A DNA stretch of 58,002 nt from a virus (Duplodnaviria > Heunggongvirae > Uroviricota > Caudoviricetes): the IMG/VR virus record IMGVR_UViG_2915331061_000005. One strand, 5' to 3'. The number at the start of each line of letters is the position of its first letter. Positions within the stretch are counted from its first letter, which is position 1. The translations under genes and the position numbers were made by a program. The notes under the pieces are model-generated. The model made no database searches. It was not told where the DNA came from and was given only the letters and a program-made list of their open reading frames with translations. Below, piece after piece: positions 1 through 58,002 of this stretch.

Positions 1-144
1 ATGCAGGCGTTGGGCGTGGATATCCAGACCATCCAGAGCATCGTAGGCCATGCCGATACCGAGATGACTGAGCATGATCTCCATGTTCAGGAATCCATTC
101 GGCAGAGTGCGATCCAGTTGTTCAGCGAGGCATTTTCGGCCTGA
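1..144 (+). pseudogene. C-terminal end of a tyrosine recombinase/integrase (5'-partial), catalytic Tyr apparently replaced by Asp
   Basis: Frame 1 reads MQALGVDIQTIQSIVGHADTEMTEHDLHVQESIRQSAIQLFSEAFSA*. This fits the (L/V)GH-x8-Y box of tyrosine recombinases, but codon 76-78 is GAT (D) rather than TAT (Y). Confidence 0.7.
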
Positions 145-285
145 AAATTGGACGGAACGGCACTAATTATCGCGAGCCAGCTTTTCAAATCGTTGGCATC
201 AACGCTGGCTCGCATATCGCAGCAGATGATGTTGCGTCAAAAAAGCCCACTTGCCCCTGCGATTGACCAGATAAAATCTTTGGCA

Positions 286-309
286 TTGTGGTCAAAATTG
301 TGGTCAAAG
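286..309 (+). repeat. Tandem direct repeat TTGTGGTCAAA x2, probable integrase arm-type binding sites
   Basis: ttgtggtcaaaa (286-297) and ttgtggtcaaag (298-309) lie just downstream of the integrase stop. Confidence 0.55.
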
Positions 310-336
310 CCAAATGAGGCCAGCCTATAAACAAAA

Positions 337-372
337 AAGTCCAACGATTTCTAACGTGAAATCGTTGGACTT
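337..372. terminator. Intrinsic terminator-like hairpin
   Basis: 14-bp perfect inverted repeat aagtccaacgattt / aaatcgttggactt, with an A-run on the left, directly after the serine recombinase stop. Confidence 0.75.
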
Positions 373-1852
373 ATGGTCCAGCAGAGCTGGACAAATCCGA
401 ACTTTTTTCCTCCGCTGAGTCAGCGGTCAAAGTGTCCTCAAGCCGGACAGTTTGGGTGCCATCCTTGTAGTTGAACGTGAGCAGCATCCGGTCATCGTAC
501 AGGAAAATGGCATTGACAAAAATTTCAATCAACGCTTTTCGTTGCTTTTTCTGCGAAATATCGAACTTTCTAAATTTCATCAGCCAGAATCGGATGAAAT
601 CCTCATTGAAGCTGGGCTTCTTCAATTTTTCATCTGCGATTTTTACAGTCAACTCATCTTTCTGGCTTTCCAGCGCTTCCAGACGCTCTTTCGTTGTCCG
701 GGTGTACAAGCCGTCCTCGATCGCCTTCATCAAGTTGTCCAACTTTTTGTTGACCTCTCGCAGTTGCTTTTCCAGCAGCGGAATCGTGGTGTTTTCCTGA
801 TTCTGGACATCCATGACGAGCTGAACGATCTTGTCGATCACCGCATCGTCCTGAATCAACTTCATAGTCTCCCGGACGACCATATCTTCCAGCCAGTCCT
901 TCTGCACGGTCTTTTTGTTGCAGCCCTTGCGCCGTTTGACGTTGGCGCATTTATAATAATAGTAGGTGCGTCCGGTGGCACTGGTTCCGCTTTCGCCGAA
1001 CATCAGCGCACCGCACTTGCCGCAGAACAGCTTGGTGGTCAGCAGATATTCCTCGTCTGCCTTGCCACAGGCAGGGGCACGCTTGTTCTTATCCAGACGC
1101 TTCTGCACCCGGTCAAACAGGTCCTTCGGAACAATAACTGGAATCGCTTCCGGCACAACGATATCCCGGAAAGACAGTTCGCCAATGTACCGGCGGTTCT
1201 TGAGCATGGTGTTCACGCTACTGTGGGTCATTTTGCCGCCCAGCATATTGCGGACACCCTTGTCGTTGAGGAAGTTTACGATCTCCACCATTTTATCGCC
1301 GTTGTCATACCGCTGAAAGGCTTCCAGCACCAGCGGAGCGGTCAGCGGGTCAAGATGATAGAACTTGTCATCGTCGATTTTATAGCCGATGGTTCCCGTA
1401 CCGCCAGTACACTTTCCCTTCAAAGCATTCTCCGTCTGGCCACGAATCACCTTTTCGGACAGCTCTGCCGAATAGTATTCCGCCATACCTTCCAGGAGGG
1501 TTTCCACCAGAATGCCCTGTGAACCCTCGGCAATGGGTTCCATAACGGAAATCAGGTGGACACCGTTCTTTTTCAGGATCATCTTATAGTTTGCGCTATC
1601 AAAACGATTCCGGGCAAAGCGGTCAAATTTCCAGACGAGAACAACATCAAACAGCTTTTTGCCGCTGTCTTTGATCATCTGCTGGAACTCCGGGCGATTG
1701 TCCGTTTTGGCAGAGAATGCACGGTCAATGTAGTGCTTGATGACCGTAATGCCGTTCTTTTCCGCATAATCTGTGCATTCCCGAATCTGGCCTTCGATAG
1801 ATTCTTCGCGCTGGTTATCCGATGAATAGCGGGCATAGATTACGGCGGTCAT
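371..1852 (-). CDS. Large serine recombinase (resolvase + recombinase + Zn-ribbon), 493 aa
   Basis: N-terminal YARYSS catalytic motif, DRFAR, CGKCG...YYKC zinc ribbon, coiled coil. Confidence 0.95.
   Translation of the reverse strand: MTAVIYARYSSDNQREESIEGQIRECTDYAEKNGITVIKHYIDRAFSAKTDNRPEFQQMIKDSGKKLFDVVLVWKFDRFARNRFDSANYKMILKKNGVHLISVMEPIAEGSQGILVETLLEGMAEYYSAELSEKVIRGQTENALKGKCTGGTGTIGYKIDDDKFYHLDPLTAPLVLEAFQRYDNGDKMVEIVNFLNDKGVRNMLGGKMTHSSVNTMLKNRRYIGELSFRDIVVPEAIPVIVPKDLFDRVQKRLDKNKRAPACGKADEEYLLTTKLFCGKCGALMFGESGTSATGRTYYYYKCANVKRRKGCNKKTVQKDWLEDMVVRETMKLIQDDAVIDKIVQLVMDVQNQENTTIPLLEKQLREVNKKLDNLMKAIEDGLYTRTTKERLEALESQKDELTVKIADEKLKKPSFNEDFIRFWLMKFRKFDISQKKQRKALIEIFVNAIFLYDDRMLLTFNYKDGTQTVRLEDTLTADSAEEKSSDLSSSAGP
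374..406. other. Putative att junction A (TGGTCCA-N17-CGAACTTTT)
   Basis: Same motif and spacing as 16532-16564. It lies inside the last codons of the serine recombinase. Confidence 0.6.
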
Positions 1853-1869
1853 AGACTCACTTCCTTTTT

Positions 1870-2418
1870 TTATCGAACAGATGGGTAGCTTTTTGCATAC
1901 TTGTAGATCTGGCGCGCACAGTCGAGGCTCATTTTGCTGGAATCGTTATGTTTGAGCCATGCATTCACATTGCCGGGATTCAGCTTCAAGTCTGTGTAGA
2001 GACGATAATTCGTCAGTTTCTTTTTCTGCTGAAGTTCCAATACCCGGCGATGGATCAACGCTTTCGTATCATTGTCCGCAAGAGAGGTATCCCGCACCGA
2101 GCAATAGCTGCGCCAAACCTTCAAATAGCCTTCCGGCAGTTCTGATGATTGCTTTTCAAGAAGCACCAGCATTTGCTCCAGCGAATAGAGATTAGAAAGT
2201 TGCTCATATTCCGCAGCAATCGTACTGTTTGCGGTGTAGCGGAGCAGCAGTTCTACTTTATCAAAGGCCAAAGCATAGAGAAACAACGGTTCTTTCAGGC
2301 GGGGATTCTCGCTCAGACAATCTGCCAGCTTATGAATACTAGCCGTCTGCACCCCGGAAAGCTCTGCCACATACTGCTTCAAGAAACCCTCAAATGTCAG
2401 CTTTCGCATGGTCTCCAC
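1870..2418 (-). CDS. Hypothetical protein with C-terminal HTH-like segment; probable partner (antitoxin) of the upstream nucleotidyltransferase
   Basis: 182 aa; overlaps the 3' end of the upstream gene; LTNYRLYTDLKLNPGNVNAWLK resembles an XRE-type HTH. Confidence 0.6.
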   Translation of the reverse strand: METMRKLTFEGFLKQYVAELSGVQTASIHKLADCLSENPRLKEPLFLYALAFDKVELLLRYTANSTIAAEYEQLSNLYSLEQMLVLLEKQSSELPEGYLKVWRSYCSVRDTSLADNDTKALIHRRVLELQQKKKLTNYRLYTDLKLNPGNVNAWLKHNDSSKMSLDCARQIYKYAKSYPSVR

Positions 2419-2951
2419 CTCTCCACATACTCCTGATAACGGATATAAAAATCCCGATACCGCCAGTCGTTCAAGATGCTGGCTTTCAGTTCATCTTCAT
2501 CCGTTGCAAGGTGTTCCAGCAAATCCCAGTCCAAAGAGTTCCGCACGGCCTCGCTCTCTACGTCTGCTTTGTCGGTGTCCCGGAAAGAGCACAGCTTTGC
2601 AATCACCAAATCTTCCAGACTGGGTGTGTAGAACTGCACCTTTGTACCACCAAAGGGTAGCGGCTGAAGCCGGTCTTGGAAGTTATATGGGAAATTGTCG
2701 ATGTAGGCTTCCACATCGGTGTTGATGTCGTACTTGCCAAGCAAACTGTACAGTTCTTTCGGAACACTCAAGGCATCAATGTCATGAGTAGCGCGGGTCA
2801 GCTTGCCCAACAAAATAAACGCACTGCCACCTACAATCACCATCTGATAGCGGTCGTTATTGTCGATCATCAGGTCTGCGTCTTCGTCCAGACGTTCCAG
2901 ACGCTTGCGGAGGTCATCTAAAATCATCTTTCCCATAAAGTAGCCTTTCAC
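2397..2951 (-). CDS. AbiEii/DUF6036-like nucleotidyltransferase (putative type IV TA toxin)
   Basis: VIVGGSA...RATHDIDAL (GG-x-A / R-x-T-x-DID) and LVIAKL...RDTD motifs. Alternative start at 2936. Confidence 0.8.
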   Translation of the reverse strand: MKGYFMGKMILDDLRKRLERLDEDADLMIDNNDRYQMVIVGGSAFILLGKLTRATHDIDALSVPKELYSLLGKYDINTDVEAYIDNFPYNFQDRLQPLPFGGTKVQFYTPSLEDLVIAKLCSFRDTDKADVESEAVRNSLDWDLLEHLATDEDELKASILNDWRYRDFYIRYQEYVERWRPCES

Positions 2952-2979
2952 TTTTTCAATAATAGTATTCTTTAATTAA

Positions 2980-3008
2980 ATTTTACATGGAAAAGATTTA
3001 AAAGTCAA
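2980..3008 (-). promoter_or_regulatory. Sigma-A-like promoter for the nucleotidyltransferase pair
   Basis: Minus strand TTGACT - 17 nt - TAAAAT. Confidence 0.55.
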
Positions 3009-3032
3009 CACCTAATTTTTCAGATTTATATC

Positions 3033-3608
3033 TCATCGAGTTGAAGCATTCAACCGGCACTCATTATTCAACGGTCTAAGGTACACACTGTCTCCAACAC
3101 ATCCTTTTAGGTCTGTTCTGCTAATAATCATCCATGTGATACCGTTTCCATCTTCATCCTCCAAATCACATCTATAAAATTGATAGCCAAACACCTCTAA
3201 CACAATATTTACTGTAAATGTTTCGTGCTTAACACACAAAAAACCAAGTGTGAGAAAAAATATCAAAAACAACGCAACGCTTTTCCATTGTGTGAAGTCA
3301 AATGCAAACAATGGTAAAATATATGAAAGTAAAAATTCTGATGTCACCGTTTTTTCTTCGGTAACAGTAAGTATTGTATATCTTTCAGCTTCAGAGTTTG
3401 CTTCTACTCGAAGTTTTTTTAACACGAAAACAAGAGATATTGAAAAGACAACTAGTATTGTTGAAATGCCTATCTTCTCTATACCTGATGACTGAGTATC
3501 TTCTAAAAGGCTCACAGTGTCAACAAAAATAACAGACAACCATAATGGCGCAAATGATATGAAAAACAATGCGCTTGTAAAAAGTTTTGACACTCTATTC
3601 ACTCCCAC
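3033..3608 (-). CDS. kwaA: Kiwa anti-phage membrane protein KwaA
   Basis: 191 aa with ~4 hydrophobic segments; FISFAPLW, FLLSYILPLF and NIVLEVFGYQFY patterns typical of KwaA; adjacent to a KwaB-like gene; visibly AT-rich. Confidence 0.75.
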   Translation of the reverse strand: MGVNRVSKLFTSALFFISFAPLWLSVIFVDTVSLLEDTQSSGIEKIGISTILVVFSISLVFVLKKLRVEANSEAERYTILTVTEEKTVTSEFLLSYILPLFAFDFTQWKSVALFLIFFLTLGFLCVKHETFTVNIVLEVFGYQFYRCDLEDEDGNGITWMIISRTDLKGCVGDSVYLRPLNNECRLNASTR

Positions 3609-4516
3609 TTTCGAGGACTGGACACTTCCATCGGAAGATCATCAAATGGGTCAACCATACCTTTATTACATAGCAGTTTAACAAGCTTTTCAGAAACACC
3701 GTTTTGTGTTGTGTCGAATTTTCCTTCAAGCAACGGAAGACCAAACTTTTCGGCCAAACGTCTTCTATCATCCGAATTTTCTAACTTTTTTAAATGCTCG
3801 TCATTAAAAGCCACAAATCTTCTCGGATTATGGCCACTTGATGCACATGTCCTAAACAACTCAAAATCTGTCACAATGCGCATTTTTTCTACTGCTGCAA
3901 CTTTTTGCAAACAGATTCCCTTATATGCTCTTTCTATATTAAAAAGTTTTTCTCCTGCCATGGATAGCATATAAGCTGTATCGTCTATTATTATAATATC
4001 CAAGTTGGTTCTGAGTGAAAGTACTTTGTTATCGATTTCGCTAAATGTGCCACTCGATTCCCAAAATTTATGCCGCAATGTTGTAATCGGATTTTGCATT
4101 GAAAAAAGTTTAATACGATAATCTTCTCCATTTATACTTAGGGTTTCTTTGATTAGCTGAGCCGATGCGGAAAATTTCAAAGGATTAATTTCCACATCTG
4201 GTTTCGATATCGCTTCTTGAAGTGTTTTAAATTCATCACAAATCAATACATTTTCCGCTGGTAGCTCATAAATTGTTTGTGCATCAGCACTCCCATCATA
4301 TTCTTTTACGGTATGATATTTCTTAAATTCTTTTTTGTAATGATCAGAAATTTCACCAACAAAATGAGTCAGTCTTCCCTCTGGTGAAAGATTGACCTTA
4401 CAAGTAGAATAACTTGTTTTATTTTTTGCCGACACCTTAATTTTGAGGAGTTGAAGGCTTAAGGAACTTCCTTCTTGGAGCTTATTAAAGATGGACTCAA
4501 TTTGCTCTAATGTCAT
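3599..4516 (-). CDS. kwaB: Kiwa anti-phage protein KwaB (DUF4868-like)
   Basis: 305-aa soluble protein with D-x-I-I-x-D-D...E-K-L-F pattern; overlaps a KwaA-like TM gene; AT-rich. Confidence 0.7.
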   Translation of the reverse strand: MTLEQIESIFNKLQEGSSLSLQLLKIKVSAKNKTSYSTCKVNLSPEGRLTHFVGEISDHYKKEFKKYHTVKEYDGSADAQTIYELPAENVLICDEFKTLQEAISKPDVEINPLKFSASAQLIKETLSINGEDYRIKLFSMQNPITTLRHKFWESSGTFSEIDNKVLSLRTNLDIIIIDDTAYMLSMAGEKLFNIERAYKGICLQKVAAVEKMRIVTDFELFRTCASSGHNPRRFVAFNDEHLKKLENSDDRRRLAEKFGLPLLEGKFDTTQNGVSEKLVKLLCNKGMVDPFDDLPMEVSSPRKWE

Positions 4517-4532
4517 TTTTTACTCTTCCTCC

Positions 4533-7500
4533 TCAAATCGTCATATTGTCCGTCCACATCTCACACTGGCTAATGACCGTGCTGATTGCCGTATCATAAT
4601 CTTCCGGTGGATACTTATACTTTTTCAGAAGGTGCTTCACCATCTTACGCATACTCGCACGAGCAGTTTCTTTTTTCTGCCAGTCTATTGTCCGATTTTT
4701 GCGCAGCATTTCCGTAAGTTCTCTGGTTAAGTCAATCAGTTCATTGTTTTGGTAGAAATCCTTGATGTTTTCCGGCTTTGTCAGAGCATCGTAAAAAGCC
4801 AGTTCTTCCTGCGTCAAGCCCAGCTTTTTACCGTTGTTATACAGTTCTGTAATCTCCTGTGCCGTTTTCAGAAGTTCCTTGATGACCTCCTCGTTTGTAA
4901 TCAAGCCATTGTAGTAAGAGTTCATCAACTGTGTAATCTTTTCTGAAAACTTCTGAGACTGCACAACATTTGTCCGTTTATACAGTGAAACTTGCTCTGC
5001 CATAAGTTTTTTCAAAATTTCTACGGCAATGTTCTTTTCCTTCATTTTTGAAATTTCATCCAACACCGCCGGGTCAAACAGGCTGATATTTTCATCTGCC
5101 TTCTTACTGTCAAACAAACTGATAACACCTTGACTCTGGATACTTGCTTTCAGCAGTTCATTGATTTGAGCATTGATTTCTTTCAAAGAAAGTGTCTTGC
5201 CGCCACTCCCACCATAGGTGATCTTCACCACCGTAGAACGGACTGCTTCCATATAGGCCGCTTCATGTCGCTCCTGCTCCGTGGTCATGCTGGAACACAG
5301 CGAATGCGACTGTTTCAGCAACAGAGCTTCTCGCAGGAACAGATCTTTGCGCTTGGGTGCTTTTGCGTCCAGAACAAAGTTTACGCCGCCAGTGACCAGC
5401 TTTGCCATCATCAACGGAGAACCACCAATAAATCCGCTGAAATCAAAGCCGTGCAACAAATCTTTGCACACCTGAAGCTTTTCCTGAAACTTTGGATAAG
5501 CAACTTTGGCAATGTCCATATCGCCATATCGGGACTGGTCACGCTTGGTATACTCCTTCATAGCGGCTTTGAGGGCAGATGCAATGCCAACGTAATCTAC
5601 AATCAAGCCGCCCTCTTTGTCCTTAAACACGCGGTTGACACGCGCGATGGCCTGCATCAGATTGTATCCGTGCATTGGCTTGTAAACATACATCGTAGCC
5701 AGTGAAGGCACATCAAAACCTGTCAGCCACATATCCACAACAATGGCAATCTTCATCGGGTCATCGTTGTCTTTGAATTTCCGGGCAAGTTCTTCTTTGT
5801 GAGATTTTGTACCGATGATTTCTTTCCAATCCTCCGGGTCATTGTTGCCACCCGTCATAACTACGCCGATTTTTTCGTTCCATGTCGGGCGCAGTTCCAG
5901 AAGTTTTCGATAAATCTTCATCGCAATCGGGCGCGAATACGCCACGATCATCGCCTTGCCCGTCAAAAGATTAGCGCGGTACTTTTCGTAATGGTTGACA
6001 ATATCTTCGCACAGCGATTGAATGGTAGAGTCTGCCCCCAGCACACTCTCCATCTGCCCCAACATCTTTTTGCTTTTTTCAATCGTTGCAGCGTCCGATT
6101 GCTGTTCCAGCGCATCGTAGGTCGCATCAATCAAGGCCAGCGTATTTTGGTCAAGGTGGAGTTTGATAACGCGGCTCTCATAGTAAACCGGACGCGTTGC
6201 GCCATCTTCCACCGCCTGTGTCATATCATAAATATCGATATAATCACCAAAAACTTCACGCGTATTTCTATCTTTTGCCGAAATAGGTGTTCCTGTAAAG
6301 CCTATGTAAGTTGCATTCGGCAGGGCATCATGAATGATACGGGCATTGCCAATGACCGTATGTGCTTCTTTTTCGCCCTGTTCATTTTCTTTGATGACAA
6401 TTTTTTCATCAAAACCATACTGTCCACGGTGGGCTTCATCCGCCATTACCACAATATTTCTACGTTCGGACAGTGGCTTCTCGCCACGCTCAAACTTGAA
6501 CATCGTGGTGAAGATAATGCCGTTTGCTTTTCGACCATCCAGCAGCTTGCTTAGATTTTCCTTGCTGGTTGCCTGTACAGGTGTCTGGCGCAAAAACGGC
6601 GCACACTTGGCGAACTGCGTGTAGAGCTGATCGTCAAGGTCAATGCGGTCTGTCATCACAACGATGGTGGGGCTATCCAAAGCTTCTTGCAGTAAATGGG
6701 CGTAGAATACCATCGACAGCGATTTCCCGCTGCCCTGCGTATGCCAGAACACACCACCCTTGCCATCCGTTTTAGTGGCAATCTTGGCCTTTTCGATAGC
6801 TTTTCGCACTGCAAAATACTGGTGGTATCCAGCCAAAATTTTAATCGGCTTCTGCCCATCGCCGGAAAACAGGATAAAATTTTTCAGAATATCTAGCAAC
6901 CGGGCTTTCTGGAACATCCCCTCATAGAAGGTATCAAACTGTGCATACGCCGTATTTTCGTAATCGCCATCCTTTGTTTTCCACTCCATAAAACGGTCAA
7001 GTCCAGAAGTGATTGTTCCCGCCTTATTGGTCGAAAGGTCGCTGATTACGCAGATTGCATTATAATAGAACATCGAAGGGATGTCCTTCATGTAGTTCCG
7101 AATCTGGTTGTATGCGTTTTCTGCGCCCACTTCGTCCTTGGAAGGACTTTTCAGTTCGATCAAAACCAACGGCAAACCGTTGATAAACAAAATAATATCC
7201 GGGCGGCGGTTGTTTCCATTTTCCACGAAGGTATACTGGTTTACCACATAGAAATCATTTTTGTCTGCATCTGCATAATCAATCAGCTTTACTACCGAAG
7301 ACCGTTCTTCACCCTTGACTGCGTATTTGACCGTGATACCGTTTTGCAGATAGTCCATAAAGACAATATTCTTCTGCAACAGGCTTCCTGCATCAAAATC
7401 ATTCAGTTTCAGGATGGCTTCATCAATTGCCACAGCCGGAAGGCTGCGATTCAGCCGCACCAGACAATCCCGCAAAACATCGTCCAGCAGAGGGCGGCTG

Positions 7501-7604
7501 TAATCTGTTCGGTTCATATCAGGAGCATAAATGTGGGTGTAACCCATATTTTCAAATAGCTCTATGACCGCTTGTTCAAAGGTATCTTCGGTAAATGAAA
7601 GCAT
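4533..7604 (-). CDS. hsdR: Type I restriction enzyme R subunit
   Basis: 1023 aa; PD...IELK nuclease, HTQGSGKS Walker A, DEAH, LMQAIARVNR, DUF3387-type C-terminus. Confidence 0.97.
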   Translation of the reverse strand: MLSFTEDTFEQAVIELFENMGYTHIYAPDMNRTDYSRPLLDDVLRDCLVRLNRSLPAVAIDEAILKLNDFDAGSLLQKNIVFMDYLQNGITVKYAVKGEERSSVVKLIDYADADKNDFYVVNQYTFVENGNNRRPDIILFINGLPLVLIELKSPSKDEVGAENAYNQIRNYMKDIPSMFYYNAICVISDLSTNKAGTITSGLDRFMEWKTKDGDYENTAYAQFDTFYEGMFQKARLLDILKNFILFSGDGQKPIKILAGYHQYFAVRKAIEKAKIATKTDGKGGVFWHTQGSGKSLSMVFYAHLLQEALDSPTIVVMTDRIDLDDQLYTQFAKCAPFLRQTPVQATSKENLSKLLDGRKANGIIFTTMFKFERGEKPLSERRNIVVMADEAHRGQYGFDEKIVIKENEQGEKEAHTVIGNARIIHDALPNATYIGFTGTPISAKDRNTREVFGDYIDIYDMTQAVEDGATRPVYYESRVIKLHLDQNTLALIDATYDALEQQSDAATIEKSKKMLGQMESVLGADSTIQSLCEDIVNHYEKYRANLLTGKAMIVAYSRPIAMKIYRKLLELRPTWNEKIGVVMTGGNNDPEDWKEIIGTKSHKEELARKFKDNDDPMKIAIVVDMWLTGFDVPSLATMYVYKPMHGYNLMQAIARVNRVFKDKEGGLIVDYVGIASALKAAMKEYTKRDQSRYGDMDIAKVAYPKFQEKLQVCKDLLHGFDFSGFIGGSPLMMAKLVTGGVNFVLDAKAPKRKDLFLREALLLKQSHSLCSSMTTEQERHEAAYMEAVRSTVVKITYGGSGGKTLSLKEINAQINELLKASIQSQGVISLFDSKKADENISLFDPAVLDEISKMKEKNIAVEILKKLMAEQVSLYKRTNVVQSQKFSEKITQLMNSYYNGLITNEEVIKELLKTAQEITELYNNGKKLGLTQEELAFYDALTKPENIKDFYQNNELIDLTRELTEMLRKNRTIDWQKKETARASMRKMVKHLLKKYKYPPEDYDTAISTVISQCEMWTDNMTI

Positions 7605-7616
7605 GATTTTTTCTCC

Positions 7617-8909
7617 TCAACTATTATCCGAAGTTGCTGTATTCGATTCTTGCGCAATGGCATTCACAATCTTTTCAACGATAGACTGTGCTGCTCTTTT
7701 TGCCATCGCACGTCCTATCGGCGTACCATTATCCAATGTGTCCGTCAGTGCCAATCGAACTTTACTGAGTCCAATTTCCTTGCGATACCAATCTGGCATC
7801 AGATTTTCCTGAATTGCAATATAGGACTCATCAAAAAACGCTGGATTTATTTCATCCCGCAGTACCCTCTGAATAATCTCATCCACTTTATCGTCTGAAA
7901 TATCTAAATCACATACTTCTCTAATATTTGTTACCGGAACTTCTATTTTCACAAACCTATCGGCCATAGGCTTTTGTATGTTCGCATAATTGCTTTTAAT
8001 ATATGCCATCTGGTGCTCAAGTTCCGGGAAAAGTGTTCCTTCATTGATATTGTAAAAACTTAGTTCTTCTAAAATTGCACTTTTTCTTCCCGCTGGTATT
8101 CTAAAACTTTGAAGTTCAAATTCATCTTGGACATCACTATATGCCCGTTTAACAATGCTCTGCCTGATTTTTCCTTTCAGCTGAACATTGTATTTCCCGC
8201 TAATCAGAAAAGAGCCGCTTTGCCGTACCAATCTTTCATTATTCAAGTTGGAAATCACAAAATAATTTCTTTGAATAATCGAAAGCAAGCTTTTATACTC
8301 GCTTGCCTCGCACTCTTTTACCTCTTTATCTGTATAAATTCCATACTTGTTCAAATCCGAGAGCAGCTTTTCTAATGTATAATCGCCCGAAATTTCATGA
8401 CTCGCTAAATATGCCAACACTTTGATCTCTATGTCACTATAACTTTTTCCGTAATCGCGCTTATAATAGATTTTCCCATCGGTCGGCGGCAATAACGTAG
8501 TCTTCCCGTCAGTTATCTTTTTCTCTTGATTGTTTTGGCAAGCAAAATACAGTGCCACCAGTGGGTTTTCCGTCACATCCAACAGTCTTGTTGGCAACCC
8601 ATAGTGTTGCAATTTTGCGAGCTTTTCAAAATCTGTTGTCAGTTTTCGGAAGTCGTCAGGATTCCGTGTGTAGGCAGCATTTATCAATTCTGCTTCGTGT
8701 GGCAGCATCCCACCACGGAACACTCCCGGCATGACGTTCCATTCGTTGCTGGCCTGTCCACGGAAGAAAAAGTGCTTTGTGCTCACTTCCGCGCCTTCCT
8801 CTTTCTTTATGGTTTCCTTTATATCAGAAATGTAGGTCAGATAGCTATTAAGGTCTGTAACAACGCATTCGTTTAAATCTTTCGTCTTAGCATTATCAAA
8901 ATCTTCCAT
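7617..8909 (-). CDS. FRG-domain protein with HsdR-like C-terminal helical extension
   Basis: FFFRGQ, QHYGLPTRLLD, NPLVALYFAC, NERLVRQSGSF motifs; 430 aa. Confidence 0.9.
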   Translation of the reverse strand: MEDFDNAKTKDLNECVVTDLNSYLTYISDIKETIKKEEGAEVSTKHFFFRGQASNEWNVMPGVFRGGMLPHEAELINAAYTRNPDDFRKLTTDFEKLAKLQHYGLPTRLLDVTENPLVALYFACQNNQEKKITDGKTTLLPPTDGKIYYKRDYGKSYSDIEIKVLAYLASHEISGDYTLEKLLSDLNKYGIYTDKEVKECEASEYKSLLSIIQRNYFVISNLNNERLVRQSGSFLISGKYNVQLKGKIRQSIVKRAYSDVQDEFELQSFRIPAGRKSAILEELSFYNINEGTLFPELEHQMAYIKSNYANIQKPMADRFVKIEVPVTNIREVCDLDISDDKVDEIIQRVLRDEINPAFFDESYIAIQENLMPDWYRKEIGLSKVRLALTDTLDNGTPIGRAMAKRAAQSIVEKIVNAIAQESNTATSDNS

Positions 8910-8949
8910 ATTATCCCTTCATTTCTTTTATAAACGATAATTTAGCAGC

Positions 8950-10128
8950 TTAAATTTTGATGCTGGAAACATCTAATTCACCAGACATGAGTTTTGGAAG
9001 AAGTTCATCTCTGAGTTCAGCCAATCTATGGGCTTCAATCCTATTTGAAATTATTAAGTCAAATATAGGGTTCATAATAGAACGAATATTTTGATATGCT
9101 ATATCTGAAGGAATAAGAACTTCTGCTTTTGCGAGTTCTTCACGCTTGATATGTCCCATAGTTGTTGCTTTATCGGCAGCAATGGCAATAAATCGGTCAA
9201 GGTGGTGCGCAGTCCACAAATAATAGAACCACTTATCGTAGGCCTTAGAGGTAACCTTGAAGAGATGCTGATTCAAGCCGCAGGTTCCCCCACACCAGAT
9301 ATCCACAAGCAAGCTACCCGACCAAGAGAATACAACATCACCGTCTTTGATGATGTACTCAGATTTGATACCGGGAGAACAAAGTTCACTATCAGCATCG
9401 CAGAAGCCCTGTCGAAGCTCTTTAATCTTCAATACAGGAAGCCCTGTTTCACGCTCATCTGGGCGAAACTTCTGCATTGCAAGGCCATTTAGATAGCTGG
9501 CAATATCCAAAAGACTACCCTTTTCCCACCCAGTTGGAATTGTGTCAATATTGATAAAGTAATTAGAGAAAATTGCTTTAGCTTGGGCATATAAATTATC
9601 GTTTACCCTTTCATTCAAAGCAATCTTATCATCAAGTTCAGCTAGAAAACGACCAATCTTCTCCTGTTCTGGCAGCTTTGGAACAGTTAATTCGAGATTT
9701 TCAAGGACAAGTTGCTGAACTCTTTGCCTTCCAGAAGAGCCAACCATTGACCTAATCGCAACATTTCTAAATTCCGGGCTTGTTGCAAGATAGTATACAA
9801 ATTGTGAGTCACTCACACCCGGTTTGGCTCGAAGAACAATAAATTCAGTAGAACCAAATGCGATTTCGTTTTCTTTCAAGCAATCAACGAATGCTGTTTT
9901 CCCATTTTCCAAACAGGGGGTAATTCTCGCCATTATAGTATCGCCATTTGCAAACTTTGTTCCACCCGAAAACTCTGCCTGCTCAACACTCGGAACGACT
10001 TTCGTAAATGGTCGTAGCTTATCCATAGATATTTTGGTTGCGACTGTTCCCTTTTTAATGCTCAATCGAGGATTGAAGTCCATGAAATCAGCCGCCCGAA
10101 CAGTTTGCCACTCAGATTTCATATCCAA
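8950..10128 (-). CDS. hsdS: Type I R-M specificity subunit
   Basis: 392 aa, two TRDs; GSTEFIVLR, P-x-L-x-EQ-x-KI, LAELRDELLPKLMSGE. Confidence 0.95.
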   Translation of the reverse strand: MDMKSEWQTVRAADFMDFNPRLSIKKGTVATKISMDKLRPFTKVVPSVEQAEFSGGTKFANGDTIMARITPCLENGKTAFVDCLKENEIAFGSTEFIVLRAKPGVSDSQFVYYLATSPEFRNVAIRSMVGSSGRQRVQQLVLENLELTVPKLPEQEKIGRFLAELDDKIALNERVNDNLYAQAKAIFSNYFINIDTIPTGWEKGSLLDIASYLNGLAMQKFRPDERETGLPVLKIKELRQGFCDADSELCSPGIKSEYIIKDGDVVFSWSGSLLVDIWCGGTCGLNQHLFKVTSKAYDKWFYYLWTAHHLDRFIAIAADKATTMGHIKREELAKAEVLIPSDIAYQNIRSIMNPIFDLIISNRIEAHRLAELRDELLPKLMSGELDVSSIKI

Positions 10129-11656
10129 TCGCCCCCAGCTTCTCCTTGATTTCCGCTTCCAGTTTGTGCGACTGTACGAACAAATCCGACAGTTCCGAAG
10201 TCAGGCGTGCCATTTTTTCCTCAAAGGGTTCGCCATCGTCCTGCTGTTCCTCGATGCCAACGTAACGCCCCGGTGTCAAAATGTAGTCCTGCTTTGCAAT
10301 TTCTTCTGTGGTGGCAGCAACACAGAAACCCTTTACATTCTCCAATGTACCCGCAACATAGGCGTTGTAGGTGTCGGCAATCTTTTTGATGTCATTTTTT
10401 AATGTGCCATCTTCATTTTTGTATTCTTCTTTTGTCCCATCCGTCAATTCACGCAACTTGCGGCTTACCATAACACCCATCTTCCGAGCGTCAATGAACA
10501 GAGTTTTACCGGGCTGCTTTTTGCGTTTGGAGATGAACCAGAGCGAAACGGGAATCTGGGTCGTATAGAAAAGCTGCGTTGGCATGGCAATAATGCAGTC
10601 CACCAAATCAGCATTCACAATGTTCTTGCGAATCTCGCCCTCACCGCCGGACTGGGAGGACAGGGAACCGTTTGCCAAAACCATGCCCATCCGACCGCCG
10701 GGCGCAAGGTGATAAATCATGTGCTGAAGCCATGCAAAGTTGGCATTGCCAGCCGGCGGCATACCATATTGCCAACGCACATCATCTTTGAGCTGCTCTG
10801 CGCCCCAGTTGGACAGGTTGAACGGCGGATTTGCCATGATATAATCTGCGCGCATGGTGGGGTGCTGGTCGTCAAGGAAAGTGTCAGCCGCATACTTGCC
10901 GAGGTCAGGTTCGATTCCACGGATGGCAAGGTTCATCTGCGCCAGCTTCCACGTTGTAGGGTTAGAATCCTGACCGTAAATCGAAATATCGTTGATATTT
11001 CCACTATGGTTCTCTACAAATTTTGCAGACTGAACAAACATACCACCACTGCCGCAGCAAGGGTCATACACTCGTCCCTTAAACGGTTGCAGCACTTCCA
11101 CCAGCGTCCGCACAACGCAGGACGGTGTAAAGAATTCGCCTCCGCGCTTTCCTTCCTGCTCTGCAAACATCGACAGGCAGTATTCATAAGTGCGTCCCAG
11201 AATGTCCTTTTCGCTGCCGTGTTCAATCATTTTGATGTTCGTAAACAGGTCAACGACTTCGCCCAACCGACGTTTATCCAGTTCTGGACGCGCAAAATTC
11301 TTCGGCAGAATATCTTTTAGGCGCGCGTTTTCTTTTTCGATAGCGCGCATTGCATCGTCAATTACCTGACCGATTTCCGGGTCATGTGCCTTTGCCGAAA
11401 CATCGCTCCAACGCGCACCAGCAGGCACAAAGAAAATTCCTTCCGATGTGTACTCGTCACGATCTTCCTCAAAGCCATCACCGTCTGCAACCAGCTGATT
11501 GTACTTATCTTCAAAACGATCCGAAATATATTTCAAGAAAATAAGACCAAGGACGACACCCTTATACTCTGAAGCATCCATATTGCCTCGAAGCACGCAG
11601 GCCGCATTCCAAATCTGTTTTTCAAATCCAATGTCGGCGGTGTTTTTCTCTGCCAT
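10112..11656 (-). CDS. hsdM: Type I R-M m6A methyltransferase
   Basis: 514 aa; GEFFTP, YDPCCGSGG, NPPF motifs. Confidence 0.97.
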   Translation of the reverse strand: MAEKNTADIGFEKQIWNAACVLRGNMDASEYKGVVLGLIFLKYISDRFEDKYNQLVADGDGFEEDRDEYTSEGIFFVPAGARWSDVSAKAHDPEIGQVIDDAMRAIEKENARLKDILPKNFARPELDKRRLGEVVDLFTNIKMIEHGSEKDILGRTYEYCLSMFAEQEGKRGGEFFTPSCVVRTLVEVLQPFKGRVYDPCCGSGGMFVQSAKFVENHSGNINDISIYGQDSNPTTWKLAQMNLAIRGIEPDLGKYAADTFLDDQHPTMRADYIMANPPFNLSNWGAEQLKDDVRWQYGMPPAGNANFAWLQHMIYHLAPGGRMGMVLANGSLSSQSGGEGEIRKNIVNADLVDCIIAMPTQLFYTTQIPVSLWFISKRKKQPGKTLFIDARKMGVMVSRKLRELTDGTKEEYKNEDGTLKNDIKKIADTYNAYVAGTLENVKGFCVAATTEEIAKQDYILTPGRYVGIEEQQDDGEPFEEKMARLTSELSDLFVQSHKLEAEIKEKLGAIGYEI

Positions 11657-12344
11657 GGTTCAATACCTCCGTTTTAGCTCAACAAATTCTGCTTTGAGTA
11701 TAGCACAGATGTGCTGATTTTCCAATTTGTGCGCATAAATTCTTTGCAAGATGCTTCAATTTCCAGTAGATAAGTCCTACTATTACCGCTTTAGCACAAT
11801 AAATTTTACAAAACCATCTTGACGCACCCTGCAAACCATGATATTCTCTGTCACAAATCCCACCGATTTTGTGGATTGCTTTGAAACCATCCACAAGATG
11901 TGGTCGTGTTCATTTTGAACACTGCCTCGCCGTGGATCATCCCTGAAAGATTAACCGCCCCGCAACACACCCGATTCATTTTGCCGCCGATTCACCCGAC
12001 AAAATCATCGCTGCGCTGCGTGGGCGGTATTTTTCTTTTACGGGAGCTGCACCTTGAAAATTTCATGAGCCGACCGGACGTGATACCGACTTTCCGTCAA
12101 CGCCGTTGCACAAACAGGGGCAGGAACTTCGTTCGGAGCAAACGGCGATTCTCATACATGAGCAGGACAACCTCTACTTATTTTTGTGTCTTAACAATTC
12201 GGAAACAATCACTGAAAATACGTTTTGAGCGCAGCGGTAGAGGGCAAGAACCGTCCCGTGGCCACAAATTTTCAATTCTTGAAAATTTTCTGTCCATCCG
12301 GGACTTCACTTCTACAATGCGTCTGCATTTCCGAAGTGATCTTG

Positions 12345-12364
12345 TTGGGGCGTGCCTGCCCCAA
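12345..12364. promoter_or_regulatory. Candidate oriT hairpin
   Basis: ttggggc-gtgcct-gccccaa inverted repeat ~100 bp upstream of mobC; position typical of oriT in MobC/relaxase modules (inference). Confidence 0.35.
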
Positions 12365-12460
12365 ACCCTGCTCATGGTTCGCACCTGACGGTGCGAACAG
12401 CAACGGCGTGTCGTGCTTACATAACTTCACCGAGGAGTTATCGAACAGACAGGAGGTACA

Positions 12461-12895
12461 ATGACCAAAACGAATGTTCAATCGACCTCTAGCAATTCCC
12501 AGCACCACGACACGCCGAACATCAAAACGCACGTCATCAAGTTCCGGGTAACGGAAAATGAAAAACTGGAACTCGAATGTACTGCAAAACTCCTGAATCT
12601 CTCCCTCTCCACTTTTATCCGCCGTGCCATCCACAATGTCAAGATCGAGAAAACAGTCATCGTTGCCGACGGCGGAGAAGAAGCCTTGACCGCCGTTTCC
12701 ACCCTGCTTGCTCAGTGCAGCAAGGTGGGCACCAACCTCAACCAGCTTGCAAGGCACTTCAACTCCGGCGGTGCAGACACCGAGCAGATTCGAGCGAAAA
12801 TCCTTGACGAACTTGCAGACCTGACCGCATTCCGGCTCAGCGCCGAGAAAGTTCTGGGTGAACTGTATGGCAACGCTCAAGCATATCGCCTCTAA
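12461..12895 (+). CDS. mobC: Plasmid mobilization relaxosome protein MobC
   Basis: RHH-like N-terminus (IKFRVTENEK...LSTFIRRA) and KVGTNLNQLARHFN motif; overlaps the relaxase start. Confidence 0.9.
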   Translation: MTKTNVQSTSSNSQHHDTPNIKTHVIKFRVTENEKLELECTAKLLNLSLSTFIRRAIHNVKIEKTVIVADGGEEALTAVSTLLAQCSKVGTNLNQLARHFNSGGADTEQIRAKILDELADLTAFRLSAEKVLGELYGNAQAYRL

Positions 12896-13610
12896 AAACT
12901 CGGACTACACCGCCATCGAAGCGTACCTCGTTTACCAGCACGACGCGTTCACCGGAAAGCAACTTCTGGATGAACAGGGCAAGCCGAAGCTGCGGGATTC
13001 GTACCTGCTCGACACCCTTGAGTGTGGCGATTTCTCGTTTGCAACAGCCTGTCTGCTGGCAAACCGCAAGTATGGTAAGAACACCCAGCACGGTGATATC
13101 AAAAGTCACCAGTATATCATCAGCTTTGACCCACGCGATGCAGCCGACAACGGCTTGACCATGGAAAAGGCACAGGCACTTGGCCTGAAATTCTGCGAAG
13201 AAAACCTCCCCGGTCATCCTGCCATCGTCTGCACTCACCCGGATGGGCACAACCATTCGGGAAACATCCATGTCCACATCGTGATCGGCAGCATCCGAAT
13301 GCGCGAGGTGGAACGCAAGCCCTATATGCAGAAGCCCCGTGACTGGCTAGAGGGCATGAAGCACTCCAGCACTGCCCAGACTATGCGGCACTTGCGTGTC
13401 GAGGTCATGGAGTTGTGCGAGGGTGCCGGACTGTACCAGATTGACCTGCTCAACGGCTCCAAGGAGCGCGTGAGCGAAGCCGAGTATTGGGCGCGCAGGC
13501 GGGGCCAGTTGGATCAACGTGACCGTTGGAATATCCCGCAGACCCTGCTCGTAGCGGTTATACAGCGACTGCGGCATTTTCAGAATCGAAGCAAGCTGCC
13601 GCTGCGTTAG
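12867..13610 (+). pseudogene. Relaxase/mobilization nuclease, 3'-truncated at ~13508
   Basis: KSHQYIISF and HTHPDGHNHSGNIHVHIVI HUH motifs. After EYWARRRGQL the frame runs into the antisense strand of an HTH gene. Confidence 0.85.
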
Positions 13611-13655
13611 ATCATGATCTTCGCGCATATCGCGTATTCGACGATAGTAGGCCAT
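13503..13655 (-). pseudogene. XRE-family HTH regulator, 3'-truncated
   Basis: RBS CAGGAGG; MAYYRRIRDMREDHDLTQRQLASILKMPQSLYNRYEQGLRDIPTVTLIQLA, then fused to antisense relaxase sequence. Confidence 0.8.
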
Positions 13656-13668
13656 GAAAACGTCCTCC

Positions 13669-13752
13669 TGATATCTAAATGGATATCTTGACAATACCGC
13701 AACATGGTGCTATGCTGAATCTATGATATCCATTCGGATATCAGGCGATATC
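13669..13752 (+). promoter_or_regulatory. Promoter of the lipoprotein gene with two palindromic operators
   Basis: TTGACA (13688) - 17 nt - TGnTATGCT (13711). GATATC occurs 5 times; TGATATCC-ATTC-GGATATCA (13724-13743) is a perfect inverted repeat and TGATATCT-AAAT-GGATATCT a near copy. Confidence 0.65.
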
Positions 13753-13781
13753 GGAAATGTTGATGTTAAGGAGAACTCACA

Positions 13782-15218
13782 ATGAAAAAGATCGTAGCCG
13801 GACTACTGCTCATGACGTTTCTGTTGAGCGGCTGTTCGCAGGACAACAAAAGTTTTTCGGAGATGGTAGACGCAAAGAAAAACAAAGATGTACGGTCTCC
13901 GTCTCCCAGTATCTGGATTCCGTCCGGTGCAAGCGAATCGGCACAAACAGAACCCGCCGCTTCTGAAACGGCGCAGAGCAAAAGCTCTAAATGGCTGACA
14001 TTTGAAGATGGTTCCGAATTCGATTCGTGTTACTTGGAGTATCCCGATTTTGGGAAGTATCCCAATTTTCCGGGGATCTCTGTCGGGTATTTTTTTGATG
14101 CAGATGGGAACAAGCGGAATTTTTTATTCGATGCCTTTGGAAAGGTACGCCATATATTCGATAAAGACATCTACGTTGCTTCGGGTTTTTACGATGGAAT
14201 GTGCCTGACCAACACCGGGCGGATGGCCGGAGCGGATGGAACGCTATTCTGGCCCGTCGAGCTATCCAGCGACGATGTCATCATTCGGTACGCAAAAGAC
14301 GATGAGCTGCCCATCCTCTGGACTGTGCGAAGAGAAGATTCCATCCTTGGGACAAAGGTAGTCTTTACCGCTTGGGTAAAGGATGAGGCAACCAGCTCAC
14401 TGAAGGTCTATTTTCAGTTTGACACCTCACAAGAAGAGTTCGAGGGTATGAATGCGGATGATATTTACAAGACCATGACCGAGAATAGCGGGCGCTTCAC
14501 CTATTCCGGAAACGGGGTTTATCGAATCAAGCCCTTGTCCTACTCCGACCGTATCGTATTCGAGAGCGTTTACAAGGGAACCAGCGAAGCCAGCAGCAAA
14601 TATTTTCTTGAGTATTCGGGTGGGCATGGAACGATCCTGTATCTTTCGGTGCGCAATGCAAACTTGGAAACTTTGCCGGGATGGAACAACATCATGTCCC
14701 ATCGCAGCGGATATCCTCAAATGCGTGAGGGCCTGATTTTTATGGACGCCCAAACCAACGAGGCAAACGCACGTTATTATCCGGCTGGATTTTACGATGT
14801 GAATTTGAACTGCGTAATCGACCTGAGCCAGTATGACATTGTCCCCATCTCGTATAACGACCCCTGCTTTATGAATGGATACGCCGTTTTGCAAATGCGG
14901 AATCCGGATGGTGTGCCATTTTGGGGTGTGTTGAAAAAAGACGGAACTTGGAGCGCAGAACCGCAAAAAGGAACCGTACGCTATGTTTTTCCCACAGCGG
15001 ACGGCGTCTTGATAAGCACACGGGATGAAAATGCAGAAACGTTTCAGACGTATCTGCAGGATGGAACCTTGCTGTCCGGATGGGAGAACAATGAATTTTC
15101 CGGCCCCTATGGTTATGCGTCAGAGGGCTGGGAAGTCTGCGATGGTTACTTATACACCAATTTAAGCGGACACATTGCGAAAATCGCCAGCGACGGAAGC
15201 TACGAGTATCTTTCCTAA
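13782..15218 (+). CDS. Lipoprotein of unknown function (WG-repeat/beta-propeller-like)
   Basis: MKK + hydrophobic stretch + LSGC lipobox, Ser/Thr-rich linker, WG-repeat-like units (GFYDVN, FMNGYAVLQ, FWGVLKKDGTW). Confidence 0.8.
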   Translation: MKKIVAGLLLMTFLLSGCSQDNKSFSEMVDAKKNKDVRSPSPSIWIPSGASESAQTEPAASETAQSKSSKWLTFEDGSEFDSCYLEYPDFGKYPNFPGISVGYFFDADGNKRNFLFDAFGKVRHIFDKDIYVASGFYDGMCLTNTGRMAGADGTLFWPVELSSDDVIIRYAKDDELPILWTVRREDSILGTKVVFTAWVKDEATSSLKVYFQFDTSQEEFEGMNADDIYKTMTENSGRFTYSGNGVYRIKPLSYSDRIVFESVYKGTSEASSKYFLEYSGGHGTILYLSVRNANLETLPGWNNIMSHRSGYPQMREGLIFMDAQTNEANARYYPAGFYDVNLNCVIDLSQYDIVPISYNDPCFMNGYAVLQMRNPDGVPFWGVLKKDGTWSAEPQKGTVRYVFPTADGVLISTRDENAETFQTYLQDGTLLSGWENNEFSGPYGYASEGWEVCDGYLYTNLSGHIAKIASDGSYEYLS

Positions 15219-15228
15219 GCGCAACAAA

Positions 15229-15273
15229 AACAGCCCCTCCTCTGCCGTTGCTTACAGCAGAGGAGGGGCTGTT
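15229..15273. terminator. Bidirectional terminator hairpin
   Basis: 17-bp perfect inverted repeat aacagcccctcctctgc / gcagaggaggggctgtt between convergent genes. Confidence 0.85.
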
Positions 15274-15356
15274 CGTATGTTCCGGACATGGCTGTGGAAC
15301 ACACCGGGATAAAATGAAGAAGGTATTGGTATAATCGGAGATGTCGTGAGAAGAGT

Positions 15357-16035
15357 TTAGGCAAACAGTGCAAGGATCTTGGGGATCTGGGTGGACAGGC
15401 CGGAAATGGTCATGATGACCGCAAAGACGTAGCTGATGGTCATGCAGATCCGCAGACCCGTGGGCTTTTTGTAGCCTTCGCTGAGGTCATTGCGCCAGAT
15501 CATCAGCAGCATGAACAAGCCACCAAAAGGCGTAGCGATGGAGGTGGCGATATTGGCCATCAAGATCAGCTGGGTGGGAGAACCACCGTAGCTGTAGCAG
15601 ACGATCATGGCAAAAGCCAGACAGGCAAGGCAGCCGTACCGGATGAACTTGCTTTCAAGGCTGACGTCCTTGTTCAGACCAGCCCCCAGCAGGACCATGC
15701 CGCGCTGGGTGTTGGCCAGCAGGGAGGAGAAGCCTGCGCCCAGCAACGCCAGACCCATGATATACCGGGCACTGTCGCCCATGATGGGCACCAGCATCTC
15801 TGCCAGCTGAGCCGGAGCCTTGATGCTCAGGCCCTGCGGGTGCAGCACAACAGCGCCCACCAGCACGATGGCACCGGAGATCAGGGTCACACTGATGATA
15901 TGGGTGATGGCATCCGTCAGCATCACGCCGTTGAACAGGTCGTCTTTCTTCCACTTTTTCTCTTTGCCCAGATAGGTGCCGTAAATGCCTGCGGTGACCG
16001 CAGCGTTGGTGGAGATGAACGCCAGCGCCGTGCCG
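15357..16035 (-). pseudogene. NRAMP-family divalent metal transporter, C-terminal part only
   Basis: Multiple TM segments, GAVVLHPQG, ALLGAGFSSLLAN, PTQLILMAN. The N-terminal region with the DPG motif is absent and the sequence begins abruptly downstream of a terminator. Confidence 0.75.
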
Positions 16036-16109
16036 AGGCATCCGGCTTGGAGCTGCGGGGGACAGAGCAAGGAATGAAAAAATAACGCCAAAACGCCGTC
16101 CCAGTTGTT

Positions 16110-16379
16110 TCAGCAACGGCGTTTCTCTTGATTTTCTAGCCCATGGCTCCCAGCCACATTCTTCAAATATTCCTCCGAATTGCCATTCAGAATCAAATCG
16201 ACATAGCCCAGTGGGTCATTGTAGATGAGGTAGTCTAACTCCGACCTCTGCGCCATGGTTACATCCAGCGCATCCTCGACCCCGGTGCAATTGATGGAAA
16301 TTTTTCTTCCATCCCGGAGCAGCAGCTCCACGCAGCCGGTGTCCATGTTGAAATGGCAAGCTCTTGCATCGTACTTCAT
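16110..16379 (-). CDS. DUF6061-like small protein of Clostridial mobile elements
   Basis: MKYDARACHFNMDTGCVELLLRDG...ELDYLIYNDPLGY; good RBS; followed by hairpin 16091-16124. Confidence 0.7.
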   Translation of the reverse strand: MKYDARACHFNMDTGCVELLLRDGRKISINCTGVEDALDVTMAQRSELDYLIYNDPLGYVDLILNGNSEEYLKNVAGSHGLENQEKRRC

Positions 16380-16480
16380 GTTTGTGTCCTCCTGAAATCA
16401 TGTTGTGGCTTATGTCGGTCAATCTATGATTTCGGATTTCATCTTCCACGGACCCCTGCATTGAGCTTTCCGAAGAAAAC

Positions 16481-16526
16481 AAATAATCCGAACCCATCTC
16501 CTATCGGAAACAAGTTCGGATTATTT
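16481..16526. terminator. Hairpin adjacent to att junction B
   Basis: 13-bp inverted repeat aaataatccgaac / gttcggattattt. Confidence 0.65.
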
Positions 16527-16531
16527 TTGTT

Positions 16532-16564
16532 TGGTCCACCTTTTGCTCCCCCAGTCGAACTTTT
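16532..16564. other. Putative att junction B (TGGTCCA-N17-CGAACTTTT); boundary between IME and prophage
   Basis: Identical flanks and spacing to 374-406; lies between the last IME gene and the prophage lysis terminator. Confidence 0.6.
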
Positions 16565-16673
16565 CTATTTTTATCCTTCCGACCTATTTTTACATCGCAA
16601 TTCCCATTTTTCAGGCGAGAAAGACCATTTCCGTTGAATCTGTAACCAGTTTGTAATATTTGCGACAACAAAA

Positions 16674-16719
16674 AAAATCCCCCGCCAGCTTTCCTTTCGG
16701 ATTGCCAGCGGGGGATTTT
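16674..16719 (-). terminator. Terminator ending the late operon
   Basis: 12-bp inverted repeat aaaatcccccgc / gcgggggatttt with a U-tract on the minus strand. Confidence 0.8.
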
Positions 16720-16724
16720 GTCTG

Positions 16725-17057
16725 TTATTCTTCTGTGTAGCTGTTCTTGATGGGCAGTGCTTTGGCTCGGTTATACAATTCCGTACCCGTTCCGTTCCCT
16801 CCCAGCGCATGGTAGCTGTTGTAAAGATAGCCAATGTTCGTCAGGCCCACCGTGTCAATCCAACCTCTTGCGATGTAGTAATTGCACGATTGGTACAGGC
16901 GATCATGAAGGATTGCTTTCAAGCCGTCCTTCATGGCCTTGTTTTCATCCTTCTGTTCCTTGACTTTCTTTGAAAGTCTCCGGTACGCCAGCGTCAGGCC
17001 GCCAGCAACAATGCCGAAACCCCATTCCATCCAATACTTGATGATAAATTCCAGCAT
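16725..17057 (-). CDS. Holin-like/lysis-associated membrane protein
   Basis: N-terminal TM segment, coiled coil and YHALGGNG motif common in Bacillota phage lysis cassettes. Confidence 0.7.
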   Translation of the reverse strand: MLEFIIKYWMEWGFGIVAGGLTLAYRRLSKKVKEQKDENKAMKDGLKAILHDRLYQSCNYYIARGWIDTVGLTNIGYLYNSYHALGGNGTGTELYNRAKALPIKNSYTEE

Positions 17058-17060
17058 TGT

Positions 17061-17465
17061 TTACTCCTTGCGGCCGTTCTTGCCCTCCCCCACGTTACCG
17101 AAGTGGGCCACCGTCTGGGTGGTTTCTGTGGATTTCTTTTCCATGTAGTCTTCCAGCTTGTTTTTGGTGACATTGAACACCATCTGCACGATCCAGTCCA
17201 GCGTCTTCTCATTGATTGCCCAGTCCAGCCAGTCCGGGGTGTAGCCGCGCAGCACTGCAATAACGTGGGCTTTCTTTTCCGCACCCATGCCGGTGCCGAA
17301 CTTTTCCTCCGCGTTGACGATCCACTTATAAACCGTCTTTGCCACGAACAGGCCGTAGCCCAGACGGACCAGCCCCAGCGCAGCAACTACCGCGCCGACC
17401 GCCACAAGAATAGCTGCCAGCCATTCCGGGAAGATCATAAGAAACGATTTCAGAATATCCATCAT
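17061..17465 (-). CDS. Holin
   Basis: Hydrophobic N-terminus then AEEKFG-x-G-x-G-x-EKK pattern; adjacent to the endolysin. Confidence 0.7.
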   Translation of the reverse strand: MMDILKSFLMIFPEWLAAILVAVGAVVAALGLVRLGYGLFVAKTVYKWIVNAEEKFGTGMGAEKKAHVIAVLRGYTPDWLDWAINEKTLDWIVQMVFNVTKNKLEDYMEKKSTETTQTVAHFGNVGEGKNGRKE

Positions 17466-17493
17466 ATTGTTTTCCTCCTACTCTGCCGCCGGA

Positions 17494-17916
17494 TCAGCCC
17501 TTCCAGCGGCCCTTCGTGGCGCGAACATCCACATGAACAAAGGCACAGTTCCGCACGCCGGTCTTGATGGGATAGATGCCAATGCCGCCCTTGTTCGGCA
17601 TCAGCGTTTCCACATACTCTGCCAGCTTCGTGATAAGAATGCCTTGGATGTAGATGTCGGCCGCCTTTCCGTACTGGTGCTGACTGAATTTTGCACCGCC
17701 CACCTTCTTGCTCAGATTGTAGGCGGCAGTCCGGTATGCCGAGTTGATGATTACCGGCTTGCCGAAGTGGTCACGGACCTTCTGCAAAATCTTCACCAGT
17801 TCACTGTCGATAAAGATAGGATCAGACCCATCCTTGCAGCGAAACTCCTTCACCTTGAAATTCTTGGACAGGCTTTTTTCGCCGTCCCGTTCAAGGGAAT
17901 ACACGTTCAGTGCCAT
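17494..17916 (-). CDS. Endolysin, peptidase M15 family (catalytic domain only)
   Basis: NFKVKEFRCKDG, SAYRT, SQHQYGKAADI, FVHVDVR zinc-peptidase motifs; start at MALNV. Confidence 0.9.
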   Translation of the reverse strand: MALNVYSLERDGEKSLSKNFKVKEFRCKDGSDPIFIDSELVKILQKVRDHFGKPVIINSAYRTAAYNLSKKVGGAKFSQHQYGKAADIYIQGILITKLAEYVETLMPNKGGIGIYPIKTGVRNCAFVHVDVRATKGRWKG

Positions 17917-17975
17917 ACGATCACGCCCTTTCAAATAAAATGGGGCGCGGCTCCCGCCGCACCCCGCCCCTTTCC

Positions 17976-18092
17976 TCAGACCTCAACTTCCAGGTCTTTC
18001 AGAATCTGCTTGACCTCATCCCGGATGATTGCCGGAACCTGGTCAATGGTCTTCCTGCCCTTGATGATAAGGGTAGCATAGACAACTGCCAT
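17976..18092 (-). CDS. Small phage protein (CD1375/XkdX-like), 38 aa
   Basis: MAVVYATLIIKGRKTIDQVPAIIRDEVKQILKDLEVEV; RBS AAGGAGGTG. A longer GTG start at 18149 is possible. Not in the ORF track. Confidence 0.75.
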   Translation of the reverse strand: MAVVYATLIIKGRKTIDQVPAIIRDEVKQILKDLEVEV

Positions 18093-18145
18093 TACGTCCA
18101 CCTCCTTTTTTAGCAAAATTTTAAGCATCAGCTCACGAAGGACAC

Positions 18146-18271
18146 TCACTTGTTGTCCTCCGCCAGCAGGGCTTTCACCTTTTTCTGCAAGCTCTTGGGC
18201 ACCTGTGCCAGAGTTTTCTTGCCTTTGCGAATCAGGTCTGCGTAGACCGTTGCCATGTAGTCAGTGCTCAT
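18146..18271 (-). CDS. Small phage protein (CD1375/XkdX-like paralogue), 41 aa
   Basis: MSTDYMATVYADLIRKGKKTLAQVPKSLQKKVKALLAEDNK; shares VYA-x-LI-x-KG-x-KT-x2-QVP with its neighbour. Not in the ORF track. Confidence 0.75.
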   Translation of the reverse strand: MSTDYMATVYADLIRKGKKTLAQVPKSLQKKVKALLAEDNK

Positions 18272-18287
18272 AGTTCACACCCCCTGC

Positions 18288-18674
18288 TCATTCCGTGGCG
18301 GTGCTGGTCACGCTCAGCACCTGTTCGTACACATCACAAAGCGCCATCTGGGTGCTAGTGAGTTGGTCTGCCATGGTGGCGTTCTGGTTTTCCAGTTCCT
18401 TCACCCGGTCTTCCAGCTTCTTTTCTTCCGGCACCGGGACGGGTGTAGGCGGCGCATAGTCCCACCATTTGTCAAAGTCCGTCTGAACTTCCTCGGCGGT
18501 CAGCACACCATCCACACGCTGCTGGCGTTCGTCGCAGGCGTAGACGGTATACTTCTTGCCTTCGTCATCGGTCTGTTCCTGCCTTTTGATATCCTTCCGC
18601 AGGATCATGTCCGTTTTGCTGCCAACGCGAAACACCTCAACGGCGGCCGGCAGGAAGGGATAAATCTCACTCAT
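18288..18674 (-). CDS. Phage tail-associated protein (XkdW-like coiled-coil C-terminus), 128 aa
   Basis: ATG overlaps the RT stop (ATGA); ends LEDRVKELE...QLTSTQMALCDVYE, a pattern seen before CD1375/XkdX-type genes. Confidence 0.65.
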   Translation of the reverse strand: MSEIYPFLPAAVEVFRVGSKTDMILRKDIKRQEQTDDEGKKYTVYACDERQQRVDGVLTAEEVQTDFDKWWDYAPPTPVPVPEEKKLEDRVKELENQNATMADQLTSTQMALCDVYEQVLSVTSTATE

Positions 18675-19909
18675 GCTGCTTTCCTCCTGTTGTTCTGGAT
18701 CATCGACCATCGGGCAACGCTCCACCGCGCCGCCTTCATGATCGTTTCGACCTGATATTTTTCTTCAAGGTTTGCGCTATCGCTGTTTGTAAACCAGCCG
18801 TTGTATGCGGTCAGCTTTGATGCACGCCAATGCGGAACATAGCCCAGCATTGCAAGGTTACGCCCTGCGCGGATCAGCTGCCGCCTGATGCGGCGGAACA
18901 CACCTTTGCGGACGATGGTATATGTGCGGCGCACCGCAAATCCCATCATATCCAGCGCTGGTGTACGGTGTTTGCTTCCCTGCGCTCTAGCGGCTTTCGC
19001 ACGCTTTTCTTCCTCGAAGGATGCAAAGCGCACCTGCTGCCATGCCTGCTTTAGCTCTAAGCCCAGTGTGGACTTTACCCAGTGGGTCGCCTTTTTCATC
19101 GCTTTCATCAGCTGTGATGCGTGCCCGATGATTACAAAATCATCCGCATAGCAGACGATCTCACGGACAAGCCGTGTCCCCGTGCCGCGCCGGACCTGCT
19201 TTAGGGATAGCAGGTATCGGAGAACATAGCTCATAACGTAGTTGAAAGCCCACGTTGAGAAATACCCGCCGATTAACAGCACGCCGTCCGGGTAGTTTTC
19301 GGTCACAGCACTGGCATACCAGATCAGCTTTTTGTTCTTTCTGATGTCCCGTTTCAAAAGCGTTATCACGCAGGCTATCGTTGTAGACGGATATGCTTTG
19401 TGCACATCGCCCTTGACTGCATCCAGTTTGCCAAGGATTTTCTTTCGGACGATCCGCTCAATCTGCCGCGTTCCTGCCACCTGTCCTTTGCCCGGGATGC
19501 TCCCGAACTGCATCGGCAGCAGCTTTGCATGGAGCAGCGGTTGCAGTGCATGGACAAGGATGTACTCATGTACCTGCTGTTCCGGCGATTCCTGGCAAAG
19601 GTCCCGTTCCTTCATTTTGATCCCATCAATGCGTTTGAATTGCCGGACTGGTTTCAGGTCAAGGCATTCGTCCCTGATCTTCTGTGTTTCCTGTTCGGCC
19701 ACTGCGTCAATGGCATCAACGATCTTCCTGCACTCGTGGTTCTTTCGTTCATGAAACAGCTCCGGTTCAGAGATTTTTCCGGTCTTTGTTAGAACCGTTC
19801 TAAAATCCCTGCGCCGGAGTTTTCCGTTTCCAAACGCACAATGTACCGCTGACAGGTTGAAACCGACATCCTCAATGTCAACGTCTTTTGGTTTACAAAA
19901 TGTTTTCAT
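18671..19909 (-). CDS. DGR reverse transcriptase, 412 aa
   Basis: YADD catalytic motif, GSIPGKG, KGDVHKAYPS, IGGYFS motif-4 variant, LDMMGF; no endonuclease domain; adjacent TR/VR pair. Confidence 0.95.
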   Translation of the reverse strand: MKTFCKPKDVDIEDVGFNLSAVHCAFGNGKLRRRDFRTVLTKTGKISEPELFHERKNHECRKIVDAIDAVAEQETQKIRDECLDLKPVRQFKRIDGIKMKERDLCQESPEQQVHEYILVHALQPLLHAKLLPMQFGSIPGKGQVAGTRQIERIVRKKILGKLDAVKGDVHKAYPSTTIACVITLLKRDIRKNKKLIWYASAVTENYPDGVLLIGGYFSTWAFNYVMSYVLRYLLSLKQVRRGTGTRLVREIVCYADDFVIIGHASQLMKAMKKATHWVKSTLGLELKQAWQQVRFASFEEEKRAKAARAQGSKHRTPALDMMGFAVRRTYTIVRKGVFRRIRRQLIRAGRNLAMLGYVPHWRASKLTAYNGWFTNSDSANLEEKYQVETIMKAARWSVARWSMIQNNRRKAA

Positions 19910-20113
19910 ATAAAAATCATCTGGTTCTTCAACGACTTTCGGGTTCAGGCTTTTGCCCTATGCTACTAGCCGCCAGCAGGTTCCTTGTCCTGCCGCCACG
20001 GATGGACCCGCCCTTTCCTGCGGACGCAGCGCCGTGATGCTGGTTTCAAGAAATTTTCGCACATAAGCGCGGAATGCATGATGCAATGATTGATGATTTT
20101 TGGTGAACCAGTT

Positions 20114-20263
20114 GCACGCCAGCGCCGCCGTTCCAGTTCGCGTTACCGACCCAGTTGTTCGAGTTCGCCGCCGCCAAAGACGCATTGCCGCCGTTGTTCA
20201 AGTTGCAGCACCGCCAAGCCGCGCGGACACCGGACGCTGCCGGATTGACGTAGAAGCCAGCCT
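20114..20263 (-). repeat. DGR template repeat (TR)
   Basis: 150-bp match to 20369-20518; 11 AAY codons plus one TAC in the target frame. Confidence 0.97.
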
Positions 20264-20300
20264 GTGGACACCATGCATCCCAAATCCCGTTATCGTCAAA

Positions 20301-20340
20301 AGGGGCTGGCTGCCCCTCTTGCCCGGACGATGCCGGGCAA
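20301..20340 (-). promoter_or_regulatory. DGR target-recognition hairpin(s) downstream of VR
   Basis: ttgcccgg-acgatg-ccgggcaa (20319-20340, 8-bp GC-rich stem) and aggggc-tggct-gcccct (20301-20317), just after the target stop codon. Confidence 0.7.
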
Positions 20341-20351
20341 TTCACCCCGCT

Positions 20352-22091
20352 TTACCCAGCAAGGCCAGGCACGCCAGCGCCGCCGTGCCAGGACGCGTTA
20401 CCGACCCAGTTGTACGAGGTCGCCGCCGCCAAAGACGCATCGCCGCCGTCGAGCAAGTCGCAGCACCGCCAAGCCGCGCGGACACCGGACGCTGCCGGAA
20501 TGACGGAGAAGCCAGCCTTAACGCCGGTGCCGCTGCCCGCACGGGTAGACACGGCAGCAGGCCACAGCACCGCCGGGTCATTGCTGATTGCCGTATCTTC
20601 GATATACTGCCATGCGTTGGCTGTGCCTTCCGGGAAGGTCAGCGTCAGGTCTTCCTGCTTCGTGTAGTCAGCAGAGATAGAACCATCGGTCGTCACCTTC
20701 GTCTGATCGTGGCAGGTGTAGATGTCAAAGGTGTAATTGCCGTCGCCGTCCTTGCCCCACTGCCACAGTTCATCCGCCACGATCAGGTATGCGCCGTTCT
20801 GGAACTCCGTCTTCTGGATCAAGCCAGGTTCCTTGCCGTTGGTGTAGTTGGTGCGCGAGCCATCGTTGCCGCGCACGCTGTCGTTATAACCGCTGCCATA
20901 AGGCATAGTGGACAGCATCGTCTGCCCCTTGACCACATTCCAGGTATCGCCGGTATCAACGTAGACTGCTTTGTAGCCCGTTCCGTCCACGTTGATGTCT
21001 TCAATGCGGGTAATGCGGGCTTCGGTCTGGATGTCATGCATGGTGGCATCGTTACGGTCGGTCGTGCTCTTCGTGTGGGTGCCAATGGCAACGTAGGAAT
21101 CAATAAGCAGGTTTGCGGCCTGCTCGGTCGTCACCGGGAAGTAGTTCACGCCCTCTGCATCAATGGCGGCAGTGTACTGGTAGCTGTAGGAAGTGCAGCC
21201 CTCAATGGTGCCGCTGTTGCCCTTGCGTGCATACTTCAGCTGGATCATGCGCTCCTGCCATTTCAGCAGGTTGCCGGATGCACCGGCGTACTGGTTGCCA
21301 CGAGCACGCCACAGCTGCACCAGCTGGGTGTGGCTCTTGTAGTTCACCGGTGCCAAACCCGTGTGACCGCCGATCTTGCCGTCATCCTGCATACCGGCGA
21401 AATACTTCGGGTTTGCAATGTACGGATAGGTCTTGCCGGTACGGTCGGTGCCCTGCGGCCACTGCTCGTAACCGCCGGACGGGTGGCAGCGCATACGCAG
21501 GATGCGGTAGCCGCCCTCGTTGCGCTCACGCACATAGGTATTCTTCTGCAACACCCAGACCAGATGATTGGTGCTGCGCACAAAGTCGTCATCGTCGATG
21601 TACTGACAAGCGTAGATCGTGTGGCTGCCGTCCTCGTTCTTTTCTGCCGCCACTTCCACGCACCAGAACTGCGGCAGACCGGCAAAATCATCCTTGCCGG
21701 ATTCTGCGGCGGTGGACGGGGTGCAGGACAGGCCCACGCTGTCGTCGGTCAGCTCACCGATTGCGGTGTTGGATGTGCTGAACAGCGGGAACTTTACGCC
21801 ATGCACGCGGCTGTCGTCCAGCACATTGCCGAACCAACGTTCCAGCATCCGGTTATAGGTGCTGGTGTTCGGATTCCAGTTCGCCGTCCACCAGTCTACG
21901 AACAGCACGTTCATTTCCCGTGCCGTGGTCACTTTCTGAGCCAGCGCGTTATAGTACCGGTCGATGGTATCTTCATTGCCGGTTGCCAGAACGGCGGTAC
22001 GACCATCGCCCGCCGCCGCCATAGTGGTACCGGACACCGCAGCAAAAATCTGCTGCAAGGATTCATCGGATGCCATGTGAGTTCTTGCCAT
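20352..22091 (-). CDS. DGR target protein, putative receptor-binding protein with C-terminal C-type-lectin-like fold, 579 aa
   Basis: VR occupies the last ~55 codons; located in the tail module. Confidence 0.9.
   Translation of the reverse strand: MARTHMASDESLQQIFAAVSGTTMAAAGDGRTAVLATGNEDTIDRYYNALAQKVTTAREMNVLFVDWWTANWNPNTSTYNRMLERWFGNVLDDSRVHGVKFPLFSTSNTAIGELTDDSVGLSCTPSTAAESGKDDFAGLPQFWCVEVAAEKNEDGSHTIYACQYIDDDDFVRSTNHLVWVLQKNTYVRERNEGGYRILRMRCHPSGGYEQWPQGTDRTGKTYPYIANPKYFAGMQDDGKIGGHTGLAPVNYKSHTQLVQLWRARGNQYAGASGNLLKWQERMIQLKYARKGNSGTIEGCTSYSYQYTAAIDAEGVNYFPVTTEQAANLLIDSYVAIGTHTKSTTDRNDATMHDIQTEARITRIEDINVDGTGYKAVYVDTGDTWNVVKGQTMLSTMPYGSGYNDSVRGNDGSRTNYTNGKEPGLIQKTEFQNGAYLIVADELWQWGKDGDGNYTFDIYTCHDQTKVTTDGSISADYTKQEDLTLTFPEGTANAWQYIEDTAISNDPAVLWPAAVSTRAGSGTGVKAGFSVIPAASGVRAAWRCCDLLDGGDASLAAATSYNWVGNASWHGGAGVPGLAG
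20369..20518 (-). repeat. DGR variable repeat (VR)
   Basis: Differs from TR at 12 positions, all TR adenines on the coding strand; encodes the target C-terminus. Confidence 0.97.
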
Positions 22092-22093
22092 GT

Positions 22094-22336
22094 TTAGTCC
22101 TCCTGTCCATCATCAAAGGTCAAGCGACCGGCTTCGTCATAAAAGAAGTACGGAAGCCCTTCCAGTTTTTCCAGTCTTTTTCCGGTGGCTGCCGCATCGG
22201 CGGCAGAGCCTTCCTTTTTCAGTGTCTTATCCGGCAGCAGTTCCTTTGCCCAGTTCGGCACGTCTTCGTCGATCAGCTTATAGGTGGTGCCGTCAATGAC
22301 AAGGTAGGTGGCTCTTACGATTTTTACGTTTGCCAT
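22094..22336 (-). CDS. Small tail-fibre-associated protein, 80 aa
   Basis: Contains KTLKKEGSAADAAATG, a motif common in fibre N-terminal segments; tightly packed in the operon. Confidence 0.6.
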   Translation of the reverse strand: MANVKIVRATYLVIDGTTYKLIDEDVPNWAKELLPDKTLKKEGSAADAAATGKRLEKLEGLPYFFYDEAGRLTFDDGQED

Positions 22337-22584
22337 TCCGTCTTACCTCCCAGAGAGAGCGTCACCACGCCGCGCCCATCGTCCGAAGCGGTCAGCTTCA
22401 AAGCGTTCAGGTTTGCTTTGATGCCCGGCACCTGCAAGGTTTCGCCCACCACTTTTGCGATCTGTGCCGGGGTTGCGCGGTAGAGATCGTTCTTTCCGTC
22501 TGCTCGTTTCCGAACCACGATTACATAGTCCGCGCTTTCAAACGCTTCTGCCAGGGCTTTGTCTGCCAGACTTACCATGCCCAT
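22324..22584 (-). CDS. Hypothetical protein, 86 aa
   Basis: Overlaps both neighbours in operon fashion. Confidence 0.6.
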   Translation of the reverse strand: MGMVSLADKALAEAFESADYVIVVRKRADGKNDLYRATPAQIAKVVGETLQVPGIKANLNALKLTASDDGRGVVTLSLGGKTEWQT

Positions 22585-23900
22585 TTCTCTGCCGCCTCCT
22601 TCTCAATGGCTTTCAGCTCTGCGGCTTCATCCTCACCAATCAGACGCGCCACTTCCTCGTAGGGGAGATTCACCTTCTTCGGTGCGGTATCTCCCAGAGC
22701 TATACTGCGCATATTGCAGTACCAGCACACAGCCAGCACACGCGCCTTGTGAACTTTGCAGATTCCGGTATACCTACGGTTTGCAGTTCCGAACATTTCA
22801 TAGTTCAAACCACTGCACCAGCCGCACCCGGAAGATACCGGGCAATGGATGCACTCTTCCGTGGACTGTGATTTCATGGTGATTGCATCCAGTTCTTCCT
22901 TCACCTGCCGTTGCTGATCCGTGGCATACAGACCGCCCTCCTGCACATTGCCCAGACACACCCGATCCGCCTTCTCTTTGCCAATAGAGATAGGCGCATA
23001 CCTGATGCAGGGATACGCGGACCCGTCCGGGGCAAAACTCAGCATTGCGCCGGTTCCGCCGCAGAAGTTTCGGTCGTTCTGTTCTGCATCGCCGATCTGT
23101 TCATCCAGCATAGCAATCGCCACGTCCCAGCCGTTCTTGATAACGTACTGCGAAACCTCTTTCAGCTGCTTGTACAGTGCCTTGCCGTCCTCGTCCGTGT
23201 ACATCGGCTCGTAGGCGCAGTTCCCGGCAATGTGCCTGCACCCGGCATCCAGCATCATTTTCATACTGGATGCAATGTACTGGATGGAACCGGGCACGAA
23301 GGTCATTTTGCTGTTGAGCCAGCCATACTTCCGCTTGCCGTCCTGGAATGCTGCCCACGCGGTAGAAAAGCTACCGTTTCCGTCTTCGTCGATGCGGTAA
23401 CGGTCGTGCAGCTCTTGCACACCATCAATGGACACTGTAACCGACATAAGATTATGGTACTTTTCCAGCAGGTGCTGCGCCGCCGGGGAGAACCACAGTC
23501 GGCCATTCGTGGCGAAAGAAATGCGCGTGAACGGTCCCAGCGGGATTTCCCGCCGGTAGCACTCCGAAAACCAGTAGTCGCAGATATGCTCGATCAGTTC
23601 AGCTTCCAACAGCGGTTCCCCGCCGATGAAGTCCAGGATCAGGGCTTTGGTGTCCCGGTTCACAAAATCGGATGTGCCATCCTCATACAGATTCAGGATG
23701 TAGTCCACGATTTTCTTTCCGGTTTCCAACGTCATTTTTTCGGTAGACTTGTGGTGCTCATAGCAGTATGAGCACCGCAGGTTGCAGGCGTTTGTGATCT
23801 GGAACGTGACGTTTCGGCAGATGCTTCCACACTCCCGCCTGTCCCTGCCATATAAGCGCTGGACGGTATTCCCGTAGTCCTCATACTTTTTCGTTCTCAA
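22572..23900 (-). CDS. Radical SAM/SPASM peptide maturase (CXXX-repeat-target type), ~442 aa
   Basis: CNLRCSYC, FIGGEPLL, SIDG; SPASM FCGGTG...YPC...CIHCPVSSGCGWCSG...C. Likely TTG start at 23900 behind RBS GGAGG. Confidence 0.95.
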   Translation of the reverse strand: MRTKKYEDYGNTVQRLYGRDRRECGSICRNVTFQITNACNLRCSYCYEHHKSTEKMTLETGKKIVDYILNLYEDGTSDFVNRDTKALILDFIGGEPLLEAELIEHICDYWFSECYRREIPLGPFTRISFATNGRLWFSPAAQHLLEKYHNLMSVTVSIDGVQELHDRYRIDEDGNGSFSTAWAAFQDGKRKYGWLNSKMTFVPGSIQYIASSMKMMLDAGCRHIAGNCAYEPMYTDEDGKALYKQLKEVSQYVIKNGWDVAIAMLDEQIGDAEQNDRNFCGGTGAMLSFAPDGSAYPCIRYAPISIGKEKADRVCLGNVQEGGLYATDQQRQVKEELDAITMKSQSTEECIHCPVSSGCGWCSGLNYEMFGTANRRYTGICKVHKARVLAVCWYCNMRSIALGDTAPKKVNLPYEEVARLIGEDEAAELKAIEKEAAEKWAW

Positions 23901-24183
23901 CGGGGTGTACCTCCTCCCGTTCAAAGTCAAAGTGCACGATCAGGTTCGGGTTTTCTTCCGGGTCGATGTACCGCGCCAACACCTTGTCCTGCACCATCTT
24001 CAGCTTCATCTGCGCTTTCCGGCACAGTCCTGCGTAGTAGTGCAGCATATCAGCAATCATCGTATTCGCGCCAGCGTTCAGCTGACGTGACAGAATTGCC
24101 ATCAGCGCTTCATAGGACTGCGCTTCGTAGTATGCACGTTCCACCGCTTCACTTTCCTGTGTGGTGATCTTGATATTGTTCAT
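23881..24183 (-). CDS. Small accessory protein of the rSAM cassette, 100 aa
   Basis: MNNIKITTQE...; RBS AAGGAG; overlaps the rSAM start by 20 nt. Confidence 0.75.
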   Translation of the reverse strand: MNNIKITTQESEAVERAYYEAQSYEALMAILSRQLNAGANTMIADMLHYYAGLCRKAQMKLKMVQDKVLARYIDPEENPNLIVHFDFEREEVHPVENEKV

Positions 24184-24193
24184 GCCGTACTCC

Positions 24194-24769
24194 TTACTGT
24201 GCATCCCGTTTCGGCAGTTTGTCCGCCGCCTGACGGTATCTTGCACGGACCCGATTCATCTTGACCATGGCCGAAACCATATCGTGCATATCTTCTGTTT
24301 CGCTTAACCGCAGCAGTTCGATCAGCACAACAAGCAGGTTCCACATAGAGAAAAACTCCACATCGTCTTTGCATTCATACTGAGCCGCCTTGATGAACGG
24401 TGCAGGATCACACTCACCTCTTCGGACAGGGTGTGCCGCAAAGTTGAACGTCCTGGCTGCCAGACCAAAGCCCATCAGGTAAATCCGGTCTTCGTCCGCG
24501 TCTTCGTCGCAGGCTGTCACTACAGACTGTGCAACTGTGATGCAGTATGCGCACCACACATCGAACTTATCTTCCGTGTTCACCATGAACATACCGGCAC
24601 ATCCGATGCACCAGAAAACTTTCTCCATGCCGGGCGGTGTATCTGCAAGAAGTCCCTGCCAGTCCTCCGGGTTGACCGTTTCGTGGGTCTGGATTTTCAG
24701 CATCGGAAGATTTTTGGTATACGCCTTTTCGCTTCTTGCGTCGTTGTTCGGTTCAAATGCCACGTCCAT
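24194..24769 (-). CDS. Hypothetical protein with two CxxC motifs, 191 aa
   Basis: WCIGC and WCAYC; lies between the Cys-rich gene and the rSAM gene. Confidence 0.75.
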   Translation of the reverse strand: MDVAFEPNNDARSEKAYTKNLPMLKIQTHETVNPEDWQGLLADTPPGMEKVFWCIGCAGMFMVNTEDKFDVWCAYCITVAQSVVTACDEDADEDRIYLMGFGLAARTFNFAAHPVRRGECDPAPFIKAAQYECKDDVEFFSMWNLLVVLIELLRLSETEDMHDMVSAMVKMNRVRARYRQAADKLPKRDAQ

Positions 24770-24787
24770 TTTGTTCTCCCTTTCTCG

Positions 24788-25699
24788 TTACCACAGGAAT
24801 CCAGAGCAAGATGTACAGCCGCCAGAGCAGCTTCCAGAGCATCCGCTGCAACTGCTATCACAGTTGCTTGTGCAGGATGCGCCACAGTGAGAATTGCAGT
24901 CTCCTTCGCAGCTGTCAGAACAGCCGCTTTTACAGTTTGCAAAGCAGCCATTTCCTCTGCAACTGTCCTGGCAGCTGGACGCACAGTAGGAATCGCACCT
25001 ATCGTTGCACCGTCCCGTACAATCATCCGCGCAGGTAGCATCACAGCTACCGGAACAGCCGCCGGAACAGCCGTCACAGCCGCCTTTGCATCCTCCCTTG
25101 CAGCCCGTCTTGCAGCCATTGGTGCAGTCATTTGCACAGCTTGCCGTGCAGGTCGTGTTGCAGGTATTTGTGCAGTTTCCTAAACAGGTGTTGCTGCACG
25201 ACCCCTGACAAGTTCCCCTGCAAGTAGCCGTGCAGTCATTCGCACAATTTGCCCTGCAAGTTCCTACGCACCCTCCGCCACAGCTGCCGGTGCAGCTGGT
25301 ACAGGACGTGTTGCAGCCATTGGAGCAAAGCCCCGTGCATTGCCCGCTGCACCCGGTCGCCGTTGCAGTTTCCGGGATATTGCTCAGTGTGCTTACCGTT
25401 GCCGCCGCTTGCGCAAGCCCCGATGCTGCAACTTGGTCTCCCCGCGCCGGTGTCGTTGCACCGCCCTGAACGGCATCCACCAGACGGGTGATTTTCTGGA
25501 TGTGTTCTGCATCCACGCTCACGCCATCCGCCGGGGTCACATTGTACTGGTACGCCGTTCCCCTATATGCTGCCATGCTGCCAACGGACTGTCCCTGTGC
25601 GGTGCCTTCTGTCTTGCCGCGCCGACCGATCTCTGCGTCTATCAGGCTTTTCAGGGCAAGAAAATCTTCGTCGGAAATAAACTGTCCTCTCTCCGGCAT
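24788..25699 (-). CDS. CxxxC-repeat cysteine-rich protein, putative rSAM substrate, 303 aa
   Basis: Cys-free ~115-aa N-terminus followed by about 47 Cys, mostly spaced CxxxC with G/S/T/N/D/A spacers. Confidence 0.9.
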   Translation of the reverse strand: MPERGQFISDEDFLALKSLIDAEIGRRGKTEGTAQGQSVGSMAAYRGTAYQYNVTPADGVSVDAEHIQKITRLVDAVQGGATTPARGDQVAASGLAQAAATVSTLSNIPETATATGCSGQCTGLCSNGCNTSCTSCTGSCGGGCVGTCRANCANDCTATCRGTCQGSCSNTCLGNCTNTCNTTCTASCANDCTNGCKTGCKGGCKGGCDGCSGGCSGSCDATCADDCTGRCNDRCDSYCASSCQDSCRGNGCFANCKSGCSDSCEGDCNSHCGASCTSNCDSSCSGCSGSCSGGCTSCSGFLW

Positions 25700-25703
25700 C
25701 CTC

Positions 25704-27101
25704 TCACCCCCTCACCCGGACACGAATGCGGCGTTCATCCGTCCGGTCGTCGCCTTCCACCGCATAGCCGACAATGCATTCTGCCGGAGCAAACTCCCCT
25801 GCGCAGGCCGCCCGGCCAATGCCAGGCGTACCCGAAGGCAAAATTAAATCCCCGGTCTTCACCCTGCCGGTCACGCGCACTCTGACGCGCCCTGCAAGGG
25901 AAACGGGGATATACTTTTCTATGTTAGCTTTGAAGTTGTCGTCTTTCTCGTCCGGCGTATCGCCGCCAATCAGGTACGCATATTCGTCCGTGTGCACGCC
26001 CACAACGCGATCCATCTTTCCAACCGCCTTGATATACCGTTCTGTCTGGCTGCCCACATCCAGCGCAATGATATCTCCCGGCTTGGTATCGCACCCACGG
26101 GGGAACCATTCGGCGTAGTCGTTATAGACCGCACCATACACTTTGCGGAAGTTCGCCGTGCCATCGCTGCCGACGTAATAACTGTTGTCAGTACCAAAGT
26201 ATGTAGACTGCTGGAACCGCACCGCGCCCGTAAAGGTGCCGCCAGACGTAGGCATTGCACCCAGATTCGCCAGCGCCTGTGTTGCGGTCTGGGCACCGGT
26301 GCCGCCGCGAGAAATAGGGAACGTTCCGCTGGTCACATCATCCGCGTTGTGCTTGTGGTCCATTGCTGCTGCTGAAATGTCCGCAGCGGAAATTTTGTGC
26401 GGGTTCTTTGCAGAAAGGTGTGCGATGAAGGCGGCAATTGCCGTGCGAATCTTCCGCAGGATGTTTCCCAGCTTTTCGCCGGAAGCGATATTCTGCACAT
26501 CGTAGGAGCCATCCGTCTTCGTAATGTAGTCATTTGAGAACACCGGCTGTTGGTTCGTCGGGGTGACATTGGGCACATTGCCCAAACCAACCTGCTCTGC
26601 CGTAACATGGTGCGGATTGTTGTGGTCATCGATGTGGTCTTTCAGGTCTTGCTTGCTGGCATAGCCGGAATACTCACCCAGCGTTGCCGTCACCTGCTCT
26701 GCATCGCCAACCGCAACCACCATGTGGAAGGTTTCCTGCACCGTCATGTCGCCGCTCTCCGGCGGCACAACGGCAGCTTCGTTTCCCGCATTGGCATATG
26801 CATACAGGATTTCTCCATCGTCCGGGTCGTTGGCGAAGATGCCAATTTCCCGGGCGACCAGCTTTGATTTCAGACCGCTGTTCGTGTAGGTGGATTCCAG
26901 CACGGCGCAGTTTGCAGACAGCTCAATGCTGTTGATCTGCATATTGGCTGCCAAATGCACAAGATTTTTCAGGTCACGCGGTTCCTCTGGTGCGGCGCCA
27001 TCGCCCAGCGCAAATTTCGTGAAATTGATTGCGGTGCCATTCAGAGCTTTCACGATCAAAGCCCTGCCTGAATTGGTCAGGATCAAACTCGGAAAAAACA
27101 T
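25704..27101 (-). CDS. Tail fibre: tail-collar N-terminus and C-terminal autocleaving-chaperone-like domain, 465 aa
   Basis: LILTNSGRALIVKA...REIGIFA...LYAY N-terminus; NNPHHVTAEQVGLGNV; YNDYAEWF...PGD...LAGRVRV C-terminus (peptidase G2-like). Confidence 0.85.
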   Translation of the reverse strand: MFFPSLILTNSGRALIVKALNGTAINFTKFALGDGAAPEEPRDLKNLVHLAANMQINSIELSANCAVLESTYTNSGLKSKLVAREIGIFANDPDDGEILYAYANAGNEAAVVPPESGDMTVQETFHMVVAVGDAEQVTATLGEYSGYASKQDLKDHIDDHNNPHHVTAEQVGLGNVPNVTPTNQQPVFSNDYITKTDGSYDVQNIASGEKLGNILRKIRTAIAAFIAHLSAKNPHKISAADISAAAMDHKHNADDVTSGTFPISRGGTGAQTATQALANLGAMPTSGGTFTGAVRFQQSTYFGTDNSYYVGSDGTANFRKVYGAVYNDYAEWFPRGCDTKPGDIIALDVGSQTERYIKAVGKMDRVVGVHTDEYAYLIGGDTPDEKDDNFKANIEKYIPVSLAGRVRVRVTGRVKTGDLILPSGTPGIGRAACAGEFAPAECIVGYAVEGDDRTDERRIRVRVRG

Positions 27102-27113
27102 TGTTTCCCCCTT

Positions 27114-27749
27114 TTAGTCTGTCAGGATGTTCCCGTCTGCGTCCAGAAGGGCGTTTTCGTCCGCATCTACAAGCCAGCTGAATACGCTTTCTCCATCTGC
27201 CGTCACGCCAGACCACTTGCCCACAGTGACCGACGCAAAGCCGAAGAACAGCTTGTGCATTTCCTCCGTGGAAAGCTGCAACATATCCAGGTGGGCGCTG
27301 GCCCGCTTTACATGGCTGAGAATGTCCAGCATTTCTTCAATGTCGATTGGGCCTTCTGCCTTAATCTTGATTCGGAAGCAGCCCGGCGTTCCGTCGTACT
27401 CGAACCATTCTCGCACAGTCGCGTCACCGTACAGGTCACGCATCATATCTTCCACAGCTGCTTTTGTTCCCACCGTCATATAATAAGGTAGGGACGCTTT
27501 CACAAGCCGTCGTTTTGTTTCGATGTCGTAGTCCTGCCGGTAGCGCGGCGCACGGAATTGAACTGCCAGAATGTCCAGCAGTTCATCCGATGCATGGTCA
27601 ATGCCCGTGTAGATTTTCGCATTGTCGGTAAAATCCAAAATCAGAATTGCCAGCTCATGCCATGCATCCGATATCGACTTTACCCATTGCTGGTCTGCAA
27701 CACTTTTCGGCAACAGGTCGGTCAGCTTTGCATTGCGAAGATCAGTCAT
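27114..27749 (-). CDS. Baseplate/tail protein I (P2 gpI-like)
   Basis: LLDILAVQF, GTKAAVE, VREWFEY, HVKRASAHL; RBS GGAGG before MTDL. Confidence 0.85.
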   Translation of the reverse strand: MTDLRNAKLTDLLPKSVADQQWVKSISDAWHELAILILDFTDNAKIYTGIDHASDELLDILAVQFRAPRYRQDYDIETKRRLVKASLPYYMTVGTKAAVEDMMRDLYGDATVREWFEYDGTPGCFRIKIKAEGPIDIEEMLDILSHVKRASAHLDMLQLSTEEMHKLFFGFASVTVGKWSGVTADGESVFSWLVDADENALLDADGNILTD

Positions 27750-28893
27750 CTTCCAGTCCTCCGTACACCACATTGCAGGTTGTCAGCTTCGGAATCTCAG
27801 CGCTGCCCACCACAACGTCGGTTGGCGCGGTGATCTTCACCTTCTTTGCCCCGGCATTCTTGATTTGTGCAATCAGTTCCGCCGGGTCAATGTCCCTGCC
27901 CATGGTGCGCTGCCACACCTTGTAGACTTCAACCGCTTCGTTCACTGCGTTCTGCACAGTAACGGCGATCTTGGATTTACTGCGGGCAATGGTATAGGTC
28001 ACGTCAATGCTGTACTCAACCTCGGTCGGGGCTTTGCAGTTCACATAGTCCGTCATGGGTCGGCGTGCATCATTGCGCAGATTTTCTTCCATGCTGTCGC
28101 AATCACTTTTGCTCGGCAGCGTTCCATCCTGCAACGTAAAATAAATGTCCACCACGCAGGGCGACGGGCTTTGTACGGAAACGTCCTTCACGTCGTTTCG
28201 CCATGCCTTAGCGAAATACTCATAAGCGTCCGGTGGACCAGCACAGGAATATGTAGAGGGCACCAGGTAGGTTCTCTCCGTCAGCGAATCGTCGCTTTCA
28301 ATATCCGTACCACCGCTGCTGGCCGTAACGTTTACCGCCGATGCAACATATGGGATGGGGTCCACTAGCTGATTGATTTGCCCTTCCTCAATGCCGGACG
28401 ACGCCGCGCCTTCTTCTTCCGCTTCTGCTTCTACGTCCACATACTGCGAACCTGGTGTGATCTCCGCGTAGTCCATCGTGGCAAAATAAATGCCGTCCTG
28501 TGTTCTAACGCGGGTTTGCGCTGGAATGCCTACAGCACCAGGCTGTTTTGCATCAGCCAGAGTAAACCGGATCGTCACCTTTGCTTTTTCAGCCGGGCGG
28601 CGGGTCAAGCCATAGTTCCCGGCCAGGTCGTCCAAATCGCCGTGGGCGGAGTATTTCAGCAGCATTCGTTTCGGGCCTGCATCGACGTACTGCAAAATCT
28701 GGTAGCCAAAAAGCGTCATTGCTTTCAGTATCAGTGCCGGGACACTGGCGGGGTAAATAATCGGTGTCTGCCCGGTTGCTTCCTGCATGGATTGACTGAA
28801 CTCTCCCTTTGTCAGCTCTTCCACTTCCTTCATAGACAGGTTGTCGGTAAAGCTGATATCCGGCAGATTTTGAAGCTGTGAAATTTCAGACAC
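27742..28893 (-). CDS. Baseplate J/gp47 family protein
   Basis: LDDLAGNYGLTRRPA, GGTDIESDDSL, AGPPDAYEYFA, RRPMTDYV. Confidence 0.92.
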   Translation of the reverse strand: MSEISQLQNLPDISFTDNLSMKEVEELTKGEFSQSMQEATGQTPIIYPASVPALILKAMTLFGYQILQYVDAGPKRMLLKYSAHGDLDDLAGNYGLTRRPAEKAKVTIRFTLADAKQPGAVGIPAQTRVRTQDGIYFATMDYAEITPGSQYVDVEAEAEEEGAASSGIEEGQINQLVDPIPYVASAVNVTASSGGTDIESDDSLTERTYLVPSTYSCAGPPDAYEYFAKAWRNDVKDVSVQSPSPCVVDIYFTLQDGTLPSKSDCDSMEENLRNDARRPMTDYVNCKAPTEVEYSIDVTYTIARSKSKIAVTVQNAVNEAVEVYKVWQRTMGRDIDPAELIAQIKNAGAKKVKITAPTDVVVGSAEIPKLTTCNVVYGGLEDD

Positions 28894-29191
28894 TTCTCAA
28901 CACCACCTTTGGGATCAATACCCCCTGCCCCACCTTCGACGTGTCCCACTCAATGCGGACCACTTCAACGCGGGGTTCGTACTTCTTTGTTTTGCGGACG
29001 ATTTCTGCCGCCAGTAGCGCTTTTGCAACGCTGGTCGGCTTGTCCACGGCATCCAGCGAAATGCCGAAGTCCCGGTCAAGACCCTGTTCCCCGGCTCGTG
29101 CGGAGTACAGTACTTTCAGGCATTCGCAGATATCCTCTGCATCTTCCATGCCGGAGGATGCAAGCTGAATTTTTGCTTCTCCTAAAGTCAT
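28886..29191 (-). CDS. Baseplate wedge protein (gpW/gp25-like)
   Basis: 101 aa; LDRDFG, KYEPRVEVVRI. Confidence 0.8.
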   Translation of the reverse strand: MTLGEAKIQLASSGMEDAEDICECLKVLYSARAGEQGLDRDFGISLDAVDKPTSVAKALLAAEIVRKTKKYEPRVEVVRIEWDTSKVGQGVLIPKVVLRSV

Positions 29192-29580
29192 GCGTATTCC
29201 TCAAATGATAAATCGATTTTGCAGCGGACAAGCCGTCCACCTGCAGCAACGCAGTCCCATGCGTCGGACGCATCCGTCAGCTTAAACAGGCACATTCCCA
29301 CAGGGTCGCTGCCGATAATCAGATAGTCCACCGTGCCTTCCTCCGCCATCCGCTGGATGTTCGCCAGCATTTCACGCGGCTTCACACCGTACTGCGCGTC
29401 CAGCGTGACCGTAAACTTGTACGCCTTCAACTTCTGGCCGGTCAGCTCACTTTTCGGTTTTCCGTTGATTGTGTTGTGGGTCGCCCAATCGCTGCCCGTA
29501 CTGCCTTGGATATCCTGCATCGTGAATACCTTGTTGCTGTCTACCGAAAACACAAGGCCGCCAAAACATCCAACCTGCAT
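29188..29580 (-). CDS. Phage tail protein (P2 gpU-like)
   Basis: WATHNTINGKPKSELTG, CKIDLSFEEYA. Confidence 0.8.
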   Translation of the reverse strand: MQVGCFGGLVFSVDSNKVFTMQDIQGSTGSDWATHNTINGKPKSELTGQKLKAYKFTVTLDAQYGVKPREMLANIQRMAEEGTVDYLIIGSDPVGMCLFKLTDASDAWDCVAAGGRLVRCKIDLSFEEYA

Positions 29581-29598
29581 ACTGTGTCCTCCTGCGAT

Positions 29599-30246
29599 TT
29601 ACGTCGGCTTTACTGTATCGCCCATGCCTCCGGCATGGAGCGGCAGCGTATACTTGTGCGTGTGGTTTACCAGACTGATCCCGCTGATTACCGCGTCGCC
29701 GCCACCACCTGTGATGTTGACTGTTCCGCCATCAATGGTGATGGTGGGTGCATTCATACTGATTTGAGAACCGCCCACGATCTGAACGGTGCCGCCCTGG
29801 ATCGTGACGGTGCAGCTTCCCACTTTCACGGTCAGCTTTCCTTTCACTTCCAGTTCAGCATTTCCGTCAACGGTTTCCGTTTTGTTCTTCTTGGTTTCCG
29901 ACTTCGTGTCGCCCTCATTGTGGAAGGTGGCTTTCTTTCCGTCATAGCGGAAATAGCACTTCCCGGGTTTGTCATCGAAGTCCTGTCTGTAAAGGTTTTG
30001 GGCACCCTCCGGGGGATTTTCATTTTCGCCCCAGGTGGTGCCCAAAACCACGCCTTCTTCTTCTCCGTTGGAGTTATGCGCCACCACAACGGTGTCTCCG
30101 ACTTTCGGCATTTTGTACCCAGCATTCGCCAGCATCGGGATCATGTCCGTCACACTGTCTTCCCGGTCTTCGTATGTAACTTCCATACAGCCGGTTTTGT
30201 AGTTGATGTTTGATACTTTGCCAAACCGTATTGAATCTGCCATCAT
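29599..30246 (-). CDS. Baseplate spike (P2 gpV-like)
   Basis: OB-fold RFGKVS...MPKVGDTVVV, beta-helix repeats, terminal HTH (His-Thr-His) metal-binding tip. Confidence 0.88.
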   Translation of the reverse strand: MMADSIRFGKVSNINYKTGCMEVTYEDREDSVTDMIPMLANAGYKMPKVGDTVVVAHNSNGEEEGVVLGTTWGENENPPEGAQNLYRQDFDDKPGKCYFRYDGKKATFHNEGDTKSETKKNKTETVDGNAELEVKGKLTVKVGSCTVTIQGGTVQIVGGSQISMNAPTITIDGGTVNITGGGGDAVISGISLVNHTHKYTLPLHAGGMGDTVKPT

Positions 30247-31472
30247 GTGACGCTCCTAACGTCTTTCGCATCAACCCAGCCGGTCACGTTCTTTCCAACA
30301 GGCGTCTTGCCGCAACGGGAAGCAAGGTTCGTGATCCTATACCTTCCCGCCACAGCCACGCCGTCGTAGAGGTAATACTTGCCGCTTACCGTCCGTACCG
30401 GCTTTTTGTCAACGCTGGTGTAGTAAAGCGGTGCGTTTTGCAACGTTACCGCTTTACCGTTACTTTCACTTTCTTCCAGAGCAGAAACCCAGCTGCATTC
30501 AAGCGTCTGTTCAAGCCCGCTTCGGCTATACTCCAACGTCACCTTGTCGATGAAGTATTTGCCGGACAGTTTACCATAGCCCGTAACGTTGACATTCTGG
30601 CTCTCGCACAGCTCGATCTGGGCCAGCGCCAGCTTGAACTTGATCTTGGTTGAACCATGGTTCGCATTGTCCAGTGCTGCTTGCAGGCGACGCTCTGCGT
30701 CGGCCTGACTGGACGCATACTTGGATATGCGTTTCGTCCTTCCACTCTTTCCGATCTCCGCTCGGATTTTTATTTTCTTTTTCTGGTTTGAATACTCCCA
30801 TATACCGTGCGTATAGGTTCCGTCAAACCCATCGTTAAAATTGAATGACCCCGGCACAATGTCCGTCCGATCTATGGTCGCTGCCACCTTCTTTTTCTTG
30901 TAGGCTTCGCGGTCATAAATCCACAGCTTCTTTGAGTACGCTTTCAGAATCAGACCATAGTCTTTGCATAGATCATCAAGGAAGGAACTGTCCGTTGCCT
31001 TCTGTTCTCGCTTTACGATTTCTGCGTCCTTCCCATCAAACCCAAGTTCAAGCGAATACCGCCCGGCAATCGTCTGGGCGATTTTCTGAATGCTGGTGTT
31101 CTTCCAGATAAATTCCCGATCTTCTTCCGAAAAGCTCGTGTCATTCGGCTTTGATGTAGCACTGATTGTCATTGTGCCGGGCGCGCCGCTGTAGCCGATA
31201 TTGTCCACGGTCATAACGCCGCCGTTCATCTGCCCTTCCTGTCCTTCTTCAGGCCAGTCATGGGTAAAGATCGTGCCGTCCAGTGTGGTGCCTTTTGTGG
31301 GCATCCAGTCGTCCAGCCATTTGTCCGCCATTGCATTTATGGTGACACTCAGGCTGTCGCTGCTGTCTGCCGCGTTTCCTTCATGGGAAATGCTTTCAAC
31401 GTCAGCTTCGATATCAGACGTAATGTCCTTTTCTTTGTAAATCAGCTTGACGCTTGCCCTTCTCGGTTTCAT
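30243..31472 (-). CDS. Baseplate hub (late control D family) with extra C-terminal domain
   Basis: DSSDSLSVT, TDSSFLDDLC, GKYFIDKVT; extra ~70-aa C-terminal module ending TGWVDAKDV. Confidence 0.85.
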   Translation of the reverse strand: MKPRRASVKLIYKEKDITSDIEADVESISHEGNAADSSDSLSVTINAMADKWLDDWMPTKGTTLDGTIFTHDWPEEGQEGQMNGGVMTVDNIGYSGAPGTMTISATSKPNDTSFSEEDREFIWKNTSIQKIAQTIAGRYSLELGFDGKDAEIVKREQKATDSSFLDDLCKDYGLILKAYSKKLWIYDREAYKKKKVAATIDRTDIVPGSFNFNDGFDGTYTHGIWEYSNQKKKIKIRAEIGKSGRTKRISKYASSQADAERRLQAALDNANHGSTKIKFKLALAQIELCESQNVNVTGYGKLSGKYFIDKVTLEYSRSGLEQTLECSWVSALEESESNGKAVTLQNAPLYYTSVDKKPVRTVSGKYYLYDGVAVAGRYRITNLASRCGKTPVGKNVTGWVDAKDVRSVT

Positions 31473-31672
31473 TCATTCTCCTTCCAGGGCGGCAGGCTTC
31501 CGCTCTGTTCCTCGGTCAGCTCCGGCGTTTTCAGAACAACCCCAGAATCAAAACAAAACGTCATGATTTGTTCCGGGTTTGCCTGCATCAGGATATCAGC
31601 ACAGTATTCATCGCCGTAAACTTTTTTGGCGATCTTGTCAAACGTATCGCCGCTTACAGTTGTGTATGCCAC
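31469..31672 (-). CDS. Tail protein X (LysM-like)
   Basis: YTTVSGDTFDKIAKKVYG...LPPWK. Confidence 0.9.
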   Translation of the reverse strand: MAYTTVSGDTFDKIAKKVYGDEYCADILMQANPEQIMTFCFDSGVVLKTPELTEEQSGSLPPWKENE

Positions 31673-31683
31673 GCTTCATCACC

Positions 31684-34296
31684 TCACGCCGGTTTATACG
31701 CTGTCCTGCGGTGTTTCTGGAAATACTGATCCATGAATTGCTCGAACAGGGCAAACAGTTCCTTCGTCTTGCGGGCTGCTTCTTCCTGCGATACATCACT
31801 AGAGAACGTGATGTTCGGTGCGAAAACGATTTGCGGCGTTTCTCCGCTATCATCCCGCACGCCCAGCATCTTACCAGCCAGCTTCCATGTGTCGATGTTC
31901 TGCTGGCGGACGCCGCGCTGGAAGGAAATAACTGCTTCGGTTCCAGCTTCACCTGCGATAGACGGTCCGTTGGTAAAGCCGCCCTGCGCAAACTGCGGCA
32001 TGGCAACTTTGGACAAGTTAAACCCGAAGGTTTTGCCGCCGATGCCTGGCACCCAGTCCGGGATTGGCACCGAGATTTTATTCAGTGCGCCGATGATGCT
32101 GTTTACGACCTTGATCGTCACAGAAACAATGCTCTGGATCAGACTGATAATTCCCATGATGACCGGTTCCACGATGGGCAGCAGCGTTTGCACGATGCCG
32201 ACCACGACTTTCACTGCATTCACCAGCGTTGTGCCGACCAACGACACCACCGATGCCAGCAGCGGGATCAGCGCAGGAAGCGCCTGCGTCGTCATAAAGT
32301 TAAAGACTTCCAGAATCAGCGGTTTCAGGTAGTTTACGCCCAAGTCTACCAGCTGGCCTACAATGCCAGCCACCGACTGGATCAGCGGGATGAAAACGCC
32401 GAAAGCATTCCCTGCGCCTTCGCCGAAGGTCTGTGTGATAAGGTCCTTGATGCCAGCCAGTCCTTCCGGCGAGAAAGCCTGCTGGATCGTAGTGCCAACA
32501 TTCTGGATTGCGCCAACGAAGCCATCAAAGACAGCCACGCCCTGTTCGCCGAAGGCGCTCTGCACCAGCCCCCGGATATCTCCCAGATGGTCGCCCAGAA
32601 TGCTTACCAGTGCAATAACGGTGCCGATTGCCGTAATCACCGGGCCGATGGAGCCAAGCATTCCAAGGAACACTTTGCCCATAGCTGCAAGCGGCGTTTT
32701 TACCGCTCCAACATTTAAGCCGCTCTTTCCGAATACCGCCCCAAGTCCAGCTCCGAGCACGTTGCCGATTGTTGCAGTTGCCGTTCCTGCTGGATTTGCC
32801 GCCGCCATCATGGATTGAATGGCGTTTTGCGGAATGTTTTTCACATTCTGTGCCCACCCGAAGATTGGAAGTGACTGGAAAAGTCCCGGATTTGCACGGA
32901 AGTCTTTGATACTTGCCAGCATTGAACCGCCAAATCCCTTTGCTTTTCCAAGGAGTTTTGCGCCACCTCCTTTTGCTTTTCCCATCCCAGAGGACAGGAA
33001 GCTGGCAACGCCTTTCACGCCTGATTCGATTTTCGGGGCAGCGATCATGCCGCCCCATGCAGCAGCTACCGCCGAAGCGACGCCCGCCACCTGCGGCCCA
33101 TTTTGAGACAGGTACTTGAACAGTGCTTCTATTTTCGGCATGATTTTGTCAATGCCCGCCAGCACCGTGTCCATTAGAGCATCTATTTTTGGCATAGCGT
33201 CCGACAAAAAATCTTTCGCGTAGGGCAGTAGTTTCATGCCGACCTGCTGTGCAAAGACAGATACCTTGTTGGAAGCAATGCCAAACATATCATTCCAGTT
33301 GTTTATGCTGGTCATAAACGCTCGGTCTGTTGCGCCGTCCGCATCCTGCAATTCCGAAAGTTTCTGCTCGTACACATCCATGGTGTTCAGGATGCCTTGT
33401 GCGGCTTTTAGATCACGCATAGAAAACAGAGCAGCAAACTTCGTTGCGTCACCGCCTGCGTACTGCCCCAGTTTCTTAATAGTTCCGCCCAAGCCTTCCT
33501 GCTGAACCATTGCATAGGCTGACTTGTAGCCCAGGCTTTCCACGGCCTTTGATAGTGCCTTGGATGGTTTCAGCATCTTTGTGTACAGGGTGTTCAGGGC
33601 TGTGCCCACGGTGTCGGTATTACCGATAACACCGGTCAGCGTTGCAAATCCGGCATACAATTCCTCTTGTGAAACGTGAAGGGCAGCAGCGGAACCAGAC
33701 GCTTTCTGGATTCCGTTTGCCAGTTCCGGCATGGTTGTTTGTCCAAGTCGGATCGTTTCAAAGGACAGGTCGGAAACGTGGGTGACAGCTCGCGCAGAGG
33801 TGTCCCCGTATGCCTTCGTAACGGCAGCCAGTGCGTTCACCGTGTCCACGGTTTCCGCCTGACCTGCGATTGCCGCCTTCGTTGCGGTTTCCAGAATGCT
33901 TGCCGTATCGGCTGTGTCCTGGAACGCAGAAATAACCTGATAGGAACCAGCAGCGATTTCGGTCGATACCCTGCCCGTTACGCGGGAAATGTTCATCACA
34001 TCCTGCGTAAGTTCCGCCGTGCGGGCTTGCGTTTCGTCTGCGGTGCCGGTCAGTAGCGTTCTGGTCTGCGCCATTGCCTTTTCCACGTCCGCCGCCTGTT
34101 TCCCGCAGGTAGCGGCCGTACCCACCACAGCCGCCGTCACGCCAACCAGCGCAGCGGCGGAAGTTTTCGCAAAGGTGCTCACGCTCCGCGCCAGCCCCGA
34201 AGTCTGACTTTTGGCAGTTTTGATTGCCGCTGTCAGCGAATTATCGACTTTACCCGCAATGCGGATGCTCAGTTCTAGCGCGTTGCTTTTTGCCAT
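31684..34296 (-). CDS. Tail tape measure protein, 870 aa
   Basis: Ala/Gly-rich, TP901-type core, amphipathic repeats, FAQGG...GEAGTEAVI C-terminus. Confidence 0.92.
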   Translation of the reverse strand: MAKSNALELSIRIAGKVDNSLTAAIKTAKSQTSGLARSVSTFAKTSAAALVGVTAAVVGTAATCGKQAADVEKAMAQTRTLLTGTADETQARTAELTQDVMNISRVTGRVSTEIAAGSYQVISAFQDTADTASILETATKAAIAGQAETVDTVNALAAVTKAYGDTSARAVTHVSDLSFETIRLGQTTMPELANGIQKASGSAAALHVSQEELYAGFATLTGVIGNTDTVGTALNTLYTKMLKPSKALSKAVESLGYKSAYAMVQQEGLGGTIKKLGQYAGGDATKFAALFSMRDLKAAQGILNTMDVYEQKLSELQDADGATDRAFMTSINNWNDMFGIASNKVSVFAQQVGMKLLPYAKDFLSDAMPKIDALMDTVLAGIDKIMPKIEALFKYLSQNGPQVAGVASAVAAAWGGMIAAPKIESGVKGVASFLSSGMGKAKGGGAKLLGKAKGFGGSMLASIKDFRANPGLFQSLPIFGWAQNVKNIPQNAIQSMMAAANPAGTATATIGNVLGAGLGAVFGKSGLNVGAVKTPLAAMGKVFLGMLGSIGPVITAIGTVIALVSILGDHLGDIRGLVQSAFGEQGVAVFDGFVGAIQNVGTTIQQAFSPEGLAGIKDLITQTFGEGAGNAFGVFIPLIQSVAGIVGQLVDLGVNYLKPLILEVFNFMTTQALPALIPLLASVVSLVGTTLVNAVKVVVGIVQTLLPIVEPVIMGIISLIQSIVSVTIKVVNSIIGALNKISVPIPDWVPGIGGKTFGFNLSKVAMPQFAQGGFTNGPSIAGEAGTEAVISFQRGVRQQNIDTWKLAGKMLGVRDDSGETPQIVFAPNITFSSDVSQEEAARKTKELFALFEQFMDQYFQKHRRTAYKPA

Positions 34297-34445
34297 TGCT
34301 CTTGCATCTCCTGTATGTCTTTGCAGGTTTCAAGAAATTCCGTGACCGGCATTTCCATAAAGAAGTCAATGCCCGTGTGTGTTGCGCTGGCTGCTGCAAC
34401 GGCAAGTTTACGCAGCGATTTCGCGCTGGCGTTTACTCGAAAAAA
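34275..34445 (-). other. -1 programmed frameshift site and extension of the tail assembly chaperone
   Basis: Slippery T TTT TTC (34445-34439) before the stop; the -1 frame stays open for 54 more codons (RVNASAKSLRKLAV...WQKATR*) into the tape measure start. Confidence 0.8.
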
Positions 34446-35023
34446 CTTGCAGCGTTCACCGTACCGCGAACCTTCACCGCTTCATGCAACGGCAGACCCG
34501 TGAAAAACTCCATCGGCTTGCCGGATGCGCGGGCGGCCAGAGCGCAGGAATAGGCAAAGAAGTTCTTCATGTTCACGGAGTAGACTCCGGTTTTCAGCAC
34601 TTCGTTTTCCGCCTTGGAAACATCAATGCTGGTCAGCTCTTCTACACCGGACAGATCGATTTCACTTACAGTTTCGCCCTTGAAACTGTAAGGCTTATCC
34701 AGAACGACTACGCCGTCCTTTGCCTGATCTTTCACGGCAAAAGCTTCCTGAACCGCTGTGCGCACTTTGGAACACATAGCGATGGGCATAGCGTTGAAGA
34801 ACTCCACCGGCTTGCCAGATGCGCGGGCGGCCACCTCGTCCAGAAATGCCTGCGATGCTTCCGGTGCATACAAGATGACCTGATCTTCGCCGTTGCCGAC
34901 GACCTCTTTCTGCGCATCAATGGCATCCTGCATGGTCAGATTTTCCAGACCGGACAGGTCAATACTCTTGTATTCCTCATCATCGAAGACGTAGGGCTTT
35001 TTCAGTTCGATCATGTTTTCCAT
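34433..35023 (-). CDS. Tail assembly chaperone (tandem duplicated domain), 196 aa
   Basis: Two copies of L-x-KPY-x-F...IDLSG...AARASGKP-x-EFF; located between tube and tape measure genes. Confidence 0.85.
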   Translation of the reverse strand: MENMIELKKPYVFDDEEYKSIDLSGLENLTMQDAIDAQKEVVGNGEDQVILYAPEASQAFLDEVAARASGKPVEFFNAMPIAMCSKVRTAVQEAFAVKDQAKDGVVVLDKPYSFKGETVSEIDLSGVEELTSIDVSKAENEVLKTGVYSVNMKNFFAYSCALAARASGKPMEFFTGLPLHEAVKVRGTVNAASFFE

Positions 35024-35043
35024 TTTGGATTTCCTTTCTTTCC

Positions 35044-35080
35044 AAAAAATCAGCCACCCCGAACCATTCCGGGGTGGCTG
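35044..35080 (-). terminator. Terminator/stabilising hairpin after the tail tube gene
   Basis: cagccaccccg / cggggtggctg 11-bp stem with a U-tract on the minus strand. Confidence 0.75.
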
Positions 35081-35084
35081 TTCA

Positions 35085-35603
35085 TCAGGTCATAAGGTTA
35101 ATCGCGGCCAGCATATCGTTTCCGTTCACGCGGTAAACGTCGTTGAGTTTGTCCACAGCGATCAGCTCTTCGGCACCACACTCCATCTTGTAGCGCACAA
35201 CCTCAATGGTCACGCTTGCTTCCATCTGGCTGCCTGCTTCCAGGGAACCACCCTTGAAGCCTTTGACCATGCCGCCTTCCACAATGCGCAGCTGGCGCAT
35301 GGCATAGCCACCAGAACGAAGCGCCACCTGCATTGCACCGCGATAGGTGATGTTCACATTCATCCCCTGCTGCAACAGGTATGCAACGTCATTGTCGAAA
35401 AGCGCGAACGGGATTTCATGCTCCGTCGATTCCCACTGACCCGGCGTCGGGCTGTCGATCTCTCCGCCAACGCCAGCGCCGGACATGGTGCTGGTCTTCA
35501 TCTTGAATTCCGGCGTATCAACCTTGCCGGTAATACCCAGCTTGATGCCGTTGGAGTAGGCATTGAACTTTGCAACCTTGTCGGGAATATAAAGGCTACT
35601 CAT
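35085..35603 (-). CDS. Tail tube protein (P2 FII-like)
   Basis: 172 aa; GAGVGGEID, IAVDKLNDVYRVNG. Confidence 0.9.
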   Translation of the reverse strand: MSSLYIPDKVAKFNAYSNGIKLGITGKVDTPEFKMKTSTMSGAGVGGEIDSPTPGQWESTEHEIPFALFDNDVAYLLQQGMNVNITYRGAMQVALRSGGYAMRQLRIVEGGMVKGFKGGSLEAGSQMEASVTIEVVRYKMECGAEELIAVDKLNDVYRVNGNDMLAAINLMT

Positions 35604-35619
35604 GTACTGTCCTCCTTCC

Positions 35620-37074
35620 TCACTTGCTCATTGCAGCGGTGATTGCATCGATGTCAAACTCCACGATTTCCTCAATATCTTCCGCCGGGAGATACATTGC
35701 AACGTACTTGTGGAAATACATCTTACCGTCCGCCAGCGTTTCACTGGTGTTCTCGCTGCTCAGAAATTCCATTTCGTACCGTGCGCAGATTTCGGCGGAA
35801 ATGTAGCTTGCGCCGATGGTGTTCTGCTGGTCGATCACCGCTTCGCGCAGGCGGGGATTCGCCCGCATATCCACGTTGCCAAAGTTCGTGAGGATGAAGT
35901 TGTTGTCGTCATAACTCAGGAATCGGCGGGCGGAAATGAAACGATCCTTCGGATCGGTGTTGGACGGATATGCAACCGTATTGTTGCCCCAGAGACGGAA
36001 TCCGTTGAAATTCAGGAAGGTAACGACACCGTTTCCGTTCACCTCATTTGCCTGATCCAGGTCCAGCAGAATTTCCTCTCCATCCTCGGTGCAGATCGAC
36101 GTTGCGGCAACTGCAATGTTGGACTGCGGTGGCATGGGAATACCATCGTTCTCCGCATCCTGCCGGGCGATATATGCAGCAGCAAAGGCGCTGGGGCTGT
36201 AGATTACCTCGCCCACCTTCGGGCAGCCCCACACGGCTGCGCAGTTGGGAGAGGTAAGAGACTGTTTCGTCTTCTGGGCGCGCACGTCAGAATACTTCGG
36301 TGCGCCGGTGGAGGTCGTGTCCATATCCACCCAGCAGAACATACGCCAAATGCCGTTGAGCATCGTGGTCTTCGCCTGCATAATAGCAGCCACGGTCGGG
36401 TCCTTGCTGAACCAGGGCGCCAGCAGATTGCCCGGCACCATGCCCAGCTTCGGGAAAATCTGGCGCAGGACTTCCATGCCAGTTTCCTTGCCTGCCGCAT
36501 TCACGCCACCAATGATGTCTGCGCCCGTCACCTTTTCCGGGGCAATGCGCTTACCGGAAACCGTGACCTGTGATTTGCCGGAACCCTTGCCGGAAGGCAG
36601 GATCACCAGTGTAACCGTGCCATCATCGTTGAATGCTGCGGTGTAGTCCTCGCCGCTTTTCAGCACCACATCGTCCGCCTTGACCACCAGTTTGTCCAGC
36701 AACAGGCCAACAGTTTCCAGCTGTGCGGTGCCGCTGTTCACCTGATAGGAGCGTTCGACCACATCTGCGGTGTGTTCGGTTTTGGTGGGGTCCAGAACGT
36801 TAATCACGATCACAGGGGACACGTTCACAATCTGGAAGGATGCAGACAGTGCACCGCAGATTGTGTAACTTTTGAAGTCGCTGCTGTAGCCAACAAGGCC
36901 TTTGGCTTCTGCCATCGTGTGGCACAGCAGCGGCACATTAGTTGCGCCGTAAGGATCATCCGCCAGATTGACCGGGGCCACGCCCACGATTACCTGAGTG
37001 CCAGCATCGCTTTCGAGCGGTGCTTTCACGCTGGACGGAATCTCACTTACATATACGCCATGACGATATGCCAT
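35620..37074 (-). CDS. Tail sheath protein
   Basis: MAYRHGVYVSE, GFRLWGNNT, FISARR, PAEDIE; 484 aa. Confidence 0.95.
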   Translation of the reverse strand: MAYRHGVYVSEIPSSVKAPLESDAGTQVIVGVAPVNLADDPYGATNVPLLCHTMAEAKGLVGYSSDFKSYTICGALSASFQIVNVSPVIVINVLDPTKTEHTADVVERSYQVNSGTAQLETVGLLLDKLVVKADDVVLKSGEDYTAAFNDDGTVTLVILPSGKGSGKSQVTVSGKRIAPEKVTGADIIGGVNAAGKETGMEVLRQIFPKLGMVPGNLLAPWFSKDPTVAAIMQAKTTMLNGIWRMFCWVDMDTTSTGAPKYSDVRAQKTKQSLTSPNCAAVWGCPKVGEVIYSPSAFAAAYIARQDAENDGIPMPPQSNIAVAATSICTEDGEEILLDLDQANEVNGNGVVTFLNFNGFRLWGNNTVAYPSNTDPKDRFISARRFLSYDDNNFILTNFGNVDMRANPRLREAVIDQQNTIGASYISAEICARYEMEFLSSENTSETLADGKMYFHKYVAMYLPAEDIEEIVEFDIDAITAAMSK

Positions 37075-37086
37075 TGTTCTTCCTCC

Positions 37087-37344
37087 TTACAGCTCTGCTC
37101 TGAGCTGTTCAAAAATGATCCGCTCTGCCGTTTTGGGCTGGCCCGGCAATGCAGGCTGTTCCATGTTGGCGCGGGTCTGTGCTACCTTGTCGTAAGGTAC
37201 GATAAGGCCTTCCGCCATCGGGTGCTGCTCAACAAACTTTTTCATCTGCTCCGGCAGCTCACCGGTAAAGCATGTGTACTGCCGTGCCACGCCACGGACG
37301 GATGGGCCGCAGTACACGCGGGTTCTCGTTTCTTTCTTGGTCAT
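37087..37344 (-). CDS. Hypothetical phage protein, 85 aa
   Basis: VYCGPSV motif; sits in the operon before the sheath gene. Confidence 0.75.
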   Translation of the reverse strand: MTKKETRTRVYCGPSVRGVARQYTCFTGELPEQMKKFVEQHPMAEGLIVPYDKVAQTRANMEQPALPGQPKTAERIIFEQLRAEL

Positions 37345-37853
37345 ACCATTTCCTCTATTTCTGGATCAGTCGCCGGATCAGCATTCGCGACAGTGCAGGT
37401 CATTTTCACTGCACCGAAGTAATACGGGTGATAGTCGTCTTTCGACATTTTCCCCTTGATGTTTCCTTTCACGGTACACGCCTTGCCGAACCTCGGGACC
37501 GCCCGGAAACCTTTCATGATGTCCGTTACGATGTTCAGAACATCTCGGTAGCCCTGCCGTTTTAGCCCGGTGTCATACGCGCAAATGTACATCGTCACAT
37601 CAACTTCCATCGGCGCGTCGCCTTCCGGCGAATCCATATCACCAATTTCTGTGATGATGTAGGGCGCAAATGCTTCTGGGGTATCAACAGCATCGTCCCG
37701 TCCTGTGTCGATTGGCAGGTCTTGTTCAAAGAAATTCAGTTCCTTTTCCCCGCCGGGTCCGCAGTATGTTTTTCCTTTGAAGTTTTTTTGAAGCGTCTGG
37801 TTCAATGCAACCTGCATCATATAAGGGGTCATGGCAAGCATTTCTTCTGTCAT
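37341..37853 (-). CDS. Putative tail terminator protein, 170 aa
   Basis: Position before the sheath gene; APYII, YHPYYFG motifs. Confidence 0.65.
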   Translation of the reverse strand: MTEEMLAMTPYMMQVALNQTLQKNFKGKTYCGPGGEKELNFFEQDLPIDTGRDDAVDTPEAFAPYIITEIGDMDSPEGDAPMEVDVTMYICAYDTGLKRQGYRDVLNIVTDIMKGFRAVPRFGKACTVKGNIKGKMSKDDYHPYYFGAVKMTCTVANADPATDPEIEEMV

Positions 37854-38575
37854 TACCTCGCCCCCTTCTTCGCTGCCGCTCTGGCAAGCGTTTTCTGGAT
37901 CGACGCTTCAAGTTTTTTCTCCAAGGTGTCCTGCACATCCGGCTCTACCTGTTCCCAGATCACATGGTGCATTGCTGCCGCCGAAGGGCTTCCCATTGTT
38001 TGCAGTTTTTCCACGTTGCCATCTTTGTTCCGCCAGCGCGGTGCGCCGGATTTCTTTGTGACCGTGTTATGGCTGCTGGAACCAATGACGCGCTGCACCA
38101 TGCCAACGTGTCCGCTTGCGAACTCTACCAAAAATCCTTTGCTCAGATTCCCTTGACCGGGCAGCGGTTTCATTCCGCTGTTTTTCAGAACCTTTGCCTT
38201 GAAAAGATCAGGCGCATTCGCAACATCCTGTCCGACGTAAGGTCTTGACGGGATTGTTTTGAAATAGCCCAGGTCATTTTTCATAGCATCTTTCTGGCCC
38301 GGTCCGCCGATATGCAGTTCCGCGCCCAAGTCTGACACCTTCGCTCTTTTTCTGATTTTCAAATCATTCAAATGACGTCGGCCAGCGCCGTTGACGGCGT
38401 ACCGCTTCTTCGCTTCCCGGATCATGACCTTGCGGGCATCCTTCGCCGTCTCGTTCACCGCATTGCGGATCACAAGCGGCGCTTTCTTCCCGCAATTCCC
38501 CAGCGCTCTTGCTACGTCCTTCTCGCCGATCAGTTCAATCGAGAGGTCACTTGCATTGTATCGTGTATAGCTCAT
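37853..38575 (-). CDS. Tail completion protein (lambda gpZ-like), 240 aa
   Basis: Basic protein, AVNETAK, GHVGMVQR, LQTMGSPSAAAM; neck position. Confidence 0.7.
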   Translation of the reverse strand: MSYTRYNASDLSIELIGEKDVARALGNCGKKAPLVIRNAVNETAKDARKVMIREAKKRYAVNGAGRRHLNDLKIRKRAKVSDLGAELHIGGPGQKDAMKNDLGYFKTIPSRPYVGQDVANAPDLFKAKVLKNSGMKPLPGQGNLSKGFLVEFASGHVGMVQRVIGSSSHNTVTKKSGAPRWRNKDGNVEKLQTMGSPSAAAMHHVIWEQVEPDVQDTLEKKLEASIQKTLARAAAKKGAR

Positions 38576-38913
38576 TGCCGTTTCCGATCTATGGTTATCA
38601 CATATATACCCTGCTGTTCATCAAAGTTTTGGATGAACAAGTCCATTCCATCAACCTGTATTGGGTTTCCGATTTTGGGTTTCTTGCCGAAGTCCTGTAC
38701 CTTGACGTACAGCTTTTTGCTTGTGGAGTAGATAGATGTGCCGTAGCTTTGACGCACGCCGCCTTCCCAATGTCCGCTGGATTCTTTCAGTGTGTCATTC
38801 GAGATCACAGCCTTCATCTTCTGTCCGTTGATGGTATGTTCATCTGCGAAAATATCATCATCCAGAAACACGGCATCAATATCCACTTCCAGCAGTTTTT
38901 TGAAGTCGTACAT
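38572..38913 (-). CDS. Head closure/head-tail joining protein
   Basis: 113 aa; DAVFLDDDIFADEHTING; follows the capsid gene. Confidence 0.7.
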   Translation of the reverse strand: MYDFKKLLEVDIDAVFLDDDIFADEHTINGQKMKAVISNDTLKESSGHWEGGVRQSYGTSIYSTSKKLYVKVQDFGKKPKIGNPIQVDGMDLFIQNFDEQQGIYVITIDRKRQ

Positions 38914-38924
38914 TTTCTTTCCTC

Positions 38925-38959
38925 AAAAAAGCTATTCCCCGCCGTTCAGCGCGGCGGGG
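38925..38959 (-). terminator. Terminator after the major capsid gene
   Basis: ccccgccg / cggcgggg stem followed by a U-run on the minus strand. Confidence 0.7.
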
Positions 38960-38970
38960 AGCTTTCGCTT

Positions 38971-40032
38971 TTAGTCTGCGGCGCAGACCTCAACAACCAT
39001 CCAGCTGTCCACCTTATCAGGGATGGGCAGCGGGTGGGACTGAACCTCCATCAGGCGGCGGTCAGGGTGATGCTCAACATAGGAGCGCAGCAGACGGTCG
39101 GTCTGAGCGCTGACCCACTGTTTGGATGCATCGTCCAGGTAAGTACACAGGCCATAGCCCATCAGGAAGTTGGGCGCATGGTTGATGAGGATGATCTTGT
39201 TGGGGTCCACCAGGGGCTTCGTGGCCGGATGCTCCGGGTCGGTCCAGTCGTCCAGATAGTACTCATTGTAGCAGTAGATGTCCATGGACGGGTCGTTCAG
39301 GTGGCCGTAGTAGGTCAGGCCATTGGGCAGTTCCTTCACGTTGATAACGCCGAAGCCGTAGTTCTTGGTGTCCAGACGGCTGCGGATGTCCAGATTATCC
39401 AGGAACAGGTCCAGGGCCTTGCTGCCCATGATGCACATATCCACGTTGGAGAATCCGTTCTTGGAAACATCGCGTTTCCACTCACGCAGGTTCTTCACGA
39501 TCTCCGCCTTGTCAGCACCCCACATCGCGGTGCCGGTCAGCTTCTTCGTGTTGGTAAAGCCGAAGTCGATAATCTCGTTCACGCCTTCGCCGACAATGGG
39601 AATCTGACCGGTCATGATGGCCTGGGCGCACATCCACTCCTCCCTACGAACAACCGCATCGTTCAGGCGGTTGTATTCCTCGATCTGCTTCTGCGCAGCG
39701 CGCTGGGCAGGGGTCATGCCGCTGTACAGCTCTTCGCCAGGCAGACGGCTCATAAGCTGGTCTGCCGTGGTGATGTCGTAGGGGTTAATCAGGGGCGGCT
39801 TGTAGCTCAGAGTTTCATAGCCGCTGGCAGACAGAACCTTGCCGCCCTTGCGGGGATGCACGAAAGCAGCCATGCGGCGGTCGCCCTTCACCAGATCAAA
39901 GTCGATGCGCTCTGCCGTGGAAGTCTTCTTGTTGGTAAAGAAGCTGTCACGCATAAAGGTGTGGATCGGGGGTGCCAGTCTCACAACCTCTGCCAGATAA
40001 CGCGGATCATAAATGCTTACCGTATTAGGCAT
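38971..40032 (-). CDS. Major capsid protein (lambda gpE family)
   Basis: 353 aa; RRMAAFVHP, RREEWMCAQA, SHPLPIP. Confidence 0.95.
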   Translation of the reverse strand: MPNTVSIYDPRYLAEVVRLAPPIHTFMRDSFFTNKKTSTAERIDFDLVKGDRRMAAFVHPRKGGKVLSASGYETLSYKPPLINPYDITTADQLMSRLPGEELYSGMTPAQRAAQKQIEEYNRLNDAVVRREEWMCAQAIMTGQIPIVGEGVNEIIDFGFTNTKKLTGTAMWGADKAEIVKNLREWKRDVSKNGFSNVDMCIMGSKALDLFLDNLDIRSRLDTKNYGFGVINVKELPNGLTYYGHLNDPSMDIYCYNEYYLDDWTDPEHPATKPLVDPNKIILINHAPNFLMGYGLCTYLDDASKQWVSAQTDRLLRSYVEHHPDRRLMEVQSHPLPIPDKVDSWMVVEVCAAD

Positions 40033-40050
40033 ATTTTCTTCCTCCTTCCT

Positions 40051-40392
40051 TTACTTCAGGAAAATGCCGATGTTGCGGAATGCCACTTCCAGAGAAGCGG
40101 CGGTGACGCCAGTTTCCAGCGCCATGCGGTCAGCGAAGAACTCACCCGTCAGATAGATCACAGCTTCTTCGTCAGCCTTGAAGTCCTCGGTGGCAATGCC
40201 GTACAGGGCGGCCACGCCGTCGCTCTTGCCGACGGGCGACACCTTGCCGGTGCTGCTATCCAGCTTGACCGGTGCGCCCACTTTCAGATCAGCGCCAGCC
40301 TTCTTCACCGCCGTGGTAACGCGGATGTCGGTGCCCGCCAGCAGGTATTCCGGCGAGTAGGAAAACTTTTTGACCTCCAAATCCATGCTCAT
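40051..40392 (-). CDS. Head decoration protein (lambda gpD-like)
   Basis: 113 aa; YGIAT...AVIYLTGEF; precedes the capsid gene. Confidence 0.85.
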   Translation of the reverse strand: MSMDLEVKKFSYSPEYLLAGTDIRVTTAVKKAGADLKVGAPVKLDSSTGKVSPVGKSDGVAALYGIATEDFKADEEAVIYLTGEFFADRMALETGVTAASLEVAFRNIGIFLK

Positions 40393-40404
40393 GGTTCTTC
40401 CTCC

Positions 40405-41577
40405 TTACTGCTTCTTGCTGACCGCACGCAGGGCATCCAGGTAGATGTCTGTCTGCTGGTTGCCGGGGTCAACGCTGTTCACGCCGTTCGCACCGCCGTT
40501 CTGAGCATCGTCGTGCAGGCCCTTGGCTCTGTCCTCCGCCTGCTTACGGGCAAACTTGGCAACTTCTTTGGCGTACTGGGTGGCATCCATGGGGTTCTCG
40601 CCGTACAGGGCATCCTGCATGATCTTTTCCATGCCAGGCATGGTCATGTCCTGAATGTCCTTGATGCGGGCACGCTCACGGTTGATGGCATCCACGGCGG
40701 CATCCTTCTTGATCTCGTTGACCATATCCGGGTATGTCTTCAACAGGTCGTTCTTGTTTTCGATAGCCATTGTTTCTTCCTCCTGTGTTCCGGTCTTTCC
40801 CGGATTATTTGCAGAATTAGAAAAGCCGCCGGGCTTTTTGCCCATGCGGCTTTTTACAAAATCAGGGACCTTATCAAACGGCAGGCCCATCCCGATGCTG
40901 TTTACGAACAGCACACCGTTTCTGTTTTCGACAACTGTATCCGGTTCTTCATCATCCACTTCGTCGATGAAACCGTTCTCCTTGGCTTCGGCGGCTGTCC
41001 ACCAGTTCGTTTCATCCATCCACTTGCCGCACTGATCCGTGCTCTTGCCGGTTTTCTTGGCATACAGCGTAACAATGTTTTCCCGGATGGTGTCCAGCGC
41101 TTTCAGACAATCGTGCATATCATCCGCCGTCAGATAGTCGCAGACGCCCATGCTGGCAGGATGGATCATGTAGCAGCTATCCGCCGCTGCAATTACCTTG
41201 TCTGCATGGCAGGCAACAATCGTCGCTGCGCTGGCGCACAGACCGTCGATGTGGACCGTCACCGTTGCACTCGACCGCTCCAACTGGTTTCCGATTGCCT
41301 GCGCAGCAAACACATCACCGCCGCCGCTGTTGATGTACACCGTAATTTCCTGCACATCGCCCAGAGCGGCAAGATCATCCGCAAACTGTTTCGGCGTAAC
41401 TTCATCGCCCCACCAGCTGCTTTCAGAAATATTGCCGTAAAGCAGAAGTTCCGCTTTCTGGCCGTCGGCCAGATTGCGGAACTTCCAGAAACAGTTATTC
41501 ATTTTTGGGGTCTGCGGGGTTCCCGCCTGATTCACGATTCGGTTCGTTCCCTTTCGGGGTGTTTCCCTCATTCGCAA
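40405..41577 (-). CDS. ClpP-like prohead protease with scaffold C-terminus
   Basis: INSGGGDVF, GLCASAAT, YMIHP, WWTAAEAKENGFIDE; start uncertain (41577 TTG or 41502 ATG). Confidence 0.92.
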   Translation of the reverse strand: MRMRETPRKGTNRIVNQAGTPQTPKMNNCFWKFRNLADGQKAELLLYGNISESSWWGDEVTPKQFADDLAALGDVQEITVYINSGGGDVFAAQAIGNQLERSSATVTVHIDGLCASAATIVACHADKVIAAADSCYMIHPASMGVCDYLTADDMHDCLKALDTIRENIVTLYAKKTGKSTDQCGKWMDETNWWTAAEAKENGFIDEVDDEEPDTVVENRNGVLFVNSIGMGLPFDKVPDFVKSRMGKKPGGFSNSANNPGKTGTQEEETMAIENKNDLLKTYPDMVNEIKKDAAVDAINRERARIKDIQDMTMPGMEKIMQDALYGENPMDATQYAKEVAKFARKQAEDRAKGLHDDAQNGGANGVNSVDPGNQQTDIYLDALRAVSKKQ

Positions 41578-43132
41578 TGTCGTCCACCTCCTTTTTCATT
41601 CTCGCTTCAATGACGCGCTGGCGGATGTTCGCTGCATAGCTACCGCCGTTCATGGTCGCGGTTTCCTGATCCGCCGTCGAGAAGCCCGCTGCAACGCGCT
41701 TCACAGCAGCGTCTACTTCCTGCACCGGGTTCAGGTTGGTTCGCGCCGGTCCATTCCATGTGCAGGATGTATACGCTTTTCGGATTGCCGGATCATCAAA
41801 GAAACCCGGCGCTTTTACTCGTCCGGTCGCAACAGCTTCCGTCAGCCATTCTTCATAGATAGGCTGGCAGAAGTCGTCCACAAACCAGCTTCTTTGCATA
41901 TCGCAGGTGCGCCAAAATTCGTTCAGTGCACCACGCGCCGCGCTGTAACTCGTCGTGAACTGCTTCATCAGCACTTCGCTGGGGATTTCCAGTGCCGCCG
42001 CAATCTGCTTGATGATAGCGGCAGAGAATGCATCAAAGCCCGTGTTCGGGTGCTTCGGGTCTGCAAACTCCACCTTCTCGCCTTGGTTCAGGTCGATGAT
42101 TGCACCAGACCCCAGCTCAATTGTGCCACGGTCTGCCGCATCGATCTGCTGGTTCGGCGGGATCACCTCGCCCAGTGGACGGCCAATGGACGGGTTATCT
42201 TTTGTGATAAACACCGTAAACATCGCCGAAATGACTGCGGCTGTGATCTCAGCATCCGTGTATCGTCCAAGCTGTTTTAACGCTTCCAGTACCGGTGCCA
42301 GCAGCGGCACGCCGCGCCGCTGCCCGGAACGTTCCCGGTTCATGATGTGCAGGATGTTTCTGCGTCCTGTGGTTTCACCGTAGGCTTCCACACGCTGCCA
42401 TTTCAGCGGTTCCGGCAGAGCGTACAAACTTGCCAATGGGTGCTGATTGCAAATCCAGTAAGCAATAACCATACCGTTGCCGTCCGTCTCTACGCCCTGC
42501 ACAATGCTTTGCACGGACACGTTATCCACCACACACGGTGCCAACCGGTCATCCCGATCCGGGCTGCACACCCGGTCACCTTCGATCAGCTGCACACGCA
42601 GGTCATACGGCTGTCCAACACTGTGCCGCATCGGCAGCACAGCAAAAGCATCACCGTTCATCATGTAGGCAAGGAAGGCCAGCTGTTGCAGCTTGTAGAA
42701 ATTATCCACCCGGTCAGCATCGCAAAGCGGGCTGTCTGCCCACAGTGAAAATTCCCGGACGATCTGCGTTTGCAGGTCATTCGCCTGCTCCGGTGTCATG
42801 TTCAGAAAGTCCGCGTCAATCTGCGGTGATGGTGTCAGGCCGCTTGCAACAACATTTGTGCGCATCGTTTTTAGTGCACCGGTTGCAATTGGCACTCCCA
42901 TGTAAGCGTCGCGGCTTCTTTCGCGCAGCGTTTTGAGGTTATCTTCGATATCCTCTTTCGCGCTGCCGCCAGCAAATAGCCAGCCGCGCATGGATTTCTT
43001 GGTCGTACTCGCGCCGTAGTTCCCGTAGCCGGAATTGATAAAGCGCAGGCTTTCCCGTGCCGCCGCCCGGCGCAGGGCGTGTTCCGGGGCAACAGCGGCA
43101 ATTGCACGATCCATGAGGTTCATTTTTGCCAT
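41495..43132 (-). CDS. Portal protein (lambda family)
   Basis: 545 aa; LRERSRDAY, QRRGVPLLAP, SYSAARG, NPVQEV. Confidence 0.95.
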   Translation of the reverse strand: MAKMNLMDRAIAAVAPEHALRRAAARESLRFINSGYGNYGASTTKKSMRGWLFAGGSAKEDIEDNLKTLRERSRDAYMGVPIATGALKTMRTNVVASGLTPSPQIDADFLNMTPEQANDLQTQIVREFSLWADSPLCDADRVDNFYKLQQLAFLAYMMNGDAFAVLPMRHSVGQPYDLRVQLIEGDRVCSPDRDDRLAPCVVDNVSVQSIVQGVETDGNGMVIAYWICNQHPLASLYALPEPLKWQRVEAYGETTGRRNILHIMNRERSGQRRGVPLLAPVLEALKQLGRYTDAEITAAVISAMFTVFITKDNPSIGRPLGEVIPPNQQIDAADRGTIELGSGAIIDLNQGEKVEFADPKHPNTGFDAFSAAIIKQIAAALEIPSEVLMKQFTTSYSAARGALNEFWRTCDMQRSWFVDDFCQPIYEEWLTEAVATGRVKAPGFFDDPAIRKAYTSCTWNGPARTNLNPVQEVDAAVKRVAAGFSTADQETATMNGGSYAANIRQRVIEARMKKEVDDIANEGNTPKGNEPNRESGGNPADPKNE

Positions 43133-43143
43133 GTCGCCCTCCG

Positions 43144-43377
43144 TCAGATGTCACGCGGCACAAAGCGGTACATTCGGTTGCGCCTGCTCTGTTCTGCCGC
43201 TTCCAGCTCTTTTACCTTGTTGTTCCAGTATTCGATTTCACCGCGAACCGTATAGAGGTCAGCGCGGGTCAGGCGGCGGTCGCCAATGGAGTAACCCTGT
43301 CCGCTGGCGATTTTTTCTTCCGCTTCCATCCAGGTTTGAAGTTTTGCTTCTGCCTGTTCCAGCGTAATTCCTGCCAT
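43144..43377 (-). CDS. Head-tail joining protein (gpW-like)
   Basis: GQGYSIGDRRLTRADL; between TerL and portal. Confidence 0.85.
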   Translation of the reverse strand: MAGITLEQAEAKLQTWMEAEEKIASGQGYSIGDRRLTRADLYTVRGEIEYWNNKVKELEAAEQSRRNRMYRFVPRDI

Positions 43378-45228
43378 TTATCCAATACCTCCCGATACAA
43401 TTCTTCGTCCTGCTGGATGCTGTACCACCGGCATTTCCGTTTCCGCGTCCGGATCTTCCAAAACAGGGTTTGCAATTTCCAGTGCAGCCAGTGCGTAATC
43501 TCGGCAGTCCAACGGCTCGTTGCGGTGATAGTTCGGGTCTTTCAGCTCCCACGCTGTCGTGGGTCTGCCCTTCTTCCAGCGCACGACCTGCTTCTCTGCT
43601 GTTAAGCCTTTGAAGTAGGTTTCGTCATACCCTGCCGCTTCATCCAGCGGGAAGTGGCAGTAGTTCGGACCCGGTGTCTGAACGTTCAGACGTTGGTACA
43701 CCATCGTCTTGCCGTTATCAACACCGATGGTGTACAGCGGCACGCCTACTCGGTTTCCGGTTGACGGTTTCGACACGAACACCGTTTCCACGCCGCCGCG
43801 TCCCTTGATGGCATAAAGGTGCCGCTGCCAGCGTTCCAGACAGAAACGATAAACTGCGTCCGTATGGTGTCCGCCGGTGTCCATTGCTGCCGCAAGGATG
43901 TTCAGCACCACGCCGTCTTCCCTTCGCCAGCGGGTTTGCAGGAACTTGTCAAGGTCTTCCCAAATCTGAGGTTTAAGTGGGTCGCCATATATCTTCTGAT
44001 ATCGAATGCCCCAGCTTTCCTTTCCAACTCCCCAGCCCACAAGTTCCAGCTCGAAACGATCATCCTGAACGTCGATGCCGCAGGTCAGCACCAGCACGCC
44101 AGCCGGTACAGTTGCCGGGTACATTTCGCGGCGGCTGTACAGCGCCATATCGTCCGCACTCTCGCCGCGCTCTTCCCATGTTTCCCCAAGTTTGGTGTTG
44201 ACCCATGCCTTCATCAGCTCGGGGTTGCCATGATCCAGTGCTTCTTTCGCGGAAAGAAATTCCGTGACGATGCCAGACCATGCGCAGAATGACGATGCTA
44301 GAACGTTCAGGTGAAATCCGCGCACCTCCCGTTCCGGGTGCAGCGCAACGTACTTTCCCTTCCTGCCCTGTGCTTTCCAGCGATATTCACCAGCAATGCA
44401 GCCGCAGTATTCGCACCGGTACTGCACACCGCCGTGCGGCCAGTTTTCCCGGTCGAAAACCACATTTGCCCAGACCAGTGGTTGATACTCTCCGCATTCC
44501 GGGCACGGCACTGTCCACTCTTCCATCGTGCTTTCCAGCCAGGCTTTTTCAATCCTGCTGGTGCCCTTTATGGTTGGCGTGGAGACAAGCACCGTTTTCT
44601 TGTCCCAGTATGTTGTCTGGCGGGTTCTTGCCAGCGTCAGCGGGTCGCCCTCGGTGCCAGCCGATGCCGGATATCTGTCCACCTCGTCTGCCAGAACAAA
44701 CTTGATCGGTCGGGATGCAAGCCCCGCCGGGCTGTTTGCTCCAACGATGGTGACGTGTCCACCCGGAAATGCTTTCTGCATGATCGTATTCCCGGAGAAG
44801 CGGCTCTTGGCATCGACCTTTTTTCGCAGTTCTGGGGTGTCGCGGATCATGGGTGCCAGACGGTCTTTGGAAAATGTTTGTCCCATTTCTACCGTTGGCT
44901 GCATTACCAGCGTCGGTGCTGGGGTGTAGTCAATCGCATATCCCAGTGTGTTCAGGATGATTTCCGTCTTCCCGATCTGGGATGATGTCTTGACCACCAC
45001 CATGCGGATATGTGGATCACCAATGGCATCCATCACGGCGCGCTGATACGGCGCATTGTCCGTGTGCCACCGCCCCGTTCCCGCGCTGGCTTCCGGCGAC
45101 ATTCTTCTGTATTTATCCGCCCACTCGCTGACCGTCAGCTTCGGCGGTGGTTTCAGTTTCAGCAGCACCCGGGCAAACAGTTCCTTCACTTCCGGGGCTA
45201 CCTCTACAGTCTTCCTTTTCTTTGTCAT
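43378..45228 (-). CDS. Terminase large subunit (lambda GpA family)
   Basis: SSQIGKTE Walker A, ADEVDRY Walker B, CPECG zinc motif, GIDVQDDR, NEPLDC. Confidence 0.97.
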   Translation of the reverse strand: MTKKRKTVEVAPEVKELFARVLLKLKPPPKLTVSEWADKYRRMSPEASAGTGRWHTDNAPYQRAVMDAIGDPHIRMVVVKTSSQIGKTEIILNTLGYAIDYTPAPTLVMQPTVEMGQTFSKDRLAPMIRDTPELRKKVDAKSRFSGNTIMQKAFPGGHVTIVGANSPAGLASRPIKFVLADEVDRYPASAGTEGDPLTLARTRQTTYWDKKTVLVSTPTIKGTSRIEKAWLESTMEEWTVPCPECGEYQPLVWANVVFDRENWPHGGVQYRCEYCGCIAGEYRWKAQGRKGKYVALHPEREVRGFHLNVLASSFCAWSGIVTEFLSAKEALDHGNPELMKAWVNTKLGETWEERGESADDMALYSRREMYPATVPAGVLVLTCGIDVQDDRFELELVGWGVGKESWGIRYQKIYGDPLKPQIWEDLDKFLQTRWRREDGVVLNILAAAMDTGGHHTDAVYRFCLERWQRHLYAIKGRGGVETVFVSKPSTGNRVGVPLYTIGVDNGKTMVYQRLNVQTPGPNYCHFPLDEAAGYDETYFKGLTAEKQVVRWKKGRPTTAWELKDPNYHRNEPLDCRDYALAALEIANPVLEDPDAETEMPVVQHPAGRRIVSGGIG

Positions 45229-45340
45229 GGTTCACGCACCTTGGCAGCGGGCAATACACCTGCTGCTCATTCAGTTCGTACCCCCATTCACAGCCAGCGC
45301 ACGGGTTTTTATCCCGTGTCTTTTTCTTCCGCTTCTTCAT
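45113..45340 (-). CDS. Possible small Cys-containing protein bridging TerS and TerL
   Basis: RBS GGAGG 9 nt upstream; MKKRKKK...CAGC...CPLPRC; overlaps TerL by 116 nt, so doubtful. Confidence 0.3.
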   Translation of the reverse strand: MKKRKKKTRDKNPCAGCEWGYELNEQQVYCPLPRCVNHDKEKEDCRGSPGSEGTVCPGAAETETTAEADGQRVGG

Positions 45341-45806
45341 TTGCCCCATCCTCCGGTTCTGCCAATGCTTCTTCGGCGTGGCTCAGAGTTTCCAGAGCTT
45401 CTTCCAGCTCCGCTTGGATCAGGTCTTGCACCTGCTGTTCGTCGCCTTCCAGTGCTACAACGGCGGGTGCCAGTTTTTGCGGCAGTGCCAGAATACGGGA
45501 ACGAAAGTTCATCATCATAGCGGAGTAGGCTTTTTCCACATCGCCCACTTCCAGAAGTTCAGCCTTCCTTACCCGGTTTTCCGTTTCTGCCGCAATTCTT
45601 TTTTCTTTTGTCAGCTTGGCTCTTTCATCATTCAGGTCGGCTTTGCTCCCCGCGCCAATGTACTTGATGTAGCGCGTCATGGTGTCCACCAGATCATACA
45701 GCCCCGGTCTCTTTTCCCGGATCACGCCTTCATCCCTCAACTGCCGTACCCGGCGTTCCGTGAGGTTTAGGTGTTGTGCCACAACCTTACTTGTGTAAAG
45801 GGTCAT
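45309..45806 (-). CDS. Terminase small subunit (Nu1-like)
   Basis: N-terminal wHTH (VVAQHLNLTERRVRQL...YDL) plus coiled coil ERAKLTKEK; start at MTLYTSK. Confidence 0.88.
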   Translation of the reverse strand: MTLYTSKVVAQHLNLTERRVRQLRDEGVIREKRPGLYDLVDTMTRYIKYIGAGSKADLNDERAKLTKEKRIAAETENRVRKAELLEVGDVEKAYSAMMMNFRSRILALPQKLAPAVVALEGDEQQVQDLIQAELEEALETLSHAEEALAEPEDGANEEAEEKDTG

Positions 45807-46542
45807 TGTCTGCATCCTCTTCCGTTTCGTCCGGCACATCGAATGCGCCAATCGCGCGGGCCTTTGCAAATTCTATCCGCTCACGTTCCAGTTTCATGCG
45901 GGCTTCGGTTTCCTCTGCCTGCTGTAGCTTTCCGATGATTGTTGCAATTCTGCCCTCCACCTTGTTCAAGGCTTCCTGCAAATGCATCTTTCTGGTGAAC
46001 GCGCTCTCCTTCGAGTACATGCCCATGTTCTGGTTTGCACCGTCTTGTTTCGCGCCGTTTACCTTTCCCGGCACTCGCATATCAAGCAGCGTGCTGATGT
46101 ATAGTTCATCTTGATCCGCGTTTTCCAGCGCGGTGATTTGGCTGAGGATTCTTTTTTCCTGAACTTTCAGAATGCCCAGTTCTTCCCGAAGGGCTTTAAC
46201 AGCGGTCTTCGGCGTTTTGTCCATGATGAACTTTTCATCATCCGTCAGCTGATCGAAGAACACCGCTGCATAGCCGCCGTGTTTCTGGGCGTTCTTATTT
46301 CTGGGCGGGGCACCGCCGCCGGGGTTTCCCTCTGCGTTCTGGTTCCCAGGCTGGCCGCCACGTTTCTTTTTGGGCGGCACTTCCAACTCGTCCCACTTTT
46401 CCTTGGACTTCCACCGGCGCACCGTGTCATAGTTCACGCCGATATCTTCTGCCAACGCCGCAAGATTCACCGCGCCGTCTTCTCGCATACGGCGTAGGTA
46501 TTCTTCGCGGGCGGCATCTTTCTTGTCGCTCCGCCTGGGCAT
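45787..46542 (-). CDS. Second terminase-small-subunit-related HTH protein, 251 aa
   Basis: HTH with TVRRWKSKEKW and GGQPGNQNA...GAPPRNKNAQKHG motifs typical of Bacillota TerS-related proteins. Confidence 0.8.
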   Translation of the reverse strand: MPRRSDKKDAAREEYLRRMREDGAVNLAALAEDIGVNYDTVRRWKSKEKWDELEVPPKKKRGGQPGNQNAEGNPGGGAPPRNKNAQKHGGYAAVFFDQLTDDEKFIMDKTPKTAVKALREELGILKVQEKRILSQITALENADQDELYISTLLDMRVPGKVNGAKQDGANQNMGMYSKESAFTRKMHLQEALNKVEGRIATIIGKLQQAEETEARMKLERERIEFAKARAIGAFDVPDETEEDADNDPLHK

Positions 46543-46690
46543 TGTGCATCCTCCAATAAAAAATGCCCCACCGGGCGCACCCGGCAGAGCATTATATTTT
46601 GCGGGTCGCTTACGAATTGTAAGCTGCTCTGTATAACAAAAGCCCCACGGCATCGCTGCCGCCGGGCTTTGTCTAAAATCCACTGTACCG

Positions 46691-46724
46691 ATTATAGCAG
46701 AAAATCAGTATCATGGAGTATCAT
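46691..46724 (-). promoter_or_regulatory. Late promoter with activator-binding direct repeat
   Basis: Minus strand ATGATACT x2 (10-nt period) in the -35 position and extended -10 TGCTATAAT; architecture expected for RinA/ArpU-activated promoters. Confidence 0.65.
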
Positions 46725-46805
46725 CTTTTGCCTTTCCGCCTTTTTTGACCCACGGGGGACTTTTTTTCCAGGGGTCTGCCGGAAATGGAAAATTTGCATT
46801 AAAAT

Positions 46806-46863
46806 CTAGCGAACTTTTGCGCTGTTGGACCCGCTAATTAGCGCGGGCGCGCGCGCAGTACCT
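46806..46863 (-). other. Candidate cos/packaging initiation region
   Basis: AGGTACT...GCGGGTCC...TTCGCTAG upstream of the terminase genes; recalled as typical of GpA-type phages, not verified. Confidence 0.35.
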
Positions 46864-46944
46864 CGCGCCCGCGCGGGGCGGGCGGCTGTGCTGTGTGCCA
46901 GGTCAGGAGAGCAGGCAGGGCGGGCGGGTACCTGCTGCCGGTGT

Positions 46945-47106
46945 GGATCAGGGCGGCGGCGTGGTCTGCTGTGCTATGGATCAGGCAGGCGGGCGGCGTG
47001 ATCCGGTGCAGTCTGTGCAGCAGATCAGCAACCAGCGCGGCGGATCAGGGCGGCGTGCTGGTGCCCGATGTGCTACGGATCAGGCAGGGCGGCGGGCGTG
47101 GATCAG
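46945..47106 (+). repeat. Five GGATCAG repeats in a GC-rich non-coding stretch
   Basis: Copies at 46945, 46978, 47042, 47077, 47100; the first four are followed by G/C-rich runs. Confidence 0.7.
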
Positions 47107-47339
47107 AAAAAAAAGCAGGCAGGGCGCGCCGTGTGTGGCGTGTTCCTGCCTGCTGTGCTGTGTGCTGCTGCGATCTTCCCGCCCCGGCACCGCTCCACGG
47201 AATGCCGCCGGGGTGCTTTTCACGCTTTCCTGGGGCGGTACTTTGTGCCGCGCCAGAGGGGTCAGATTCTCCACTTTACCGGGTAGTGCTTTATGTGTAG
47301 GGCTAGAACTTAGTGAGCTATAGCCTCCCCAGTAACCCC

Positions 47340-47558
47340 CTATAGTCCCCCTTCTTCCCCAGATTCCGCCGGGGTGAATCCATCGCGGGCCATTCTTTCG
47401 GCGCAAGCCTGCAAAATATAGGCCTGCACGCTTTGCCCAGCGGCAGCAGCTGCGGCGCGGATTTCTCCGCCGCGATCTTTCGGCGGGCGAATCTGGATTG
47501 AATCGCATTTTGCAATATATCGGCTATTTGTGATTTTCTTTTTCTCTGAAATTGGCAT
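47340..47558 (-). CDS. Ribbon-helix-helix (Arc/MetJ-like) regulator, 72 aa
   Basis: DSIQIRPPKDRGGEIRAAAAAAGQSVQAYILQACAERM beta-alpha-alpha pattern; RBS AAAGGGA; divergent from the operator array. Confidence 0.8.
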   Translation of the reverse strand: MPISEKKKITNSRYIAKCDSIQIRPPKDRGGEIRAAAAAAGQSVQAYILQACAERMARDGFTPAESGEEGGL

Positions 47559-47606
47559 TATATCATCCCTTTCGCGCGCGTTTATTATATTATAGCAAAT
47601 TGGCCT

Positions 47607-47709
47607 GCATTCCGCCATGCAAAAATGCACAAGCATTCCGTCATGTTTTTGTGCAAAAAGTAGATTGCATTCCGTCATGCTTGACAATGGCATTCCGTCA
47701 TGCTAAGAT
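47607..47709 (+). promoter_or_regulatory. Strong sigma-A promoter with four operator repeats
   Basis: GCATTCCG(T/C)CATG(C) at 47607, 47633, 47667, 47690; TTGACA (47681) - 17 nt - TGnTAAGAT (47704); the fourth operator fills the spacer. Confidence 0.85.
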
Positions 47710-47784
47710 AATGCCACAGCAAGCGCCACGGCAGACAGCCGGACGCAAGCCGAACAAAACCAACGATTGCAGGAGGATTTTATC

Positions 47785-48123
47785 ATGCGTAAGCTCAACA
47801 AAATCATCACCACCGCCGCAATGGTCGCCGCCATTCTGGCAGGCACCGCGCCAAAAGCCGCCGCCTGTTCCTACACTGTCGGCCCGCTGGGTCGCTACAT
47901 CGTCCCGGCACAGGTGCAGAGCATGACCGCTGACGGCGACGGCGTGCAGGTCTGGTGCAGCGACCTGGGCGACGGTGACGACTGGTTTTTTACCGTTGAC
48001 GCCAACACCGATTTGCACATCTTCGACCGCGTGCAGCTGGTCATTGATGCAAACGGCACACCTGATGATTTTAGCGATGATCGAGTGATCGACGCTTTTT
48101 GGAGCTGCTGCGAAGTCGATTGA
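47785..48123 (+). CDS. Secreted/membrane acidic protein, 112 aa
   Basis: RBS CAGGAGG; MRKLNK + hydrophobic stretch + AAA cleavage-like site; Asp-rich mature part. Confidence 0.8.
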   Translation: MRKLNKIITTAAMVAAILAGTAPKAAACSYTVGPLGRYIVPAQVQSMTADGDGVQVWCSDLGDGDDWFFTVDANTDLHIFDRVQLVIDANGTPDDFSDDRVIDAFWSCCEVD

Positions 48124-48136
48124 CAGCAGTTCCCCC

Positions 48137-48198
48137 GGACACTCTAGCAGGGCTGCACCGTAAAGCAGCCCCGCCCCACTACCCCGGCAGCAGCCGGG
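48137..48198 (+). repeat. Structured intergenic repeat, copy 1
   Basis: GGACAC..., stem GGGCTGC/GCAGCCC with loop ACCGTAAA, second stem CCCGGC/GCCGGG. Confidence 0.85.
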
Positions 48199-48240
48199 AG
48201 ATTATACGAACGCACACCACGAACAAAGGAGTGTTACAGC

Positions 48241-48585
48241 ATGAAGGAATACCAGCTTGATCCGCTGCCTGACGTCACCGGCGACCCGGCAGAACTCTTT
48301 TTCGATGACCGCGAAGATTGCGAGTTTGCACGCACCCTTGCAGCCCGCACCGCCGCGATCATCTCCCAGGTGCGGCGCTACACCGTCACCCGGTACACCT
48401 ACCCCGGGCGGCAGATCATTGTAGCCCCCAGCACCCGCACCCCGGGCGGCTGGCAGGTGACTTTCTACCATACCGACCGGATCACCGGCGATATGGAGCC
48501 ATCCTATCACACCGATTGCGACACGCTGGAAAAGGTCGCCGCCGAAATCCCGCACAGCTTTTGCGCTGCCGATGCCGTCGCCTGA
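48241..48585 (+). CDS. Hypothetical protein, 114 aa
   Basis: RBS AAGGAG; GGWQVTF and SYHTD motifs. Confidence 0.8.
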   Translation: MKEYQLDPLPDVTGDPAELFFDDREDCEFARTLAARTAAIISQVRRYTVTRYTYPGRQIIVAPSTRTPGGWQVTFYHTDRITGDMEPSYHTDCDTLEKVAAEIPHSFCAADAVA

Positions 48586-48593
48586 TCCCAGCC

Positions 48594-48654
48594 GGACGCC
48601 TTGACGGGCCGCACCGTAAAGCGACCCGGTCCCAACACCCGGCACACCGCCGGG
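48594..48654 (+). repeat. Structured intergenic repeat, copy 2
   Basis: GGGCCGC-ACCGTAAA-GCGACCC then CCCGGC-ACACC-GCCGGG. Confidence 0.85.
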
Positions 48655-48689
48655 ACAATTTGAGAACTGAATACAGGAGGTTTTACACC

Positions 48690-49538
48690 ATGAGAAACAA
48701 CGATCTTATTGCAACCGCCGTTTGTGCCCAGTACACCCCTGAACAGCTGCACAAGCTGGCCGCCCACTACTACACCGCCGACGAGATTGCCAGCGCCGCC
48801 GCAAAAATCATTGTGGAGCCGGGCGAAGACGGCACCGCACCCGATCCCGTGGAGATTGCAGAAGAAACCCTTTGCGCCGCTCTTTTCCACACGTTCGACG
48901 GCTGGAAAAGCCCCAGAAACGGCGGGCTGAGCGTCAAGCGCGGCGAAAAGGCCGCGATCCGCTGCAAGCTCTGGAAATACAAGGACAGCCCCAAGCCCGA
49001 AGACCTGCCCGCCGACGCTGACCCGCTGACCCGGGCAGCCGCTGAGCAAGGCGGCGGTGACTACTACATGACCACCGCCTACCTTTTCGGACGCTGGCAG
49101 GTTGAGAAGCGCGAGCCGAAGAAGCCCACAGAAAAACGCTTTAAGTCCCTTGATGACATCCGGGCTTATAACAAAATGCTGGCAGACCAGCGCAAAGCCG
49201 CAAAGGCCGCTGCCCAGCAGGACAAGCCCCAGACCGAACCGGCGACCGCCGAACAGCCCGCCCCGGCTCCCAAGCAGGAAGCAGTGCCCAGCGTGGCCGC
49301 ACTCAAGCAGGCAGAACGCAAGGCAAAGCGGGAATTTATGGCCGTGTCCGAAGAGGACCGCCCCGCCCAGGCGAAAGCGCTGGCAAAGTGGCGTGATGCC
49401 CGGCAGGCCGTCGCAGACGCAGAGAGCGCACCGAAGACCGCCGCACCCGCCCCCGAAGCAAAGCCCCAGGCCAAAGCAGCCCCCGCCGCCAGCGCAGACA
49501 GCGCCCCGGCATACTGTGAGCAGACTTCTTTCTGCTGA
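48690..49538 (+). CDS. ArdC-like ssDNA-binding (antirestriction-type) N-terminal domain protein with Ala/Pro/Lys-rich tail, 282 aa
   Basis: FHTFDGWK...VKRGEKA...LWK...AYLFGRWQV matches the ArdC N-terminal pattern; RBS CAGGAGG before 48690. Confidence 0.7.
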   Translation: MRNNDLIATAVCAQYTPEQLHKLAAHYYTADEIASAAAKIIVEPGEDGTAPDPVEIAEETLCAALFHTFDGWKSPRNGGLSVKRGEKAAIRCKLWKYKDSPKPEDLPADADPLTRAAAEQGGGDYYMTTAYLFGRWQVEKREPKKPTEKRFKSLDDIRAYNKMLADQRKAAKAAAQQDKPQTEPATAEQPAPAPKQEAVPSVAALKQAERKAKREFMAVSEEDRPAQAKALAKWRDARQAVADAESAPKTAAPAPEAKPQAKAAPAASADSAPAYCEQTSFC

Positions 49539-49541
49539 ATG

Positions 49542-49605
49542 GGATACCCTAGCAGGGCCGCACCCCAGAAAAGCGGCCCCGCCCCACACCCGGCACACCG
49601 CCGGG
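49542..49605 (+). repeat. Structured intergenic repeat, copy 3
   Basis: GGGCCGC-ACCCCAGAAAA-GCGGCCC then CCCGGC-ACACC-GCCGGG. Confidence 0.85.
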
Positions 49606-49639
49606 ACGATTGAAAATTGAATAGCAGGAGGATTATACC

Positions 49640-50224
49640 ATGAAACTTTCTACCAACTTCACCCTGTTCGGCCTCAATGTCAAGGCGATCCAAGCCTATC
49701 TCAAGGAGCAGGCAAAGGACCGGCGCGGGGTTCGCATCACCTGCCGTGGCGATCTGGTCTATATCATCACGGCATACACCGCGTTCAAGCTGCCCTCTGT
49801 CCTGTATGCCGACGTGATCCAGCCCGTGACATTCCGCGAATGCCCCGCCGACGGCGTGACCATCATTTCCGCCCAGTATGGTTTTGAGGTGGAAGAGAAC
49901 GCGCCGGATCTGGTGGACATCTTCAAGCGCCACGCCCCCAACGAAAAGCCCGTGGAGCGCACGCCGTTCTTGCAGGACATTCCCACCGGCAAAAAGAAGA
50001 GCGGCCTTGCACGGCTTTTCCACATCGGGACAACGCCCATCTTGATAAATGCCGACTACGACAGCATGGTGAACCCGGTGCAATTCACCTATCACGGCAC
50101 GACGCGCGGCTATTCCCCCGTGTACGCTGTCAGCGCCAGTGATCCGACGATCTCCGTCATCATGCTGCCCATCAAGCCCACCGCAGAAGTGGAAACGCTC
50201 TGCAAGAAAATGTTTTCCGAATGA
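49640..50224 (+). CDS. Hypothetical protein, 194 aa
   Basis: RBS CAGGAGG; coherent codon usage. Confidence 0.8.
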   Translation: MKLSTNFTLFGLNVKAIQAYLKEQAKDRRGVRITCRGDLVYIITAYTAFKLPSVLYADVIQPVTFRECPADGVTIISAQYGFEVEENAPDLVDIFKRHAPNEKPVERTPFLQDIPTGKKKSGLARLFHIGTTPILINADYDSMVNPVQFTYHGTTRGYSPVYAVSASDPTISVIMLPIKPTAEVETLCKKMFSE

Positions 50225-50335
50225 CCCGCAAGGCCGACGGCATCCCGCCGCCGCTGGTGCAAGCCCAGCCGCCCCGCCGGGGCGGGCGCTCATGGGTCCA
50301 CACCCAGACACAACAGAATAACAGGAGGTTTTACC

Positions 50336-50836
50336 ATGTCTTGCATTCAACTTTCCGAAAAGCACATTGCCACCGTCGCCCACGGTCTGGCGTTCATCCT
50401 CAACGGGGCCGGCGGTATGTGCCACCTTGCCGCATCCTACGAGCTGCCGGAGTTGTCCGACGCTCTGAGCGCCTGCCGATATCCGCATGACTTTCTCTTT
50501 GATGACCGCAAGATTTACGCCGTTCTCTACAAGCTGAACGATGCCGCATACACTGGCCGCTACCACTTGGAGACAGCCGACGCCGAAGATTTTCCCACCA
50601 TGCCGGCCATCTTTCCGCACCTGCTCCATCTTCTCGACTGGGATGCAGGGCGCTATACAATCGACCGCGATTTTTACGCATTCACAAAGCTGCTGGACAG
50701 TTTCATCTACCAGTGCAACGAAGATGCAACCCGGAACAACCCCGTTCTAAAAGCTCTTTCCGGCACTTCCCGTGCACTGTATGCGTTCATTGTCCAGAAT
50801 GCCGCCGAATATAACAACGCCGAATGGATCATCTGA
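50336..50836 (+). CDS. Hypothetical protein, 166 aa
   Basis: RBS CAGGAGG; LN-x2-AY-x2-RY and YQCNE motifs. Confidence 0.8.
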   Translation: MSCIQLSEKHIATVAHGLAFILNGAGGMCHLAASYELPELSDALSACRYPHDFLFDDRKIYAVLYKLNDAAYTGRYHLETADAEDFPTMPAIFPHLLHLLDWDAGRYTIDRDFYAFTKLLDSFIYQCNEDATRNNPVLKALSGTSRALYAFIVQNAAEYNNAEWII

Positions 50837-50844
50837 CCCGCCCC

Positions 50845-50898
50845 GGACACCTCAGCAGGGCCGCACCGTAAAGCGACCCCGCCCCAGCCCGCAAGGGC
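50845..50898 (+). repeat. Structured intergenic repeat, copy 4
   Basis: GGGCCGC-ACCGTAAA-GCGACCC then GCCC-GCAA-GGGC. Confidence 0.85.
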
Positions 50899-50970
50899 CA
50901 CACGAAAACGCGAACCCCCTACCGGGGAGAGCGAAATGCTTTGAAAACTGAATATTTGGAGGTTTACACA

Positions 50971-51882
50971 ATGGCTATCATCAACGAAGAGAACGCCCGC
51001 ATTGCAAAACAGCTGTCTTCTTTCTCCGACTATGTGGAGGGAAGCGCAACGGCCAGCTACAACGCCCAGTGCGCCGAAGCCGCCGCGATCCTTGAGCAGG
51101 TCAAACCCAAGTGCGCCACCGCAGACCAGCGGGAGCGGGCCGAATGGCTGTACAGCCGCTATTGCGCCGTGCTGGCCGAAGCGATCAACCGTGAAAACGA
51201 GATCGGGACCCGTTGCCCGTCTGTGCTCATCTGCGGCCCCGCAAACTTTCCTGTTCGCAAGAAAGAGAAGCAGGTAGCAGCGTGGGACGCGAACCGCGAG
51301 AACTTCCGCAAGGCTGACCACTATTTGCAGATGCTCAAGCGGGCGCACACGCTGGCTGTCAAGTCCGACGATCCCGAAGCGCTGGACTATCTCCGCGCAA
51401 AACTCGACCAGCTCCAAACCGCGCACCAGACCATGAAAGACGCGAACGCCTACTATCGCAAGCACAAAACGCTTGACGGCTGCCCCGGCGTTACCGCCAA
51501 GGAACGTGCATGGCTTGAAAATGACCACGTTTTCAACGGCGGTTCTCCGCTGGCTCTCTACGGTTGCCCTTATCCCGCCTATGCACTGCAAAACAGCAAC
51601 GCCAGCATCAAGCGGGCAAAGGACCGTATCGCAAAGCTGGAAGCAGCCAAGGCCGCACAGCCCGTGGAAGATGAACACGACGGCTACACCTACCGAGAGA
51701 ACGCCGAAGCAATGCGTGTTCAATTCCAGTTCGACGGCAAGCCGGACGACGAAACCAGGGCGCTTCTCAAGCGCAACGGGTTCAGGTGGGCACCGTCGCT
51801 GGGTGTCTGGCAGCGCCAGCTTAACGACAATGGCAAGTATGCCGCCCACCGCGTCATGGAGGTTCTGGACGGTCAGCAGTAA
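50971..51882 (+). CDS. DUF3560-like protein, 303 aa
   Basis: PSVLICGPANFP and FDGKPDDETRALLKRNGFRWAPSLGVWQR motifs; ATG at 50971 behind GGAGG. Confidence 0.7.
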   Translation: MAIINEENARIAKQLSSFSDYVEGSATASYNAQCAEAAAILEQVKPKCATADQRERAEWLYSRYCAVLAEAINRENEIGTRCPSVLICGPANFPVRKKEKQVAAWDANRENFRKADHYLQMLKRAHTLAVKSDDPEALDYLRAKLDQLQTAHQTMKDANAYYRKHKTLDGCPGVTAKERAWLENDHVFNGGSPLALYGCPYPAYALQNSNASIKRAKDRIAKLEAAKAAQPVEDEHDGYTYRENAEAMRVQFQFDGKPDDETRALLKRNGFRWAPSLGVWQRQLNDNGKYAAHRVMEVLDGQQ

Positions 51883-51885
51883 AAC

Positions 51886-51939
51886 GGACACTCTGACGGG
51901 GTTGCACCGTAAAGCAGCCCCATCCCAGCCCGCAAGGGC
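51886..51939 (+). repeat. Structured intergenic repeat, copy 5
   Basis: GGGGTTGC-ACCGTAAA-GCAGCCCC then GCCC-GCAA-GGGC. Confidence 0.85.
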
Positions 51940-52043
51940 AGCACCCGCCGCCGGCCCCGGTATCTATATACCCAGATCGGCAAATCTAAAAACTCGAATC
52001 CCTACCGGGACGAGCAAATGCACATCACTTTGGAGGTATTTAC

Positions 52044-52313
52044 ATGAAACTCAAGGAAACCCGTATTCTTGACGCTGCGGGGGCACGTTACGCCTGCATT
52101 GCCAACGACTACTGCACCCGCTGCGATTGTGAAGAATATGACCACATTCTGGCCGACGCGGACACGTCCAGCCGCAAACCGGGCGGTATCACGGTTGACG
52201 ATCTGGCCCGCATCGCCGAAGCAATCAAGGCCGTCAGCGAAACGGATGACGATGTGCCTGCTATCGCTTTTGCGCTTTCCCGGCGCACCATGTCCCATTT
52301 TGAGCAGGTCTGA
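52044..52313 (+). CDS. Hypothetical protein, 89 aa
   Basis: RBS GGAGGT; followed by a GC hairpin at ~52322-52341. Confidence 0.8.
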   Translation: MKLKETRILDAAGARYACIANDYCTRCDCEEYDHILADADTSSRKPGGITVDDLARIAEAIKAVSETDDDVPAIAFALSRRTMSHFEQV

Positions 52314-52456
52314 ATCATCCCGCCCCGGTAGCCCGCCGGGGCATCTTGTGTTATGCTATTGCTGTCTTGAATATGCGTTTTTCTGGTGCTTATGTGCTCA
52401 AACTGAGCATATTTGTATCAAAATCATGGTTAAGTGTTCGGAAATGAGGTGTTTTT

Positions 52457-52696
52457 GTGATTGAAGGTGAAGTTTTCGCCCCTTGGCGGCTTGTTGCCAG
52501 CTTTGCAGACGGCAGCCGGTTATTATTCGATGGTTTGACCGAACAGCAGGCAAAAGCAGCTATGGAGAGTGCCCAGCGCGAGCACGGCTGTATTTCGTGG
52601 TGGGATCATGTGACAGACCTGAATTATGAGGACGGACGTTATTATCGCACCACGCCAGAGCCGCCCACGATCCACGTCTTGAAAATTGACGAATAA
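52457..52696 (+). CDS. Hypothetical protein, 79 aa
   Basis: GTG start with RBS GAGGTG; ends at a bidirectional terminator. Confidence 0.65.
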   Translation: MIEGEVFAPWRLVASFADGSRLLFDGLTEQQAKAAMESAQREHGCISWWDHVTDLNYEDGRYYRTTPEPPTIHVLKIDE

Positions 52697-52738
52697 AGAA
52701 ATACCCGGTAGGCCATACAGCCCGCCGGGTATTTCTTT
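52695..52738. terminator. Bidirectional terminator
   Basis: 14-bp inverted repeat aaagaaatacccgg / ccgggtatttcttt between convergent transcription units. Confidence 0.85.
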
Positions 52739-52933
52739 GCTCATTTTTCATTGTTTCGGGTATTCGTGTTTGTTTCCCAGCGGCGTTTTTGCGTTTCGCG
52801 GAAATGTTTCACATACGCGTAATGGTTTCCGGCCGAATTTGCCTTTATATCATACGCGCGAAGGTGAAACGCTTTCACGTTTTTCGTAGACCCTTCCGGG
52901 GTGCAGCGTTTGCATTCTCTAAGCTGGTGCGCT

Positions 52934-53416
52934 TTACTTACGCGCATTATACGCACGCGCACGGATTTCTTCCGCCTGCGGCATATCGTCAAGGCTTTCA
53001 GCAAGCCGCACCAAAGCTTCCGCTTTTATCCGCTTTGTGTGCGATACGCTGTACCCGATTTTATGCGCCGTTTCCTCTGAACTGTGGCCACACAGCCATA
53101 ATTCCGAAATCACTGTTGTGTACACAGTCTTTAGTGACCAGATTTGTGCGCGGATCACAGCAAAGTCCCCACGCAGCACCACTTCTTGTACTTCCAGTTC
53201 CCGCAAACGGTCAAGGCTCCCCAGTTCTTCGGCTCTCTGGGCAATGTCCGCTGTGCTGTCGCTGTGTCCGCTTCCGTGCGGCATTCCGCCGTACTCAATG
53301 CCGCGCAGACAGTTCAGATCGCCTTCTAGCAGGTCTTTTTCTGCCGCAATTGTGCGCAGCTTCTTTTGGATATCCGCCGCGTAGTCCAAAACCATTTTTG
53401 CATCTTCAATCCGCAT
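52934..53416 (-). CDS. RinA/ArpU-family late transcriptional activator
   Basis: Y-x-GMPHGSG-x-SD motif and C-terminal sigma-4-like HTH (EETAHKIGYSVSHTKRIKAEAL). Confidence 0.8.
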   Translation of the reverse strand: MRIEDAKMVLDYAADIQKKLRTIAAEKDLLEGDLNCLRGIEYGGMPHGSGHSDSTADIAQRAEELGSLDRLRELEVQEVVLRGDFAVIRAQIWSLKTVYTTVISELWLCGHSSEETAHKIGYSVSHTKRIKAEALVRLAESLDDMPQAEEIRARAYNARK

Positions 53417-53443
53417 CTTCTGCGCCCTCCTGCGGCTCTGCCG

Positions 53444-53578
53444 TTACTGTTTTTTTGTGGTATCTGCCTTTTTGGCTTCCATCGCCGCCTTTCGACGGGC
53501 TGCCTGTTTTTGCCTGATCTGTAAACCCAGCGACTTTTTGAAATACGCCGGGAGCGGCTTTTTCTTAGGCTTTCCCAT
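53444..53578 (-). CDS. Very basic 44-aa peptide
   Basis: MGKPKKKPLPAYFKKSLGLQIRQKQAARRKAAMEAKKADTTKKQ; RBS GAGGTG; not in the ORF track. Confidence 0.6.
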   Translation of the reverse strand: MGKPKKKPLPAYFKKSLGLQIRQKQAARRKAAMEAKKADTTKKQ

Positions 53579-53601
53579 GTTCTGCACCTCTTTTCTGCGT
53601 T

Positions 53602-53892
53602 TTATCTTCCCAGTTCGACAATAGCACCCAGGCTTTCGATATCCGCCTTTGTTGTCCGGCGCTTTTTCAGCGCGGCAAAGATCATGCTCTTGTTTTCTGC
53701 GTAAAAGTTCGCCCCGACCGCAAAATACCGCAGTTCCGGGTTAAACTGCTGCCGAATGCGCAGGCAGAAGATCATGTGACCATCTACCGGCACATCCAGC
53801 TCATAGACCGCGATCTGACCGGTTTCTTTGCTGATTTCACGGCAAAGAAACACCGCGTTTGTCTCAAACCTTGCCTTTTCTTCATCTGTCAC
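53602..53892 (-). CDS. Hypothetical protein, 96 aa
   Basis: Overlaps the upstream stop (operon packing); NPELRYF motif. Confidence 0.7.
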   Translation of the reverse strand: MTDEEKARFETNAVFLCREISKETGQIAVYELDVPVDGHMIFCLRIRQQFNPELRYFAVGANFYAENKSMIFAALKKRRTTKADIESLGAIVELGR

Positions 53893-54422
53893 GGCTTTTC
53901 ACTCCTTCCTGCCTGTTTTGCAAGGCGTTTCCACTCCCGGATTTCATCCTTGCTGTCCGGCGTGATGATTTCCGTGAACTTATAGCCTTTTGGCTCTGCG
54001 ATCAGGTCAATAAACAACCGGCGGCGGTAAATGTAGTCCCGCTGTGCCCGCCGGGTGAATTTCGACTTGATTTCTACCACTTCCACCGTGCCGTCAGCAT
54101 ACACCAACACATAGTCTGCCGTATATCGCGCCGCTGGCAGTTTGACATTGCCATACTCCTTTGCAGGCAGCAGAGGAAAGGCAACGTGCGGCGTTGCCTT
54201 GATGATCTTGCCGGATTCAATGCCCGGCACCACCACGGATATGTAATACTCGTACTCTCCCCGGCTCTCGAAAGTTCTCCCGATTTTCCCGGCAGATTTT
54301 GCCGCATCCGCCAGCGTCTGCTGCGCAGGGGTACACTTTCCCCTTGTGCACCGTGCAATCTGGGCTTCTGCCTGCGCCCGGTATCGCGGCGGCAGGTCTT
54401 CAAGGCTCAATCTTGTGCTCAT
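53889..54422 (-). CDS. DUF1064-like PD-(D/E)xK nuclease/resolvase
   Basis: FESRGEYEYY, YTADY...VVEIKS motifs. Confidence 0.75.
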   Translation of the reverse strand: MSTRLSLEDLPPRYRAQAEAQIARCTRGKCTPAQQTLADAAKSAGKIGRTFESRGEYEYYISVVVPGIESGKIIKATPHVAFPLLPAKEYGNVKLPAARYTADYVLVYADGTVEVVEIKSKFTRRAQRDYIYRRRLFIDLIAEPKGYKFTEIITPDSKDEIREWKRLAKQAGRSEKP

Positions 54423-54432
54423 GTCTCCCCCT

Positions 54433-55314
54433 TTACCATTTCCGGCTCAGAATGGCATAGCATTGTGCTTCCGTTACTTCCCAGCCGTCTTCCCGGGTTT
54501 GGTCGGACTGGTGCAGTTCCCCCGGATCGTAAACAACGCTCTTTTCCAGTTTCCATCCCGGGAAACGCTGGCTCCACCAATAGGCGTCATTCTGCATATC
54601 GCCGCAGGCGTCCCGAAGTTGTTTTCTACTCCACTTCGTGTCATTTGGTACCTGCTCTTCCGGCAAAATCAGGTTTTTGGTTTCGATGCAGACACGCTCT
54701 GTGTGGTTGTAGATATACCCGACCGTTCCGTACTTGCCTTGCGTTGTCTGGTCTGTTCCCAGAATTTTTTTCATGTCAATGCGATCCGCATTCATGGTTC
54801 CCAGACTTTCATACTCGTTTGTTCCGGGAATACGGCGACGCCAGAGGTCTTCCAGCATTTCGCGCACTTCGCGGCGGTCGATCTGGTCAAGCCCGATGCA
54901 CTCTACAAAGCCGTGCATATGTAACCGGCCATCTTTGCCCTTGCGCACAGCCCAGAGCATCATTTTGATTTTCTCCCGGGCAATCTTGAACCGCTTGCAG
55001 ATTGCAGCAATTACACGGCGCTTATAGTTCTTTGTTTCCCGGACGCATCCCAGAAAGTCGTCCGGCAAGAAAACTTCTTCAAACGTCCCGGAAAGGAAGA
55101 ACCCGTTCTTCGTGAAGTTCGCAACAACCTTTCTTTGCTTTTTCCGCAGGGAAGACATCTTGTTCCGGGCTTTCTGTCTTTCGCCGGACTTTTTCTGCTT
55201 CTTCCCTCTGGTGTTCCGTTCCTGCGGGGTAATGGCGTAGAGACACACAGCCATATAACTATCACCACAGATAATCTTTTTTTCTCTGATATAGTTTCTG
55301 CGCATCCCTATCAC
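54433..55314 (-). CDS. HUH-superfamily replication-associated protein
   Basis: ANF-x4-FF-x2-TF motif 1, GRLHMHGF HUH motif, GY-I-Y candidate tyrosine motif. Confidence 0.7.
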   Translation of the reverse strand: MIGMRRNYIREKKIICGDSYMAVCLYAITPQERNTRGKKQKKSGERQKARNKMSSLRKKQRKVVANFTKNGFFLSGTFEEVFLPDDFLGCVRETKNYKRRVIAAICKRFKIAREKIKMMLWAVRKGKDGRLHMHGFVECIGLDQIDRREVREMLEDLWRRRIPGTNEYESLGTMNADRIDMKKILGTDQTTQGKYGTVGYIYNHTERVCIETKNLILPEEQVPNDTKWSRKQLRDACGDMQNDAYWWSQRFPGWKLEKSVVYDPGELHQSDQTREDGWEVTEAQCYAILSRKW

Positions 55315-55447
55315 CTCCTGCCCCGGTCAACTTCCTGTGTTTATTTTTCTTCTGTGGACCAGCACAGTCACAGAAATAACGGGTATACAAGCTCCCTAAA
55401 GAGGACTTTCGCCCCTTTAGGTTATGCTTTTTGCCATTTTCTGGCAG

Positions 55448-55855
55448 TTAGTCTTTCGGTGCCGCCGGGTAGTACATCCAGTGCGTTACATTGCCGTGTT
55501 CATCGAATCTGTCATCTTGGCCTTCAACAAACCACTGCCCGGTTCCGTCGTGAATTTCATAGTGTGCTTCATGCTGAGTGCCATCTGCGCAATGTGCCCA
55601 GACCTTCATACTGGTTTCGCCGGAGTAGGTTTCATTCCCATCATTCCAAGTTTCATTGTGGGTGGGCGGCGGATCACTCGCCCGCCGCCATTCCTGCACT
55701 TCCACCTTCGGTGCATCGTCCAACTCTTCAAGACAAGCTCTGAACGCCCCCCGAATCATCGCATCCACAACCGCATTTCCCGTGTTAGTTGCCACGATTC
55801 CCAGCAGAATATTATTTCTGGCCGGCAGGGCATCAATTATCATTCTTTCGCTCAT
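55448..55855 (-). CDS. DUF551-like protein, ~135 aa
   Basis: WRRASDPPP...VTHWMYYPAAP; start at MSERM. Confidence 0.7.
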   Translation of the reverse strand: MSERMIIDALPARNNILLGIVATNTGNAVVDAMIRGAFRACLEELDDAPKVEVQEWRRASDPPPTHNETWNDGNETYSGETSMKVWAHCADGTQHEAHYEIHDGTGQWFVEGQDDRFDEHGNVTHWMYYPAAPKD

Positions 55856-56009
55856 TTGCTTTTTCCTTTCTTGCAGCGTGTCCCATATCAGAAAGATTTC
55901 TCTTCTTTGCTGCCACGCTTCGGATTTCTTTTCTGCATTCCTTGCAGTAGTGGGTGTTCGGACCGGCTTCATAGACCTTTCCGCACCTTTCGCAGATTTC
56001 TTTAACCAT
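55833..56009 (-). CDS. Small zinc-finger protein, 58 aa
   Basis: MVKEICERCGK...YCKECRK; ATG overlaps the upstream stop; not in the ORF track. Confidence 0.65.
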   Translation of the reverse strand: MVKEICERCGKVYEAGPNTHYCKECRKEIRSVAAKKRNLSDMGHAARKEKANERKNDN

Positions 56010-56199
56010 TGTTTTCTGCCCTCCAAAATTTAGTCATCGTTTCGGAGTACAGCTTGTAGCACTCTGGGCAAAGGTCAGTGTCTTTGATTGGCCCTTCTTT
56101 CCACGCCCTGAGAGCTTCCGAATAGCCGCTTTTGTACCGATCCAGCATTATTTCTTTTTTGCAACGATCGCAAATTCTTATCTCGACATCTCTTCTCAC
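56002..56199 (-). CDS. Small zinc-finger protein, 65 aa
   Basis: CDRC...DLCPEC. Confidence 0.7.
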   Translation of the reverse strand: MRRDVEIRICDRCKKEIMLDRYKSGYSEALRAWKEGPIKDTDLCPECYKLYSETMTKFWRAENNG

Positions 56200-56717
56200 T
56201 TTTTTGTTCTCCCGCCTTTTGCTTTCTTTTCATCATGCTTCGGCTCATGATCTGCGGTGGTTGTCAGCTTCACAGTGGGTTGCGGCTGATCCGACCGGTT
56301 CAGCGGCTTGTCAAAGCTCACATTCGTCCATTCGCCCTCCGGCTTATCGTGCCATGCCAGCGCATGACGGATACCCAGCCAGACCTGTTCTGCCCGGTAC
56401 GGAATGCGCATACCGTCTTCGATAAGTGGGTGACAGGCAAACATCTGATAAGCTCTATCCATGTCGTCCTGCATCATGTTCCGATTTTCCAGTGCCCGGT
56501 AAAAATCTTCTTTTTCGTCCTCTGCGTTTTTGAATCGCTTTGCATCCATATCGGCATAGTGCTTCGCCATGCAGAGGTCTTCCGCAAGATCATTGAACTG
56601 TCCCATGTGCAGGCGCAGATACATCTCGCAAGCAGCCTGCACAGCTTCCGCCACCGGGCGGCTCATTGTCACCGTGACGGTTTCAACTTCCGCTGGGGTA
56701 TCTTTTTTCTTGTCCAT
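56196..56717 (-). CDS. Hypothetical phage protein, 173 aa
   Basis: ACEMYLRLHMGQF motif; operon packing. Confidence 0.75.
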   Translation of the reverse strand: MDKKKDTPAEVETVTVTMSRPVAEAVQAACEMYLRLHMGQFNDLAEDLCMAKHYADMDAKRFKNAEDEKEDFYRALENRNMMQDDMDRAYQMFACHPLIEDGMRIPYRAEQVWLGIRHALAWHDKPEGEWTNVSFDKPLNRSDQPQPTVKLTTTADHEPKHDEKKAKGGRTKK

Positions 56718-56726
56718 GCTGCCACC

Positions 56727-57110
56727 TCAAATTCTTACGGGCGGTGCTCCGTATCCGTCGCGCACCTCTATGCCGTCTTTTTCTGAAATGTACATCCACG
56801 TCTTGAATGGGAAATTTGTAGCCGGAATACCTGCTTCAAGAGCAGCCTGTTCCAGCATCACGCATGGCCCATAGTCGCACCCAATGGAGACTTCTGTCCA
56901 CGCCTTTGCTTCTTCCTCAATCCTCATTGCCAGTTCTTTTTTGAAAACTTCAACCTGTTTCTTTGAGATTTTCTTTACCATAGAATCCGCAAGGAGACAC
57001 GTCACAATAGACGTGTAGCCGTTATCCCCATTGCTATGCGGCTGGTTGGCAGTCACTTTTTCCGCCCACCAGTTGACGGCCTTTTCGATGGTTTCTTTGG
57101 TCAAGTTCAT
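56727..57110 (-). CDS. Hypothetical phage protein, 127 aa
   Basis: AVNWW, CDYGPC, FPFKT motifs. Confidence 0.75.
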   Translation of the reverse strand: MNLTKETIEKAVNWWAEKVTANQPHSNGDNGYTSIVTCLLADSMVKKISKKQVEVFKKELAMRIEEEAKAWTEVSIGCDYGPCVMLEQAALEAGIPATNFPFKTWMYISEKDGIEVRDGYGAPPVRI

Positions 57111-57128
57111 GATGCTTTCCGCCTTTCT

Positions 57129-57467
57129 TTAGAAAAGTTGTTCCATCTTTTTCGGCCACCGGCGCTGGCTCCGTTCCAGCTTGCAGATCATTGCTGCCAG
57201 CTGGATTGCTTCAACCGCCATGTGGACGGCGCGGTACTGCATTTCCTTCAGGTCTTCTTTCGGGATTTGCAAATCGCCCTTAACTTCGTTCCACAGGCGT
57301 TCTTCAATCCACCTGTCCAGCAGATAGCGTTCCACTTCCGCTTCGCTCATTTCCTCCCGGATCACAGCCCACCCTTCATGTGCGCTATGGAACATCGGAA
57401 AATTCTGGTTTGCTGCTCTCAGTTCCTTTTTGACCAGCAAACGGACATCTTTTTCTACGGCATCCAT
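57129..57467 (-). CDS. MazG-like all-helical nucleotide pyrophosphatase homologue
   Basis: FHSAHEGWAVIREE-x2-E...EAIQLAAM pattern. Confidence 0.55.
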   Translation of the reverse strand: MDAVEKDVRLLVKKELRAANQNFPMFHSAHEGWAVIREEMSEAEVERYLLDRWIEERLWNEVKGDLQIPKEDLKEMQYRAVHMAVEAIQLAAMICKLERSQRRWPKKMEQLF

Positions 57468-57970
57468 TATTTTTCCTCCCGATTTTTAATCTGCTTGGCT
57501 TTCTCCGCTGCTTCCTGGGCAGCCAAGTCCTGCAAGTCATCGTGCATCTTTTCGACGATCCTGCTCTGCCGTCTTGACATCAGCTCTGCAATGATTTCGT
57601 CCAGATCGTCCGCCACGTCATCTTTGATACTCATAGGCGCAATCAGTGCCCGAAGGATCATTCCGTCCTTCACAGCATAGATAAACCGGCAATCCTGATT
57701 GGTAGGGCGCACACAAATCTGCGCAAATTCCTTGTTCAGCTCGCCTTCCACCGGTTTCAGCAGTTCTGACCGAATGAACCCGACGCTACCGTCAGGATTT
57801 CGCAACGCGATAAGTTCTTCTCCGTTGATAACGATTCGCGTCTTGATTTCAGAGGTAGTTCCTTCATGTACCGGCTCGTCATCCCACCTCACGCCGTACA
57901 GTTTTCCGTCGATGGTGTATTCTTCATGGTAGAAGATGTTCTTCATCTTCTTCTGCGGAATGCCCAGCAT
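57467..57970 (-). CDS. Hypothetical phage protein, 167 aa
   Basis: Operon packing; AVKDGMILRALIAPM motif; start uncertain at the window edge. Confidence 0.65.
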   Translation of the reverse strand: MLGIPQKKMKNIFYHEEYTIDGKLYGVRWDDEPVHEGTTSEIKTRIVINGEELIALRNPDGSVGFIRSELLKPVEGELNKEFAQICVRPTNQDCRFIYAVKDGMILRALIAPMSIKDDVADDLDEIIAELMSRRQSRIVEKMHDDLQDLAAQEAAEKAKQIKNREEK

Positions 57971-58002
57971 AGCTCCCAGCTCTCCCGCGTCCTGTGTTCT
58001 GG

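Follow-up and report, generated by a model that had tools for sequence, protein, structure and literature searches.

Sequence analysis of a phage-type CXXX-repeat radical SAM cassette in a tail-fibre module

Four coupled genes between a tail fibre and a DGR target

The window that we analysed, the whole 58,002-nt stretch of Caudoviricetes DNA in IMG/VR record IMGVR_UViG_2915331061_000005, comes from a gut-type prophage. Four tightly packed minus-strand genes at 22572-25699 encode a 303-aa Cys-rich protein, a 191-aa accessory protein, a 100-aa helper, and a radical SAM (rSAM) enzyme of the SPASM class (Table 1). They follow directly on a tail-fibre gene, which has P2-I-like and Baseplate_J genes upstream of it, and are flanked on the other side by a genuine DGR target: its variable repeat (VR) differs from the template repeat (TR) at 12 positions, 12/12 of them TR adenines, and the reverse transcriptase adjoins. 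The sequence-only reading had proposed four coupled late-operon genes between the fibre and a DGR-diversified protein; all of these ORFs are present and the TR/VR pair is confirmed.

Table 1 Features of the cassette and its neighbours, in window coordinates.
Feature	Position	Strand	Basis and remarks
DGR reverse transcriptase	18671-19909	-	RVT_1
DGR template repeat (TR)	20114-20263	-	TR/VR pair
DGR target protein, 579 aa	20352-22091	-	phrog_17147; C-terminal VR 20369-20518; next fibre-module element
Two small genes, 86 and 80 aa	22094-22584	-	Overlap the rSAM gene and one another; kept in close relatives only; context
rSAM/SPASM maturase, 452 aa from TTG 23930	22572-23930	-	TIGR04115, CteB, tree
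Helper, 100 aa, remote TIGR04116 (CXXX_rpt_assoc) homologue	23881-24183	-	jackhmmer, hhalign, AF2
Accessory protein, 191 aa	24194-24769	-	Clade-restricted; no family match
CXXX-repeat target, 303 aa	24788-25699	-	TIGR04114, TIGR04117, phrog_6085
Tail fibre, 465 aa	25704-27101	-	PF12571, phrog_7037; N-terminal tail-collar domain

The rSAM gene and its repeat-bearing target, three genes upstream, share one operon. Only 4 nt separate the fibre gene from the Cys-rich gene, 18 nt lie between the latter and the 191-aa gene, and 10 nt between the 191-aa gene and the helper. The helper starts at the ATG at 24183, within a 121-aa GTG ORF (23881-24246), and its ribosome-binding site (AAGGAG, 6-nt spacer) shares bases with the stop codon that ends the 191-aa gene. 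For the enzyme, a better start than that in the table is the TTG at 23900, which has GGAGG 10 nt upstream, so that judging by the sequence the protein is probably 442 aa long. With this start the rSAM gene overlaps the helper by 20 nt (50 nt with the upstream TTG), and its other end runs 13 nt into the next gene. Sites resembling promoters or terminators are in no excess over shuffled expectation in the cassette.

The prophage is present in isolate genomes. Three RNA-seq runs labelled as the source species gave 0 reads over 20000-30000, although the strain used may be without the prophage. In a 'synthetic metagenome' RNA library, contigs match the ORF boundaries of a related phage exactly, which is no evidence of transcription.

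The adjacent fibre has an HxH..GGTG motif in common with R2-pyocin fibres (a motif match to PDB 6cl5/6ct8). Its C-terminal ~220 aa resemble a Peptidase_G2-type intramolecular-chaperone domain, with an NDYAEWF motif and a weak match to PF11962 (E 0.13). Its similarity to the fibres that precede diverged cassettes is confined to residues ~245/283-465.

The enzyme and its small partners

The rSAM enzyme carries the cluster motif CxxxCxxC (C49-x3-C53-x2-C56) and the SPASM cysteines C290, C308, C360, C363, C369, C372, and C391; all ten are invariant in nine diverse relatives, in agreement with the full Cys set described earlier. Its affiliation with peptide maturases also held up. The best family is TIGR04115, matched over model positions 2-359 of 359 with 306.7 bits (E 2.8e-91), which falls short of the curated cut-off of 350 bits for this equivalog-domain model; a classic member taken for comparison scores 491.9 bits. 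Because the enzyme lies under the family cut-off, its chemistry may differ. The next rSAM models to match are PapB (153 bits), SCIFF, and QhpD (TIGR03906, 77 bits). The nearest solved structure is CteB (5wgg, E 3.7e-22), in an alignment that begins only at CteB residue 94; an N-terminal RRE is thus absent. There is likewise no TIGR04119 domain of ~210 aa, either fused to the enzyme or nearby, no C-terminal extension, and no NCBIfam match to one.

In a quick LG+G4 tree, the phage-type enzymes form a clade of 41 rows (SH-aLRT 94) that is sister to a 29-row clade (SH-aLRT 86) holding the classic TIGR04115 members, the enzymes with TIGR04116 neighbours. An HMM search with TIGR04114, TIGR04115, and TIGR04116 had been suggested as a check on the cassette; it succeeded for the target, which is above the TIGR04114 cut-off, and fell short for the other two, with the enzyme under its cut-off and the helper silent.

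Indeed, the helper gives nothing against the TIGR04116 model (90 positions, cut-off 50 bits) even at E 10. The model is also silent in three genomes with phage-type cassettes and matches in two Anaerococcus genomes (82-90 bits). Jackhmmer seeded with either the helper or bona fide TIGR04116 proteins nevertheless reaches the other group, with 14 shared hits, and hhalign of disjoint alignments joins the two end to end over 92 columns (E 4.7e-5, probability 68%). We therefore assign the helper, with moderate confidence and by remote homology only, as a TIGR04116-type partner. The AF2 model (pLDDT 93.4) predicts a helical hairpin and a small three-stranded sheet. Foldseek against the PDB gave no more than generic helical hairpins (E 0.49 at best, nothing at E <= 0.001); in the AFDB, the fold recurs within a 662-aa SPASM protein (TM 0.83 by query), and no helper-like domain was found inside the long rSAMs of the studied loci. 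The fold is confidently predicted and novel, and as modelled it is not a PqqD-type RRE.

Jackhmmer places the 191-aa protein solely in loci L001-L053, and searches of Pfam, NCBIfam, PHROG, and the Atlas yielded nothing. It resembles neither TIGR04119 (hhalign probability 0.1%) nor the linker found in classic enzymes. The two CxxC motifs that had drawn attention to it are present (WCIGC and WCAYC). Neither is conserved among its homologues, however, so that conservation of a metal or thiol site in this protein is unlikely.

A cysteine-ladder protein linked to the fibre gene

The 303-aa protein consists of a conserved Cys-free domain (residues 1-116), a ladder of 47 Cys that begins at residue 117 and extends to 298, and the C-terminal tail SGFLW. 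Of its 46 Cys spacings, 41 are of 4 residues, four of 3, and one of 5, and the spacers are nearly exclusively G/S/T/N/D/A, in agreement with the ~47-Cys CxxxC protein of the sequence-only reading. That it is a CXXX-repeat target is borne out as well: the repeat passes TIGR04114 (25.2 bits versus a cut-off of 20), the protein matches TIGR04117 (33.9 bits), and its homologues bear PF27846 in precomputed annotation. The spacers contain no fixed acceptor residue like the Asp of PapB substrates. AF2 of the whole protein with 14 homologues gave a pLDDT of 41.7, with three weak helices in the Cys-free domain only and the repeat unmodelled.

A profile of the ~115-aa Cys-free domain reaches 292 protein clusters. 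In nearly all of the best 150 of these 292 clusters it is the N-terminus of a stand-alone protein, and no fusion of it to a fibre was found. In three loci, L085 (i-E 1.5e-7), L090, and L087, it is found at the C-terminal end, which argues that it is no classical leader and upholds the earlier view that the N-terminus is something other than a short leader.

The linkage of the cassette to fibre genes is strict. In 47/47 IMG/VR loci with enough upstream sequence to judge, the fibre gene is followed by those for the Cys protein, the helper, and the rSAM, in this order, and the arrangement persists when rSAM identity falls to 58% and when the baseplates are unrelated. Another 24 cassettes, from species-representative bacterial genomes, sit in prophage tail modules, with Baseplate_J (11), YQBQ (5), Mu Gp48, P2-I, tail-collar, tape-measure, and similar genes upstream; two members recovered by an unbiased profile search are in tail modules too. 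Across these 47 viral and 24 genomic loci, the rSAM is paired with a CXXX-repeat target. Homologues lying mostly outside tail modules had been named as grounds for abandoning the proposal, and these do not apply, since cassettes of the phage-type subfamily are phage-borne much more often than not and lie in tail modules. The Cys-ladder protein also travels with the C-terminal ~200 aa of the fibre across phages with differing fibre N-termini. In one locus (L017) there are two divergent full copies, each with fibre, Cys protein, accessory, helper, and rSAM. We rejected an invertible segment as the explanation for L017, given that each copy is a complete cassette, rSAM included.

Elsewhere among phages, the repeat occurs in proteins of 600-1700 aa with ALK_LTK_GRD, Flg_new, discoidin, or SH3 domains, where it starts from residue 3, in mid-protein, or at the end; these genes adjoin a helper and an rSAM gene just ahead of the lysin. 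The sole cassette carrier with a published virion proteome is a distant one, SPN3US, in which gp167-173 are present and gp161-166 absent (PMC5694885, Table S1). Its two Cys-repeat ORFs are unannotated, the annotated gp166 being an out-of-frame ORF over them, and they were therefore undetectable in that proteome.

The fibre linkage, the co-duplication in L017, the adhesin-like fusions, and the non-leader domain together make a stapled virion or fibre-associated protein the best reading of the 303-aa protein, one that we favour by a modest degree. With similarly measured confidence, we regard the substrate as a protein of the tail-fibre module and not as a small secreted peptide. Incorporation into the virion is suggested by gene context. 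Several observations run counter to this reading: the slot after the fibre gene is also used by non-virion fibre-assembly chaperones, no fusion of the Cys-free domain to a fibre was found, the spacers lack a fixed acceptor, and the rSAM is below its cut-off.

The first of these observations bears on a different role, that of a non-virion fibre assembly factor, a counterpart of P2 gpG or Mu U, which would be discarded after assembly and perhaps serve as a rigid template or scaffold. Such a factor would account for the position directly after the fibre gene, for the shared travel with the fibre C-terminus, and for the duplication together with the fibre. Yet the fibre has an intramolecular-chaperone-like domain at its own C-terminus (the weak match above), other phages carry the repeat fused to adhesin-like domains, and a chaperone with 13-64 cysteines and its own rSAM is without precedent; we consider this role improbable.

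Only a little less improbable is the proposal, raised by the sequence-only reading, that a RiPP is released at lysis. The 303-aa protein would then be the precursor of a very large RiPP-like molecule with the Cys-free domain as a long leader or follower, and the modified repeat, once freed, would have its effect on other cells (bacteriocin, signalling, or metal-binding activity, for instance). In its favour, systems with short-leader peptides of 60-130 aa form the sister group of the enzyme family, and a helix with the invariant residues K17/E23/R26/R27 could serve as a recognition motif. What weakens the proposal is that none of the >70 cassettes has a gene for a leader peptidase or an exporter or transporter, that the Cys-free domain is C-terminal or absent in some relatives, that relatives include the 600-1700-aa multidomain proteins, and that the cassette lies strictly within fibre modules and is co-duplicated with the fibre.

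Less probable still, in our estimate, is that the repeat is a metallothionein-like array for metals or iron-sulfur clusters, with the rSAM performing a non-thioether reaction or acting on some other substrate. Dense CxxxC arrays are able to bind metals, target relatives in Bacteroidota and Ignavibacteria bear twin-arginine signals, a route for folded or cofactor-loaded proteins, and the rSAM is under its family cut-off. Against this, the pairing of the phage-type enzyme clade with a CXXX repeat is kept across three architectures, and the closest characterised relatives, CteB, PapB, and QhpD, all form Cys thioethers.

If the 303-aa protein is indeed a stapled part of the fibre apparatus, the fibre operon would yield it late in infection together with the TIGR04116-like helper, the 191-aa accessory, and the rSAM/SPASM enzyme. 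The enzyme itself lacks a recognition domain; the helper would most likely hold or present the substrate. Moving along the repeat, the enzyme would cleave SAM, abstract a hydrogen from the carbon of a spacer residue, and join that carbon to a neighbouring Cys sulfur, as modelled on CteB, PapB, and QhpD. The product would presumably be a thioether of the ranthipeptide or sactipeptide type: small rings arranged as a ladder, as many as about 47 of them, giving a stiff, protease-resistant, redox-independent stalk. The ~115-aa Cys-free domain may form the end that docks or carries the function, either joined to the adjacent fibre or acting with it in the putative virion protein. That phages of anaerobes use a dedicated rSAM to make a covalently stapled, protease-proof rod of the host-recognition apparatus is a proposal we hold tentatively, at slightly less than even confidence.

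Were a stapled fibre part confirmed, rSAM thioether cross-linking would be new chemistry in virion assembly, and a virion protein would for the first time be seen to carry thioethers installed by an enzyme. The 'CXXX-repeat RiPP' family would in large part be a maturation system for phage structural proteins. About 300 widespread sequence clusters of viral 'hypothetical' proteins would be explained, and the TIGR04115 family would gain a tractable substrate. For gut phages such a rod would mean stability in a habitat rich in proteases and too reducing for disulfides; it would also be relevant to the engineering of rigid peptide scaffolds. A released product would instead exceed every known RiPP-like molecule in size by a wide margin, and would be phage-encoded.

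Comparison with known systems

The CXXX-repeat peptide modification system was reportedly defined by genome mining, by Haft and Basu in 2011. We take its parts to be TIGR04114/04117 targets, the TIGR04115 rSAM, the TIGR04116 associated protein, and the TIGR04119 maturase domain. In the literature we found no biochemical study of this system, and searches on CXXX repeat/TIGR04115, rSAM with tail fibre, SPASM with phage, and ranthipeptide with prophage turned up no description of such a cassette. By sequence, the present cassette belongs to the CXXX-repeat system (TIGR04114/04115/04116) as a divergent branch of phage type, since it has a repeat target, a SPASM rSAM with TIGR04115 as its best match, and a ~100-aa TIGR04116-related partner side by side. 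It differs from the classic system in that the enzyme is sub-cut-off, belongs to a sister clade, and is ~450 aa long without TIGR04119, whereas the classic ones, which accompany small peptides, have this domain and are ~720 aa long. In addition, its helper is upstream and missed by the TIGR04116 model, its targets are 140-650 aa, including the extra ~115-aa domain, with 13-64 cysteines, in contrast to classic peptides of 60-130 aa, and it sits in a phage tail module.

With CteB (PDB 5wgg) and PapB the enzyme has in common the rSAM/SPASM architecture, two auxiliary clusters, and sequence similarity, and a Cys-to-carbon thioether on Cys-rich substrates is the chemistry to be expected from these nearest enzymes. 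Unlike those ranthipeptide/SCIFF maturases, the cassette has no fused RRE, exporter, or peptidase, and its substrate, a whole protein, offers dozens of sites and no constant acceptor residue. A parallel in this respect is QhpD, a SPASM rSAM that puts thioether cross-links in QhpC, a protein that remains built into a larger assembly as a structural component and so provides a precedent for a protein, not a peptide, as substrate. QhpC differs in being a small enzyme subunit with few cross-links, no repeat, and no phage context.

Phages stabilise virion parts covalently or with folding modules, as in the isopeptide chainmail of the HK97 capsid, the G2-type module of phi29 gp12, and the S74-type module of endosialidase. 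The fibre adjacent to the cassette seems to bear a G2-like module of its own. The HK97-, phi29 gp12-, and endosialidase-type reactions are autocatalytic, whereas the cassette encodes a separate radical enzyme and a helper.

Gene layout and prophage setting

The cassette lies in a myovirus-type prophage with genes for a terminase, portal, capsid E, sheath, tape measure, Baseplate_J, a P2-I-like protein, and a tail-collar fibre. The sequence-only reading had described four tightly coupled genes, set between this fibre and a protein diversified by a DGR; the ORFs, all on the minus strand, match that description, and the element downstream is a true DGR, as TR and VR differ at 12 positions, all 12 at TR adenines, with the reverse transcriptase adjacent.

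Features of the cassette and the neighboring DGR
Feature	Coordinates	Strand	Remarks
Four-gene cassette	22572-25699	minus	
Complete DGR	18671-22091		TR/VR pair, reverse transcriptase, and 579-aa target
DGR reverse transcriptase	18671-19909		adjacent to TR/VR
DGR TR	20114-20263		
DGR VR	20369-20518		C-terminus of the 579-aa protein

The first of the 47 Cys residues in the 303-aa ladder protein is residue 117; the spacing between them is 4 in 41 cases, 3 in four, and 5 in one, with spacers that are, with few exceptions, G, S, T, N, D, or A. The 100-aa helper starts at an ATG at 24183 with AAGGAG upstream, overlapping the stop codon of the preceding gene, and the likeliest start of the rSAM enzyme is a TTG at 23900 preceded by GGAGG. 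Successive intergenic gaps measure 4, 18, and 10 nt, after which the genes overlap, and promoter-like and terminator-like sites in the region show no excess over shuffled expectation.

Several other features were seen here. In the clade of the window and L002-L053 (related loci), the final Cys of the ladder protein is followed by a short aromatic tail (24788-24802 in the window), in the variants SGFLW, SGKFLF, SGGFMW, GWAVF, and GGLFF; it is missing in more distant members. The left flank (1-12000), where G+C is reduced (0.40-0.48) and a type I restriction R subunit is encoded (4533-7604), is probably host DNA or another island. At 48000-52000, G+C is 0.59-0.61 and the AT skew is reversed. A "synthetic metagenome" RNA library (run X19; window 22094-24757) includes contigs that each span one ORF of a related phage from its start to its stop: the 80-aa gene, the helper, the greater part of the 191-aa gene, and genes of the baseplate. 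Such contigs resemble pieces of synthesised genes rather than transcripts.

The enzyme and its partners

As the sequence-only reading held, the enzyme has the rSAM motif (C49-x3-C53-x2-C56) and a full set of seven SPASM cysteines, all invariant in a comparison with nine diverse relatives. In the family-model search it proposed, the target scores 25.2 bits on the TIGR04114 repeat, above the cut-off of 20, and also matches TIGR04117; the enzyme, whose best family is TIGR04115 over the full model length, scores 306.7 bits, below the 350-bit cut-off, and the helper has no direct match to any family model, TIGR04116 included. The next matches of the enzyme are the PapB, CcpM, SCIFF, and QhpD maturases. 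Of the solved structures, CteB (5wgg) is the closest to it (E 3.7e-22); since the alignment starts only at CteB residue 94, the phage enzyme lacks a fused RRE.

A survey of species-representative bacterial genomes distinguished three cassette architectures. Phage-type cassettes encode a ~450-aa enzyme, a helper upstream, and a target carrying the Cys-free domain; classic cassettes combine a ~720-aa enzyme that includes TIGR04119 with a TIGR04116 protein and peptides of 60-130 aa; the third, in Margulisiibacteriota, has giant repeat proteins of 500-670 aa. In a quick maximum-likelihood tree, the phage-type enzymes form one clade (SH-aLRT 94) with the classic clade as its sister (SH-aLRT 86). 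Separately, classic CXXX proteins in six loci from Ignavibacteria and Bacteroidales (L112, L114, L115, L118, L119, and L120) start with twin-arginine signal motifs (RRDFL or RREFF, then a hydrophobic stretch), implying that the product is exported after it has been folded or modified.

We read the helper as a remote TIGR04116 homologue on the strength of profile comparisons. TIGR04116 matches 88-aa proteins next to classic enzymes in two Anaerococcus genomes; jackhmmer searches seeded from the helper and from the TIGR04116 side each reach the other's group, and hhalign of the two disjoint alignments pairs them end to end (E 4.7e-5). The AF2 model of the helper (pLDDT 93.4) is a long helical hairpin with a small three-stranded sheet as a cap. 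Among solved structures, nothing similar was found apart from generic hairpins; in AFDB, the fold occurs in family members and also within one 662-aa protein that has a SPASM domain (TM 0.83 by query), consistent with helper and enzyme being physical partners.

The 191-aa accessory is found solely in cassettes of the window's own clade and has no likeness to the TIGR04119 domain. It does contain the two CxxC motifs noted earlier (WCIGC and WCAYC), but these are not conserved among its homologues.

The ladder protein and its linkage to tail fibres

Of 52 related loci in IMG/VR, 47 extend far enough upstream to show the gene order, and every one of these has the fibre first, then the Cys-ladder protein, (191-aa type), helper, and rSAM, even where enzyme identity falls to 58% or the baseplate genes are unrelated. 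In bacterial genomes, the genes that precede 24 phage-type cassettes are overwhelmingly tail genes (Baseplate_J 11, YQBQ 5, Mu Gp48 3, P2-I 3, tail-collar 3, tape measure 2, and others), so the neighborhood check suggested at the outset favors a tail-module setting. One locus, L017 (384-9341), contains two divergent complete modules back to back, each with a fibre, CXXX protein, 190-216-aa accessory, helper, and rSAM; fibre and cassette were therefore duplicated as one unit. Both of its fibre genes also contain a 254-nt, 98% inverted repeat (3507-3760 / 5764-6017), with a perfect 22-nt palindrome between the genes (4984-5029), and recombination between the two repeat copies could swap fibre ends.

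The C-terminal ~200 aa is the sole part of the fibre that travels with the cassette across diverged phages. Within fibre residues ~245-465 (window 25704-26400) there is an NDYAEWF motif, and the region weakly matches Peptidase_G2 (E 0.13), which suggests an autocleaving intramolecular chaperone; the mature fibre may thus end near residue 329. A rival account of the ladder protein is that it is a fibre-assembly factor that is then discarded.

The target's N-terminus is not a short leader, as had been judged from the sequence: a ~115-aa Cys-free domain is kept in the ladder proteins of related loci, while the repeat ranges from 13 to 64 cysteines. A profile of this domain found 292 clusters among 1.84 billion representatives, and in nearly all of the best 150 of these it is N-terminal. 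Of the 102 stored family members with a length of 150 aa or more, 92 have CxxxC repeats, and relatives of the target are annotated with PF27846 (precomputed annotation). In three loci (L085, L090, and L087), the domain sits at the C-terminal end and the repeat at the very N-terminus (i-E 1.5e-7 in L085), and two further family members, located in tail modules, have an extra N-terminal domain. AF2 gave no usable model of the 303-aa protein.

A search for longer proteins found 81 of 540-1785 aa with the repeat N-terminal, central, or C-terminal, partnered with ALK_LTK_GRD glycine-rich, Flg_new, discoidin, or SH3 domains. Two of them were inspected: one stands among fibre-like genes immediately ahead of an endolysin, beside a 112-aa helper and an rSAM, and the other comes from a large phage that has a T4-type portal and whose rSAM bears an intein. 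Locus L144 belongs to a large phage and has a T4-type portal in its vicinity; its rSAM (3320-5110) is split by a Hint/intein domain and adjoins two Flg_new proteins, one of 1277 aa and one of 1679 aa with a CXXX repeat of ~500 aa at its end.

In another rival account, the target gives rise to a giant RiPP-like product that is released. No cassette examined contains a peptidase or exporter gene; together with the permuted domain, the members with an extra N-terminal domain, the large multidomain relatives, co-duplication with the fibre, and joint travel with the fibre's C-terminal part, this argues against a classical leader/core precursor.

Proposed role and comparison with known systems

In the best-supported reading, the enzyme, lacking an RRE, would act on the target with the helper's aid, putting Cys-to-carbon thioethers along the CXXX repeat of a fibre-module protein to yield a rigid ladder. 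Less probably, the same cysteines form a metal-binding array.

In the distant carrier SPN3US (JN641803, L056), two unannotated ~130-aa CXXX-repeat ORFs (143168-144286) lie upstream of two rSAM genes. What is annotated over one of these repeat ORFs is gp166, rich in Ala and Val and read out of frame; published virion mass spectrometry searches have therefore lacked the real repeat proteins.

The TIGR families of the CXXX system are catalogued, and our literature search found no paper that treats these families or a version of the system in phage tail modules. New here are the helper's remote TIGR04116 link and confident fold, the sister-clade placement of the enzyme and its lack of TIGR04119, the occurrence of the Cys-free domain at the opposite end of some ladder proteins, the duplication of the cassette together with a fibre, and the lack of conservation of the accessory's CxxC motifs. 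The thioether chemistry proposed for this cassette is inferred from CteB, PapB, and QhpD, and QhpD offers a precedent for modifying a protein that remains part of an assembly.
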